A stretch of 64,000 bases of DNA from Balanoglossus misakiensis. Taxonomy: Eukaryota > Animalia > Hemichordata. The notes under the pieces are model-generated. The model worked only from the letters and a program-made list of their open reading frames with translations. It had not been told where the DNA came from and did not search any database. Positions within the stretch are counted from its first letter, which is position 1. Every line of letters begins with the position of its first letter. A program made the translations under genes and the position numbers. The stretch lies in contig CM082584.2 in the NCBI GenBank assembly GCA_040954595.2, positions 2,325,344 through 2,389,343 on the forward strand. Direction: 5' to 3'. Below, in pieces: positions 1 to 64,000 of the stretch.

Positions 1-3000
1 TGATGCGTCATAAAGCTTGCTACGCCATTTACCCTGATGCAAAGAATCAGATTCAATGTCATCGTTGCATTAGCAATGTCAAAGTACAGTGCTTTTGGAC
101 ACGTATTAACCCACAGATTTTTCAACAACCTGAAATCCCCATATGCATTTAATACCCATGACAAAGTGAAGTGTTTGCATCACTATCTACCCTGATGCAT
201 CATAAAGCTTGCTACGCCATTTACCCTGATGCAAAGAATCAGATTCAATGTCATCGTTGCATTAGCAATGTCAAAGTACAGTGCTTTTGGACACGTATTA
301 ACCCAGGGATTTATCATCAACTTGAAATCGCCATATGCATTTAATACCAATGTCAAAGTGAAGTGATTGCATCACTATCTACCCTGATGCATCATCAACC
401 TTGCTTCGCCATTTGCCCTGATGCAAAGAATCAGATTCAATGTCATCGTTCCATTAGCAATGTCAAATTAGAGTGCTTTTGGCCACGTATTAACCTATGG
501 ATTTACATTTAACATTAAATACCCATGTGAAAGTGCAGAGTTTGCATCACCATCTACTCTGATGCATCATTGAGCTTGCTTCGCCATTTGCCTTAATGCA
601 AAGAATCCCATTCAATGTCACCATTGCATATGCAATGTCAAAGTACAGTGCTTTCAGCCACGTATTAACCCAGGGATTTACAGACAACTTTAAATCCCCC
701 TGTAGGCATTTTATACCCATGTCAAAGTGCAGAGCTTGCATCACTATCTACCCTGATGCATCATCAACCTTGCTTCGCCATTTACCCTGATGCAAAGAAT
801 CAGATTCAATGTCATCGCTGCATTAGCAATGTCAAAGTACAGTGTTTTTGGACACGTATTAACCCAGGGATTTACAGACAACTTTAAATCCCCCTGTAGG
901 CATTTTATACCCATGTCAATGTGAAGTGTTTGCATCACTATCTACCCTGATGCGTCATAAAGCTTGCTACGCCATTTACCCTGATGCAAAGAATCAGATT
1001 CAATGTCATCGTTGCATTAGCAATGTCAAAGTACAGTGCTTTTGGACACGTATTAACCCAGGGATTTATCATCAACTTGAAATCGCCATATGCATTTAAT
1101 ACCAATGTCAAAGTGAAGTGATTGCATCACTATCTACCCTGATGCATCATCAACCTTGCTTCGCCATTTGCCCTGATGCAAAGAATCAGATTCAATGTAA
1201 TCGTTCCATTAGCATTGTCAAATTAGAGTGCTTTTGGCCACGTATTAACCTATGGATTTACATTTAACATTAAATACCCATGTGAAAGTGCAGAGTTTGC
1301 ATCACCATCTACTCTGATGCATCATTGAGCTTGCTTCGCCATTTGCCCTAATGCAAAGAATCGCATTCAATGTCACCATTGCATATGCAATGTCAAAGTA
1401 CAGTGCTATCCGCCACGTATTAACCCAGGGATTTACAGACAACTTTAAATCCCCCTGTAGGCATTTTATACCCATGTCAAAGTGCATAGCTTGCATCACT
1501 ATCTACCCTGATGCATCATCAACCTTGCTTCGCCATTTACCCTGATGCAAAGAATCAGATTCAATGTCATCGTTGCATTAGCAATGTCAAAGTACAGTGC
1601 TTTTGCACACGTATTAACCCAGGGATTTACAGACAACTTTAAATTCCCCTGTAGGCATTTTATACCCATGTCAAAGTGAAGTGTTTGTATCACTATCTAC
1701 CCTGATGCATCATAAAGCTTGCTACGCCATTTACCCTGATGCAAAGAATCAGATTCAATGTCATCATTGCATTAGCAATATCAAAGTACAGTGCTTTTCG
1801 ACACGTATTAACCCACAGATTTTTCAACAACCTGAAATCCCCATATGCATTTAATACCCATGTCAAAGTGAAGTGTTTGCATCACTATCTACCCTGATGC
1901 ATCATAAAGCTTGCTACGCCATTTACCCTGATGCAAAGAATCAGATTCAATGTCATCGTTACATTAGCAATGTCAAAGTACAGTGCTTTTGGACACGTAT
2001 TAACCCAGGGATTTTTCATCAACTTGAAATCCCCATATGCATTTAATACCCATGTCAAAGTGAAGTGATTGCATCACTATCTACCCTGATGCATCATCAA
2101 CCTTGCTTCGCCATTTGCCCTGATGCAAAGAATCAGATTCAATGTCATCGTTGCATTAGCAATGTCAAATTAGAGTGCTTTTGGCCAGGTATTAACCTAT
2201 GGATTTACATTTAACATTAAATACCCATGTGAAAGTGCAGAGTTTGCATCACCATCTACTCTGATGCATCATTGAGTTTGCTTCGCCATTTGCCCTAATG
2301 CAAAGAATCACATTCAATGTCACCATTGCATATGCAATATCGAAGTACAGTGCTTTCAGCCACGTATTAACCCACAGATTTATCAACAACCTGAAATCAG
2401 ATTCAATGTCATCGTTGCATTAGCAATAGTATTAACCCACAGATTTTTCAACAACATGAAATCCCCATATGCATTTAATACCCATGTCAAAGTGAAGTGT
2501 TTGCATCACTATCTACCCTGATGCATCATAAAGCTTGCTACGCCATATACCCTGATGCAAAGAATCAGATTCAATGTCATCGTTGCATTAGCAATGTCAA
2601 AGTACAGTGCTTTTGGACACGTATTAACCCAGGGATTTATCATCAACTTGAAATCCCCATATGCATTTAATACCAATGTCAAAGTGAAGTGATTGCATCA
2701 CTATCTACCCTGATGCATCATCAACCTTGCTTCGCCATTTGCCCTGATGCAGAGAATCAGATTCAATGTCATCGTTTCATTAGCAATGTCAAATTAGAGT
2801 GCTTTTGGCCACGTATTAACCTATGGATTTACATTTAACATTAAATACCCATGTGAAAGTGCAGAGTTTGCATCACCATCTACTCTGATGCATCATTGAG
2901 CTTGCTTCGCCATTTGCCCTAATGCAAAGAATCCCATTCAATGTCACCATTGCATATGCAATGTCAAAGTACAGTGCTTTCCGCCACGTATTAACCCAGG

Positions 3001-5315
3001 GATTTACAGACAACTTTAAATCCCCCAGTAGGCATTTTATACCCATGTCAAAGTGCAGAGCTTGCATCACTATCTACCCTGATGCATCATAAAGCTTGCT
3101 ACGCCATATACCCTGATGCAAAGAATCAGATTCAATGTCATCGTTGCATTAGCAATGTCAAAGTACAGTGCTTTTGGACACGTATTAACCCAGGGATTTA
3201 TCATCAACTTGAAATCCCCATATGCATTTAATACCAATGTCAAAGTGAAGTGATTGCATCACTATCTACCCTGATGCATCATCAACCTTGCTTCGCCATT
3301 TGCCCTGATGCAGAGAATCAGATTCAATGTCATCGTTTCATTAGCAATGTCAAATTAGAGTGCTTTTGGCCACGTATTAACCTATGGATTTACATTTAAC
3401 ATTAAATACCCATGTGAAAGTGCAGAGTTTGCATCACCATCTACTCTGATGCATCATTGAGCTTGCTTCGCCATTTGCCCTAATGCAAAGAATCCCATTC
3501 AATGTCACCATTGCATATGCAATGTCAAAGTACAGTGCTTTCCGCCACGTATTAACCCAGGGATTTACAGACAACTTTAAATCCCCCTGTAGGCATTTTA
3601 TACCCATGTTAAAGTGCAGAGCTTGCATCACTATCTACCCTGATGCATCATCAACCTTGCTTCGCCATTTACCCTGATGCAAAGAATCAGATTCAATGTC
3701 ATCGCTGCATTAGCAATGTCAAAGTACAGTGTTTTTGGACACGTATTAACCCAGGGATTTACAGACAACTTTAAATCCCCCTGTAGGCATTTTATACCCA
3801 TGTCAAAGTGAAGTGTTTGCATCAGTATCTACCCTGATGCATCATAAAGCTTGCTACGCCATTTACCCTGATGCAAAGAATCAGATTCAATGTCATCATT
3901 GCATTAGCAATGTCAAAGTACAGTGCTTTTCGACACGTATTAACCCACAGATTTTTCAACAACCTGAAATCCCCATATGCATTTAATACCCATGTCAAAG
4001 TGAAGTGTTTGCATTACTATCTACCCTGATGCATCATAAAGCTCGCTACGCCATTTACCCTGATGCAAACAATCAGATTCAATGTCATCGTTGCATTAGC
4101 AATGTCAAAGTACAGTGCTTTTGGACACGTATTAACCCACAGATTTTTCAACAACCTGAAATCCCCATATGCATTTAATACCCATGTCAAAGTGAAGTGT
4201 TTGCATTACTATCTACCCTGATGCATCATAAAGCTTGCTACGCCATTTACCCTGATGCAAAGAATTATATTCAATGTCATCGTTGCATTAGCAATGTCAA
4301 AGTACAGTGCTTTTGGACACGTATTAACCCACAGATTTTTCAACAACCTGAAATCCCCATATGCATTTAATACCCATGTCAAAGTGAAGTGTTTGCATTA
4401 CTATCTACCCTGATGCATCATAAAGCTTGCTACGCCATTTGCCCTAATGCAAAGAATCCCATTCAATGTCACCATTGCATATGCAATGTCAAAGTACAGT
4501 GCTTTCCGCCACGTATTAACCCAGGGATTTACAGACAACTTTAAATCCCCCTGTAAGCATTTTATACCCATGTCAAAGTGCAGAGCTTGCATCACTATCT
4601 ACCCTGATGCATCATCAACCTTGCTTCGCCATTTGCCCTGATGCAAAGAATCAGATTCAATGTCATCGTTGCATTAGCAATGTCAAATTAGAGTGCTTTT
4701 GGCCACGTATTAACCTATGGATTTACATTTAACATTAAATACCCATGTGAAAGTGCAGAGTTTGCATCACCATCTACTCTGATGCATCATTGAGCTTGCT
4801 TCGCCATTTACCCTGATGCAAAGAATCTGATTCAATGTCATCGTTGCATTAGCAATGTCAAAGTACAGTGCTTTTGGACACGTATTAACCCAGGGATTTA
4901 TCATCAACTTGAAATCCCCATATGCATTTAATACCCATGTCAAAGTGAAGTGATTGCATCACTATCTACCCTGATGCATCATCAACCTTGCTTCGCCATT
5001 TGCCCTGATGCAAAGAATCAGATTCAATGTCATCGTTCCATTAACAATGTCAAAATAGAGTGCTTTTGGCCACGTATTAACCTATGGATTTACATTTAAC
5101 ATTAAATACCCATGTGAAAGTGCAGAGCTTGCATCACCATCTACTCTGATGCATCATTGAGCTTGCTTCGCCATTTGCCCTAATGCAAATAATCCCATTC
5201 AATGTCATCGTTGCATTAGCAATGTCAAAGTACAGTGCTTTCCGCCACGTATTAACCCAGGGATTTACTGACAACTTTAAATCCCCCTATACACATTTTA
5301 TACCCATGTCAAAGT
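1..5315. repeat. Tandem satellite with 192/194/175-bp monomer variants (about 28 monomers) and higher-order repeats; runs off the window start
   Basis: The anchor (c/t)CTGATGC at the monomer start recurs at 1, 193, 385, 560, 754, 948, 1140, 1315, 1509 and 1703, giving spacings of 192, 192, 175, 194, 194, 192, 175, 194, 194. The repeated short ORFs at 547 and 1302 are 755 bp apart (192+175+194+194). Confidence 0.97.
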
Positions 5316-5358
5316 GCCAGGGTTCGAACCCATGATCCTCTAACCACTGGACTATGAC
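5316..5358 (-). other. Truncated tRNA-like / SINE-head fragment with Pol III A and B boxes
   Basis: Minus strand reads GTCATAGTCCAGTGGTTAGAGGATCATGGGTTCGAACCCTGGC, with A-box-like TAGTCCAGTGG and B-box GGTTCGAACCC. The anticodon arm is missing. Confidence 0.5.
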
Positions 5359-6559
5359 TATGTGACAGAATGACCTTTCTGTATGGTGCCTTGTTTAGCT
5401 CCTAGTCAGATTTCAAGAAAATGTGGAAAAGTGCAAATTAGTCTCTCTGAATTTCCAACAACTCAGTTTGTCAGCTCCCATATCCCAGTTCTCTGACCAG
5501 TTCCCGTTCTTCTTAGATGTCACAATACTGATCACAAGACATGCAGTTGTACACTTTGCGGAAAACATTATGAATATATGCAGATAAGAAAAGACTTTCT
5601 TGTGGGCAATTTAAACACAACATTTTGAGTAAAGTGGGTAAAATAGGATTAAAGTTGGTTTATAAAGGCATATCGAAAAGAATCTACTTCAATTTGTTCA
5701 TTTCTGAAATTTGAGAATATGAATATGCATGTTTTATTTGCCATATATGAACACCAATGAAAAGTTATGTTTCCAGCTTAGGTATTGGTGGATTTGAACC
5801 ACCTGACATCAGAAGACGCCTCCAGAATACCTCTAATTTGGTTGCATAATTTTCATGTGAATGTTCATAATATAGCGATTGATTAATCCCTAATTTTTAA
5901 TTTTTATTTTTTTTTTTGGGGGGGGGGGGCTGGAGGGGGGTGGAGGTTCAAGTAGTAAATCTTGCAGGCCAATTTGAAACAATGTGTCATGTAGTTAACC
6001 TGAAAGAAATTAACACAAATAGTTTCTGCTCTTTTTGAAACAAGGTGTCATGTGGTTGAACTGTGACAATGGGCCAGTCAAAATAGCATCTGCAAATTAT
6101 GCACACAATAGAGTGATGGGTTAGTGGGTTAAGTTTACTTTTACCTTAGCATTATATAACACACTATCGTGTACATAATCTCGCAGAGCTCTATCATAAT
6201 TGTTTTCAAATAAAGCAAGATAACTACTTGTATGATTACATATCTAATTTACGCGCCTAAAGGGCAGTTAAAAACCTCAGACCAGTTACAAAAGAGGAAA
6301 AAAAACTGTCCTCTCCTCCTCTCACCCCATGATCTAAGCTAAATTTGGAATTTGGATGGGGTGGGGAGGTTTAGCTAACCTAACATGTTCTGCCTGTCTG
6401 TCGCGTACAATGTGTCCATGCGCGAATACGATCACGGGTACCGTTGCGAGAAATTCCACCGAATAACGATGCTGACGAGTATTATCTATCTGAGAAATAA
6501 TAGCATGTTATTCATAAAACATACACATTAACCAATTAATGAACCAACATGATTATTAG

Positions 6560-7090
6560 ACCCTGGACACTTATTTAATGTTATATCATTATTATACCTC
6601 TGTCATCATCATCAATATTAACACCCTTGTATACTTAATATCACCATAAGCCATCACCGCAATTAGTAATCGTTATTATACCCTTCCATGATTGTTACCT
6701 TTATTAAACCCGACACAGTTATCACCATTTATTATACCCTTCTCATTCCTATACCCATTATAACCTGTGTACACAAGTCATCATCATATTATAAACCCAT
6801 TATTATACCTTTTATACCAGTCACATTTGTTACCCTATTATCATTCCCTTCATCCAAAAAACCACTGTTACCCCTGTATAACCTGTGTACACTCAAATTT
6901 TACCATAAGCCATCATCACATTTGTAACCCTTTTATTAAACCATTCATATTTGTTCGCCTTTATTATACCATACACATTTATGAACCTATTATCATACCC
7001 TGCACAAAGCCATTGCTGTTAACCTCATTTTAGCATAAGTAATCACTACCAATTATTAACCTGATTTATTGGACTATTAAGTTTTATATT
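6560..7090. repeat. Degenerate low-complexity repeat rich in ATTATACC/ATTATAACC
   Basis: Recurrent attatacc, tataacc and catcatca words with a strong C-over-G skew. Confidence 0.55.
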
Positions 7091-7160
7091 ACGATCACTT
7101 CGTTTTGTACTCCTATATAACTCTACCTCATAATTTCGGTCAATAGGTTTATTATGTTGA

Positions 7161-7770
7161 AACTCCACTTCTCCATCCTTCCACATCTCCATCCTTTAAG
7201 TTGACGCTCCACGGCACCATCCATCCACCAAAGTTTATATTTCAGCAGGTTGACTATGGTTGACGCCCCGCACCATCCATCCATCAAAGTTTAATATTAG
7301 TAGGTTGACTATGATTGACACTCCGCTCCATCCATCCATCCATCAAATTTTACGTTAGTAGGTTGATTATGGTGTTACCAGTGAGCCCTACAGGAAAAAA
7401 AAAGAGAAAAAAGAGAAAAAAAAACTCTTCTTCTCCATCCTTCCACTTCTCCATCGTTTAAGTTGACGCTCCATGGCACTATCCATCCATCAAAGTTTAT
7501 ATTTCAGCAGGTTGACTATGGTTGACGCTCCGCCCCATCCATCCATCAAAGTTTATATTTAGTAGGTTGACTATGGTTGACGCTCCGTTCCATCCATCCA
7601 TCAAAGTTTAATATTAGTAGGTTGACTATGGTTGACGCTCTGCTCCATCCATCCATCAAAGTTTATATTAGTAGGTTGACTATGGTTGACACTCCGCTCC
7701 ACCCATCCATCAAATTTTACGTTAGTAGGTTGATTATGGTGTTACCATTGGGGCCTACAGGGAAAAAAAG
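7161..7770. repeat. Two blocks of ~60-bp minisatellite (CCATCCATCCATCAAAGTTT...AGTAGGTTGACTATGGTTGAC)
   Basis: Blocks begin near 7161 and 7423 with the same leader (cttctccatccttccac) and end in cctacagg plus an A-rich run; about 3 and 5 units. Confidence 0.85.
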
Positions 7771-7885
7771 AAGAGAAGAGAGAAAAAAGAAAGAAAGAAA
7801 GGAAGAGAGAGAGAAGAAGAAGAGTACCGGTGGGACCTACAGAAGAAAAAAGAATGAAAGAATTAAATACATGAAATCAATGATA

Positions 7886-10800
7886 ATTAAAGCTGCAAGC
7901 AGCGTTGGTGGGGCACAAACGGTTCCCATGGTAACCAGCGAATCCCAAAGCTGTATCTGCTGTGGATACCAAGATATGGGAAAGTAGGTCAAAGGTCACC
8001 TGAGTTCACCCAAATTTGGGCGAAACATTTTGACACCATACTTGTCCATGACCAACAAAAACCAAACCTCTAGCCCTATTGGTTAGCCTGGAATTAGATA
8101 TGTGCATAATTAATGAGGTAACATAAAAGACCCCAAAAGGTGTTCAATCCCTCCAAAAGCCAAGGCTCTATCCTGTCTGGATGCCGAGATATAGGGAAGA
8201 AGGTCAAAGGTCACCTGAGGTCACCAAAATTTGAGCAAAATTTTGACACCACATATGTCCTTATACAACAAAAACCAAACATCTAGCCCTGTTGGTTAGC
8301 TTGGAATAAGATATGCACATAATTAATGAGGTATTGTGTAAGACTCTATTAGGTGGTCAATCCCCCCATAGCCAGGGCTGTAACTGCTCTGGAAGCTGAG
8401 ATATGGGAAAGTAGGTCAAAGGTCACCCAAAATTTGGGCATAAAAGTTTGACCCCATAGTGGGCCATGTCCAACAAAAACCAGACCTGGAGCCCTATTGG
8501 TTAGCCTGGATTTAGATATGCAGAAAAATGATGTTTCAGAAATAGGTCAAAGGTCATTGCCAAAATATTTGTGTCATGTCCTGACAGCATTGGTACCCAT
8601 GTCCACAAAATTCATGACTGTAGTGCTTTTACAAGAGGAGGTATGGGGAATATGCATATATAATTAGTTGGTTTAAAACTGGGTCAAAGGTCATGTGAAA
8701 ATTGCCCCCCAAAATTGTGACAAGTTCCGGTCATATGATGACTTATATCCACAAAAATAATTTCCTTGGTGTCAACATTTTGGCTATAGAACGGAATTTA
8801 CATTTTTCAATGGTTTTCAGGAAATCCAATATGGCCGCCATAATGATCGACCAATCACAGTGCACTTCGCAAACTTGAAAGACATAGGTTAGGTGACTGC
8901 ATACCCCGAATCCCATAACTCGGCGATCACTGCTTCTGGAGAAGAAGATTTTAAAAGTTTTAAGTAGTTTTTCAGAAAAAAAATTGTAGCAAAAAAACTT
9001 TATATTTGACATCATGATTTCAATGGGGTAAAATGATGGACAGAAGGTAGGCTACCTGCACACAAAATTTGAACTCGATTGGCCCAGTAGTTTTTGAGAA
9101 GGAGTCATTTAACGGTTTTCGGAAAATCTAATATGGCCGCCAGGTCACGTGACTAATTAAATATTCACGGCCACTCTAGGTCTACTCATTGGCCCCTATC
9201 ACCCTACCAAGTTTCAGCCCTGTAGGTGCTGCGGTTTTCCAGATCTACCTCGCCTGGCTTGTGCCCCTTATGATAGCATTAATGTTGCAAGCCAGCCCAA
9301 CCCAACAAACTGAGGGTCAAGGGGTACATATGGTCAATTAATAAAAAAAAATAAGGTGCGACCAACATTGGCTAGGTCTAAGCAGTTCCTATGGATACCA
9401 GAGAGTGCCAATGCTATATCTGCTATGTTTATAGGAAAGTTGATCAAAGGTCACCAAGAGCGCACCCAAAATTGTCAACAAATTTTTCTTCCAAAATGAT
9501 CAGTGTAAAATGAAAAACAAGACTTCTGGCTCTATTAGTTAACCTGGTTATTAGGTGTTCCAGCCTTCAAAATTGTAAGACGTTATCTGCTGTGCATGCC
9601 AAGGCATGGAAAAATAGGTCCATCAAAAATGTCCAAAACCAAAGCCATCAAAAATGTCAGAAAAAATTTTGATTGCATAGTGGTCTATGTTCAAGGAAAC
9701 CCAGACTCAAAGCTTCATTGTCTAGTCTACAATTACGTAAGCACATATTTATAAGATTATCATTGGTCAAGAAATTCAGCAAAAAAATTAAGTCCAAAAG
9801 TAGAGCATGTTCATAAAAAATTCAACCTGTAACAATATGGGTAAGCTCAGCATTAGATATGCACATATTTAATAAGGTCAACATTGGTCCAGTGGATTCC
9901 AAATGTAACAAAAATACCTAAGTCCCATACTTGTCCATATACATCAAAAACCAAACCTCTAGTGCTACTAGTCTTGCCGCAATAAGATATTCAGAAAAGA
10001 ATACAGGTGCCAAATGTAGAACGAAGTTCAATGCCAAAATATGTCCTGGCAGCAGTAATGTGACAAAAATCATCACTGTTGTGCTTTTCAACAAGAGGCA
10101 CATCCACGAATAATTAAGTTCTGAAAAAAACTAGATCAAAATACATGCGAAAATTGCCAAAAAAAATGCAATGTATTCTGGTCATATGAAGACTCGTATC
10201 TATAAAAAGAATTGGTGCGCAATTAATGAGTAACCCAGAAAAAGGAAATTTTAGTTTTTAATCAGAATTCATAAAATCCAATTTGGCTTCAATAAGCTTT
10301 AATTAAGTTCTGAAAGATCTGGATCAAAGAACAAATGAAAGTTGCCAAAAATTTGTATTATTAGGTGTTGAAAAAGGTTGGATCAAAGGACATGTGAAAG
10401 TTGCCAAAAAATTGTAACATATTCTAGTCGTATGGTGACTCATATCCATTAAAGGAATTTGTATGCAATCAATGCATAGGCTAAAAATAGGAAAATTTAG
10501 TTCTTAATCGGAGTTTAGAAAATCTAATTTGGCTCCAATGAGATTTAACCAATCAAAATTCACTTGAAAACTTGATTAGATAAAAAAATGACAATTATAA
10601 TGAGATTTTCAAAAATCCAATAAGGCATCAAAAGTCACATGACCACTAATGATATTATTGTCAAACTTTGAACCGGACAGTCAATTAGTAATTGATTTGC
10701 CCTGCAGTTTTGAAAAAATATGTCAACTTGTAGAAATTATCAGAAAATCCAATATGGCCGTCATGAAGAAGACAATTAAACTTACAAGCAGCATTGCAGG

Positions 10801-13800
10801 GGCTAAACTGGTTAGCATGGTTTCAAAAGAAAGCAAAGGCTGTATCTGTTGTGGATGCCAAGAAATGGTAAAGTACTTCATTAGGTGTTCCAGTCCTCTA
10901 AATTTGAAACATGCATCTGCTGTGCATGCCAGGTTATGGGAACGTAGATCAAAGGTCATTGCCAAAATTATCAAAAAATAAGGTTATGTTCCGGCAGCAG
11001 CAGTACTCATGTAAACAAAATCATGACTGTTGTGCTTTTTAACAAGAATCGTATCCACATACAATTAAGTTCAGAAAACACTGGATCAAAGGACATGTGT
11101 AGTTGTCAAAATTTTGTATAATCAAGTTCTGAGAAAACTGGATCAAAAACATGTATTCTGGTCATATGGCGACTCGTATCCATACAAAAGTTTTATCCAA
11201 TAAGGTTGAACCAATCACAATTCACTTGAAAACTTAAGTAGAAAAAGATTTTTGACATTTTTAATGAGATTTTTCAAAAATCCATAATAAATCCAAAGTC
11301 ACATGACCACTAACATTATTATTGAAAAAATTGGAACCGCACAGTAAATTAGAACTTTATTGGCCTTGTAATTTTTGAAAAGAGTCAACTTTTAAAGGTT
11401 ATCAGAAAATCCAATATGGCTGCCATGACGAAGACAAAGCTAAAAGCAGCATTGGAGGGACGAATGTGGTTAGCATGGTTCCAACAGAAAGCAAAGGCTG
11501 TATCTGTAGCAGATGCCGAGAAATGGTAAAGTAAGCAAGAGGTCATGCAAAATTGTGCTAACAAAATTTGATATCAAACTGATCAGTGTCCAACAAAATC
11601 CAGACTTCTAAGCTATATTGGTTAACTTGAAATTGCTTATATGGGTCCAATTAGTTTTAACCAATCACAATTTACTTGAAAACTTGATTAGAAATAGATT
11701 TTTGATTTGTTTTATGATATTTTTCAAAAATCCAATTATGCATCCAAAGCCACATGACCACTACTGATACTATTATTGTCAAACATTGAACCGCACAGTA
11801 AATTAGAACTTGATTGGCCCTGTATTTTTTGAAAAAAAATGTCAAGTTTTAAAGGTTATCCGAAAATCCAATATGGCCACCATGAAGAAGACAATTAATA
11901 CTAAAAGCAGCATTGGAGGGACCAAAGCGGTTAGCATGGTTCGAACAGAAAGCAAAGGCTGTATCTGTTATGGATGCTGAGAAATGGTAAGTAAGCGAGA
12001 GGTCACGCAAATTTGGGCCAACAAATTTCGATATCAAACTGAGCTGTGTCCAACAGAAAACAGACTTCTCAGCTCTATTGGTTAACTTGAAATTGCTTAT
12101 GTACATAATTATTGTGTTAAAGTTTAATACTTCATTAGGTGTTTCAGTCCTCTAAATATTTTGTTTATTTCCTGGCAGCAGAAAGCAAAGGCTGCATCTG
12201 TTATAGATGCAAAACTCCTGTGAACAAAATCATGACTGGTGTGCTTTTTGACAAGAAGCATATCCACGCACAATTAAGTTCTGGAAAAAATGGATCAAAG
12301 GACATTCGAAAATTGCCCAAAAATTGTAATATAATCTGGTCATGTGGTGACTCATATCTATTAAAAGAATTTGGGTAGGCTAGAAATAGGATTTTTTTTA
12401 AATCGTGTGTTTAGAAAATCCGATTTGGCTTTAATTAGGATAAACCAATCACAATTCACTTGAAAACGTGATTAGGAAAAGATTTGTGAAATTTTTCATG
12501 AGATTTTTCAAAAATCCAATATGGCAACCAAAGTGACATGACCACTAATGATATTATTGTCAAACATTAAACCGCACAGTAAATTAGAACTTGATTTGCC
12601 TTGTAGTTGTTGAAATAATGTAAATTTTTAAGTGTTATCATAATATCCAATATGGCCGCCATTAAGAAGAAATGGGATGGGCCCAAGCAGTTAGCATGGT
12701 TCCAACAGAAAGCAAAGGATGTTTTGTTAAAAAAATCATATGAAAACTCATGTGTTCGAAAGAGCATACAGTGTGGTTTAACCGTGAGCGTCATTGGGCA
12801 AAATTTCTTTTTGGATTTTGGCGCTATATAAACTTTTTTGCTTGATTGATTTGATTTGATTTTGTTGTGGATGCAAAGAAATGGTAAAGTAAGCCAGAGG
12901 TCACGCAAAATTGTGACACAAATTTTTGATCTTAAACTGATCAGTGTCAAACAAAAAACCAGATTTCTAAGCTCTATTGGTTAACTTGAAATAGATTATG
13001 TACAAAATTATTGTGTAAAAGTTTAATACTTTATTGGGTGTTGCAGTCCACCAAATTTGAAGGCTGTATCTGCTGTACATGCCAAGGCATGGGATAGTAG
13101 ATCAAAGGTCATTGCCAAAATTATCAAAAGATTTGGGTTATGTCCTGGCAGCAGTAGTACTCATGTGAACAAAATCATGACTGTTGTGCTTTTTAACAAG
13201 AGGCATATCCACATAAAATAAGTTCTGGAATTACTGGATCAAAGAACATGTGGAAGTAGTCTAATAATTATGATATATTCTGGTCCTATGGTGACTCGTA
13301 TCCATAAAAAGAATTTGTGTGGTTTCAATGAGCACGCTAGAAATAGGAAATTTTAGTCTTTTATCGGAGATCAGAAAATCCAATTTGGCTCCAATAAGGT
13401 TTACCCAATCACATTTTACTTGAAAACTTGATTAGAAATAAATGTTTTGAAACTTTTTTATTCTATTTTTCAAAAATCCAAAGCCACATGACCACTAACG
13501 ATATTATTGTCAAACATTGAACCACACAGTCAATTTGAACTTGATTGGCCCTGTAGTTTTTGAAAAAAATGTCACCTTTTAAAGGTTAACCGAAAATCCA
13601 ATATGGCCGCCATGAACAAGACAATTACAACTAAAAGCAGCATTGGAGGGACCAAAGTGGTTAGCATGGTTCCAACAGAAAGCAAAGGCTGTATCTGTTA
13701 TTGATGCTGAGAAATTGTAAGTAAGCCAGAGGTCACGCAAATTTGGGCCAACAAATTTTGATATCAAACTGAGCTGTGTCCAACAGAAAACAGACTTCTA

Positions 13801-14600
13801 AGCTCTATTGGTTAACTTGAAATAGCTTATGTACATAATTATTGTGTTAAAGTTTAATTCTTCATAAGGTGTTCCAGTCCACCAAATTTGAAGGCTGTAT
13901 CTGCTGTACATGCCAAGGCATGGGATAGTAGATCAAAGGTCATTGCCAAAATTATCTAAAAGATTTGGGTTATGTCCTGGCAGCAGTAGTACTCATGTGA
14001 ACAAAATCATGACAGATGTGCTTTTTAACAAGAGGCATATCCACATAAAATAAGTTCTGGAATTACTGGATCAAAGGACATGCGAGAGTCGCAAACAAGT
14101 TGTTCAATCAAGTTTTGTAAAAATTTGATCAAAGAACATCTGAAAGTAGTCTAATAATTTTGATATATTCTGGTCCTATGGTGACTCATATCCATAAAAA
14201 GAATTTGTATGGTTTCAAGGAGCACGCTAGAAATAGGAAATTTTAGTCTTTTATCGGAGATCAGAAAATCCAATTTGGCTCCAATAAGGTTTACCCAATC
14301 ACAATTTACTTGAAAACTTGATTAGAAATAGATTTTTTGAATTTTTTTTATGATATTTTTCAAAAATCCAAAGCCACATGACCACTAATGATATTATTGT
14401 CAAACATTGAACCGCACAGTCAATAAGAACACCAAATTTGAAGGCTGTATCTGCTGTACATGCCAAGGCATGGGATAGTAGATCAAAGGTCATTGCCAAA
14501 ATTATCAAAAGATTTGGGTTATGTCCTGGCAGCAGTAGTACTCATGTGAACAAAATCATGACTGTTGGGCTTTTTAACAAGATGCATATCTATGTATAAT
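7886..14600 (+). repeat. Dispersed non-coding repeat and a mosaic long-period tandem array derived from it
   Basis: Starts attaaagctgcaagcagcgttgg. Modules aaaatccaatatggccgcc, aaaggtca, gctctattggtta, ctgtatctgctgt and cacatgaccactaatg recur every ~0.5-1 kb in shuffled order. Confidence 0.85.
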
Positions 14601-15135
14601 TTACTTCTTATAAAATAATGTAAAGGACACTGTGGTGCCCTTTGGGGATTACTCAGAAATTAGGTATTCACCAGAATTAAATTCAGGGGCGACATTGGCA
14701 AGCATATATGGCATTAATATTTAAATACTATGGAAACATAAAAAAATTAACTATGCCAAATAAAGTGTTATGTGTCACAGCAATCTTACAAGCTACACTA
14801 AAAAACAACAACTGATTTTTGTCCAAAAACTGTCTGTAAAAATACATGCGAGTATGACAAATTAATTAGTCCAATCAGACAGAGGCATTCACTGACCTAC
14901 CACCAGTTTATAATAAAATAGCTGGTGGTCCCTGTAACAGCTGGACCATTAAAATTATATAAGGAAGATCAGTTAAAAATTTACTCCAAGATTGCCGTTT
15001 ATTTTTCTGATAAAAATGTTTATACATCTTAGTAAGTTATAACAAAAAAATTATCAAAATCGGTTCACCGGATTTCATTGTACAAACGCATCAAATAATA
15101 CTGAGATTCTCAAGTATCTTCACCATTTTTCAAAG

Positions 15136-16512
15136 AATTTTACCAAATTATATAAAAATGTAAGATTCACAGAAGATTACTTCTTTCAGTTTTACAGGAG
15201 ATCATCTAAACTTGTAAAAAAAATCTCTCTATTTTTTGCATGGCACCATGGTAAAATATGAAAATTTGCAATGTTTGATGTTCCGTGTCTAAATCATGTT
15301 TGATCTAATTTTCACGAAATTTTCAGATTATATTACAATATATGTGCAGATACAGATAGTGACTTATGTTTTTGATATCTGGATTATAATTTAAATTCAC
15401 AGGCGCTCAAATATGGTAAACCTAGCATTTTACCATTGCAAATGGGTGGCCTTATTGGGTTGACATTTCATTAGATGGCAATATTTGTTTATACATTGCA
15501 ATTTGCTGAAAATCAGTTCAATCACTGTAGTAAGTGGAAATATTTAAATTCTTGTGTATTTTAGCAATCATAAAGCTGATATTACTATCAAAAAAATGTT
15601 ATACAGTTGCTTCTGGACAGCAAAAATTGCCATCATTCAAGTCAAAGTCTCAGATCGGCCCTTTTGCTTACCTGTGTCGAGCAGATATCAAAAGTGGAGA
15701 AAGTTGGATAGTTTAATTTCTACATGTTACCTGTACTATCCTTGTAGACTATTAACATTAACAAGAATTTCATATTAAATTCTGGTATGATATGCATGGA
15801 AAGACTGGCTGGCTATAAATCATAAAAATGGACGCCGTTGCACCATACAGTTTTACTGCATACACACGTATTTTAAGCAAACTGTGCCTTTCATGTATTC
15901 CACTTTTCTCCCTTCCTTGCTGGTTTTCTCTGTTTTTTTTCTGACTGTGTCTTTATAAAATTACTATTTTTTTTTATTTTTTTTTATTTTTTTTTTTTTT
16001 TTTGGGGGGGGGGGGTAATTCAATTTCTGGCTCAAAAAATTGTACTAGAGCTGGTAAGGTTTCCTGAAAATTAATCCCTGTATCTTTAACGCAGGTGTGC
16101 AAGTTCATATAAAGTTCATTGGTTAAAGGAATATTATGAGCTGATAAATTTACTAAGCTCTTCTTTCCAGTTAGAAGCTCTGCTATATTAACAACTACTC
16201 TCAATGCTACTTCAATAATGTTGCCTGTGCAAATTGACAATCAAAATATCCATTAGTTAGACAACATATTTGGTTGGGTAATTACAGAATAATAACTATA
16301 ATTCCATGCATACTCTACCTAAACTCAAATTAGAATATATAACTAAAATTATAGTTATACACAGGTCTATAAAATGCTAAGAAAATGTAAAATCTAGGAA
16401 AGAACACCTATGGGCATTCAGCTCTTAGCAGATAACATCAGTCACTTTGAAGACATGTCACTTCCCAGACTTTACTAAAAATACTTCCAACTCTGACGTT
16501 AAACGCATCTCC
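15136..16512. repeat. ~1.3-kb repeat unit, copy 1 (other copies ~19078-20838 and ~20926-22252, plus their duplicates at +7358)
   Basis: Shared start (aagattcacagaagattac) and end (aaacgcatctccaa). The ORF MSICTGNIIEVALRVV recurs at 15974, 20344, 21666, 27702 and 29024. Confidence 0.9.
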
Positions 16513-19080
16513 AAAAAATCCAATATGGCAACCATGAAGAAGACAATTAAAGCAACATGCTGCATTGGAGGGACCAAAGTGGTAAGCATGGTTCCAAAAG
16601 AAAGCAAAGGCTGTTTCTGTTGTGGATGCCAAGAAATGGTAAAGTAAGCCAGAGGTCATGCAAAATTGTGCTAACAAAATTTGATATCAAACTGATCAGT
16701 GTCCAACAAAAAACCAGACTTCTAAGCTCTATTGGTTAACTTGAAATAGCTTATGTACATAATTATTGCGTTAAAGTTTAATACTTCATTAGGTGTTCCA
16801 GTCCACCAAATTTGAAGGCTGTATCTGCTGTACATTCCAAGGCATGGGATAGTAGATCAAAGGTCATTGCCAAAATTATCAAAAGATTTGGGTTTTGTCC
16901 TGGCAGCAGTAGTACTCGTGTGAACAAAATCATGACTGCTGTGCTTTTTAACAAGAGGCATATCCACATAAAATAAGTTCTGGAATAACTGGATCAAAGG
17001 ACAAGCGAGAGTCGCAAATAAATTGTTTAAATCAAGTTCTGTAAAAACTTGATCAAAGAACATGTGAAAGTAGTCTAATAATTTTGATATATTCTGGTCA
17101 TATGGTGACTCATATCCATAAAAAGAATTTGTGTGGTTTCAATGAGCAGGCTAGAAATAGGAAATATTAGTCTTTTATCAGAGATCAGAAAATCCAATTT
17201 GGCTCAATAAGGTTTACCCAATCACAATTTACTTGAAAACTTGATTAGAAAAAGATTTGTGAAATTTTTCATGAGATTTTTCAAAAATCCAATATGGCAA
17301 CCAAAGTGACATGACCACTAATGATATTGTTGTCAAACATTGAACCGCACAGTAAATTAGAACTTGATTTGCCTTGTAGTTGTTGAAAAGATGTCAATTT
17401 TTAAGGGTTATCAGAATATCCAATATGGCCACCATTAAGAAGAAATGGGACAGGCCCAAGCGGTTAGCATGGTTCCAACAGAAAGCAAAGGCTGTTTTGT
17501 TGTGGATGCCAAGAAATGGTAAAGTAAGCCAGAGGTCACGCAAAATTGTGACACAAATTTTTGATCTTAAACTGATCAGTGTCCAACAAAAACCAGACTT
17601 GTAAGCTCCATTTGTTTACTTGAAATAGCTTATGTACAAAATTATTGTGTTAAAGTTTAATACTTCATTAGTTGTTTCAGTCCTCCAAATTTGAAGACTG
17701 TATCTGCTGTGCATGCCAACTTATGGAAAAGTAGATCAAAGGTCATTGCCATAATTAGCAAAATATTTTGGTTATTTCCTGGCAGCAGCAGTACTCATGT
17801 GAACAAAATCATGACTGTTGTGCTTTTTAACAAGAGGCATATCCACATAAAATAAGTTCTGGAATTACTGGATCAAAGGGCATATCCACATAAAATAAGT
17901 TCTGGAATTACTGGATCAAAGGACATGCGAGAGTCGCAAACAAATTGTTTATTCAAGTTTTATTATTGTCATTGAACCGCACAGTAAATTAGAACTTGAT
18001 TTGCCTTGTAGTTGTTTTATAAGATGTCAATTTTTAAAGGTTATACGAAAATCCAATATGGCCGCCATGAAGAAGACAATTAAAACTAAAAGCAGCATTG
18101 GAGGGACCAAAGCGGTTAGCATGGTTCCAACAGAAAGCAAAGGCTTTATCTGTTATGGATGCTGAGAAATGGTAAGTAAGCCAGAGGTCACGCAAATTTT
18201 GGCCAACAAATTTTGATATCAAACTGAGCTGTGTCCAACAGAAAACAGACTTCTAAGCTCTTTTGGTTCACTTGAAATAGCTTATGTACATAATTATTGT
18301 GTTAAAGTTTAATACTTCATTAGGTGTTCCAGCCAAAAAAATTTGAAGACTGTATTTGCTGTTTATTCCAAGTAATGGGATAGTAGATCAAAGGTCATTG
18401 CCAAAATTATCAAAAGATTTGGGTTATGTCCTGGCAGCAAAGGTCATTGCCAAAATTATCAAAAGATTTGGGTTATGTCCTGGCAGCAGTCGTACTCATG
18501 TGAACAAAATTATGACTGTTGTGCTTTTTAACAAGAGGCATATCCACATAAAATAAGTTCTGGAATTACTGGATCAAAGGACATGCGAGAGTCGCAAACA
18601 CATTGTTTAATCAAGTTCTGTAAAAACTTGATCAAAGAACATGTGAAAGTAGTCTAATAATTGTGATATATTCTGGTCATATGGTGACTCATATCCATAA
18701 AAAGAATTTGTGTGGTTTCAATGAGCAGGCTAGAAATAGGAAATTTTAGTCTTTTATTGGAGATCAGAAAATCGAATTTGGCTTCAATAAGGTTTACCCA
18801 ATCACAATTTACTTGAAAACTTGATTAGAAATAGATTTTTGAAATTTTTTAATGATATTTTTTCAAAAATCCAAAGCCACATGACCACTAATGATATTAT
18901 TGTCAAACATTGAACTGCACAGTAAATTAGAACTTGATTGGCCCTGTAGTTTTTGAAAAAAATGTCAACTTTTAAAGGTTATCCGAAAATCCAATATGGC
19001 CGCCATGAAGAAGACAATTAAAACATTTACTAAAAGCAGCATTTGAGGGACCAAAGCGATTAACATGGTTCCAACATAAA
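16510..19080 (+). repeat. Continuation of the same mosaic tandem array
   Basis: Same modules as 10.6-14.6 kb, and the spurious ORFs recur (e.g. MISKFVG... at 13579, 18034, 25392). Confidence 0.85.
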
Positions 19081-22000
19081 AATGCAAGATTCACAGAAGA
19101 TTACTTCTTTCAGTTTTACAGGAGATCATCTAAACTTGTAAAAAAATCTCTCTATTTTTTGCATGGCACCATGGTAAGATATGAAAATTTGCAATGTTTG
19201 ATGTTCCGTGTCTCAATCATGTTTTATCTAATTTTCACGAAATTTCCAGATTATATTGAACACCTATTGCCTGGCCATGAGGGCCATAGCGGCCGTTTAT
19301 TACACCGGAGGGGTTGTGAGTTACCAGAATCATATGCTATTTCCCGAGGCCGCAGGCCGAGGGAAATAGCGTATGATTCTGGTAACTCACAGCCACGTGG
19401 GGGTAAAAACGGCTGCTATGGCCCGAATATAGGCCAGGCTATAGGTGTTTTATAATAAACCTCATGCTGACAGTTTTGGAAAATCATGCAATTTTCTCTT
19501 GAGGTTGGCAGACGACATCTTCAGCGGTGGCCATTGTGTCAGACGCGACGCTGATTGACGTGACCACGTTTGTCATGTGACCGGTTTATATTTTTTCTGC
19601 TATTTCCCTAACGGTTCATAGTCGATTCTATTTTCCTATCACGTGACGGATTCTGGCGAATCACGGCACAGTATTAGCATGAGGTATATTATAATACAAT
19701 ATATGTGCAGATACAGATAGTGACTTAAGTTTTTGATATCTGGATTATAATTTAAATTCCCAGGCGCTCAAATATGGTAAACCTAGCATTTTACCATTGC
19801 AAATGGGCGGCCATATTGGGTTGACATTTCATTAGATGGCAATATTTGTTTATACACTGCAATTTGCTGAAAATCAGTTCAATCACTGTAGTAAGTGGAA
19901 ATATTTAAAGTCTTGTGTATTTTAGCAATCATAAAGCTGATATTACTACCAAAAACATTTTATACAGTTACTTCTGAACAGCAAAAATTGCCATCATTCA
20001 AGTCAAAGTCTCAGATCGGCCCTTTTGCTTGCCTGTGTCGAGTGGATATCAAAAGTGGAGAAAGTTGGATAGTTTAATTTCTACATGTTACCTGTACTAT
20101 CCTTGTAGACTATTAACATTAACAAGAATTTCATATTAAATTTTGGTATGATATGCATGGAAAGACTGGCTGGCTATAAATCATGAAAATGGACGCCGTT
20201 GCACCATACAGTTTTTACTGCACACACATGTATTTTAAGCACACTGTGTCTTTCATGTATTCCACTTTTCTCCCTTCCTTGCTGGCTTTGTCTATTTCTT
20301 TTCTGACTGTGTCTTTATGAAATTACTGATTTTTTTTTGGTAATTAAACTTCTGGCTCAAATAAATGTACTAGAGCTGGTAAGGTTTCCTGAACATTAAT
20401 CCCTGTATCTTTAACGCAGGTGTGCAAGTTCATATAAAGTTCATTGGTTAAAGGAATATTATGAGCTGATAAATTTACTAAGCTCTTCTTTCCAGTTAGA
20501 AGCTCTGCTATATTATCAACTACTCTCAATGCTACTTCAATAATGTTGCCTGTGCAAATTGACAATCAAAATATCCATTAGTTAGACAACATATTTGATT
20601 GGGTAATTACAGAATAATTACTTTAATTCCATGCATACTCTACCTAAACTCAAATTAGAATATATAACTGAAATTATAATTATAAACAGGTCTATGAAAT
20701 GCTAAGAAAATGTAAAATCTAGGAAAGAACACCCATGGGCATTCAGCTCTTAGCAGATAACATCAGTCACTTTGAAGACATGTCACTTCCCAGACTTTAC
20801 TAAAAAAACTTCAAACTCTGAAGTGAAACGCATCTCCAAAAAATCCAATATGGCAACCATGAAGAAGACAATTAAAGCAACATGCTGCATTGCAGGGGCC
20901 AAAGTGGTTTGCATGGTTCCAACATAAAAATGCAAGATTCACAGAAGATTACTTCTTTCAGTTTTACAGGAGATCATCTAATCTTGTAAAAAAAATCTCT
21001 CTATTTTTTGCATGGCACCATGGTAAAATATGAAAATTTGCAATGTTTGATCTTCTGTGTCTCGATCATGTTTGATCTAATTTTCACGAAATTTTCAGAT
21101 TATATTACAATATATGTGCAGATACAGATAGTGACTTAAGTTTTTGATATCTGGATTATAATTTAAATTCCCAGGCGCTCAAATATGGTAAACCTAGCAT
21201 TTTACCATTGCAAATAGGCGGCCTTAATTGGGTTGACATTTCATTAGATGGCAATATTTGTTTATACACTGCAATTTGCTGAAAATCAGTTCAATCACTG
21301 TAGTAAGTGGAAATATTTAAATTCTGATGTATTTTTAGCAATCATAAAGCTGATATTACTACCAAATAAATGCTATACAGTTACTTCTGGACAGCAAAAA
21401 TTGCCATCATTCAAGTCATAGTCTCAGATCGGCCCTTTTGCTTGCCTGTGTCGAGCGGATATCAAAAGTGGAGAAAGTTTGATAGTTTAATTTCAACATG
21501 TTACCTGTACTATCCTTGTAGACTATTAACATTAACAAGAATTTCATATTAAATTTTGGTATGATATGCATGGAAAGACTGGCTGCTTATAAATCATAAA
21601 AATTGACGCCGTTGCACCATACAGTTTTTACAGCACACACACGTATTTTAAGCAAACTGTGTCGTTCATGTATTCCACTTTTCTCCCTTCCTTGCTGGCT
21701 TTCTCTGTTTCTTTTCTGACTGTGTCTTTATGAAATTACTGATTTTTTTTGGTAATTCAATTTCTGGCTCAAATAAATGTACTAGAGCTGGTAAGGTTTC
21801 CTGAACATTAATCCCTGTATCTTTAACGCAGGTGTGCAAGTTCATATAAAGTTCATTGGTTAAAGGAATATTATGAGCTGATAAATTTACTAAGCTCTTC
21901 TTTCCAGTTAGAAGCTCTGCTATATTATCAACTACTCTTAATGCTACTTCAATAATGTTGCCTGTGCAAATTGACAATCAAAATATCCATTAGTTAGACA

Positions 22001-24648
22001 ACATATTTGGTTGGGTAATTACAGAATAATTACTTTAATTCCATGCATACCCTTCCTAAACTCAAATTAGAATATATAACTGAAATTATAATTATACACA
22101 GGTCTATGAAATGCTAAGAAAATGTAAAATCTAGGAAAGAACACCCATGGGCATTCAGCTCTTAGCAGATAACATCAATCACTTTGAAGACATGTCACTT
22201 CCCAGACTTTACTAAAAAATACTTCCAACTCTGAAGTAAAACGCATCTCCAAGTTGCATACACAATACTATAATATACTGTTAGAGATTTATAATGTTTT
22301 AAGTGAAAAAAATACAGAGATGTAAATACCCCTGCCATTTATTCAGTGACATGTAATGCTGCCATTATGCACTGATTGACTCTAGCCACTTTCCCAGTAG
22401 GAGGAAAAAGACCATATGCCGTCTTCAGCATAAAAATCTCAGTTTACTCTGGCTAATTATATTGGAGTTCTTATCAGTGTTTCGGGACGCTTAGATGATA
22501 ATCGTTGAAATGGACAACACCAACATATGACGTTAACAAGCGGGAAGAAACAAAAGTTACTCAGTTTTTGGCATTTTATTTTTATTTGCAAGACCGAGAA
22601 ATTAAAATATGACAAATTTAGAAATCAATCAGATTATACAGCATGTCCCACTTTGAATGGTGGCCATATTGGATTCTGAACTCCCTAGTAATATAAACAT
22701 ATAGTGTACTTAGTGAGTCTCAGTATAGGGTAATCAACACAATCAGACAAAACTTGGGTTACCCATTGGAATATTCCTATCAAATTTCAAAGCAATCCCA
22801 TATGCAGTTTCAGAAAAATCAGTATTTTCTCCAAAATTGTATAATATCTTACTTCAATCGCTTCAGGGAACATGCCTACCAAAGCTCAAGGCGATCTGAC
22901 ATGCAGTTTGAAAGAAAATAATTTTTGATGAAAAATTCCACAACTTTCACACACAAAACGCAAATATGTAAATTTCAAGTATTTTTTTTAAACATCTCAT
23001 TTAATTATCCCCAAGGAACAAGCCTACCAAATTTGAAAGCAATCTCACAAGCGGTTTTAGAGGAAACAATTTTTGACCAAAAATGGCAAAAATTGCTACA
23101 AAATTATAAATATGCACATTTTTCATCAACCAGGTTTTCATCAACTGGGACCACACATACAAAAGTATGCTTCCAAGCAACACGACTCTAGGAGAAAAAA
23201 TCCTTGTCGCCCTGGTCAAAAAATTGGCTTATACTAAAACATCAAATCGGTTATCTCTCAAAGCTAAAAGGGTTATCACCAAACAGATTACAATGCCTAA
23301 GTTAAAATGTTTAAGACATTTTCTTTAGTTGTGGTTTTGGTTTTATCGGTTTTCCCAATAAAAATTAGGATAATTTTTTAAGTATGCCAACGGAGAGGTG
23401 GAAATCTCACCAGAAAAGCGAAAATACACCAACCACGTTTAAACCGTAAAATTAAAAAAAAAACACCTGCAAACACCGAGGTGACTCATATAAAAACCTC
23501 AAAGAACGTATGGAATTATGTATGGAAAAATACCGTGGTTTCCTGACCTTCCGCTAAACAAAGACTATACGTATGGAACTATCGTTCCGTCCACCAGCAA
23601 AGAGACTTTCCAGAGAAAAACGTTCTACCCGTACCTTATGTCGCCATAGTGACGTGCCATTTTGCCACAACCGTTCGACAGTATGGTCGACTATTTTGAC
23701 ACTAAACATCCTGCAGCGCTGCCATCCTTTTCAATCTCACAAACTGGCCCTACGTGCGCTTAGGCAAGAGGCCTAGCAATAAAAATTTCACAAAATATAA
23801 CCCTATAAATATGATAAGACTTTCTCGATTATGACTTCCTGGTCTCCTGATTCGGGAGCCAGCGCAGCCATACCCAGAATAGCCGAGAGGCTAGCTGCAC
23901 GCCCGTAGCTCGGAATTGTTTCTGGAATTAAACCTACTTCTGTTCAACTACAAGGTGTTGTACGGATAGCTGCAAGTCACCCAATACCAGACAAAACAAT
24001 CGAGTGACGGTAACATAGCTAAATAGGCTATTGTACTAAAAGCAATGATTCGATTATGAGCCTACCGAAAAGACGTCTTGATCCCGCGGCAAGTAGAAGG
24101 AAAGTGGTCGAAACCCGGCGTCGCACACCGGAAACGGATCAATGATCACCTGTTGTTATGGTGAGTAGAACGTGTTACCCAATCACAGACCAAAGTTAGC
24201 ATTACGACACACTAATGAATATGCATACATGCTACAGCTGCATATTTTATTTCTTTAGAACGCTCTGGAACATGCTCGCATTCGAAAGAATATCTCATTT
24301 GCTTTTTGAGTGTGAGTGCCTCATTGTCTACACAATAAAATCGGGGGGGGGGGGGCACAGTGGGTAATTTCTACCACAGCCACGCATTTCAAACCAGGCA
24401 AGCGAACTGCAAACTTCCGATGTCTGAGCAACGGGTTTGATGTGCCTTGTGTTGTGAACACTTATTCGACTTCGAGGAAACAGAGCTATAATACTTCCTA
24501 ATGTGTTTCTCTTTCTGTGTCATTTTGGTCAGTCAGACCACGATACCCGAGATCGTAAACTGCTTGGGTTAGGTCGCTTAGGAGGCTGCAACTGCGGCCA
24601 CAGGTCATGTCGGTGTGTGTTGTAAACAAACATGGTAAATGCCTCCCG
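17292..24648. repeat. 7.36-kb tandem segmental duplication, copy A
   Basis: ORFs repeat at a constant +7358 offset (17380/24738, 19159/26517, 23573/30931). Junction reads gcctcccg-t-atatggcaacc at 24641-24660. Confidence 0.95.
19257..19694. mobile_element. 438-bp non-autonomous double-hairpin insertion, possibly tyrosine-recombinase (Crypton/DIRS-like) type
   Basis: Absent from sister copies of the 1.3-kb repeat (empty site cagattatat|tacaat near 15325 and 21097). A ~200-bp hairpin centred on cgaggccgcaggccgag is followed by a second inverted repeat (tataataaacctcatgct...agcatgaggtatattata). TTATAW occurs at the left flank, middle and right end. Confidence 0.75.
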
Positions 24649-24649
24649 T

Positions 24650-27600
24650 ATATGGCAACCAAAGTGACATGACCACTAATGATATTGTTGTCAAACATTG
24701 AACCGCACAGTAAATTAGAACTTGATTTGCCTTGTAGTTGTTGAAAAGATGTCAATTTTTAAGGGTTATCAGAATATCCAATATGGCCACCATTAAGAAG
24801 AAATGGGACAGGCCCAAGCGGTTAGCATGGTTCCAACAGAAAGCAAAGGCTGTTTTGTTGTGGATGCCAAGAAATGGTAAAGTAAGCCAGAGGTCACGCA
24901 AAATTGTGACACAAATTTTTGATCTTAAACTGATCAGTGTCCAACAAAAACCAGACTTGTAAGCTCCATTTGTTTACTTGAAATAGCTTATGTACAAAAT
25001 TATTGTGTTAAAGTTTAATACTTCATTAGTTGTTTCAGTCCTCCAAATTTGAAGACTGTATCTGCTGTGCATGCCAACTTATGGAAAAGTAGATCAAAGG
25101 TCATTGCCATAATTAGCAAAATATTTTGGTTATTTCCTGGCAGCAGCAGTACTCATGTGAACAAAATCATGACTGTTGTGCTTTTTAACAAGAGGCATAT
25201 CCACATAAAATAAGTTCTGGAATTACTGGATCAAAGGGCATATCCACATAAAATAAGTTCTGGAATTACTGGATCAAAGGACATGCGAGAGTCGCAAACA
25301 AATTGTTTATTCAAGTTTTATTATTGTCATTGAACCGCACAGTAAATTAGAACTTGATTTGCCTTGTAGTTGTTTTATAAGATGTCAATTTTTAAAGGTT
25401 ATACGAAAATCCAATATGGCCGCCATGAAGAAGACAATTAAAACTAAAAGCAGCATTGGAGGGACCAAAGCGGTTAGCATGGTTCCAACAGAAAGCAAAG
25501 GCTTTATCTGTTATGGATGCTGAGAAATGGTAAGTAAGCCAGAGGTCACGCAAATTTTGGCCAACAAATTTTGATATCAAACTGAGCTGTGTCCAACAGA
25601 AAACAGACTTCTAAGCTCTTTTGGTTCACTTGAAATAGCTTATGTACATAATTATTGTGTTAAAGTTTAATACTTCATTAGGTGTTCCAGCCAAAAAAAT
25701 TTGAAGACTGTATTTGCTGTTTATTCCAAGTAATGGGATAGTAGATCAAAGGTCATTGCCAAAATTATCAAAAGATTTGGGTTATGTCCTGGCAGCAAAG
25801 GTCATTGCCAAAATTATCAAAAGATTTGGGTTATGTCCTGGCAGCAGTCGTACTCATGTGAACAAAATTATGACTGTTGTGCTTTTTAACAAGAGGCATA
25901 TCCACATAAAATAAGTTCTGGAATTACTGGATCAAAGGACATGCGAGAGTCGCAAACACATTGTTTAATCAAGTTCTGTAAAAACTTGATCAAAGAACAT
26001 GTGAAAGTAGTCTAATAATTGTGATATATTCTGGTCATATGGTGACTCATATCCATAAAAAGAATTTGTGTGGTTTCAATGAGCAGGCTAGAAATAGGAA
26101 ATTTTAGTCTTTTATTGGAGATCAGAAAATCGAATTTGGCTTCAATAAGGTTTACCCAATCACAATTTACTTGAAAACTTGATTAGAAATAGATTTTTGA
26201 AATTTTTTAATGATATTTTTTCAAAAATCCAAAGCCACATGACCACTAATGATATTATTGTCAAACATTGAACTGCACAGTAAATTAGAACTTGATTGGC
26301 CCTGTAGTTTTTGAAAAAAATGTCAACTTTTAAAGGTTATCCGAAAATCCAATATGGCCGCCATGAAGAAGACAATTAAAACATTTACTAAAAGCAGCAT
26401 TTGAGGGACCAAAGCGATTAACATGGTTCCAACATAAAAATGCAAGATTCACAGAAGATTACTTCTTTCAGTTTTACAGGAGATCATCTAAACTTGTAAA
26501 AAAATCTCTCTATTTTTTGCATGGCACCATGGTAAGATATGAAAATTTGCAATGTTTGATGTTCCGTGTCTCAATCATGTTTTATCTAATTTTCACGAAA
26601 TTTCCAGATTATATTGAACACCTATTGCCTGGCCATGAGGGCCATAGCGGCCGTTTATTACACCGGAGGGGTTGTGAGTTACCAGAATCATATGCTATTT
26701 CCCGAGGCCGCAGGCCGAGGGAAATAGCGTATGATTCTGGTAACTCACAGCCACGTGGGGGTAAAAACGGCTGCTATGGCCCGAATATAGGCCAGGCTAT
26801 AGGTGTTTTATAATAAACCTCATGCTGACAGTTTTGGAAAATCATGCAATTTTCTCTTGAGGTTGGCAGACGACATCTTCAGCGGTGGCCATTGTGTCAG
26901 ACGCGACGCTGATTGACGTGACCACGTTTGTCATGTGACCGGTTTATATTTTTTCTGCTATTTCCCTAACGGTTCATAGTCGATTCTATTTTCCTATCAC
27001 GTGACGGATTCTGGCGAATCACGGCACAGTATTAGCATGAGGTATATTATAATACAATATATGTGCAGATACAGATAGTGACTTAAGTTTTTGATATCTG
27101 GATTATAATTTAAATTCCCAGGCGCTCAAATATGGTAAACCTAGCATTTTACCATTGCAAATGGGCGGCCATATTGGGTTGACATTTCATTAGATGGCAA
27201 TATTTGTTTATACACTGCAATTTGCTGAAAATCAGTTCAATCACTGTAGTAAGTGGAAATATTTAAAGTCTTGTGTATTTTAGCAATCATAAAGCTGATA
27301 TTACTACCAAAAACATTTTATACAGTTACTTCTGAACAGCAAAAATTGCCATCATTCAAGTCAAAGTCTCAGATCGGCCCTTTTGCTTGCCTGTGTCGAG
27401 TGGATATCAAAAGTGGAGAAAGTTGGATAGTTTAATTTCTACATGTTACCTGTACTATCCTTGTAGACTATTAACATTAACAAGAATTTCATATTAAATT
27501 TTGGTATGATATGCATGGAAAGACTGGCTGGCTATAAATCATGAAAATGGACGCCGTTGCACCATACAGTTTTTACTGCACACACATGTATTTTAAGCAC

Positions 27601-30600
27601 ACTGTGTCTTTCATGTATTCCACTTTTCTCCCTTCCTTGCTGGCTTTGTCTATTTCTTTTCTGACTGTGTCTTTATGAAATTACTGATTTTTTTTTGGTA
27701 ATTAAACTTCTGGCTCAAATAAATGTACTAGAGCTGGTAAGGTTTCCTGAACATTAATCCCTGTATCTTTAACGCAGGTGTGCAAGTTCATATAAAGTTC
27801 ATTGGTTAAAGGAATATTATGAGCTGATAAATTTACTAAGCTCTTCTTTCCAGTTAGAAGCTCTGCTATATTATCAACTACTCTCAATGCTACTTCAATA
27901 ATGTTGCCTGTGCAAATTGACAATCAAAATATCCATTAGTTAGACAACATATTTGGTTGGGTAATTACAGAATAATTACTTTAATTCCATGCATACTCTA
28001 CCTAAACTCAAATTAGAATATATAACTGAAATTATAATTATAAACAGGTCTATGAAATGCTAAGAAAATGTAAAATCTAGGAAAGAACACCCATGGGCAT
28101 TCAGCTCTTAGCAGATAACATCAGTCACTTTGAAGACATGTCACTTCCCAGACTTTACTAAAAAAACTTCAAACTCTGAAGTGAAACGCATCTCCAAAAA
28201 ATCCAATATGGCAACCATGAAGAAGACAATTAAAGCAACATGCTGCATTGCAGGGGCCAAAGTGGTTTGCATGGTTCCAACATAAAAATGCAAGATTCAC
28301 AGAAGATTACTTCTTTCAGTTTTACAGGAGATCATCTAATCTTGTAAAAAAAATCTCTCTATTTTTTGCATGGCACCATGGTAAAATATGAAAATTTGCA
28401 ATGTTTGATCTTCTGTGTCTCGATCATGTTTGATCTAATTTTCACGAAATTTTCAGATTATATTACAATATATGTGCAGATACAGATAGTGACTTAAGTT
28501 TTTGATATCTGGATTATAATTTAAATTCCCAGGCGCTCAAATATGGTAAACCTAGCATTTTACCATTGCAAATAGGCGGCCTTAATTGGGTTGACATTTC
28601 ATTAGATGGCAATATTTGTTTATACACTGCAATTTGCTGAAAATCAGTTCAATCACTGTAGTAAGTGGAAATATTTAAATTCTGATGTATTTTTAGCAAT
28701 CATAAAGCTGATATTACTACCAAATAAATGCTATACAGTTACTTCTGGACAGCAAAAATTGCCATCATTCAAGTCATAGTCTCAGATCGGCCCTTTTGCT
28801 TGCCTGTGTCGAGCGGATATCAAAAGTGGAGAAAGTTTGATAGTTTAATTTCAACATGTTACCTGTACTATCCTTGTAGACTATTAACATTAACAAGAAT
28901 TTCATATTAAATTTTGGTATGATATGCATGGAAAGACTGGCTGCTTATAAATCATAAAAATTGACGCCGTTGCACCATACAGTTTTTACAGCACACACAC
29001 GTATTTTAAGCAAACTGTGTCGTTCATGTATTCCACTTTTCTCCCTTCCTTGCTGGCTTTCTCTGTTTCTTTTCTGACTGTGTCTTTATGAAATTACTGA
29101 TTTTTTTTGGTAATTCAATTTCTGGCTCAAATAAATGTACTAGAGCTGGTAAGGTTTCCTGAACATTAATCCCTGTATCTTTAACGCAGGTGTGCAAGTT
29201 CATATAAAGTTCATTGGTTAAAGGAATATTATGAGCTGATAAATTTACTAAGCTCTTCTTTCCAGTTAGAAGCTCTGCTATATTATCAACTACTCTTAAT
29301 GCTACTTCAATAATGTTGCCTGTGCAAATTGACAATCAAAATATCCATTAGTTAGACAACATATTTGGTTGGGTAATTACAGAATAATTACTTTAATTCC
29401 ATGCATACCCTTCCTAAACTCAAATTAGAATATATAACTGAAATTATAATTATACACAGGTCTATGAAATGCTAAGAAAATGTAAAATCTAGGAAAGAAC
29501 ACCCATGGGCATTCAGCTCTTAGCAGATAACATCAATCACTTTGAAGACATGTCACTTCCCAGACTTTACTAAAAAATACTTCCAACTCTGAAGTAAAAC
29601 GCATCTCCAAGTTGCATACACAATACTATAATATACTGTTAGAGATTTATAATGTTTTAAGTGAAAAAAATACAGAGATGTAAATACCCCTGCCATTTAT
29701 TCAGTGACATGTAATGCTGCCATTATGCACTGATTGACTCTAGCCACTTTCCCAGTAGGAGGAAAAAGACCATATGCCGTCTTCAGCATAAAAATCTCAG
29801 TTTACTCTGGCTAATTATATTGGAGTTCTTATCAGTGTTTCGGGACGCTTAGATGATAATCGTTGAAATGGACAACACCAACATATGACGTTAACAAGCG
29901 GGAAGAAACAAAAGTTACTCAGTTTTTGGCATTTTATTTTTATTTGCAAGACCGAGAAATTAAAATATGACAAATTTAGAAATCAATCAGATTATACAGC
30001 ATGTCCCACTTTGAATGGTGGCCATATTGGATTCTGAACTCCCTAGTAATATAAACATATAGTGTACTTAGTGAGTCTCAGTATAGGGTAATCAACACAA
30101 TCAGACAAAACTTGGGTTACCCATTGGAATATTCCTATCAAATTTCAAAGCAATCCCATATGCAGTTTCAGAAAAATCAGTATTTTCTCCAAAATTGTAT
30201 AATATCTTACTTCAATCGCTTCAGGGAACATGCCTACCAAAGCTCAAGGCGATCTGACATGCAGTTTGAAAGAAAATAATTTTTGATGAAAAATTCCACA
30301 ACTTTCACACACAAAACGCAAATATGTAAATTTCAAGTATTTTTTTTAAACATCTCATTTAATTATCCCCAAGGAACAAGCCTACCAAATTTGAAAGCAA
30401 TCTCACAAGCGGTTTTAGAGGAAACAATTTTTGACCAAAAATGGCAAAAATTGCTACAAAATTATAAATATGCACATTTTTCATCAACCAGGTTTTCATC
30501 AACTGGGACCACACATACAAAAGTATGCTTCCAAGCAACACGACTCTAGGAGAAAAAATCCTTGTCGCCCTGGTCAAAAAATTGGCTTATACTAAAACAT

Positions 30601-32009
30601 CAAATCGGTTATCTCTCAAAGCTAAAAGGGTTATCACCAAACAGATTACAATGCCTAAGTTAAAATGTTTAAGACATTTTCTTTAGTTGTGGTTTTGGTT
30701 TTATCGGTTTTCCCAATAAAAATTAGGATAATTTTTTAAGTATGCCAACGGAGAGGTGGAAATCTCACCAGAAAAGCGAAAATACACCAACCACGTTTAA
30801 ACCGTAAAATTAAAAAAAAAACACCTGCAAACACCGAGGTGACTCATATAAAAACCTCAAAGAACGTATGGAATTATGTATGGAAAAATACCGTGGTTTC
30901 CTGACCTTCCGCTAAACAAAGACTATACGTATGGAACTATCGTTCCGTCCACCAGCAAAGAGACTTTCCAGAGAAAAACGTTCTACCCGTACCTTATGTC
31001 GCCATAGTGACGTGCCATTTTGCCACAACCGTTCGACAGTATGGTCGACTATTTTGACACTAAACATCCTGCAGCGCTGCCATCCTTTTCAATCTCACAA
31101 ACTGGCCCTACGTGCGCTTAGGCAAGAGGCCTAGCAATAAAAATTTCACAAAATATAACCCTATAAATATGATAAGACTTTCTCGATTATGACTTCCTGG
31201 TCTCCTGATTCGGGAGCCAGCGCAGCCATACCCAGAATAGCCGAGAGGCTAGCTGCACGCCCGTAGCTCGGAATTGTTTCTGGAATTAAACCTACTTCTG
31301 TTCAACTACAAGGTGTTGTACGGATAGCTGCAAGTCACCCAATACCAGACAAAACAATCGAGTGACGGTAACATAGCTAAATAGGCTATTGTACTAAAAG
31401 CAATGATTCGATTATGAGCCTACCGAAAAGACGTCTTGATCCCGCGGCAAGTAGAAGGAAAGTGGTCGAAACCCGGCGTCGCACACCGGAAACGGATCAA
31501 TGATCACCTGTTGTTATGGTGAGTAGAACGTGTTACCCAATCACAGACCAAAGTTAGCATTACGACACACTAATGAATATGCATACATGCTACAGCTGCA
31601 TATTTTATTTCTTTAGAACGCTCTGGAACATGCTCGCATTCGAAAGAATATCTCATTTGCTTTTTGAGTGTGAGTGCCTCATTGTCTACACAATAAAATC
31701 GGGGGGGGGGGGGGGGCACAGTGGGTAATTTCTACCACAGCCACGCATTTCAAACCAGGCAAGCGAACTGCAAACTTCCGATGTCTGAGCAACGGGTTTG
31801 ATGTGCCTTGTGTTGTGAACACTTATTCGACTTCGAGGAAACAGAGCTATAATACTTCCTAATGTGTTTCTCTTTCTGTGTCATTTTGGTCAGTCAGACC
31901 ACGATACCCGAGATCGTAAACTGCTTGGGTTAGGTCGCTTAGGAGGCTGCAACTGCGGCCACAGGTCATGTCGGTGTGTGTTGTAAACAAACATGGTAAA
32001 TGCCTCCCG
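24650..32009. repeat. 7.36-kb tandem segmental duplication, copy B
   Basis: Near-identical to copy A. Differences seen: gattggg vs ggttggg (~20598/27956) and a poly-G run 3 nt longer (~31701). Confidence 0.95.
26615..27052. mobile_element. Duplicate copy of the 438-bp double-hairpin insertion
   Basis: Same sequence at +7358, inside copy B of the duplication. Confidence 0.75.
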
Positions 32010-32129
32010 CACAGCAACACGCTCGCTCTACCAGCAGTCACTGTGCTCTACCGTACTGTCGATCGTTTCCATGTCAGTTTCACGTTGGCTCGTTATAATG
32101 TCCCTATGCTTATCGTAATCTCGGGATCG

Positions 32130-32640
32130 TAATTATTATTTTATTATTATTATGATTATTATTTATCTTTATTTCAGACACAACCGTCCATAGAAATAGG
32201 TTACAAAAACTGACAAAAACACTAGAAAAGTAATAAATAAAATAAATGTAAAAAATATAATAGTTTTAAGAATCAATGTAAAATGTCAATCCAGTGGGTA
32301 TGTAGTCCATAAAAGCGCATATCTCATGAGACAAGACGATTGATCAAAACATTGGGACTAGTACAGAGACGAACAGAAAAATTAAAAGCGACTTTTCTTC
32401 TCATGACGGAGAAGCAGTTTACGGCGTTTAGAACAAATATTTTAGAGGCACTTTCGTGTCCGGGTGACCAAGAAGTCTTCGAAGTGCATTGTTGTGACAT
32501 ACGATGATATTCCGGATATTATAATCGCACCATAAATGAAAGTCATAAATGTTATTACAAAAAGCATTAAATAAACGCAATTTCACATCGACAGAACACG
32601 AATTGAACTTTCTCAGGAGAAAATTAGGCCTAGCCCTTCC
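32130..32640 (-). mobile_element. 5'-truncated degenerate LINE 3' end (RTE-X-like, clade tentative)
   Basis: Minus-strand translation across frameshifts: NFLLRKFNSCSVDVKLRLFNAFCNNIYDFHLWCDY...VCHNNALRRLLG...SASKIFVLNAVNCF...RLCTSPNVLI. It is followed by TATGGAC...GTCTGAAATAAA and an (AAT)n tail. Confidence 0.75.
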
Positions 32641-33659
32641 ACATGTTATGTATTCGTGTTATGATAGTCCCACTGATCTGACAACACGCTCGCTTTTATT
32701 GTGGCCTTTTGTCCCGTTCGCCAGCACTGTGTATAGGCCTGCGTTTTCCGTTAACAGACTATCCCGTTCGCCAACTTTACTGAACTGCAAATTGAAGAAT
32801 CGGTTTGCAGCTAGGACGAAACGGCCGGGGTCGCGTACATTAAAGGCCGAACCAATAAGAATAAGTGCCGTAACGACTTGTTACCGACTGGGACGGCTAC
32901 GAGCCAAGAGCATATTGCAGCTCAGTGTGGCAGGGCCGGTGGTGTGTCTTACGGGCGATGTCTCCACACACTGTACTGCTCTGTTTGATAAGAGTGTCCA
33001 AGCTTCGGACCACGGTCATGTTCGGACTTATGTCTTAACTTTGCTTTGTAAACACATTACCAACGTACAACCCCTCCATGTTTGCAGAGAAATTAGATGA
33101 AGTCACATGGCGGAGTTCTCATCCTATCGGGATGCGTTTATCTCTGAATCGGCTGCTTTTCCATCGTCGAGTTTGATTTCATGTCCGATTCATAGTCGAG
33201 TTTTATGATGATCCCTGATTGATATATATTTTTTTCGGGCGCGCCGGGGGGGGGGGGTTCCATGGGATTGATAATTCGAGGCAGGAGAAGAAATATGTCG
33301 ACAGCGCAAATTGCCATTTTCTCGCTTTGTTTCGTCGATTTTGACAACTTCGCTCTGCATTGGTCGAGTGGTCTTAAATTTTACCCATCTAACAAAACAA
33401 CTTTGTAGTCTATAAAGTGCTCCCAGCTGGAATAAACGTCGATTCAATTCGATTCATCATGAATTTGATCAAATTTTCTAAAAAACTCACTTGCGGGCGC
33501 TGCTCTCAATGAAAGCAGGTAACGTAACACAAACTGGTCGTTTTTTCATACTTGTGCTATATTAAAGTGGGAAGCGTGGCCAACGTTTGGACTTAATTTG
33601 TTGTTATTGACCTAATACCACACGAGCTGATATGACCTAATTTCAAAAAACTGTCCCAA

Positions 33660-34210
33660 AACTGCCAAACTCAAATATTCAAACATCACCATAATTGTAC
33701 AATATCTTACATCAATCAGTATAAGGAACATGCTTACCGAAGTTCAAAGCAATCTAACAAGTGGTTTCAAGGACAAAAACTTCTGACGAAAAATTGCAAC
33801 AGTTAGGCCCTACCTCAAGAACATAAATATGCACATTTCAGCAAAAATTTAACACAACTCACAATTGCTTAACCCTGAAAACATGCCTACCAATTTTCAA
33901 AGCAATCTGACAAGCGATTTCCGAGAAAACGAATTTTGACCAAAAATTGCAAAATTTGGCCCATAATTACAAATACGCAAACTTAGCAACAATTTGAAAA
34001 AAAAAACAAAGATCACCTATAGGAAGCTTTATAATTATACTGAATTTTTTTTAGAGAAATCGACCAATCACTTTCATAGAAGATGTGGAAAAAATGACAA
34101 AAGTCATAAAAAGTAGAAAATTCACGATATAAGGTCAAAACTTATAGAGCTCTGTGATGTTGGCAGAAGATATATGCATACCAATTTTCAAAGAAATCTG
34201 ACCAGTAGTT
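33660..34210 (+). repeat. Dispersed repeat related to 22740-23150 and 30100-30500
   Basis: Shared modules acatgcctacca, ttcaaagcaatctgaca, tttgaccaaaaat and aatatgcacattt. Confidence 0.6.
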
Positions 34211-37200
34211 TTCAGCTAATGTGTCCGAGATCAGACAAAAACAGAGAACAGAACAGCCAAAGTGAGAGAACAGAATAGCCAAAACTATCACCAGCGCTTA
34301 ACTCCACATCTGAAAGCAAACCATTTGTTAGAGCGATATTCAGGTCCTAAGAAAACCCAAACTTCAATCAGACAGAACATACTGGTAATCACAATTGCCT
34401 TCTGATTGGAATCTGTGCAGGAAAAGCAACAACAAATACTGATCCTCACCTGAAATCAAAGAGACAGACAAAAGCACTCATTTTATCAGAATATTTATTT
34501 TAAGTATGCAAAAATCCTAACATGATATATCTGTCTACTTATTTATCATGATAGGAAAATTGTTGGAATAAAAATATCAAAGATATTCCTTCCTAATGCT
34601 GCATATAATATTTACATACTCTGGCAGTCTTGTAAATACAATGAAATGTTAGTCAAAAGCTCTTCTTAAGAACTGAGTAATTCTCAGTACAAAAAGCAAT
34701 ATGTGGAAAATACCAACTTAGCATCTTATGCAAAATCAACAAAATTGAGGAATGGTGTCCCCCCCCTCCCCTTCAGCACTATACATGATTCAACAGCCTC
34801 AGAGGGTCATTCTTCACACACACATAAAATGAATGGCTGATTACATGAAATATTTTCGAAAGTCAATAAGTGGTCATGAAAGGCTCTTGTTTTTGTTAAA
34901 ATAAAAAAATGTTAGGAAATTCAAGAAAAGTAAAAAGCAATGTATGTGAATATTGATATTAAAAACATGTGATTTTAATTGTTTGGCTACTATGGTCACT
35001 GGATAGAAGAGATTAGGACTCTTTAATGACTTTATTTGCATTTGAATAGTGAACTTTCCTTTTGACGTTGAACCCCCTAGCTGGACGAGAAAATGATCTA
35101 AATGTATCATGAACGTTTATTTTGTTGATACCATTCATTAATTTACCTTTTTAGGCATATATAAATGCATTATATCTCGATTGTAATTTGAGTGCATTTC
35201 TAGTCTATTAAAGTAGTTTTCGTCGTACGAGGTCTCCTTCACTCCAGTCACTTCCTTATAACAGACTATATTTCTTCACATGCATCTAATAGTTTGATTC
35301 TAACATACTTGTCACGGGTGTCGCCGTTCACCACAAAACACACCAACATGGTTTAAAGGTTTCACAAGACATAGGCCTATAACATTTCTTAACTGAAATT
35401 GAACAGGGACATCATCAGTTCAAATGTATGGCCGGTCTGGCTACACAGGTGAACTGCTAAATTACGCACATGTATGGGAGTTCACCTACAGCAGAATACA
35501 CAAACATTCATGCAAGTGAAAAATACAGAAGTACAATTGAAGACTTGACGCAAGTTCAGACACCAATTACTTGTGCTAAAATGAGCCAGTAGAATGCACC
35601 TATATAAAAATGCTTCAAGCTACAGGTAAAGTACAAGGAAAACTAACCTGAAATTGAACATAGACATCTTCAGTTCATACATGTGGCCGGTCTGGATACA
35701 GAGGTGAACTGACTAAGTATATGCATGGTGTCCTTTTATATCAGCAATCTACACTATGGTGGCGCATTACCTTGAGTTCATTAGTCAAATGAAACATCCT
35801 GGTGGTTTGCATATAATTGAGATCATCAAATAGACTGTAAGTTCTATCATTACTAGAAAGGTGTTCTCATGAATAAATGATTAAATGATGACTGCAAAGA
35901 ATACAGGTGTTACATACATACATATATTACATATATATTCAAGTGAACGAATGGTTCGGTCCAAATCCATTGTTTCCTGCTGGAAAGTTGGATGTCTACA
36001 CAGGGAATTGGGTGAAAGGTGAGAGTGCTAAGAAAAAAGGCTGATGGTAATTTTCCATTTTTATCTAAATTGAATACATGTGTGGGCTTAATCTTTCCCA
36101 ATAATGCTGACACACAAAAAGTTCATTGTTTTACCAAACTTTCCTTGAGAGTCGAATGAAGGCACTTGATATTAGCACAGAGACTGATTTTTTCCACACA
36201 CCACTTTTCTCTTTTCATAGAGCTCCATTCAAATTTTGTACACAACAATGTAATAACATTGTCACTACCCAATCCTAACTTTCAAATTACAATGTGACAT
36301 TTCAAAACACTGTTAGACTCCCCAATGAACCATTAACTCTGGATCAGCATCCCTTCAAATTAGTGATAGCCCTGGGGTGAGTTTCGTTAATTTTGTTATA
36401 ATGGTGTTATTTAATTGTTTGGCTGTAACACAAATTACTACATGGAAGTATAAACATGTTATGTCCACACATATGCTGTAGGTTCAGCTTCAATTCAATT
36501 TTCAGCAATCAGATCATAACAAATTATTCCAAAAAAAATGAACATCAAGAGCTGGTGACTTTGTGGCTTTCACATGATAAATATAAACGTGTGAACATTG
36601 CCCCATGCTAGAGTGTGATATTAACACGTCTCAAACAACCTACAATTCTCTGTATATAATGAAACACATTCATTATAGCTGGATTAGTTGGTTCACAGGT
36701 AATCTGTAACCAGATAGGCTGACCTGAGCAATCCATGTTTTTGCAAGTGTTTTATTGTCACTGTCATAGTGTGACTTCTTTGGTGTAATGCTCCACTGAA
36801 CACAAGAGTATTAAAATTGGACAGATAAATGACCAATAACACAAAGTCTGTGATTGGGTAATACAAATGATAAGTACACAACTGGAAGATCTGTCACTCA
36901 AAGTTTTGTCTATTGCTCTTTTCCCTGAGGGAGAAATAGAGAGCAATTTTAGAGATACGTTCTTCAGTTTAATGATCAGGCATTAATGAAATATTAGTCT
37001 AGTATATAGCTGTATTTTGTCAGCTTTGCTTCCAAAAACTATGCATGCCACTGCCCCAATAAAGCACGATACCCCTTGCTGGGAATTGTGATGTAATTAA
37101 TATCACTTTGAAGTCAATCACAGACTTTTTTTTCCATTGATTGGTCAAAGGATACATGTGTTGTTAAGGATGAGTACCATTTTGACTTTAGATTAGCCTT

Positions 37201-37369
37201 GCCTTCACTGTATCTTTACACACAATCACCATTGATCAGTTTATGTGCGTGACTTCGAGGGGGATGCTAGTTACATCACAATTCCCAGCAAGGGCTATCA
37301 GGTTTTATTGGGCCAGTGGCATGCATGACTCTAAATGTTCGTTTTGGAAGCAGAAAAAATGGGTATATA

Positions 37370-37577
37370 CTGTAAAACATGAAATTTTCCCAACAGGAAA
37401 TTTTCGCAATATCAAAAGTGGCGACTGTTATGTAATGATTAATTTTCGCATTCTCGAATTTCAATTCATCATTATTTCAGAAAAACATTTTTTTTGCGAC
37501 TTTTTAGTTTTCAGGTTATTTTGGCTCTTGCATGATTCATGCAAATTTATCGCTCGTGAAAATTTCCTGTTTTACAG
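37370..37577. mobile_element. MITE with TA target duplication (Tc1/mariner-pogo-like)
   Basis: TA|CTGTAAAACATGAAATTTTC ... GAAAATTTCCTGTTTTACAG|TA: 20-bp TIR with one mismatch. Confidence 0.85.
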
Positions 37578-38339
37578 TACATCCTAAGTATCTTTTTTTC
37601 ACACCAGAAGACAATGCATAGTTGCTTTGTGTATGGCAGACTTTGTATTACGATAGACACTGACAACCAGTTACATCTGTCTCGCATACAAATATGGTCA
37701 TATTGAAATAAGGTATTACGATGGAAACAAAGTAAAGCTAATGCAAGAATTAGTACAGAACAAGTCTATTCTGTTACTACACTGGAATAACCATTCTGTG
37801 TTATTTGATCTGTTTAATTAAAGTCTACAGTCTCGTGTTCATTATAGTCAGTTTCCTGTATGAATTTATTGATTCAGAATATCAAAAAGACTCATGTCAT
37901 CAGCCAGCAGACTACTACTTGATTGTTGCTGTGTTTGTTGCATGCTGGGTGCCAAGCCCATCTGAGGTACCTGTGGTCGCGGCCGTGGCTGTTGTCCTAG
38001 TAACAGCTGTTGTTGTTGTTGTGATTGCTGTTGTTGTAAGAACTGCTGTTGTTGTTGCCATGTTTGTTGTGTTGCTGCTGGTTGTTGTTGTTGTGGTGGT
38101 GGTGGTGGAATGGTTGCTTGTGTACCGCTAGCTTGTTGTTTTTGTTGTTGCTGTTGAATGCAAACAAAATGGTTTTCTTTTTAAAGTCACTTCACAGAAA
38201 GCGGCAATGTATCAGGAGACAGCTCTCTTTAACGTTCTTCACATTTGTCAATCAGACTGAAATTTAGGGAGGCATAAAGTAACTGTAATTTCGGGTATAG
38301 TCGTGTCGTGTCTACTATTTGATGGTTAATTTCAGGACC

Positions 38340-38540
38340 CCCATTGACCTAATTAATTATGTACACACCTAATTCTAGGCTAACCAATAGATCTAGAAGT
38401 TTGGATTTTGTAGGACATAAATCAGTTTAGGATCAAAACTTTTTGACAAAATTTCTGGTATCCACAGCAGATAATCCTTGGCATTCTGTAGAAACCCTGG
38501 GAATCGCTTGGGCCCAGTGAACACTGCTTTCAGCTTTAAT
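38340..38540 (-). repeat. Inverted dispersed copy of the 5' end of the 7886 repeat family
   Basis: Reverse complement reads attaaagctgaaagcagtgtt...gggcccaagcgattccc...tatctgctgtggatacca, matching 7886-7972. Confidence 0.75.
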
Positions 38541-39779
38541 TCACCATGTAATCAGATGCAGACATTTTGAAAACAATGTGATTTAAATTCTAAGCAGACT
38601 TTTGTTAAAGGGTTATGATCGTCTAATGCGCATGTGCCAAAGCAGAGATTCTGGTTACAAAAACTTTATCAATGACACAATTCTGTCTATACAACAGACA
38701 AGATGGCGGCAACCATACTCTGTGTCGTAAATTAGGAAAAAAAAACAGCAAATTGAGTGAAAAGAAGAGACAAAATGAAAGTCTTCTTTATATATATATA
38801 TATATGGTGGGAAAGAAATATGAAAGGAAGTGAAGGCAGTCCACTATTTGAATGCATGCACATAAAATTTGCAGATATTTGGATTTGATCTTATTTTGTA
38901 CACACAAAATTACACATATGTGCATAAGAGTAAGACGATTGTCTGCATTTAAAACTGTCTGACGGAGGTTATCATCAGTGCTTCCACACTGATACCATGG
39001 AAAAACTAGAAGAATTGAAAATAAGAATGAGACAAGATTTGTTGTATTCCTCTGTCTGTAATTTAGGTCTGCTTTGGGCAAATAGTGCTTTGAATTTATT
39101 CTGTGTGACTGTCAGGTCCCAAATACATTAAGATAATTTCGGGAATGGCACAGACCATGTTATTTGTAACATCAAGAAAGCTCCTTTTTTGAGAAAAATG
39201 ATTTTATTTTTCCCCACATAACAATTCCCAGGAGTGACACGGGTATCAGTCTTGGTTTTCAAAATATTCACTGTTCACATTATTGTGACAACTTACTTGA
39301 AAGTGGTGTCTTAGTTGTTGATTTGTTGATTGTATATTGGATGGCTGTGCTTGCACTGCTTGTTGTTGTTGTTGGGCTATCTTTGTAATTGCTTTTGTTG
39401 TTGTCTTTGTGTTATGAGTTGATTTTGTCGTGCATGTTGATCTTGCTGATTCTTCAATTCAAGTTCTTATTTTCTGTGCCATCTCTAGATTCTCCTGCAG
39501 TGCTTGAATATTCCTCTAAAAGATCAAACAAAGAAAAGTGTAAACAGTCAATCATTGTCATGTGTCAATCTACCAACAGGTAACTGACTACAGGAGCTTC
39601 AGCCAATTTTCACTTGGGAGATTATTGAAATCAATTTAAAGCTCAGTAACTCCAACTTCGGGTTATTTTCTCAATATTTTTTTGGGGTATCAACTGTGGT
39701 TTCTTGTCCCACTTATCATGGAATTAATCATATTCAAATATTTGAAGGGATTAAAAAGTACATACTGTAAAACACTTTA

Positions 39780-40113
39780 GTGCCTTTCACACGTGCCATC
39801 AACGCCGCCCCAGCAGCGGCCCTAGGGCGGCGTTAATTTGTAAGTGCCACGTGTGAAAAGGTGAGAGCGGCTTTTTTGGGGACGGTGTTGAGGGGTGGGA
39901 CCTGGGTCGGGGCGCTGCACTAAACAGCGACTCAAATCACGTGTGAACATTGTGACCTTTAGTCACGCTGCTGTGGACGCGCATAGAGGGCGATGACCCT
40001 GTCCCTTTTATACACATGTGCATGCAAAAGTATTTGAGTCACTGATAAGAAATGTTTACCAAATTTTATAATCCCAAAAAGGGCGCCCTAACAATGGCAC
40101 GTGTGCAAGCGGC
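39780..40113. mobile_element. PIF/Harbinger-like MITE nested in a TA-CTGTAAAAC MITE that starts at 39765
   Basis: Imperfect TIR gtgcctttcacacgtgccat / atggcacgtgtgcaagcggc, flanked by a TTTA direct repeat. Removing it restores ctgtaaaacactttaatttttcgcg, which resembles the 37370 MITE start. Confidence 0.65.
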
Positions 40114-43100
40114 TTTAATTTTTCGCGAGCAATACATTTTCGCCAAATACGCAAGTGCCAAAATAGTGTAAAAATAAAGTGTCACGTAAATTTTTTTGAA
40201 GATAACGATGCAGTGAATGAAATAAGTGAACGCGAAAATTTATACTCGCGAAACAGTGGCCGCTCTCGATATAAGATCTGGAGTGCTGAGCAGTCTCTAA
40301 CTATGTGTACTGATTGGTTGCAATAGAATACATATCAATAAGCAGGCCTTCTCCGCCCGTCAAATAGTGTTTACCCATCGTACAAATTGCCAAAATGAAG
40401 ATATATCCCAATACAGTAAAACTCCAATTATCCGAACTGACAGGGGGACATTGATTTTGTTCGGATATGCAGACAGTTCGGTTATTCGGATAGCGATCCT
40501 ATACAAAAGAACTGTTTAGTGCCATGCATGCAACAAGCAGGTGTGTAAAGTGTGTCACCCACCAAGCTCAAGGACGCATGAAATAACAAAATAATAACAA
40601 AACCAAACAGATTACAGGTAATATTACATATTAAGTGACACGACTTGACAATAGCCAAGTCAGGTACAAAGTGCAGAAGTTTTAATGGAGGGTTCCCATA
40701 CTGATTTTATGTTCTGCGCATACATCTGTAAGTGTTGCATCAACTGAATTTTGCATCAGCAGAATTGTTGGCATGGTATATTGTAAGAAGTAAAACAGAC
40801 ACTTTATTTCTTTCAGGGTATTTCAACAGGACTTTGTTATATGACATCACATTTTTAAGTGTTTGATTACCATACTACATAAGGTTGAATGTATTTTGCA
40901 AACCTGATCAGTGAACACAGTGGGGTAAACCTCCATAGCTGCCAAAACGCACATTTTTTCATGAGTTTTCCTTTAAACTTGAATTAATGCATATAAATAG
41001 GCTTATCAAATTTGATTGTGACGGTACTTTGCAATTCGAAAGTCAGCTGGATTAAAACGGTTCTACCGTTTTTATAGGGGTCCAGTTGACCTCCATGGTG
41101 AGTAAACAAGTATTGTGGTCATGATAGTTCCAGCAGTGCAAATGTTGTGTACACTTCATGATATTAAATATGTTGCTCGGTTGACATAAAAGATTTATCC
41201 TTTGACAACCATGCTGCCTTTCAGATGGCCAGCCCAAGATAATAGTGGTGAATTTAAAATAGCTGCGAGAACTCCAAACATTTTCATACAAGTAATCCGT
41301 TTCCGGTTGACGACAAATTCATGCACATACAAGGTATGTCGCTTACAGGCATATAAGTTGAAACTTTAGGGATAATTATCATTTTTTTTTCAAACTTTAC
41401 TAGTATTAGTCCATGCAGATGTAGGCACTGAACTGTATACAAGTATTTTTAACCCTAAATATGAGTGCATTTGCAAGTTTTAACCAGATAAATAATAAAG
41501 CTTTGCCATAAAGAAATATGGCTGCCACCGTGGGAAATGCAAGAAACAATGAAAATGTTGCATTTCTGACTATTGAACTTCATAAACAAAACATGATCTC
41601 CTCCACTAGAACTCATGCAAGTAAATGTACACCGCTGAGACATTAGATTTTCATTTTTCATTGCAAAATTGCACTTTTTAAAAAATACAGGAATTTTAGA
41701 TTTTCTTTCATTTTTGGCCTGTTTTGTCATACATAAGTGTTGATCTTGATATATTATGAAATGTCATTTAATAGACATAATTAAAATCATATATAAGATT
41801 ATTTAAAGCTTAATTTAAATGAATATTTCCTTTTTATGAAAAACTGACAATCTCGAGCAGGCAAACACTGAGACTGATTACAGTATGTAGAGGATGGGGG
41901 CGCAAATTGCATCTGCATAAAGCAAGAAGAATGCTTCAACATAACTGACACATCTGTTTAAACAGCCAATAAATGGAAGGGGATACTGCTCCCCCCCTCT
42001 CTGAAGTCATATTACTTGATCAAGTTTCCGAAACTCTGAGTATACGAGTCAAAATGACAATTTGTGCTTAACGTTTGTTTTGGATCAGCATTTTTCTGGT
42101 ATTGGAGATGGTTTCAATCACAGCCACTGGACAAAACTGGCCATGTTAATGTTTCCACAAAATCAACAGTCGATTCAAACTGAGAAAATTTGGTCACTGG
42201 GAAAAATGTTAGTGATGTCAAAATGTTATGTTTTAGCACCTATTATCGGACTGAATGAGCGTGCTGCGTTTCATGCATTTATGATGGTTGTCTGCAAAGA
42301 CCATTGGAGCATGTTTGCCAACAGGACTGTGGTCGAATCTATACTGGTACGTGTTTGTGTAAATTGCCTATATAACAGTTGACCAGCAGGGGTAGACACC
42401 CTTTGGACAGGAATTTGAATTTTAAAGGCACACAAGCTGCAAATTTTGGGATAGTTATAATAACTTTATCAAACAATTGAAAAGAAAATAAATGTTTGCG
42501 TGTTGGTTGTTTACCATAACTAAAATTTTTGACATTTTCCTACGCGCTAAACAAAACTCTTTTTTTGTCCTTATCAGTAGCAGTGTGGCACCATTTCCTA
42601 GATAGACAGAAGCTCACCTCGTTGAAAGCATTTGGGTGTATAACATTTCTCTGTTGTTGCTGGCTTATCTGTCAATAAGATAGGTTACATTTATCTTTAA
42701 GGGATTCATAAGTGACTTTGACATAAGACATCTTAACCCTATGACCTTTCATACAATGAGCAGTTGCCAAATTAACTTTCTCTCTGAACATTAATGTGAC
42801 CAATCCGGACCGGGCACTGTTCCATTCTACTACGCAAAACAACTCATCGCAAAGAAACCCAGGAAGGGAAATGCTGACAAAATCTACACCTATCAGTAAA
42901 TTTCAGACATCAAATCTTGTAACTGCATTTATACAATTTATTTGAATAATGCCTTTGTGGTTATCTGATGTCAATTATTTAATTGAAGAGTTGTTGTGTT
43001 GGAGTTAACTTGTGTGAATTGCTTGCCTTTCATTCTGACAGTCAATTATATCTTGAGGAAGCAGCTCCTACTTCTAGATTGAAAATATGAATTATTTAAA

Positions 43101-45119
43101 ATACATGTATATATATTTCTTTTCAATGTACAACACTATATCACAAGTCATCTTTTCACAAGAGGTGGGCCAAACCATACAGGAAACTGTGAACAATCAT
43201 TCAATGCTTTGATATTTGGACTGACAACACCACTCTTTGGCACAATATTCAATTTCAAACATTTTTGAATACTGTAAACGCATTGAATATCGCATGTATT
43301 AAATGTTGCTATTTTGCAATTGGGGCCAGTGAATGAGCATTTAAATATAAGAATGCAAGGTTCTCAAAAGAAATAAAAGTCACTGTTTGTTCCTTTGATT
43401 TGTGTATCATTTGATAAACTGCAGCCATACACATTCATTGACGAGAAGTGTCAAAACATCCACAGGTCTATTCATTGAATGTGAGGTGCAAAGCTAGAAA
43501 TGGAGATGTTACTAGTAGTGTAATACAAAGACAGCAAATAGCAGCCGGACTTGTTTCCTACAAAAAAATCCAGCCATGTCATGTTGCTGGAAAGTCTTTG
43601 TACTTCAATAACAATACAGTCCAATTATGAAAGGGAAAGCTATGGATATGTCCTGTTTTAAACATTTGTTTGTACTATTTTGATATTCGCCATGTTAATA
43701 TCACCACAAGCTAATATCCAAACTACACACAACTGCAAGTTCACTGGCCTCAAGTCACTTATGGATGTTGACACTAATACCCATTAAAACTTCCTATCTG
43801 GGAACATGTAAATGCACACTACAGGAAAACAAACCAATAATTCAGAACACTATTGTGACGGTCACAGAACTTGTGAATTTATTACAAAAGCAGTCATCCT
43901 GAAAATTGAAATACACAACCTGACGACCATCACTGATTTTAGTCAGCTACCATCACTGAATGAAGAACTCAAACAAAAAATTGCTTAATACGCTGTTAAA
44001 AATAACAATGCAACAAAAAACACAAATGATCGACTCCAGTCATATATGTACATCAAGCAACATCAACTGAAAGGCTACAGGCAGTATCGTCAATACACAG
44101 GTTGTTGTTGCTATGCTCAAGGCGTCAATGAATTGGTGGTCACATTTCATTGAACAATGAATGGGCAAGTGCTCACTCACTTCTTCAGTGAATTTCACTG
44201 TTTGTTTATCTTATCATAAAAACTTGGGCACCACAGTCCTTTGGATAAAAATATTCATGTGTGGTGATTTAAAATCAGTGTTGCAAGAAACAGAATTAAT
44301 CACAGGATTAATGGCTTCTGATTGAAAAATACTAAATGCTTAATATGCCATATGCCGCACACAGAGTGATCACATTAGTCAATTGGACCGCTGTTCCGAA
44401 GGACTAAAATGATTGCAATGTTTTAATATTATATTTATTTTACAAAACCCTTACATCTGAGCTTTACTTTAAAGTACTTCCATTTACAAGTAGTACAAGT
44501 ACACATCAGTTAACATTGACAGCTAGGCATGACGTCATAGATGTAGGACTTCAAAACTGACATTCTGAACAGTGGGGGCGCTCTATCATAGTGGGTTTTA
44601 ATGAACATGTGTATTTAATTTCATGAATCAGATATATCAATGAAAACTGTGTGTTTTAACATACGCTTATTGTTTATGCATTTGCAGTATCTAGTCATAT
44701 TACAGTAATACACCAGACATGTTCTTAACTCAATCAATGTGTGTGTGTAAGTTCAATTTCTGACCACACTCAGATTACCCAAGTCCATGTGACCAACTCT
44801 ACTGCAAGTATACAGACTTGAACTCCGGAAAACTAGTCACCTACAATACTTGAACTGGAGCCACATCCAAAACTTGACTTTGAGATATTTTATCAAATCA
44901 GTGCTCCTTTTAGAATTAGAACTCCTATGCAATTTTTGTGACAGAAGAAATAATGAGATTCCCAGAAAGAACCTCCCAGTTCCCTTTTTAGAGGTCCAAC
45001 CTTACCATAGAAAACAACGGGTTTGGACTGTACCATGGTGGTGAAATGGTTAAGCCAGAGCATGTATCAAAATACAGTAAAACCTGTCTCAACCAAAACC
45101 TGTCTATTACAAGGACATT

Positions 45120-46240
45120 GTTCAAACTCCTAGGTTCACTTTTGTTAAATCGCAACACCTGGTCCAGAGCAGTGCAAACATTGGCTAATCAAGCCAGCAA
45201 GGTGTTGTCTCTACTCTCAGTTGCCAGGTGGAAACTAGGGTATATGCCATTTGAATGTCACTTCAAGGTGTTTGATGCCATGATCTTACCCATTCTTTGT
45301 TATGGATCGGAGACTTGAGTTTTATGACATCATAGAAAAAGTGCAAAGAACATGGTGCAGAATTTTTCTAGGTGTGCCAAGGAGCACTACCAATGAAGCT
45401 GTTATTGGAGAATGTGGGCGGTTGCGAGTGTATGTTCACACAATGTTGTATTCGTTACTGGGTGAAACTTATAGAGATGCCACAGGAAAGACTCCCTAGG
45501 CAAGCATATTTAATGCTACATACGTAATCTTGACTGTTTAGGCCGTCACACTTGGGCAACATCGGTGAAACACATTTTATTTTCGCCTGGATTTCTCAGG
45601 AAAGAGGCGATAAGCGTTTGTTCCTTTCAGCATTTGAGACAAGAATTTCAGATATTTTGAAGCAACAATGGAAATCACACTGTCCGTCCAAAACCAAACT
45701 CCGTACATACACATATTTTAAATCATTGTTACAGCCTGAAAAGTAGTTAATGTCAACTGTACACGTAATGTCAAAGACATTTTTGCATGTTTTCGCTGTT
45801 CTGCCCTTCCTCTTGCAATAGAGGAGGGAAGAGATCAGAATGTGGACGTTTCAGAGAGACACTGTAGGCTATGCTCTGGTGCACAAATAGAAGACGAGTA
45901 TCACTTTTTACTTGTTTGCCCCTTATATGACAGTCTTAGAAAACAATATATTGGTTACACTAAAATTCCCCACATTCAAATGTTTGTTAATATCATGAGC
46001 GCATCAGAATCCTCAAGTATTTATGTTTACAATGCCTTTAAACTTAGAGAAAATGTGTTAAAAAACTTAATCTGCTAAGTTCCTCACTTTGTATCCCGAG
46101 TACGTACTTCCACACAAGTGCTGCTTGATGTTGTCATTTATATTATTTGAGTACATGTATTATTTATTTCATTTTCGTACAATTTTCTGATTACCTTTAT
46201 GCCCTCTTACCTATGGGCTGGAGGCCTTGACAATCAATTA
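45120..46240 (+). mobile_element. 5'-truncated, frameshifted LINE ORF2 C-terminus and 3' UTR (RTE-X/CR1-group-like)
   Basis: ORF pieces KVFDAMILPILCYGSE, IEKVQRTWCRIFLGVPRSTTNEAVIGECGR, KLRTYTYFK and the Cys/His motif RHCRLC...IEDEYHFLLVCPLYDSLR are typical of the LINE post-RT region. Multiple stops and frameshifts. Confidence 0.88.
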
Positions 46241-46459
46241 ACGTGCACTGTTGTGCACCTGAACAATGAACAACAAATCAATCACACATTCTCACTGAAT
46301 CGAAAGCTGTATATGACACAAGCGCTGATTCAGATTGGATGACAAAGCTAAATGTTATCCTATGATACAGAAACTACAACGTGCCAGATGACAGTTCAAG
46401 AGTCATTTATTTAATGTTTTAAAACGAATTTGGCTAATTTGTGGCCGTGTGAGAAATAT

Positions 46460-46603
46460 AATCTCACACACCAAGGACCTGGGATCATATTTCTCACACT
46501 CGTCAGGGATATTTTGTCCCACACTCGACTGCAGCTTGTTTGGGACAGAAAATCCTCAACACATGTGAGAAATATGATCCCAAGTCCTTGGGAGTGTGAG
46601 ATT
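46460..46603. repeat. Long imperfect hairpin, part of a palindromic non-autonomous element spanning ~46440-46750
   Basis: aatctcacacaccaaggacctgggatcatatttctcaca...tgtgagaaatatgatcccaagtccttgggagtgtgagatt; related words recur to ~46710. Confidence 0.7.
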
Positions 46604-47126
46604 CTATTAGTCTTACAACCTTAGGACCTGGTAAAAGATTTCTCAGACGAGGTGGGGATATTTTTAGCTCGTGTTAGACAAGCCAAAATATCCCTGATGA
46701 GTGTAAGAAATTGCGTTAAGTACACGGTGGTCCCATTCACGGATAATACAAGAAAAAAGTCTACACCGGAGTACATATACAGACAGACACACACACACAC
46801 ACACACACATCAAGAGATCTACAGGCAAACATTGGCTGACCCATAAGCTGCCAATGGCATGTGTACTGTACACACACCAAATAGAACAGCTGGTCTCTTT
46901 AACAGTTAGCCAGTTATGTAAACATGCAGTTACCAATCACTGTTATTATTAACAAATTGCATCCAAGTCCAGACCCAGGCTTGAATACAATGTTTACACA
47001 TAACAACATTGCTTACCCATCGAGCTGAACAAGAAATGATGGTTGATAACCAGAAAAATACTAAATAAAAATTCAAAAGTTACAGATACTGGACCTTTCG
47101 TTGTCCACATATTGTGCTGGTCTTAC

Positions 47127-47234
47127 CTGTACACTCTCCATTGACCAATCAATATCCCACAGAACAAGTGCAATAAAAAGAGCCTGCTGTATTCACACAC
47201 TGGCGTTCACAAAGATCTGCTCTCTTATTGACAT
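47127..47234 (-). pseudogene. Degenerate calcium-binding EGF-like exon
   Basis: 108-bp phase 1-1 exon (tttcag|...|gtaaga) encoding DVNKRADLCERQCVNTAGSFYCTCSVGY*LVNGECT. It keeps the cbEGF CxNTxGSFxCxC pattern but lacks the first Cys and has an in-frame TGA. Confidence 0.8.
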
Positions 47235-47361
47235 CTGAAATCAAAGATAGTTTATTATTTTTAATTTTATTATTATTTATTTCCTGACAAACGTAATACA
47301 CATACATCTTAGTGCATTTTCTACTGAAAATAATAAAATTGGAAAACAAGTGAAAGCTTAA

Positions 47362-50002
47362 AGAGCATATCTTGCCTTTTTAAATCTTATCAGAAGGTTA
47401 AAAAATGATTGAAAGAAATCTAATATTTACCAAAAGTGACAATATTTTTCGGGTATCGATTTCCATAATATTTGTTTTGTTCTCATAAAATAGACCAGCT
47501 TTAGCGATGCTCACAGGTGTCATACGGTGTTTTCGTGCTTTTCTGTGTAATACCACAATGGGAAAAAGAGGTGGTTGCCGTGGTTGCAGCAACACATTAC
47601 CTAGACGGAAGTCACCCATGTGAATTCCCCGAAAACCAATGAAAGTCTATGCCACGATCATCGATATTGTACGGTGGATATGAAGCCATCCGGCGGCGGC
47701 GGCCGTAACTGTCAATGCATGACCGTTGAACGATAATCGGCCAGGTTTGAATCACGAGAAGACAATCCACACCCTTACAGGAAAATAGAAGCCTGTCAGT
47801 AGGAGAGGTCGACCAGTGATCAATATTCAATTCAGAGCACAACTGATCGTTTATACCCGATATTGGTGTTCATTCAGTGTTCCAGCGACCGCGATTACAC
47901 AGTAGAAGGTGAACTGGCAGGAGGCGTAAACACAATTTTGCGCTGGCCGACATCAAGATTGCTTATAATTATTCACTCTTTCGTCTGGCTACCCGGTACC
48001 CAGGGACCGCAAACTTCGATAATTAAGGTTGACAGCAATCAATGTGAAAACTTGAACGTTCAAAATATTACTGTTACTATTTCACATTTTTTTCAGTCAT
48101 ACCTTTGTATGGCTTCGGGCTGAATGGTCGCCATCTTTCTTTTCTAATTTCTTTGTTTACAAGTTTTACGTCGCACTATGTCCGACTCATCGGTTCCAAA
48201 ACACACTGTACAAATTTTGAAACAAAATGTGTTGAATAAATTTTGCCGCGTGTGAGTGAAAACCGTTTCCAAACTTGGATATTCGTGTGTATCAATGAAA
48301 ATGTTTCATGCTTTGTGAGCGTGAGTGGGTCGGCCCGGCATGATCGCCTGTTGCTGTTGGTTGTATGGTTTCATTTTGTTATAATGCAGTATGAAGCATG
48401 TGAAGGAACTTTCATGATTACAGCGACAAGTCATAAATGTTTCTGTTTGTCATCACCAAAAAGGCATATAGCTTACATGTAATTCAGAAGACAGAATTTT
48501 AGTGCTGGCATGGTACATATACATCGCGGCGCGATATGTGTCATCGCTGCTGACTGCGTGTACACGCATCGGCGCTGATGGAGTTCCCTTGTAATAACAC
48601 GCGCGTATTTTGTCTGTTGAGGCAGTGATCGAAAATCGCCAAAAGACCACGATATATCAGTTGTCAATAAGTTGACATTGTCCAAGATAAGTAGATTGAG
48701 ACCCAACACTCTAGTCCTAAACCTCTGGGCAATATTCCACGGTTTAAGATGGGTCCCCCGGATCTTTTTGCCCGTTGCTATGGGCCTTTGCAGGACATTA
48801 CACCCCGATTTGGACTAAGCCGTTTTCAGAGTCTAACAAGGGGCTGGTAACTAGTTGAAAATCTGCACGATTGTGAGCGCGCGCCCCCTGACGCCATTGA
48901 TATGCAAATTAGCTAGGTCAAATTTCAAAAGCCTAAGGCTTTTTATTCCGTGACCTCAAAAACGAACTTGATACGTATTCATTAGTTGCTTGAACCAGGG
49001 AAGATCGTGACGGATTTTGTTTTCGAATATTATCGTTGTATCCTACGATTTCAGCATACCCGTACCACAGCGGAAAAAGTCATCGATTTTAGGTGTTTTT
49101 GGACGCACTCTTCCACCGGTATCGCTTCTTAGCACGACGAAAACCGAAAAAACGATCCGTCACACTGTGAGGAAGTGCGTTCTCAACAAGCAGGTCAAAT
49201 TTGACTGGCGTACGTGGCCTATGAAAAAAGCCTTAGGGATTTTCGTGAACGGTACAAAATCTCTGTGTACAAAACATTGGATTTTTAGCGTTCGATCCAG
49301 TTACTGTGGTCACAGGACGCGCATGCTATCGCTGACCGCTGCTTTACCGTATTAGCGTGGCGGCCTATGGCCGGGCGGTAGCTGCCGTAAACATACTCGG
49401 ACAGGGGGTGTGTACACAATCGTGTGTATTTTTAACTAGTCACAAGCCCCTTGTCGGACGTTCATAACGGTTTCGATCAAAATTGAGTGTAGTGTCCTAT
49501 AAAGGCCCATAGAAACGAGCAAAAAGATACGGGGGACCCATCTTAATCGAGGCAGCAATCATTGTATGTGTAAGGTGCCTATACACATCCGCTGCCATTG
49601 CATGTTGTGTACTGCTTGCAATGCGTAGCCGTAGCCTAACCGGGCCGAGTAGTGTTATTTTTTTCATAATCGCATCTCCCCTAGATGAAAAGGTATATAT
49701 GTACATTTATTTTGAATGGAACGGGGGATCCAGAGGCTGACCCAGCAAAGCTGTTTAGATCACAGACATGTATGATTGCAATTCAACCACTGTAATGTAC
49801 AGTCTTGCAAACGTAAATGGGTTCCTCTTGTGACGTCACAGAAATGGGCGTGGCCCAAACAGAAGTTTTTTCTCAGGCCCTGAACATTTTTAAATTTAAC
49901 ATTTATTTATCCATATGAAATAAGTAAAAGGACACCAGCATTTAACACACAAGCCCAATTATTATTTATCCTCAAAGTGTGTTTCGAGCTAAGATATACT
50001 CT
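47362..50002. mobile_element. Non-autonomous Kolobok-like DNA transposon (2.64 kb)
   Basis: TTAA|AGAGCATATCTT ... AAGATATACTCT|TTAA: 12-bp TIR (11/12), purine-purine termini and a TTAA TSD. No transposase ORF seen. Confidence 0.75.
48748..49542. mobile_element. Kolobok-like MITE (795 bp) nested inside the previous element
   Basis: TTAA|GATGGGTCCCCCG... and ...CGGGGGACCCATC|TTAA. The imperfect TIR extends ~125 bp, to cacgattgtg / cacaatcgtg. Confidence 0.88.
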
Positions 50003-50957
50003 TTAAAGGATAAAAAAATTACACTTAAAAACCCCAAAGAAACCAAAACAGTTCTGAAAGACATTCCTTTTAAACCAAAAAAAGCAATGGAATGAAATTG
50101 TGCAGAATAAAAAGACGAGTTTTTAAACCCCTTTTAAAACTGTCTATAGATCCAGCATTGCGGATAGAAGGTGAGGTTGATGACACATATTCGTAACCAC
50201 ATATTAATTGATCAGTTGATTGTTTTTACACCAAAGTCCTCAATATCCATGGCAATCTCTTTCTAGGAATTTTAACACTCTCTATCATTCTCACTTTAAC
50301 AAAATCCCCTGAAACTCGTGTACCCTGTCAGCAAAACTTTGTCTGATTTTTAAAACAACAGATTACTTTTTCACCCTTGCAAACAAATTTTCAATGCTAA
50401 GTTTTCACATTTGTTAATTTGTTTATATTATGCATAATTATAATTGGAAAATTTCTGAGATACAATTTCAACAAACATGTGTTCAGTACGAGTGTGCGGT
50501 TGATTTCAAATTTTAAAATGTGTGCAATGGACAGACAGGATGCATGTTTTATTGTAACCATAGCAATATACAATCCCCAAACAGTGTAGCCACAGAAGAG
50601 ATCAATATCCACAGTTACATACCTGCACATGCATGGCCATCCTCCAGCACATTGAAGCCTTGTCTGCAAGCGCAGCAATAACTACCATGGGTATTCTGAC
50701 AATAGTGTTGACACGCATTTCCACAACTGTGACATTTATTCATATCTGGAGGGTAAGAAGAAATTCGAAATAATTTACAAGCATTACATTATTCAAGGTA
50801 AGCCTACTCTTGACTACTGGAATCTCACACCAAAGACAACTGGGCTCAGATTATAACAAGATGGGGATAATTTTTCTCAATTTCATCATTTGAGACAACA
50901 TATCCCCAAACTTATGTAGTGTCGACGTAACATTATAACATAGTTATATCACTGTCA

Positions 50958-51037
50958 GGCATTTGTGTCCTACAGTCAAGGGGTTTTAGACACCTGCAGT
51001 CATTTTGATGGCGTTGGTTTGAATCCCACCAGTGCCA
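50958..51037 (+). pseudogene. Degenerate tRNA-Leu-like sequence (pseudogene or SINE head)
   Basis: The 3' half cagtcattttgatggcgttggtttgaatcccaccagtgcca resembles the long variable arm, T arm and acceptor of eukaryotic tRNA-Leu, and ggcatt pairs with agtgcc. The D and anticodon arms are degenerate and the B box is mutated (GGTTTGAATCC). Confidence 0.65.
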
Positions 51038-51226
51038 GAAGTGTCCCTTACGAAAAAGGTTCTATAGAACTCTATAGACCTCTATAGAAACGTGTAGAAA
51101 TCAATAGAAAATCAATAGAAATTTATTTTCTATAGAATTCTACAGGTGACTTCTATTAATTTTCAACAGAAAATCAATAGAATATTATTTTCTATAGAAT
51201 TATACAGATGATTTCCATTAAACTAG

Positions 51227-52650
51227 CCGTCAATAGATTTTCTATTGAAAATATTACCTAGCATGAAATAAGTGAAAAATGATTTTTAATAGGTTTTAAC
51301 ATGATTATCATACAATGACAAAGCAATTTGTAAGATTTGCCCCCATTACACATATTTCACTGTGAACAAAGTATATTTTAACAGAAATCCACAGACTCTA
51401 TTGAATTCTATTGATGTCAATAGATTTTCTATTGAAAAATATTGTCAACCTTGAAATGGTTGAAAGAAATATTTTTCCCTAGTTTTTAGCAAATGTGTGC
51501 ACATAATCATCACAAAATGAAAAGGAATTTGTCAGGTTTGCCCCAACTACATACATTTCACTGTGAACAGTGTATTTTAACAAAAATCCACTGTCTCTAT
51601 TGAATTCTATTGCCGTCAATAGATTTTCTATTGAAAAATATTGCCAACCATGAAATAGATGAAAGAAACATTTTCCCCTAGTTTTTAGCAAATGTGTGCA
51701 CATAATCAACACAAAATGACAAATGAATTTGTCAGGTTTGGCCCAACTACATATATTTCACTGTGAACAGTGTATTTTAACAAAAATCCACTGACTCTAT
51801 TGAATTCTATTGCCGTCAATAGATTTTCTATTGAAAAATATTGTCAACCTTGAAATGGTTGAAAGAAATATTTTTCCCTAGTTTTTAGCAAATGTGTGCA
51901 CATAATCATCACAAAATGACAAAGGAATTTGTCAGGTTTGCCCCAACTACATACATTTCACTGTGAACAGTGTATTTTAACAAAAGCCACTGTCTCTATT
52001 GAATTCTATTGCCGTCAATAGATTTTCTATTGAAAAATATTGCCAACCATGAAATAGGTGAAAGAAACATTTTCCCCTAGTTTTTAGCAAATGTGTGCAC
52101 ATAATCATCACAAAACGACAAATGAATTTGTCAGGTTTGGCCCAACTACATATATTTCACTGTGAACAGTGTATTTTAACAAAAATCCACTGTCTCTATT
52201 GAATTCTATTGCCGTCAATAGATTTTCTATTGAAAAATATTGCCAACCATGAAATAGGTGAAAGAAACATTTTCCCCTAGTTTTTAGCAAATGTGTGCAC
52301 ATAATCAACACAAAACGACAAATGAATTTGTCAGGTTTGGCCCAACTACATATATTTCACTGTGAACAGTGTATTTTAACAAAAATCCACTGACTCTATT
52401 GAATTCTATTGCCGTCAATAGATTTTCTATTGAAAAATATTGCCAACCATGAAATAGGTGAAAGAAACATTTTCCCCTAGTTTTTAGCAAATGTGTGCAC
52501 ATAATCATCACAAAATGACAAAGAGTTTGTCAGGTTTGCCCCAACTACATACATTTCACTGTGAACAGTGTATTTTAACAAAAATCCACTGTCTCTATTG
52601 AATTCTATTGCCGTCAATAGATTTTCTATTGAAAAATATTGCCAACCATG
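51227..52650. repeat. Left subterminal ~200-bp tandem repeat (about 7 copies)
   Basis: The anchor gtttttagcaaatgtgtgc occurs at 51482, 51681, 51881, 52080, 52280 and 52480. Each unit has the cluster ctctattgaattctattgccgtcaatagattttctattga. Confidence 0.95.
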
Positions 52651-52976
52651 ACCGGACGCTAAGGATTTTGATTTAGGCGAAGATTGTATCGTTTGGCCAT
52701 GGAAAGTAACCAGTTCACCCCGAGCAAACAGATACCAGTATACATTCAGCTCAAACACACAGCTATTCATTCTTAATCATTCTATTTTATATTGTGAATG
52801 AATACTTGACAAATATGTCTCTGTAAATAATTCATTTATTACAATTTCAAAATGATATCTGCAAAACACTGGTACATATACAAATCTGTATATAAATACA
52901 AATCAGAAGAAACGGACTCTCAACTACAGTACTGGGGTAAGTGTTTGCTACCTACAGACTTTTTTTGCAGCCCTTA

Positions 52977-55900
52977 TCAGTCCCTTTCAAAAGGGTTGGG
53001 GAGTGGTGAGAGGTAAATTGACTCACCCATTCCAAGAACTACACATTTACGTCTCAAAAACGACGGTCGCACAGCAATTCTTTCATGTGAAATCTCACGC
53101 AGTGGTTTTACATATGTACACTGTATGCCAATTTCATTGTCAACAAACATTGACCTCCCACTTAAACACCTACTGGCTATCAGGAATGATCTTTCATTAC
53201 AGTGACAATCACCTTGGCATATGCAACCTGGCCTAAGAATTACAAGGTTTCTTATTACATACAATTGCTCATCTTGTCCCTGAAAATAATGGTTCGTTCT
53301 CTTTGCTGCCCTAGTGTAGCTACTTGTTGTGAACACAGCACCTGATATAGTGAATCTCTTGTAATATTTGGCATTCACATTCAAGATAGGGTGGCCCACA
53401 GCCTCCTCTATAGCTAACCTGTCTGTCAATCTTATTTCCCGTTTGTCAGCAGCTCCCATGGCCACAACCCCTGAGCAGCTATGAAAGTCCCTCTTTAAAT
53501 GCACAATTCCTCTAGACAATTTGTCAAATAGTGGCCTCAGATCACTATCCTGTGGTATAATTGTGGATCTTCTTGATAAATCTCTCCACAGACAGAATGT
53601 GTTTGATATCTGTGAAGGCACACTTTGAGTACCCTGAAATAGCTTCATGATTACACCATTGTGACTTTCAAACACAAAGGAAGATGTAGCCCAGAGAGGT
53701 GCCCATTCCCTAACACTACTAGACAAATGCAGTAGAATGTGCATATTAAATGACATCACTTCTTTCCCATAAAGGCATTCAGTTTGAGTCACAAACTTTC
53801 TGATTGCCTGCTCTGCCAGATCAACAGAGCGGGCTGTTACTTTTTCCTGAAGTAACGTGTGGATTCCAAAAACCAGCAAAAACCAATGGTTCAGAAAAAC
53901 TGCAGGTAACACACCTCTCAGAACAATTAAAGAATAGAAAAGGAGAAATGCCCTCCACTCCGAACCTTTCCAATACTTTCTGTAATCTAACGATCGTGGT
54001 GTCCTGGTTATTTCATTTGGAGGAAACTGCTGCATCAAACGGGAATTAATTACACGTTGTTTAGCAGGGGCTAAGTACCAGGGTTTCTGCTTGTTTTCAC
54101 TGTCAAGCCAAAGTGAGGTGATTTGCCTGACAACCCCTAATAAAACACAATGCAAAAAATCAGGAACAAACCCTTTCACAATGTCGAAATTGGGAAGCAA
54201 CATACACACACTGGGTCCCTTCACACCCAATATTGGTCGGTCTCTTTCAACCGCCTGCCTACAACAATCCTCATACTGATCGTTATTCCTCAACTCAGGA
54301 TGAGGAAGATCCTGTACACTATATACACGTGCATGACCATTGCCCTTTGCTATGTATTCCCCTGGGTGCAGGCACCAGTCACATCCATACTGCCCATTAT
54401 ACTGTTTGCAATTGCGCATCAAAGGCCTGGCAGCTGAATCAGAAGAACACAATAACACATGGACACATGTTGTGATTATCTCACCAGAACTTTGATTTCT
54501 CCAGGTAAAACCATCATTACCCAATTTCACACATTCTTCAACAAATGGTGCCAAAAAACAATCCATCTGTGGTTTGGATTGACCAAACCATAGGCCAGGC
54601 ATGAGAATATTTTGTTTTTGACATTTTGGAGTCAGTTCTGTCACTACACACTGAATGGGCCATATTGAGAAACCAGAGGACTTAAAGGCAGGGACCCCAT
54701 CACAATTCCAGAGAAGGGTTAAGTCATTATCTCTTATGATACCATTTTCAAGGAGATCTTGATAAATGGAGCCATCCAATAAATTTGAAACTGACAATTC
54801 ACTATTAATATTCTGATTTTCTAATAAATCTACAAGTTGGTCCTTGATTGGCATTACAATGAAAAAATTGTTATTTGCTACAGATATTTGCTCACTGAAA
54901 GGCTCATTACAGCTACCACAAGTGGTGTCAGTTTGAATTTCGCCCTCGGCACCAAGATATGCCATACAACTACAGCAATAGAAGTGCTTCTTACACGACA
55001 CAGCTGTCTCAGCAAAACAGTTCTTAAAAAAGTATGGTGTTGCTGGTACAGTTTCTGGTGCTATCAGGTTAATGACGTGCAACAAGTCTTTGAGAGCATC
55101 TTTTGTAAGTCGGTGTCTGAGGACAAAAGCCTGGAGAAGTAGACAAAGCTGTTCTGTTGTGACATTCATCTCTCCAGTTCCTTCTTCAGCTCCCTGAGAA
55201 TTAGAAAAATAGTAGTACATTTAGAAAAATAGGACAACCAGAAATAACATGAACAATGCAATGGTCACACTCACAGGACTGACACATTTAATTGTGATTT
55301 GACATTTGTGAAAACAGGTTCTGATCTCTTATGCATTGATCACCAGATTTTGAAAACAGGGGTCATGCTCTAAATAATAGGCCTCCTTGAGAATTAAAAT
55401 AAATGCATTCACAACCATAGAGACACTAGCTTTCATACTTGTATTTTATAATAACGATGTGTATTAAGTTGCATTAACATATAAAACAGATTGATTAGTG
55501 GAATACTAAACGATGTTGTAATAGCTAAACAAATAAAAAAAATTTAAATTTCCGATGATCAAAAGTTGGTCACATTGCTAAAAGAATAGAGACATTTTGG
55601 TGTGTATCACTGTCATGTTTCTGTCAAGGAATCAATGTGTATATTGCACCATGTCCACTTTTTCAAGTTGTAAATGCACACCCTTCAGTAAGTACACTTA
55701 CTTTGAAAGTAAATCATCAAAATAATGTAAAAAGTCATAGATCATAAGTGATTAAGGTAAGTTACCGCACAAAATTCAAATTGGCAACCATAAATTTTTT
55801 AAAGTCAAAAGCAGAACCTACCAATTCATCACCACTTTCTCCTGTGCCCGTCCCATTAGTGTTTTCGTTTGATATGCGTGTGTGTATAATTTCTTCACTT

Positions 55901-56871
55901 TCTTCAATCTCTCCACTTCCGCCACTCAGTAAGTTGACATGTGACGTTTCCTGAGCTGGTACTTGGTCATCTATGATGAATGATGTCTGATCATCTGATG
56001 TTTCGTCGGCTGATAAATAGTCATCTGTGTCTGGTTCTGTAGTGCTGTATTCATCAATGTCTGTATCTCTGTGAGAGAAAGTTAGTCCACTTCGATAACT
56101 GTCATGAGAGGCGTTACCATCATATAAATATTCATCATTGCCACTTTCAGATTGGTAGTCACTATTTACAGAACAACTGTCAGTGTCGATGGCGATATCA
56201 TCAGTCTGAAAGATATGAATAGAATGTGGTTAAGATATGTATTTCAGTATAGCAGGACTACATAATGCATATTACATCATTTGATTCTAAATCTCAGAGG
56301 AAAGTGCTAATGCTTTAATAGTTCTTATAAAGAAAAGTAGGCTGGTGTCAGTAATGACCTGTTTTTTTTTTTTTTTTTTCCCTAAATATTCGTAGTACTA
56401 AATTATTTTTCAATTAAAAAATACTGCAGCGGCATAAATGCTGCTATATTTAGACAAAGAGTTGGAGATGTACAAGCTAGCCTTTTGGACTTTAATAAAA
56501 CCAAAAACAACAGAAATAAAATGCATACACTACCTATGACACCCTATAATTATAACAATCACCGAGAAATGACAGACAATGCCAGTTTTCGCCCGGCGCT
56601 TGCTGCAGTTCCGTAGCCAGCAACTTTCCTCGATGTGTGTGTTACGGAAGGGGCACCTTTCCGTAACACACACATCGAGGAATGTTGCAGGCTACGGAAC
56701 TGCAGCTGCAGCAAGCGCGGCGCATACTTCAGGCCGTGGTAAAAAAAGAGCTACACTTACCTCTAAACCATGTTTATCGCGAATTCGCCATCTAAACAAG
56801 GTTCTCTTTGGAATACTGACTTCGGTATCATTTAGGTAACGCTTGTATGGACCGCGCACGACCCTCGACAT
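52977..56871 (-). CDS. CACTA/EnSpm (TnpD-like) DDE transposase, ~903 aa, 3 exons
   Basis: Exons 56761-56871 (MSRVVRGPYKRYLNDTEVSIPKRTLFRWRIRDKHGLE), 55822-56205 (acidic linker) and 52977-55193; both introns are phase 0, GT-AG. CMC motifs: HFYCCSC...CGSC, LLWNCDGVPAFKSS..SIWP, CSSDSAAR..NCKQYNGQYGCDWC, DFLHCVLLG, WKGSEW, FNMHILLHL, SSFVFES. A minus-strand AATAAA lies at 52835-52840. Confidence 0.93.
56596..56718. repeat. Near-perfect ~55-bp-arm hairpin in transposase intron 1
   Basis: gcgcttgctgcagttccgtagccagcaactttcctcgatgtgtgtgttacggaa, short loop, ttccgtaacacacacatcgaggaatgttgcaggctacggaactgcag(ctgcag)caagcgc. Confidence 0.9.
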
Positions 56872-57310
56872 GTCTCTTCCGCGACGAACAGCGATCTGAT
56901 GATCTAGTGAATCAGCTGTGCAAGCGTCGGTGACTGCGGTGCATGCTGGGTGATAGATATGGCATCATCTCAAGTACAAATTTTAACGTTCCGATCGATC
57001 TGTGGTACTACTTTAAGGTGAATTTTGGCGTTTCAAAATAAAGTGAATGATATCTTAACGTGTTTTTTTTTCAAATAACATCTCAGCTCTAAGAAATGCT
57101 GTATTTTAAAATCACATGACCTACTGCATGACCTTTGACTCTTCTCATAAACGCCCGCATTTCTTACCCAGCATGCATCGAGGTAAATAAATAGTCGGCG
57201 AACTCCTGACCTTTTACAGCTGATTCAGTAACCACCGAAGACACACTACGCGTCACTCGCTACCAGCTCCGCTTAAGATTTCGCTATTTACGAACGTCGA
57301 TCTAGTCACC
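56872..57310. promoter_or_regulatory. Putative bidirectional promoter with mirrored Staf/ZNF143-type sites and CAGCTG/Inr-like motifs
   Basis: 439 bp between divergent ATGs. Minus strand: TCACCCAGCATGCACCGCA (56935-56953), then ACAGCTGATTCACT. Plus strand: TTACCCAGCATGCATCGAG (57164-57182), then ACAGCTGATTCAGT (57216-57229). Confidence 0.75.
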
Positions 57311-60300
57311 ATGAAGTACGCTTTATTTGATTTTTACGAAGAAAAGAGTGTTGAAGTTGGTGAGACGAATTGGATAGAAGATCTCGATGAAGACGACGTT
57401 ATGAGTTTTGACTTCGACGAAGATTGTGCTGTCCAGTGGTCATCAAAGAAGGCAGGAAGAGATCCGGCGAGATATGTAGCAAAAGTTATCAAGTTTAGCG
57501 GTAAGAATTGTTTGGATTTTTTCAAAACTCAAAAAAAACGTGTCAGGTAGAAACATTTCCCAATGTTGAAGACGTTCATTGTAGAAAGTTACCTTTATCT
57601 CGATCCCAGGGTCTTGGGCTCCCTTGAACCAAACACAGCTTGTTTACTTCCTGTTCATTGTTATACTATTTGCATAACAAAACGAGTTGCCAGGAAAGCC
57701 AGCAACCCCTTTGTTTTACTTTGTGACACAATTTTTTTACGTGGTTTGTGTTGTGCATTTTTGATCGTCAGCAAAAGTTTCTCATTCAGTTGTGTGTGTG
57801 TGTGTTTTTCACAACCAGGTCATAATGTTTATCTTTACAGATGACAGGCAGGAGCTGTTGCGACTAGCCAACGTCTATGTCAAAAAAGGGGTGAACACAA
57901 ACATTAAGACTCCAGAATATGGACGGGGGAAACGTGAAAAGGCACCAAAGAGAATCTACACCGACAGCGAAGATGATGAAGATGATTATGTACCGGTAAG
58001 TTGATATTTAACTACCATGTGGCTGATGCAGAATTCAATATGATTTATCTAGGTACAGATGATATTAATTTCTCGTTGTCAATATAAACACCCATTTTCA
58101 AAACTCCATGCCAAGTGTTCAGAAGTATCTCACAATAATCATTTCATTTCTTTTTTAGGAAAAAAATAACTTGAATAAAAAAAAGAAGATCAGCCAAAAG
58201 AATTCGTCTTTAAATTTGCTGAGAAAGTTAGAAAGCAAGAAGACATCTGAAGTTCGTAAAAAAATGGAGGAGGATGTCCAGTCACTTAAGTCTGTAAGTA
58301 CTGGCAATGTCATACGCCACAATTTCTGCCCCTGAAGCATATACTTTTACTTCCAAACTTGCACAAAAGCTAAAATAATGCTGACGTATAAGAGAGTGTT
58401 GTGAGCTTGTGTGGCTTAATTATGAAACAGGGATTGCACTAGTGTTTGCTCAGAATGAGTCCCTGTCACATGAAATTAAAGACAGGAAATTAAAATTTTT
58501 GTATTTATGTGAGAGATGGGACCCCTCTGTGTAAAAAGTAAGAGTCCCCCTGAAAAGTTCGGGAAGCAAAATATGGGGTTAACGCAACCCCTGCAAAATG
58601 TATCTTTAAAATGTGAGCAAAGTTATGCAATTATTGAAACTAATAATATTTCCATCAAAAAGTGACTGCAGTTCAGTGCTGTTGATGGGTAAATATCACA
58701 AGCATGTTGAAATCCATGTATGAACTGTGTTGTTATTGTTGACAACTGTGATTTTTAGTCTATTTCATTAATGTTCCTCTGCATTCTAGAGTTCATTCCG
58801 TGCTTCAACACCAGTGTCCAGTGGCTCAGAAGGCTATGATGAGGACAAGCTACACCAAGAAATAAGGGAATTGAAGGAGGAAAATGCTGCACTACGCTAT
58901 TCTCTTCGAGTGTTAAAAGGTAAAAGAATATTGATACACGCATTGAATAAAGTCAGTGGATTGTTTTAGTTCTTGTATATTTTTAATGCAATGAGTAGGT
59001 TTTAGCTGAATCAAATTATTTTGTCAGTGTTTTTTTTGTTTTATTTTTAGAAATATCAAAAGTCAACAGCCAAAATATGCCACAGAATGACTGTTTTTGA
59101 AAATACTCATGAATATCACAAAAGAACATCATTTTCGGCATTTTTTTGACGAGAAATTGAAGTATCAAGGACTCCATATATGTTTTGAAATACAAAGTAA
59201 AATGTTACCATAATTAATTTATAAATGAAAAACATTTAATTTATTCACTTGTACATGATGACTAAGCTGGGCAAGCTGTAACTTACCTTTTTCAGCACCA
59301 ATGAAAGCCTTCATTTGTGACCAGCTTTCTCAAACTATGTGTTTTGTAGTTACTTGACAATAGTTTGATAATGCTGGTCAGTATGTAAACATCTCAGTTC
59401 ACCACAATTAAAATAATTTTGTTTATGGATGATGGTCCACTGTCTTATTGGTTAACAATATTTTTTTGCCAGGATTGTCTCTTTTTTATTCCTTTTCCTA
59501 TGAACTATTGGAGTTAAATCAATGAACATATGTCCTATACCTCTATTTTCTAATCTTTTCAAATGGTATAGAGTTACCTGGCCTGCTTGGACAAATTGCT
59601 GATGTAAAAAGAACATTTGGTGTAAAGACTGGTGCACCTGCAGTCTCAAAGACAAATAAATCCAGTGGAACACATGATGCCCAATTGAACAGTGAAGAGG
59701 TAACTGTTGACATCTATTTCAATTTATCATGAATGTCTGATTTCAGGAATCTGCATAGACATAGTCATAGTCATTCAAATAATACTTCTGCTTCTTAGGT
59801 TCAACCATATGGCCTAAGTAAGAAAATTCTTTGTTCTGCATGTGTATGTTTTGCGAGATTTCATGAAAAAAACTTTTCTGCCTGCAAATTTTTGTATACA
59901 TGCTTTGGGAAATGTGATTGGAACACCTGCATGCTTGCAGAATGTCACATTTGAGTGCAACTTAACAGGGTGAAAAATTAGTTTCTGCTGAGATTCTTGA
60001 TAAGGTGCTTGTATTACATGGAAACTATCGAGTAAATATTAAATTTACCTGTTAAAAATTTCTGTGTTTCTGAACTTGTGCACTTACCTATCAAAATCTG
60101 AGTAGATGCAAAACAAAGAATTTAATTATTTTGGTCATAAAGTTTTTGTTTATTTATCTGCAGACCTGATGATTGCAACTCTGTTTAGAACAGATCATGG
60201 CTCTGCAACTTTACTTCCATGGAAAATGTGGTTGTATTGTTAGAGCTGTTGATTTCATAGAAAATAGAAAGTATTGTAAGAACTCTGTGATAGAGTTTTT

Positions 60301-61138
60301 ACTGTACTTTCTATTTTATCAGGTTTTCTATGACAGTAATCATATTTATTTTGTGTCTGCCTCTAGTGTTACCAATTATTTTGGTCTTTTTCAGATTTTG
60401 GTCAATGATGAGATGATAGTAACTGCCAAGCAGCTGAGCCGCGTTGACAAATCAACAGCGAAGAAAATGACGTATGATTTGATGGCAGTGGTGTTTGATA
60501 GGGAAACACTCAGGACTCATTCGTATAGTGGCAGAGTGTGCAACTCAGTCAAGGGTTCTTTACCCAAACCAGCGCTGGATGCCGACAAAATAAGAGCCAT
60601 TAAAGGTATGTAGGTATTAAGTTACTTATCATCTCCAATTATTAATTTGCTATTTTAGGTCATAGGAATACACAAAGATATATTGGCATTTTGTATATTT
60701 GGAGTGATCAGTGATGTATACCTCTTTAACATAGTGTAACCTGCTGTAGATAGGGTGCAAATTTTGCAGTGCTTTTGCAAAATCTGCTTTGGTCTGCTAA
60801 TGGAGACCTGTATGTGGAATGAGATAGGCCATCTTTAAAAAGTTGTAAAAGCGTTTAAGGGACTGCGAATCAAATATACCATTCTCTCTACCGTAACCTT
60901 GATATATTTTCATTTAGTTTGTTCTTTGTTTCTGGCGGTTAGGTTTTAGAAAAAAAAAATATAGTATGGCAAACAAAGACATCTCTAAGGTTTGAGCTTT
61001 GGTTCAGTACAATTTCATTCAGCAATTATTTTTCTCTGTTTCCCCACAGATATTGTATGCAGCAAGTTTGACTGCAAGGTTGCTGAGGTGGAGCAGTACA
61101 TTAAAATGAAAATTTACTCCGAAGCAAAACACAAGTAG
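57311..61138 (+). CDS. Transposon-encoded coiled-coil plus C-terminal BEN-domain protein, ~345 aa, 7 exons
   Basis: Exons 57311-57500, 57841-57995, 58159-58293, 58790-58919, 59572-59699, 60395-60605 and 61050-61138; all introns GT-AG, phase-consistent, with no stops. Coiled coil LHQEIRELKEENAALRYSL. BEN-like C-terminus KMTYDLMAVVFDRETLRTHSYSG...PKPALDADKIRAIKDIV...VEQYIKMKI. AATAAA at 61227. Confidence 0.85.
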
Positions 61139-61463
61139 TGTGGTTAACTGTTTCATTTATGTGTTTTGCTTATCTTTATTTATTTAAACTCTATTTTTCA
61201 TGTCACCTTTTTTATTGATTTATTGCAATAAAATGTTAAGTTTTAATTTGATGAGTATGTTGGTTTTTTCTCAAATATTTCACTGAAAGCCAGCAGAAAA
61301 CTAATTTGACTGAGGCAACACTGTATTTAGCACATTTATGTGTTAATATTAAACAACAGACTGAAAGAATATGCTGAGTATTCAGTGAAGTATTTTTTTT
61401 TATAAATATCAATCTTTTTGCCCGAATCCCACCCCTCTGTCTTTGGTAACCAGATAATACAGG

Positions 61464-62390
61464 ATCAATACACATCTATAACTCTTCTATAGAAGTTCAA
61501 TAGAAAATCAATTGAAATCTATATCTCTTCTATAGAAAATCAATACACATCTATAACTCTTTTATAGAAGTTCAATAGAAAATCAATTGAAATCTATATC
61601 TCTTCTATAGAAAATCAATAGCATATCAATGGAAATCTAGATCTCTTCTATAGAAAATCAATACACATCGATAACTCTTCTATAGAAAATCAATAGAATA
61701 TCAATTGAAATCTATATCTCTTCTATAGAAAATCAATACACATCGATAACTCTTCTATAGAAAATCAATAGAATATCAATTGAAATCTATATCTCTTCTA
61801 TAGAAAATCAATACACATCTATAACGCTTTTATAGAAGTTCAATAGAAAATCAATTGAAATCTAGATCTCTTCTATAGAAAATCAATACACATCGATAAC
61901 TCTTCTATAGAAAATCAATAGAATATCAATTGAAATCTATATCTCTTCTATAGAAAATCAATACACATCGATAACTCTTCTATAGAAAATCAATAGAATA
62001 TCAATTGAAATCTATATCTCTTCTATAGAAAATCAATACACATCTATAACTCTTTTATAGAAGTTCAATAGAAAATCAATTGAAATCTATATCTCTTCTA
62101 TAGAAAATCAATACACATCGATAACTCTTCTATAGAAAATCAATAGAATATCAATTGAAATCTATATCTCTTCTATAGAAAATCAATACACATCTATAAC
62201 TCTTCTATAGAAGTTCAATAGAAAATCAATTGAAATCTATATCTCTTCTATAGAAGTTTAATTGAAAAGTGGCCAAAAGTCCATAGAAGTCAATAGAATT
62301 TCCATAGAAATTCCATTGAGTTTCCATGGAATATCCATTGATTCTTAATAGAAATTTTTATTGAAAAGCAATAGAAGTTCTATAGAACTT
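61464..62390. repeat. Right subterminal 75-bp tandem repeat built from ~11-bp TCWATWGAA sub-units
   Basis: atcaatacacatc recurs at 61464, 61539, 61657, 61732 and 61807 (mostly a 75-bp period). Units are made of tctatagaa, tcaatagaa and tcaattgaa; degenerate ~11-mers continue into the TIR. Confidence 0.95.
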
Positions 62391-64000
62391 TTTCGTAAGG
62401 GAATCAATCAAAGTGTATTATAAAACCAGATTCCAAGAAAATACAGCTGTTCAAAGGGGCTTAGGCTTTTTTCATCTTCACTTGTCAGGTTGATATGACT
62501 ATTGTTAGTATGCAGTGTTGTATGAAATGTTTTACATCGCTTACTTACCTCACCCAACATGGCAGCCAATTGTTCTACAGTAAATCCACTGTAATTAATA
62601 CTACCTTGACTTGGCAAAGGATATGGAGGAGAGTTCAGATCAATATACAATGTTTCTATATTGGTGCGCTGTATACAAAGAGAAGATAAAACAATATTTT
62701 GTTATTGGCAGTATTGTCAGTCAGTGTTTTTTTTTAACCCTTCCACCCCAATTTCCTCTTCAGTGCTCCAACCTTAACATAGAAAACAATGCAGTTGGAC
62801 TGAACCATTGTGGTGATCAGGGTAATGTAACCAGGGTTCCCCAGTCATTTTGTTAACATTCCTTATGGTACCATAAATGCAGTCATATTAATGGTAAGAC
62901 AGGTGTTACATGGGGTTTCAAAATCACTTATTGCTCCACCCCCCCCCCCCCAACAATAGCCAAAATACTGTCAGTGTTATCCAAATTCTTATTTCACACC
63001 TGTTACAACTAACAAGGTATCTGTCGCAGTCATTTTATGCTCTTTTAGTATCCAGGATCTATTGTCGATGATATAATTAGGTATCCCAATGAATTTTTTT
63101 AACTTTCCTAAATCACATTTTTGTTAGTTTCATTGAAAAGTACATAGAATTTCATGAAAAATGATACCTCATTTTAAAAAATTGACCAAAGATTAAGCAA
63201 GATTGAGCAATATTTGACCTTTAAGGTCAACGACCTTTTCAAAATTACTAAAAAGCAGCATTTTCACAGCCTCATAGAATTTTACCAAAAATTGTAAACA
63301 TACTTCATCATGCCTTTTCCTGTAGAAAACAACCTATTAAATGTCATTTTAAAATTGAACAGCATGTTTAAAGAGGAGTTTTAGGGCAAATCACTACCAA
63401 AAAATGACAAAAACTCAATTTTGTGCAATGTGAAAATACCAAAAATTGGCCTTTCGGGCATTTTCATAGTTCTCTAAAAAAAAATGTTTCAAAGTTAGGA
63501 GTCTAAAACTGATTATAGTCTTACTAAATGTTACCCTTAAAATGCCTATTTTTTTCTGTGTACAAAAAATAACTGTAACTGGGAGAAAAATGGGCCTGAA
63601 AATGTTAATTTTGCCAATTTTACTTAGTGATAAAATGTGCTAAAATTTACCAAAAATCGCAATTTTCAAATGCGCATAAAATCAAAACCATACAAGCTAA
63701 TCACATGAAACTTTCAGGATGTATTCATTTTTATTTGTTCTTTACAAATAATGAGAAATTGTTGCTATATAAGTTTCACATTTGCTTCAATAAATTCTCT
63801 AAATTTGATTTAATCTGCTAAACTGCGCCAAAATCCACAAAAATGTGACATTGTAAGTGAAGTCGAAATGACTCGTTTTAGCAGTTTTAGCATTATTTTT
63901 ATATGGTTATATGGTAAGCTACATTTAAAAACTGGACAAACAAAAACTGAAGCTTGTGTCAAGGTATGTACTAGTTTTTTATTTTTCTTATTGTCAAGTT

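What the first reader, a model, noticed from the sequence alone, without database searches (positions are those of the whole stretch)
51045..62401. Intact two-gene animal CACTA/EnSpm transposon pairing a DDE transposase with a divergent BEN-domain protein
Seen: matching TIRs enclose a stop-free 3-exon CMC transposase and a stop-free 7-exon gene for an acidic/basic, coiled-coil, BEN-like protein, arranged head to head. Known: plant En/Spm needs TnpA, a DNA-binding accessory protein that binds subterminal repeats, besides the TnpD transposase, and both come from one alternatively spliced transcript; BEN domains are sequence-specific DNA-binding/chromatin modules. Inference: here a separate BEN gene fills the TnpA role (end synapsis, autoregulation or anti-silencing). 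Both genes being intact amid decayed neighbours suggests a young element. I cannot check whether this architecture is already catalogued.
Basis: partly seen in the sequence, partly recalled or inferred. Interest (0 to 1): 0.9.

Follow-up and report, generated by a model that had tools for sequence, protein, structure and literature searches.

The report
Transposon with its own Tudor-BEN helper
This animal jumping gene carries, head to head with its cutting enzyme, a second gene kept in many related elements, whose BEN-domain protein likely grips the repeated palindromes at the element's ends and likely helps it move, much as an unrelated helper protein does in maize.

Summary
Confirmed: an 11,357-bp animal CACTA/EnSpm-type element (CCC...GGG ends) with a stop-free 903-aa transposase model and, divergently, a stop-free 345-aa gene whose exon 6 passes Pfam's BEN cut-off. 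The second gene is no one-off capture: in 80 related loci all 23 partner-gene hits lie upstream and on the opposite strand (15 of 54 families; 9 of 11 where the flank allows a test), with a shared intron position. Added here: exon 1 is predicted to fold like a KDM4-type hybrid Tudor domain, and the ends hold 78 copies of an AT-centred palindrome, a trait of 22 of 34 related families (0 of 34 controls). Best reading: a non-homologous stand-in for plant TnpA that binds these repeats; binding and need for transposition are untested. Against 'clean young insertion': no target-site duplication, flanks that seem to come from different genes, and a 99.4%-identical variant with a frameshifted transposase. 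No paper linking BEN to these elements turned up in ten searches, but Repbase/Dfam and two key BEN papers were out of reach. This scan noted the same design earlier in several other genomes.

The parts
51045..51071 (+). Left terminal inverted repeat (starts CCC)
   Evidence: aligned with right end and with L006 ends
51061..52651 (.). Left subterminal region: motif cluster plus 200-bp unit x 6.8; 32 copies of the palindromic motif TCHATDGA
52977..55193 (-). Transposase exon 3 (zinc finger, D330, D417, C436/C439, H650/H654, E674, stop)
55822..56205 (-). Transposase exon 2 (acidic linker; donor position least certain)
56602..56706 (.). 105-bp fold-back in transposase intron 1 (probably an inserted small element)
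   Evidence: z -17
56761..56871 (-). Transposase exon 1 (conserved basic N-terminal motif)
56872..57310 (.). 439-bp region between the two start codons, inferred bidirectional promoter; CpG observed/expected 1.24 over 56520-57500 against 0.27 and 0.36 in the gene bodies
57311..57500 (+). Partner gene exon 1: predicted hybrid-Tudor-like domain
57841..57995 (+). Partner gene exon 2 (helix, basic then acidic stretch)
58159..58293 (+). Partner gene exon 3 (basic linker)
58790..58919 (+). Partner gene exon 4 (coiled coil)
   Evidence: long helix in the homologue's model
59572..59699 (+). Partner gene exon 5 (linker)
60395..60605 (+). Partner gene exon 6: BEN domain, first part
61050..61138 (+). Partner gene exon 7: BEN C-terminal helices and stop
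61486..62386 (.). Right subterminal region: 75-bp unit x 10.3 plus motif cluster; 46 copies of TCHATDGA
62376..62401 (-). Right terminal inverted repeat (ends GGG)

Best explanation
This is a two-gene animal CACTA/EnSpm-type cut-and-paste transposon whose second gene, a long-standing part of the lineage, encodes a BEN-domain protein with a predicted Tudor domain and coiled coil that likely binds the palindrome arrays at both ends and likely helps the transposase pair and cut them. Shown: ends, both reading frames, BEN domain, head-to-head layout shared with related elements, palindrome arrays. Inferred: (1) both genes are read from one unmethylated bidirectional promoter; (2) the coiled coil makes dimers or oligomers whose BEN domains bind the AT-centred palindromes (about 0.65); (3) the coated ends are bridged and the DDE transposase is loaded at the CCC termini, as modelled for plant TnpA/TnpD (about 0.45); (4) the Tudor-like domain reads chromatin or a methylated partner (about 0.4). 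It works like TnpA but is not related to it.
For: Partner hits 23 of 23 upstream and opposite strand, 19 of 80 loci, 15 of 54 families; 9 of 11 families with transposase exon 1 found and at least 1 kb beyond; 8 of 8 loci with at least 6.6 kb upstream, none in 154 kb of downstream flank. BEN profile built only from library proteins finds 8 loci at E<=2e-5, best reversed decoy E 1.1; 6 of these 8 pass Pfam's BEN cut-off; all 8 end at the same phase-1 intron as the window. L006 holds both genes inside CCC...GGG repeats. Motif TCHATDGA: 78 copies in the two ends, 1 in 8.8 kb inside, 4 in 51 kb outside; 83 in the window against 16 expected. Palindromic hexamer arrays behind the transposase in 22 of 34 families, 19 of them CCATGG or CTATAG, against 0 of 34 in coding regions and 0 of 34 in shuffles. 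Homologue model matches DNA-bound Insv, Bsg25A and BEND6 BEN domains, rmsd 1.3-1.5. Insv-type BEN domains bind palindromes as homodimers (PMC4281564, passages); NACC1 binds CATG and BANP oligomerises through a coiled coil (PMC11472053, passages). TnpA binds subterminal repeats and is needed for transposition (PMC2613891, passages).
Against: No binding, expression or transposition data. The motif was chosen after seeing the repeats, and many copies come from tandem amplification. The Insv consensus does not fit: 1 of 29 matches with up to one mismatch lies in the arrays, and the total is near chance. A 2026 preprint finds the TnpA-type DNA-binding domain usually fused to the transposase in animal Spm elements, so the transposase itself might bind the repeats; whether this transposase has that domain was not tested. 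Co-divergence of the two genes is mixed: Tudor exon rho 0.39, p 0.005, n 11; BEN exon rho -0.05, p 0.61, n 9. Two of 11 testable families showed no hit (only 1.1-1.3 kb of room). The Tudor match is of middling strength (Z 7.4; Foldseek E 0.2). No target-site duplication in 2 of 2 complete copies.
Confidence: 0.6

Rival explanations
1. The partner binds the element's own repeats or promoter but acts as a transcriptional or chromatin regulator (anti-silencing factor, insulator or self-repressor), not as part of the cutting complex.
For: Known BEN proteins are repressors and insulator factors; the N-terminal domain resembles histone-reading hybrid Tudor domains of KDM4 and ARID4; the shared promoter region is CpG-rich while both gene bodies are CpG-poor; plant TnpA has anti-silencing activity (preprint passages).
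Against: The palindromes sit at the ends, 4 kb or more from the promoter, with only 1 copy in the 8.8-kb interior; their conserved position next to the termini fits an end-assembly role. The two roles are not exclusive.
Confidence: 0.25
2. The transposase alone binds the repeats; the partner steers insertion to marked chromatin through its Tudor domain, with BEN holding target DNA.
For: Animal Spm transposases typically carry their own DNA-binding domain; this transposase has a conserved basic N-terminal motif and a four-cysteine cluster; BEN exon divergence does not track transposase divergence.
Against: Repeated palindromes are the type of site BEN dimers bind; no insertion-site data were available.
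Confidence: 0.11
3. A host BEN gene captured once and carried as a passenger.
For: Closest named relatives are annotated as host-like genes ('BEND6-like', 'early boundary activity protein-like'); the coding differences between this copy and the variant in run X1 look unselected (15 of 16 listed change the residue).
Against: Same position, strand and intron in 15 families whose transposases are only about 40-55% identical in the core; several of the named relatives are themselves multi-locus in their genomes; neutral drift between two recent copies is expected for any transposon gene.
Confidence: 0.04

Closest known systems
Animal CACTA/EnSpm elements ('TRC': SmTRC1 of Schistosoma and the Aedes and Tribolium elements; PMC1636069, passages)
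   Same: Transposase_21 domain, CCC termini, internal tandem repeats, spliced genes.
   Different: In the passages seen, SmTRC1's extra proteins come from alternative splicing and have no recognised domain; here a separate divergent gene encodes Tudor-like, coiled-coil and BEN domains. The 2-bp target duplication (7 of 14 SmTRC1 copies) is absent here.
Plant En/Spm with TnpD and TnpA (PMC2613891, PMC13547354, bioRxiv 10.64898/2026.08.24.746577; passages, and section 6 of the preprint)
   Same: Related transposase, subterminal repeat arrays, a second element-encoded protein with a DNA-binding fold and a small beta-barrel-type domain.
   Different: TnpA binds DNA through tandem helix-turn-helix motifs, is reported only in flowering plants, and is made by splicing or from a head-to-tail gene; this partner has a BEN fold and is head to head.
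PIF/Harbinger transposons with a Myb/SANT helper (recalled; no call)
   Same: Two separate genes, a DNA-binding helper beside a DDE transposase in animals; the helper is recalled to bind subterminal palindromes.
   Different: Different transposase superfamily and a Myb rather than BEN domain.
BEN-solo factors Insv, Bsg25A/Elba1 and human BEND6 (PMC4281564 passages; PDB 4ix7, 4x0g, 7yul)
   Same: The window's BEN exon hits BEND6 (E 2e-5) and Insv (E 1e-3) by sequence; the homologue's model overlays them at rmsd 1.3-1.5; the element-borne exon in L050 hits BEND6 at E 1e-12.
   Different: They are host genes; the partner has an extra Tudor-like domain, sits in a transposon, and the Insv site does not match its repeats.

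Membership tests
CACTA/EnSpm (CMC clade), animal type | Transposase with Transposase_21 domain | tested here: met
   34.6 bits, cut-off 28.6
CACTA/EnSpm (CMC clade), animal type | [quoted passage not shown] | tested here: met
   D330, D417, C436-x2-C439, H650-x3-H654, E674, each 99-100% conserved among the 120 listed homologues that cover the column; catalytic roles inferred from order and conservation
CACTA/EnSpm (CMC clade), animal type | Short terminal inverted repeats starting CCC or CAC | tested here: met
   CCC...GGG; CCC reported for animal members
CACTA/EnSpm (CMC clade), animal type | Subterminal repeat arrays | tested here: met
CACTA/EnSpm (CMC clade), animal type | 2-3-bp target-site duplication | tested here: inconclusive
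   Absent in the window and in L006, 0 of 2 complete copies; but the window's flanks seem to belong to different genes, no empty site could be read, and SmTRC1 shows it in only 7 of 14 copies
TnpA (plant En/Spm accessory protein) | [quoted passage not shown] | tested here: not met
   The partner's folded domains match BEN and hybrid Tudor structures instead; not filed as a TnpA
TnpA (plant En/Spm accessory protein) | Encoded by alternative splicing or by a head-to-tail gene | tested here: not met
   Separate head-to-head gene
TnpA (plant En/Spm accessory protein) | Binds subterminal repeats and is required for transposition | not testable with these tools
   Only indirect: palindrome arrays
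BEN domain (PF10523) | Pfam score above the curated cut-off | tested here: met
   32 bits against 23.2 on exon 6 alone
BEN domain (PF10523) | BEN fold | tested here: met
   Tested on the full-length homologue P0151, not on the spliced window protein: Foldseek E 1.7e-7 to Insv, rmsd 1.3
BEN-solo factors (Insv/Elba type) | [quoted passage not shown] | tested here: not met
   Extra Tudor-like domain; Insv consensus not enriched in the ends
Hybrid Tudor domain (KDM4/ARID4 type) | Fold | tested here: inconclusive
   Model pLDDT 84; top three of 48,161 chains are JMJD2C, ARID4B and RBBP1 Tudor domains, Z 7.4, 7.0, 5.9, rmsd 1.5-1.9 over 50-55 residues, next unrelated row 3.9; Foldseek TM 0.71-0.72 but E 0.2; no Pfam Tudor hit
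Hybrid Tudor domain (KDM4/ARID4 type) | Aromatic cage binding methyl-lysine | not tested
   Cage residues were not mapped and binding cannot be assayed here

The most novel reading that the evidence does not exclude
Animal CACTA/EnSpm transposons replaced the TnpA function with a Tudor-coiled-coil-BEN protein that reads both their terminal palindromes and histone marks, and this mobile gene family is the source from which host BEN-solo regulators such as human BEND6 and fly Insv/Elba were domesticated, as Myb/SANT factors were from Harbinger elements.
Probability: 0.3. Interest if true: 0.85.

Novelty: new variant of a known kind. Interest (0 to 1): 0.62.

Why it matters
It names a candidate for the missing helper of animal CACTA/EnSpm elements, which a 2026 structure survey describes as usually carrying the DNA-binding domain inside the transposase, and gives a complete two-gene copy with a defined candidate binding site, so the idea is directly testable. 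It would explain why fish, insect and invertebrate annotations hold multi-copy 'BEND6-like' and 'Elba-like' genes, and it offers a transposon origin for BEN chromatin regulators: one element-borne BEN exon is far closer to human BEND6 than the window's own is. A Tudor-like reader joined to a sequence-specific binder would also be a new way for an animal transposon to deal with host chromatin.

Tried and rejected
No whole genome is held for the window, so copy number and empty sites could not be counted. No RNA holder listed. Runs X4 and X5 (small share) gave only patchy, mostly shallow cover when laid; not used. Depth in X1 is flat over both genes (663-775 on the long contigs) but no flank baseline was obtained, so it gives no copy number; the best DNA holder may be the window's own source. 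Word-index searches found no relative of the BEN exon and only P0151 itself for P0151. No relative in viral contigs. No tRNA and no Rfam family at gathering score in 44000-64000. Insv consensus as the repeat motif: rejected. Terminal-repeat search over the loci with at least 500 bp upstream and 200 bp downstream found a pair enclosing both genes only in L006; the pair in L067 excludes its BEN exon. L065 and L007 have the BEN exon close to the transposase with no exon-1 hits between and look like internal deletions. Pfam and PDB sequence searches do not name the N-terminal domain and the transposase profile has no solved relative at E<0.5. A 21-row BEN tree left the window's row unplaced; L050, L035 and L067 grouped with a pike and a carp protein (99/94); no BEND5, BEND6 or Insv row was available, so domestication was not tested. 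A likeness of the N-terminal domain to human BEND5 is recalled only and was not testable. Literature: ten searches listed no paper tying BEN to CACTA/EnSpm; of the two papers holding both 'BEN domain' and 'CACTA', one was opened and treats them separately, the other was seen as a listing only. Abhiman 2008, Dai 2013 and Pan 2023 are not held; Repbase and Dfam could not be searched; figures and bioRxiv supplements of the 2026 preprint, whose 'other' accessory domains might include BEN, could not be seen.
Full report
Observation. The flanks give no target-site duplication (GT on the left, AA on the right). On the minus strand three GT-AG exons give a 903-aa open frame, 56% identical along its length to a Glandiceps talaboti protein, including the short first exon; the long exon passes Pfam Transposase_21 and has 170 relatives at E<=0.001, the named ones from fish, sea urchins, oyster, ticks, a sea spider and Hydra. 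On the plus strand seven GT-AG exons give a 345-aa open frame; exon 6 passes Pfam BEN and the whole model aligns with a Ptychodera flava protein at 31% over 347 columns, which supports the exon chain. The best named match of each gene is from an acorn worm, so the host is perhaps a hemichordate (inference). No RNA supports the joints.

Transposase. D330, D417, C436-x2-C439, H650-x3-H654 and E674 are 99-100% conserved among the 120 listed homologues, in the order given for the CMC clade (PMC12730594, passages). CCC termini are the animal form (PMC1636069, passages). I file the element with animal CACTA/EnSpm on transposase, termini and subterminal repeats; the target duplication stays open.

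Is the second gene part of the element? A scan of metagenome contigs found 314 transposase relatives, of which the best 80 were kept; they fall into 54 families at 80% nucleotide identity. Their hosts were not determined. A BEN profile built only from library proteins hit 8 loci at E<=2e-5, best reversed decoy E 1.1; 6 of the 8 pass Pfam's cut-off, one is just under, one has no hit. A profile of the N-terminal exon from library proteins and the window hit 7 loci at E<0.01; iterated with locus hits, which inflates their scores, it hit 15. All 23 hits lie upstream of the transposase on the opposite strand, in 19 loci and 15 families; 191 kb upstream and 154 kb downstream were searched. All 8 loci with at least 6.6 kb upstream have a hit, 6 of them the BEN exon. 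Among families with transposase exon 1 located and at least 1 kb beyond it, 9 of 11 have a hit; the two misses had 1.1-1.3 kb of room. Most other loci are too short to test. The two first exons are 302-459 bp apart in five families and 1.0-1.7 kb in two; 439 bp here. All 8 BEN exons end at the same phase-1 intron as the window's. In L006 both genes lie inside CCC...GGG repeats 12.5 kb apart, again without a target duplication. Transposase cores of the BEN-bearing loci and the window are 38-67% identical, so the pairing is old. Co-divergence is mixed: Tudor exon rho 0.39, p 0.005; BEN exon rho -0.05, p 0.61.

The partner protein. The spliced protein could not be folded as such. The full-length homologue P0151 (12-row alignment) gave an N-terminal beta domain, a long coiled coil and a confident C-terminal domain, which matches Insv, Bsg25A and BEND6 BEN domains at rmsd 1.3-1.5. 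The window's exon 1, folded with 10 locus exons, gave pLDDT 84; its best matches are hybrid Tudor domains of KDM4 and ARID4 (Foldseek TM 0.71-0.72, E 0.2; Z 7.4, 7.0, 5.9, next row 3.9). The score is middling and a fold shows no function. The word 'Tudor-like' came first from earlier notes of this scan and was then tested here.

The ends. The motif TCHATDGA, chosen after inspection, occurs 32 times at the left end, 46 at the right, once in the 8.8-kb interior and 4 times in 51 kb outside; tandem units of 200 and 75 bp multiply it. As an independent test, 22 of the 34 families with at least 1 kb behind the transposase have five or more copies of one palindromic hexamer within 500 bp, 11 CCATGG and 8 CTATAG, against 0 of 34 coding regions, 0 of 34 shuffled flanks and 2 of 20 chunks of the window's other DNA, both in a satellite. 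All-AT hexamers were left out, which misses the CATATATG arrays of several more families. Most of the printed arrays run into a T-rich stretch and GGG. BEN proteins bind palindromes as dimers or oligomers (PMC4281564 and PMC11472053, passages), but the Insv consensus itself does not fit these repeats.

State of this copy. Run X1 covers both genes at even depth, one 4,335-base contig bridging transposase exon 3 and partner exon 1, with 49 substitutions in 8,811 bases and several one- or two-base gaps. Two gaps fall in the transposase frame: the first shifts it at codon 599 and stops it at 623, before E674; the partner frame is intact in X1, and a minority of X2 shows an extra base in partner exon 3. 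Of the 40 listed substitutions 16 are coding and 15 change a residue; at four of them X1 agrees with the homologue and the window does not, at five the reverse. So both forms have drifted without visible selection: the copy is recent but not pristine. The right flank holds a MED25-like exon with an in-frame stop, the left flank two EGF-like exons, and no further MED25 exon was found in 42.5-51 kb on that strand. A rearrangement at one end would explain the missing duplication (inference).

Mechanism. Most likely the partner oligomerises through its coiled coil, coats the palindrome arrays with its BEN domains and helps bring the ends and the transposase together, as TnpA does for maize En/Spm (PMC2613891, passages; a modelled 4:2 TnpA-TnpD complex in PMC13547354, passages). 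Rivals are a purely regulatory role and a target-steering role; a passenger gene is unlikely. None of these steps was tested experimentally.

Known and new. A 2026 preprint that modelled 962 Repbase Spm proteins reports TnpA-like proteins only in flowering plants, with tandem helix-turn-helix motifs, and the DNA-binding domain usually fused to the transposase in animals; its text does not mention BEN (section 6 and term search; figures and supplements not seen). This scan has recorded the same design in at least six other windows; these are unchecked notes and no support, but they show that this copy is one example of a recurring finding. The boldest reading, that host BEN-solo factors came from this gene, rests on the L050 exon matching human BEND6 at E 1e-12, P0151 matching Insv at E 1e-9 and multi-locus 'BEND6-like' and 'Elba-like' annotations; direction of transfer was not tested. 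Verdict: real, a new variant of a known kind, interest 0.62.

Noticed in passing
window 62551-62656 (-): MED25-like exon (Pfam Med25_VWA 23.6 bits, cut-off 21) with splice signals and an in-frame stop near its 5' end; no further MED25 exon found left of the element in 42.5-51 kb.
   Followed up: partly
window 50621-50746 and 47152-47379 (-): Two calcium-binding EGF-like exons, both just under Pfam's cut-off; part of a host gene or remnant in the left flank.
   Followed up: partly
window 17292-24648 and 24650-32009: Tandem duplication of 7,360 bp at 99.95% identity: very recent duplication or assembly artefact.
   Followed up: no
window 56602-56706: 105-bp near-perfect fold-back in transposase intron 1 (z -17); run X1 has contigs that share parts of it with other flanks, so probably a small dispersed element.
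   Followed up: partly
window 1-5316: Satellite of 192-bp units, about 28 copies, with higher-order structure.
   Followed up: no
window 51010-51040: The left flank ends in a stretch resembling a tRNA 3' arm (recalled likeness; ARAGORN finds no tRNA), perhaps a SINE head cut off at the junction.
   Followed up: partly
L050 908-1207 (-): Element-linked BEN exon matching human BEND6 at E 1e-12 and grouping with pike and carp proteins: the best lead for a domestication test.
   Followed up: partly
L001 about 9350-9365: The right terminus of this distant family (transposase core 54% identical) reads the same as the window's terminal 13 bases.
   Followed up: no
L067 7464-7692 and 13204-14271: Long nested inverted repeats enclose the transposase but not the BEN exon; a second CCATGG-type end lies near 16500: a rearranged or nested element.
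   Followed up: no
runs X1 and X2 on window 52660-61470: The majority form has a frameshifted transposase but an intact partner gene, in line with helper-retaining defective copies.
   Followed up: partly

Follow-up and report, generated by a model that had tools for sequence, protein, structure and literature searches.

The window, that is, the whole 64-kb stretch of DNA that was analyzed, contains at positions 51045–62401 an EnSpm/CACTA-type (CMC) DNA transposon of 11,357 bp with CCC...GGG ends and two intact reading frames, one for a transposase and one for a BEN-domain protein. The left terminal inverted repeat (51045–51071, plus strand) is identical to the right end (62376–62401) over 14 bp, followed by a 1-nt offset. 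The left subterminal region (51045–52700) carries a 200-bp tandem array and 32 copies of the motif TC(A/C/T)AT(A/T/G)GA, while the right subterminal array (61441–62401), which has a 75-bp unit and includes the right terminal inverted repeat, carries 46. This palindromic motif is present in 78 copies at the ends of the element, in four copies in the preceding 51 kb, and in none in the promoter region that forms the middle of the element. Short terminal inverted repeats starting with CCC or CAC and arrays of a subterminal motif both mark EnSpm/CACTA elements (animal TRC, CMC), as does a target-site duplication of 2 to 3 bp. A CCC core has been described at the ends of animal CACTA (TRC) elements, and the CCC ends and the Transposase_21 domain found here fit that group (PMC1636069, partial text). 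The copy in the window lacks a target-site duplication; such duplications are present in 7 of 14 copies of SmTRC1 (PMC1636069, partial text) and in three of the six relatives of the element that have both ends (L064, 2 bp; L076, 2 bp; L083, 3 bp). L083, which also has intact CCC ends, is one of four loci (L081–L084), each from a different prokaryote MAG record, that encode EnSpm transposases of the animal type and are probably host DNA in the bins. Elsewhere in the window, we observed a tandem array of approximately 28 units of 175 to 192 bp (1–5316), a near-identical duplication at a spacing of 7358 bp (about 17500–22100 and 24900–29450), and a MITE-like structure in which 143-bp inverted arms flank a CpG-rich core of 517 bp (48744–49546).

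The transposase gene lies on the minus strand and encodes a Transposase_21 protein of about 900 amino acids in three exons. Exon 1 (56761–56871, ATG at 56871) contains an N-terminal motif common to full-length relatives, exon 2 (55822–56205) is acidic and has a predicted donor chosen among alternatives, and exon 3 (52977–55193), with a predicted acceptor, carries the Transposase_21 domain. The match to PF02992 (E 1.5e-8) is above the curated cut-off and places the protein among EnSpm/CACTA transposases. Among 277 homologs, the nearest named one comes from Glandiceps talaboti, an acorn worm (64%), followed near 40% by proteins of sea urchins, oysters, a brachiopod, and fish. Guessing from these homologs, the DNA would come from a marine invertebrate, perhaps a hemichordate. 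Intron 1 contains a near-perfect hairpin of 105 nt (56602–56706; z −16.9) located 55 nt behind the donor of exon 1. It has no Rfam match at the gathering score, and part of one of its arms occurs in other contigs of sequencing run X1. This hairpin could feed small-RNA silencing or could be a tiny foldback insert.

On the plus strand, the partner gene (57311–61138, ATG at 57311) has seven exons (57311–57500, 57841–57995, 58159–58293, 58790–58919, 59572–59699, 60395–60605, and 61050–61138) and encodes 346 amino acids with a C-terminal BEN domain (PF10523), a DNA-binding domain. One contig of sequencing run X3 bridges introns 2 to 6 at their predicted GT..AG ends; as this run has no cover between 55148 and 57676, the contig bears on these introns and not on the start sites or on intron 1, which is predicted. 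The exon joints of the spliced contig are absent from the genomic-contig runs. The gene is thus transcribed and spliced, since exons are joined at introns 2 to 6 in run X3 and such joints are missing from the genomic runs. Homolog searches with BEN exons 6 and 1, a weak test with short queries, found none, and an Atlas search gave eukaryotic clusters only, with low recognition. Within intron 5, 39-bp inverted arms 264 nt apart (59803–60144) probably represent a nested small element.

The gene models, the domains, and the spliced BEN contig confirm the head-to-head arrangement of a transposase and a BEN gene that had been proposed in the preliminary description of this DNA. The two start codons are separated by a CpG-rich intergenic region of 439 bp (56872–57310), which we infer to be a two-way promoter and which is well within the distance of 1 kb that characterizes ZNF143/Staf bidirectional promoters. 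The observed/expected ratio of CpG is 1.31 in the gap, against 0.52 for the window as a whole and 0.27 for transposase exon 3. The composition is therefore like that of the CpG islands associated with such promoters, although the GC content of the gap is only 43%. This pattern is as expected of an unmethylated island within a methylated element.

Two 12-bp words are arranged in mirror image in the gap. Word 1, a Staf-type 12-mer (ACCCAGCATGCA), is located at 57166–57177 on the plus strand and at 56940–56951 on the minus strand. Word 2 (ACAGCTGATTCA), which contains an E-box and ends in an initiator-like TCA, is located at 57216–57227 on the plus strand and at 56908–56919 on the minus strand. 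Each word occurs once per strand in the gap, and their order is identical ahead of ATG 57311 on the plus strand and ATG 56871 on the minus strand, just as had been claimed. Two or more inverted 12-bp pairs were found in none of 5000 dinucleotide shuffles, and one or more in 21 of 5000. However, the shuffles overstate the rarity of the arrangement: when the real window was cut into 1272 overlapping 439-bp tiles, 25 of them also held two or more inverted 12-mers. These tiles form five clusters, of which the promoter is one; the subterminal array and the hairpin in the intron account for two others, and two more lie near 37 kb and 46 kb. A third copy of the Staf 12-mer (37939–37950, minus strand) lies in unrelated low-complexity DNA, and the gap contains an additional 10-bp inverted pair (57090–57099 and 57157–57166) that was absent from the earlier account.

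Each copy of word 1 is part of a longer Staf/ZNF143-type site. Using the 19-letter Staf consensus of the preliminary description, the fits stated there were reproduced: 19/19 for the site on the transposase side (56953–56935, minus strand) and 18/19 for the site on the BEN side (57164–57182, plus strand). These two score best in the 64-kb window, where no other site exceeds 17/19. The matches expected in 439 bp are 1.5e-5 at 19/19 and 5.5e-4 at 18 or better, far below what is seen, with the proviso that the pair cannot be counted as independent sites. Furthermore, both sites have CCCA at SBS positions 3–6 and C at position 12, in accordance with the conserved SBS positions, CCCR at 3–6 and C at 12 (PMC3082894, partial text). 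Identity with SBS2 was rejected, as no ACTACA is found upstream of either site. A coincidence in a CpG-rich stretch is one alternative, and it gains something from the fact that the motifs were picked after the fact and are not conserved in 20 upstream regions of relatives. Against this stand the shuffles and the expectation for the best site, which would rise to only about 0.015 even with 1000 motifs tried, and we regard chance as a very poor explanation.

Other features of the gap bear on whether it is a promoter. From the start of the Staf 12-mer to the predicted +1, the distances are 43 and 61 bp. The leaders predicted after word 2 are 36 nt on the transposase side and 83 nt on the BEN side, and neither contains an ATG; if transcription began before the Staf word, the leader would include one. 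Human start sites have their ZNF143 peak about 70 bp upstream (PMC3627581, partial text). We lean somewhat toward the reading that the gap is a compact two-way promoter, kept unmethylated, on which an activator of the ZNF143/Staf type supplied by the host acts through two mirrored modules. ZNF143 would bind both Staf-type sites and stimulate initiation some 40 to 60 bp further on in each direction, and word 2 would mark or tune each start site. An E-box plus an initiator, both low-information motifs, is one possible reading of word 2; an E-box adjoining +1 could hinder rather than help initiation. Both proteins would thereby be made together from a methylation-resistant island, a co-expression that a two-component element would need if the BEN protein were a TnpA-like binder of the subterminal repeats. 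This reading would require a ZNF143 gene in the host; ZNF143 probably occurs in invertebrates, and literature searches on its phylogenetic range turned up nothing on it; PMC3701560 makes no mention of ZNF143. One element of the original proposal, that each gene would have its own Staf site, is not required by known biology, as reporters in human cells are already active in both directions with a single SBS (PMC3082894, partial text).

It is also possible, though rather unlikely in our judgment, that the gap is a two-way promoter whose words are read by other host factors. Word 2 would then be one composite site, presumably of bHLH or bZIP/CNC-Maf-like half sites, instead of an E-box with initiator, and word 1 would serve an unrelated zinc-finger protein, possibly a repressor. 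Several observations point in this direction. First, the two copies of each word match in all 12 bp, even at positions that the Staf and initiator patterns leave free. Second, with an AT-rich TATA-like run at 57185–57194, transcription on the plus strand would be expected to start near 57216, ahead of word 2. Third, ZNF143 itself can repress depending on context (bioRxiv 10.1101/2024.05.13.594008, partial text). However, the Staf match reaches beyond the shared 12-mer on both sides, and the TATA-like run has no counterpart on the transposase side.

The symmetry of the two arms is confined to the motifs. Similarity between the upstream, spacer, and downstream segments of the arms is at the level of shuffles (p 0.97, 0.44, and 0.62, respectively), the spacers between the words measure 20 and 38 nt, and a gapped alignment of the arms contains one 19-nt gap. 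The earlier claim of motif-only symmetry with unrelated spacers was thus upheld. The two Staf-type 19-mers share 15 of their 19 letters; of the four that differ, three are at Y or R positions of the consensus and are also transitions. The 12 letters that the two sites share exactly, degenerate positions included, are more than binding alone would need. Such identity, together with the common order and orientation of the words and the alignment of the arms with a single gap, would also be left by an old inverted duplication of one promoter module, of which one or both copies are unneeded and survive by chance; inverted 12-mer pairs are, moreover, commoner in real DNA than in shuffles. Yet the flanks and spacers show only random similarity, in contrast to identity at 24 of 24 letters of the motifs, a pattern that neutral decay would not leave, which makes a mere relic improbable. 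As an origin, an inverted duplication is compatible with the ZNF143 promoter reading, and a single ancestral module may have given rise to both in this way, with only the motifs kept.

Sequencing runs X1 and X2 show seven substitutions in 861 bp. None of these is in the four 12-mers, a count without power on the conservation of the words, as a divergence of about 0.5% predicts fewer than one substitution over 48 bp. One variant, at 57180, lies inside the BEN-side 19-mer and keeps the purine. Contigs of run X1 that are about 80% alike span transposase exon 3 and not the promoter. Of the five sequencing runs, X4 and X5 (share 0.07) had no sequence over the promoter and no more than short fragments in the rest of the window, and they were set aside. 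Selection on the words is accordingly suggested from one sequence, the DNA relatives compared lying at about 44% identity or less, or at about 99%.

More distant relatives were collected with a transposase alignment (26 of 121 sequences), which gave the best 80 of 256 metagenome loci and four MAG-record loci at 27 to 48% identity. Twenty upstream regions were compared, after L015 (a duplicate of L009) and L042 (a hit without a start) had been removed and with two regions from L037; L010, L014, L067, and L080 were left out as duplicates. Among 66 candidate stretches of viral contigs, no relatives were found. The first exon of the BEN partner was detected upstream on the opposite strand at 15 loci (E <0.001) and more weakly at three others with iterated profiles, whose E-values are inflated by the addition of hits to the profile. 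At 10 loci, a BEN-like exon is found further upstream on the partner's strand. The gaps between head-to-head first exons are 318 bp in L002, about 350 bp in L059, 376 bp in L053, 382 bp in L009, 386 bp in L043, and 406 bp in L062; that of L037 is about 1.9 kb. The six loci with short gaps are independent and distant relatives of the element in the window, and the divergent two-gene layout with a short gap is therefore kept in six relatives at 318 to 406 bp. In 19 of the 20 regions from relatives, the upstream DNA has a higher CpG observed/expected ratio than the body of the transposase gene. Together, the six short gaps and this contrast indicate that a short, divergent, CpG-rich gap is a trait of the family.

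The words themselves do not follow this trait. A perfect Staf core is present in none of the 20 upstream regions of relatives, where the best scores are 13 to 16 of 19 and within those of shuffles (the lowest 2/60), and upstream Staf scores stay below 17 throughout the best 80 of 256 metagenome loci. Both words together are likewise present in none of the 20 regions. The only near-matches are single ones: L009 has word 1 at 11/12, in DNA rich in CAG, and L062 has word 2 at 10/12. Conservation of the motifs in diverged family members, which the preliminary description had proposed as a check, fails at 31 to 44% transposase identity. Because the relatives compared are this distant, the result lowers only the claim for the family as a whole. 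Probably, then, the layout belongs to the whole family, whereas the words adapt it to this particular host and are not a signal of the family.

Other elements recur in the upstream regions of the relatives. CGTTAC or its reverse is found in 6 of 13 partner-anchored regions, with 12 copies compared to 1.5 expected; seven of the eight forward copies lie in the transposase half and all four reverse copies in the BEN half (Fisher p 0.01), figures to be read with the knowledge that the motif was chosen after the fact, that tandem copies are non-independent, and that L043, L048, and L053 are one subfamily. In the gaps of L043, L048, L053, L002, L037, and L076, there is thus a hint of CGTTAC pointing toward each gene. 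Words that we take to be YY1-like occur at or near the start codons in 5 of 20 regions. Long inverted pairs upstream in L009/L015 (CAG runs), L042, L056, and L060 are of another kind and give no support for the words.

Subterminal palindromes, on the other hand, are found throughout the family, and the top 8-mer of the window is common to L001–L004 and L059. Their cores differ by subfamily (CTATAG, CCATGG, CATATG, and CTGCAG). The promoter words could in principle be operators for the BEN protein or the transposase of the element itself, in an autoregulation like that of maize TnpA, which regulates the Spm promoter (PMC1636069, partial text). The presence of a short palindrome in word 1 would suit such a role, as would the DNA-binding nature of the BEN domain. 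However, the words and the subterminal motif never overlap in the window, the motif being absent from the promoter and the words from the arrays. Furthermore, L002 and L059 share the subterminal 8-mer of the window and have a readable gap, yet lack both words. Autoregulation by these words is therefore quite improbable. As the subterminal signal travels with the element and the words do not, it is more likely that host factors serve the promoter words and that an element-encoded binder, perhaps the BEN protein, serves the ends.

Compared to human ZNF143/Staf bidirectional promoters, the gap shows the same head-to-head genes less than 1 kb apart, CpG richness, and SBS1-type sites (CCCR at 3–6, C at 12) tens of bases before the predicted start (PMC3082894; PMC3627581; both partial text). 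It differs in its location inside an autonomous invertebrate-type transposon, its GC content of 43%, the lack of an ACTACA extension, and the strict mirror layout of two sites with the same second word after each. Like the animal CACTA/EnSpm ("TRC") element SmTRC1, the element has CCC ends, Transposase_21, introns, and a second product without a transposase domain (PMC1636069, partial text); in the present case, this product comes from a separate divergent BEN gene instead of a splice form, and the copy is without a target-site duplication. Maize En/Spm also has two proteins (TnpD and TnpA) and subterminal motif arrays at both ends, but makes both proteins from one transcript, whereas co-expression here would use a shared divergent promoter (PMC1636069, partial text).

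Maize TnpA binds the subterminal repeats. ZNF143 sites have been tied to mobile or transposon-derived DNA before, in MLT1J retroelements (PMC3627581, partial text) and in the ZFP143-dependent NWC/RAG-2 promoter (PMC3439442, partial text). However, MLT1J is a dead LTR family with SBS2 sites and NWC/RAG-2 is a host promoter beside a domesticated gene, and neither controls a pair of genes within an element that is intact. The "Blurry" promoters of Tc1/mariner elements address the same question of how DNA transposons are transcribed across hosts, but are AT-rich with weak motifs, in contrast to the sharp, high-information, host-type motifs found here (PMC6446368, partial text). Literature searches on BEN with EnSpm/CACTA, on ZNF143 bidirectional promoters in transposons, and on head-to-head transposon promoters, which did not extend to Repbase reports and most subscription papers, turned up no account of this promoter, and the part of PMC5704228 that was available has nothing on BEN-bearing transposons. 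Two-way promoters that use ZNF143 are already known, as is the occurrence of ZNF143 sites in mobile DNA; the proposed mirrored promoter, seen in one sequence, is new.

Beyond maize Spm and Tc1/mariner, the transcription of DNA transposons, their unmethylated state, and the co-expression of two proteins are thinly known. If the ZNF143 reading is true, a sharp ZNF143-type two-way promoter in an intact element is the opposite of the "blurry" strategy and would suggest mimicry of housekeeping CpG promoters. As a 439-bp dual-gene promoter, it is testable by a single reporter experiment. The subfamily series of subterminal palindromes, in turn, is a natural set for the study of BEN-domain specificity. 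More tentatively, and with more doubt than confidence, the gaps of the relatives suggest that two-gene EnSpm/BEN transposons may keep a divergent promoter of 320 to 440 bp across animals that is rebuilt in each lineage, in mirror image, from the housekeeping vocabulary of the host, with ZNF143 and the E-box word used here and CGTTAC elsewhere. If this were true, the promoter would act as the module through which a widely transferred element adapts to its hosts, and it would represent a minimal two-way promoter that occurs naturally in marine invertebrates.

Follow-up and report, generated by a model that had tools for sequence, protein, structure and literature searches.

Palindrome arrays at the ends of a hemichordate EnSpm transposon are candidate docking sites for an element-encoded BEN protein

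The two ends of an EnSpm/CACTA transposon in the hemichordate Balanoglossus misakiensis are packed with short palindromes, which we consider to be, with some reserve, probable docking sites for dimers of a protein encoded by the element itself. This protein combines a Tudor-like domain, a coiled coil and a BEN domain, and by analogy with plant TnpA it would coat both ends of the transposon. New to this work are a tip-anchored lattice of sites measured over four motif classes, a difference between the two ends, and a full-length match to the vertebrate protein BEND6 together with a motif prediction. If the proposal is true, the second gene of the element (ORF2) would provide animal EnSpm elements with their so far missing equivalent of TnpA. 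Each family would then supply a BEN domain along with the motif written in its own ends, offering dozens of natural pairs for the study of BEN recognition.

An EnSpm element with palindromes at both ends

The stretch of DNA analysed (hereafter the window) is 64,000 nucleotides long, and the features relevant to the element are listed below.

51045..62401, strand not applicable: EnSpm/CACTA DNA transposon (animal CCC type), 11,357 bp (~11.4 kb), both genes open, recognized by TIRs, Transposase_21, BEN and junctions
51045..51070, forward strand: left TIR, 26 bp, starts with CCC, first palindrome at position 17
51061..51248, strand not applicable: left subterminal array, 10 exact sites, about five in phase, contains a 62-bp duplication (51101-51221)
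51299..52651, strand not applicable: 200-bp tandem array, 6.8 copies, 3-4 sites per unit
52977..56871, reverse strand: transposase gene, model exons 56871-56761, 56205-55771 and 55193-52977, 920 aa
57311..61138, forward strand: ORF2, predicted model with seven GT-AG exons, 345 aa without stops
57311-57500, 57841-57995, 58159-58293, 58790-58919, 59572-59699, 60395-60605 and 61050-61138, forward strand: ORF2 exons, GT-AG
61465..62257, strand not applicable: tandem array of a 75-bp higher-order unit with seven site positions, spaced at 10.71 bp per site
62247..62386, strand not applicable: tip-proximal non-tandem array, 12 degenerate palindromes, period 11.0
62377..62401, reverse strand: right TIR, 25 bp
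62402..62403, forward strand: AA, right copy of the 2-bp target duplication, matching the left junction in run X1 and not that in the window

The element carries the hallmarks of the animal CCC-type EnSpm group, namely a Transposase_21 domain, TIRs that begin with CCC (25 identical bases plus one indel), a 2-bp duplication and subterminal repeats at both ends. It is flanked in the window by GT on the left and AA on the right, with no target duplication in the window itself. However, contigs of run X1 have a left junction that ends in AA, on the same sequence as is found before the right flank at empty sites, and insertion of the right end thus produced an AA duplication. The left flank of the window continues differently in X1, X2 and X4, with X2 showing a third left junction, such that at least three left junctions exist among the contigs of the sample (X1 and X2 represent one sample, possibly the source of the window); both flanks are themselves multi-copy repeats. 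The window copy therefore joins ends from different insertion sites and is the product of an adjacent deletion, a recombination event or a mis-join. No relative was found in viral contigs.

Exact matches to TCWATWGA number 73 in the window, compared with 8.2 expected (none of 100 shuffles reaches 73), and 72 of them reside inside the element, all in two terminal zones (51061-52632 and 61486-62386). The original prediction that the arrays sit at a transposon end is thus borne out. Ten sites fall in 51046-51260, 22 in 51261-52660 (the 200-bp tandem) and 40 in 61461-62402, with no exact match in the 8.8-kb interior (52661-61460). This empty interior is the reason that promoter autoregulation through the palindromes was rejected. 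The interval 61464-62390 holds 40 sites versus 0.7 from local dinucleotide shuffles (maximum 5, n=300), and a loose form of the motif gives 8 sites versus 0.08 from such shuffles in the last 160 bp, which are non-tandem. The motif is broader than TCWATWGA and is better described as TC[ACT]AT[AGT]GA flanked by T/A.

The array at 61465-62257 is made up of nine 75-bp units plus a single 118-bp unit, and the eight units compared are 91-100% identical. Words about 10-11 bp apart in a 75-bp unit had been predicted from the sequence, and both the units and the spacing were recovered: the seven site positions of each unit are separated by gaps of 10 or 11 bp, although no more than four are exact sites and three positions are degenerate. 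The right-end array is 25% GC with 28 A/T runs. Most of its span is probably the result of recent tandem copying, so that function may require no more than the tip-proximal sites. There, the non-tandem row begins 16 bp from the tip.

The same words had been said to pack 51061-51250 at the left end, and this holds for the ten exact sites but not for their regularity, which breaks down after about five sites (gaps 10, 10, 20, 11, then 17, 23 and so on). The 62-bp duplication in this array is polymorphic, being absent from some contigs. The adjoining 200-bp tandem, where sites are spaced 10, 10 and 11 bp apart, did not figure in the original prediction. That prediction also placed the sites within an extended TIR, a reading that was rejected because TIR identity ends after 25 bp. 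The TIR contains only the first site, and therefore the arrays are subterminal repeats.

A tip-anchored lattice in related elements

A transposase profile search of metagenome contigs yielded 253 related stretches, and 80 of these were analysed. Dense palindrome clusters are present in 16 of the 18 loci that have at least 2.5 kb downstream of the transposase, and none of the 80 transposase coding regions reaches the density of such a cluster. We located 30 transposase-side tips, removed five near-duplicates, added the left end of the window and left out two further copies of L043. Two ends (L001 and L070) were dropped when the motif learner found fewer than five sites, which resulted in a set of 24 ends. 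Their motifs include TTCTATAGAA, TACCATGGTA and related CCATGG forms, TACTATAGTA and ACATATATGT, and every one is a dyad with AT at its centre.

In 17 of the 24 ends, base 16 marks the start of the first site, and the pooled sites peak at 16, 27, 37/38, 47/48, 57/58 and 68/69. The best pooled period is 10.45 bp (R 0.86 for 112 sites within 70 bp; R 0.60 for 72 sites at 70-130 bp), while individual ends have periods of 10.0-10.75 bp with a median of 10.43. Across the four palindrome classes the periods are 10.2 (the TCTATAGA class), 10.35, 10.4 and 10.65 bp. Gaps of 13-45 bp stay in phase and avoid half-turn values (mean cosine 0.53 versus -0.16 for random placement), and up to 135 bp the phase recovers past off-lattice gaps (0 of 2000 shuffles). 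Shuffling the order of gaps lowers long-range coherence, with 0 of 1000 shuffles matching the real ends, or 0 of 2000 when anchored at the tip; these p-values overstate independence because the 24 ends are related by descent and in-register copying keeps phase. Of the two ends that had been dropped, L070 fits the lattice when read with a hand-made pattern (period 10.35), and L001, treated likewise, shares the 14-bp tip of the window but has a sparse and unphased array. The outer element of L045, which has too little room for ORF2, shows no 10.5-bp period at its ends above coding-sequence controls.

True helical phasing is a family trait of the transposase-side end, which is opposite to the end at 61464-62390. 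At the window's right end, the period is 11.0 bp near the tip and 10.71 bp in the 75-bp unit, R at 10.45 bp is only 0.41, and the sites drift by 27-76 degrees per 75-bp unit. Because of this 10.7-11.0-bp period, the sites wind slowly around the helix rather than lying on one face. Of the original idea that one-turn spacing places the sites on a single DNA face, the spacing is upheld by the tip-anchored lattice of relatives, whereas at the right end of the window a single face applies only to a few consecutive sites; alignment on a single face along the whole array was rejected on the basis of the drift. Only one other BEN-side end was found. It belongs to the complete element L002 and has a period of 12.35 bp, with its first two sites at 16 and 27, as in the window. 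If the proposal is right, the lattice would supply a geometric rule for EnSpm ends, in which sites start 16 bp from the tip and recur every 10.45 bp, that could be used when annotating or reviving elements.

The tip sequence CCCTTAC occurs with TTCTATAGAA, CCATGG-type, AAGTATACTT and TCATGA-type arrays. Tip and palindrome thus vary separately, which fits two different readers.

As a side observation, locus L045 also carries two MITEs (810-1183 and 1680-2127) that share a tip almost identical to that of the window, have TCATGA-type sites and are bounded by clean 2-bp duplications (AA/AA and AT/AT). The MITE at 1680-2127 is nested in another CCC-tipped element.

A head-to-head gene pair and the candidate readers of the palindromes

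The transposase ORF matches Pfam PF02992 (Transposase_21; E 1.5e-8, 34.6 bits, above cut-off), and the predicted 920-aa protein, which is one of several open splice models, is 64% identical to a 919-aa protein from the acorn worm Glandiceps talaboti. Residues D173, D260 and H356 in the long ORF are invariant among 55 transposase homologs, and E517 is the putative third acidic residue, assigned by pattern alone. The first intron of the transposase model contains a near-perfect 51-bp inverted repeat (56602-56706; hairpin -94 kcal/mol, z -16.6), which could be a source of small RNAs or a tiny inserted element. Between the two predicted start codons lie 439 bp (56872-57310) that hold no palindrome site and are likely to form a bidirectional promoter.

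Besides the transposase, the only recognizable DNA-binding family in the element is the BEN domain of ORF2 (Pfam PF10523; E 5.9e-7, 30 bits, above cut-off), whose closest relatives of solved structure are BEND6 (E 4e-5), Insv (E 1e-3) and Bsg25A. The best full-length homolog of ORF2 among 156 BEN matches is a Ptychodera protein with 31% identity over residues 2-343, and the predicted model of this homolog comprises a beta-rich N-terminal domain followed by a 52-residue helix and a BEN fold. A coiled-coil BEN protein had been predicted for the element, and the model agrees by combining a coiled coil with a BEN domain of the BEND6/Insv class. The N-terminal 63 residues of the window's ORF2, encoded by the first exon, are modelled with a pLDDT of 84 and resemble the KDM4/ARID4 hybrid Tudor (Foldseek E 0.11, TM 0.71). 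Their Z score of 7.7 (short of the tool's mark of 8), with an rmsd of 1.7 over 55 residues, constitutes a moderate match.

Gene order is retained in relatives, as ORF2 is kept head-to-head with the transposase across distant families. Profile searches, for which several loci served as seeds, found the BEN exon in this arrangement in 8 of the 80 relative loci and the N-terminal exon in 14, always upstream and on the opposite strand; most other loci are too short upstream. Single-sequence searches recovered the two exons in six and five loci, respectively, at E<0.01. Six of the eight BEN exons pass the Pfam cut-off. Searching a word index with just the BEN exon gave no match, although the profile searches did.

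We propose that two BEN domains, held together by the coiled coil, would take each palindrome. The transposase would hold the tip of approximately 13 bp, ORF2 dimers would fill the palindromes from base 16 inward, and the one-turn lattice would keep neighbouring dimers aligned with one another as well as with the transposase. Ends coated in this manner could then pair, thereby licensing cutting. At the right end of the window, where the spacing is 10.7-11 bp, the dimers would wind slowly around the helix instead of lying in a flat row. There are precedents for parts of this scheme in published work: Insv binds palindromes as a homodimer (PMC4281564), and full-length BANP, with its coiled coil, is oligomeric (PMC11472053). 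The site itself is not that of Insv, to which the words had originally been likened. TCYAATHRGAA, the consensus for Insv, does not occur in the element and occurs once elsewhere in the window (0.7 expected), and the palindrome is 2 bp shorter, so an Insv site was rejected and the likeness is one of resemblance only.

A different possibility is that the transposase itself reads the palindromes through an N-terminal or zinc-binding part, as a multimer that needs a fixed phase to the tip, while ORF2 serves some other role such as chromatin targeting by its Tudor-like domain. We judge this to be unlikely but deserving of serious attention. It would explain why the lattice is anchored at the tip and tightest within 70 bp, and it accommodates the finding that motif class tracks the transposase tree (six changes against a minimum of five on a quick tree). 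Because of this tracking, co-descent does not single out BEN. When co-variation of motif and BEN sequence was checked, as had been suggested at the outset, both genes gave the same grouping, and BEN and transposase are not separable with the six elements that have both a motif and a BEN exon. Moreover, the window element and L002 both use TTCTATAGAA, yet differ in helix 5 at BEND6 positions 261/262 (Y/S versus N/I) while K265 is kept (base-contact numbering as in PMC10206803).

Recognition by a transposase also has a parallel in the hAT element Hermes, for which PMC10368747 describes palindromic subterminal sites bound cooperatively and in strict phase to the TIR; BED domains bind a subterminal quasi-palindrome, and exact phasing matters. 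Hermes differs in that its own transposase BED finger is the binder, the repeats are 4 bp long, the superfamily is another one and there is no second gene. Several observations favour ORF2 over the transposase as the reader. One tip is combined with different palindromes, the arrays extend over 150-900 bp and are longer than one transpososome, and ORF2 stays head-to-head with the transposase across distant families. Furthermore, the accessory protein is the binder in plant CACTA elements: PMC2613891 reports that maize TnpA, not the transposase, recognizes the subterminal repeats and is needed together with TnpD.

It is improbable, in our estimation, that the arrays are by-products of slippage or unequal exchange, with one or two tip-adjacent sites of importance and the 10-11-bp spacing reflecting abutting 10-bp units. 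In favour of this view, the 75-bp and 200-bp arrays consist of tandem copies with 91-100% identity, three out of seven positions in the 75-bp unit are degenerate and the 62-bp duplication is polymorphic. The BEN-side periods (11.0 and 12.35) are non-helical, and duplication in register can keep a lattice without selection. However, by-products would not be expected to converge on 10.2-10.65 bp in four palindrome classes, to regain phase after off-lattice gaps out to 135 bp or to avoid half-turn gaps. Whether ORF2 or the transposase is the reader, most of the 75-bp array may have arisen by passive amplification. Least credible is the notion that periodic T/A-rich words merely shape the DNA, by bending or by nucleosome positioning at the ends, with no sequence-specific binder, since palindromes with more GC, such as TACCATGGTA, sit on the same lattice and family-specific dyads of 8-10 bp exceed the information needed for bending, even though the array is rich in A/T runs and the 10.2-bp period of the TCTATAGA class is near the nucleosomal value.

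BEND6, other host BEN genes and related transposons

Between ORF2 and caecilian BEND6, identity is 29% in a 352-column alignment that takes in the N-terminal domain and coiled coil, and the N-terminal 80 residues alone give a z of 25 in this comparison. The opossum BEND6 record has no match to the N-terminal domain of ORF2. BEND6 records from caecilians, axolotl, opossum, mole-rat, gar and bowfin form one group, and this group together with the transposon-linked L032, L033 and L070 splits from six other transposon BENs with support of 96/96 in an unrooted tree of 74 columns (the alternative grouping, at p-AU 0.054, is not rejected). L070 and L033 possess TAC...GTA-type arrays, and for L032 a motif of this type is visible at its contig edge and also in L027, whose first ORF2 exon is identical.

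On the evidence of these alignments and groupings, vertebrate BEND6, a Notch antagonist in neural stem cells, may have arisen from an element-encoded helper. PMC11472053 describes its preferred motif as unidentified. We tentatively advance a broader scheme, while leaning somewhat against its holding in full: the Tudor-coiled-coil-BEN helper of animal EnSpm elements would polymerise on a tip-anchored, one-turn palindrome lattice, BEND6 would be a tamed copy from the TACYATRGTA clade with TACYATRGTA as its site, and Insv-type factors may share this origin. If true, this would provide a concrete guess for the BEND6 motif and a transposon origin for the gene.

Other BEN genes show related patterns. 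Transposon-linked BEN exons in L062 (858-1073) and L075 (256-477) group with Insv-like proteins and not with BEND6 (support 87), hinting at a second domestication; the contigs stop short of the ends of these two elements. Pipefish proteins P0124-P0126, annotated as "BEND6-like", start with a sequence that resembles the first exon of the transposase and continue as ORF2, which points either to a first exon used by both genes, as for maize TnpA/TnpD, or to an annotation that fuses the two. The P0140, P0144, P0194 and P0246 clusters from fish and ants, which include multi-locus genes annotated as BEND6-like, insensitive-like or early boundary activity-like, are probably copies of transposon ORF2. 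Insensitive, Bsg25A/Elba1 and vertebrate BEND6 belong to the same BEN subclass as ORF2, but they are host transcription factors that do not reside on transposons, whereas ORF2 is transposon-encoded.

Maize En/Spm and other plant CACTA elements have in common with the window element a Transposase_21 domain, short TIRs, reiterated subterminal repeats of 10-20 bp and a second element-encoded DNA-binding protein (PMC2613891, PMC8978399), and subterminal repeats are described as standard in CACTA elements in PMC8978399. Plant elements have CACTA tips and a 3-bp duplication, whereas the window element has CCC tips and a 2-bp duplication, its repeat is itself a palindrome that in relatives lies on a tip-anchored helical lattice, and it lacks sites near its internal gene starts. 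Unlike in maize En/Spm, its second protein comes from a gene of its own, divergently oriented, that combines Tudor-like, coiled-coil and BEN parts. Animal TRC/EnSpm elements (SmTRC1 of Schistosoma and the TRCs of Tribolium and Aedes) share with it the CCC TIR core, a 2-bp direct repeat, Transposase_21 and internal tandem repeats (PMC1636069). The palindromic subterminal array present in the window element is not described for them in the passages of PMC1636069 examined.

No paper that links BEN to EnSpm/CACTA or describes a tip-anchored lattice was found in the literature searched, although an earlier description elsewhere is possible. Passages of 10.64898/2026.08.24.746577, PMC10027918, PMC11075544, PMC5704228 and PMC8887127 contain neither.

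The remainder of the window has repeats of its own. Positions 1-5316 form a non-coding tandem array of 175/192-bp units in approximately 28 copies. A 7,358-bp direct duplication with 99.95% identity occupies 17292-32009, inside a nest of shorter repeats (10.3-32 kb), and is either very recent or an assembly artefact. Finally, an 800-bp element at 48744-49546, with 143-bp inverted arms that are 78% identical, is a probable old MITE outside the EnSpm family of 51045-62401.
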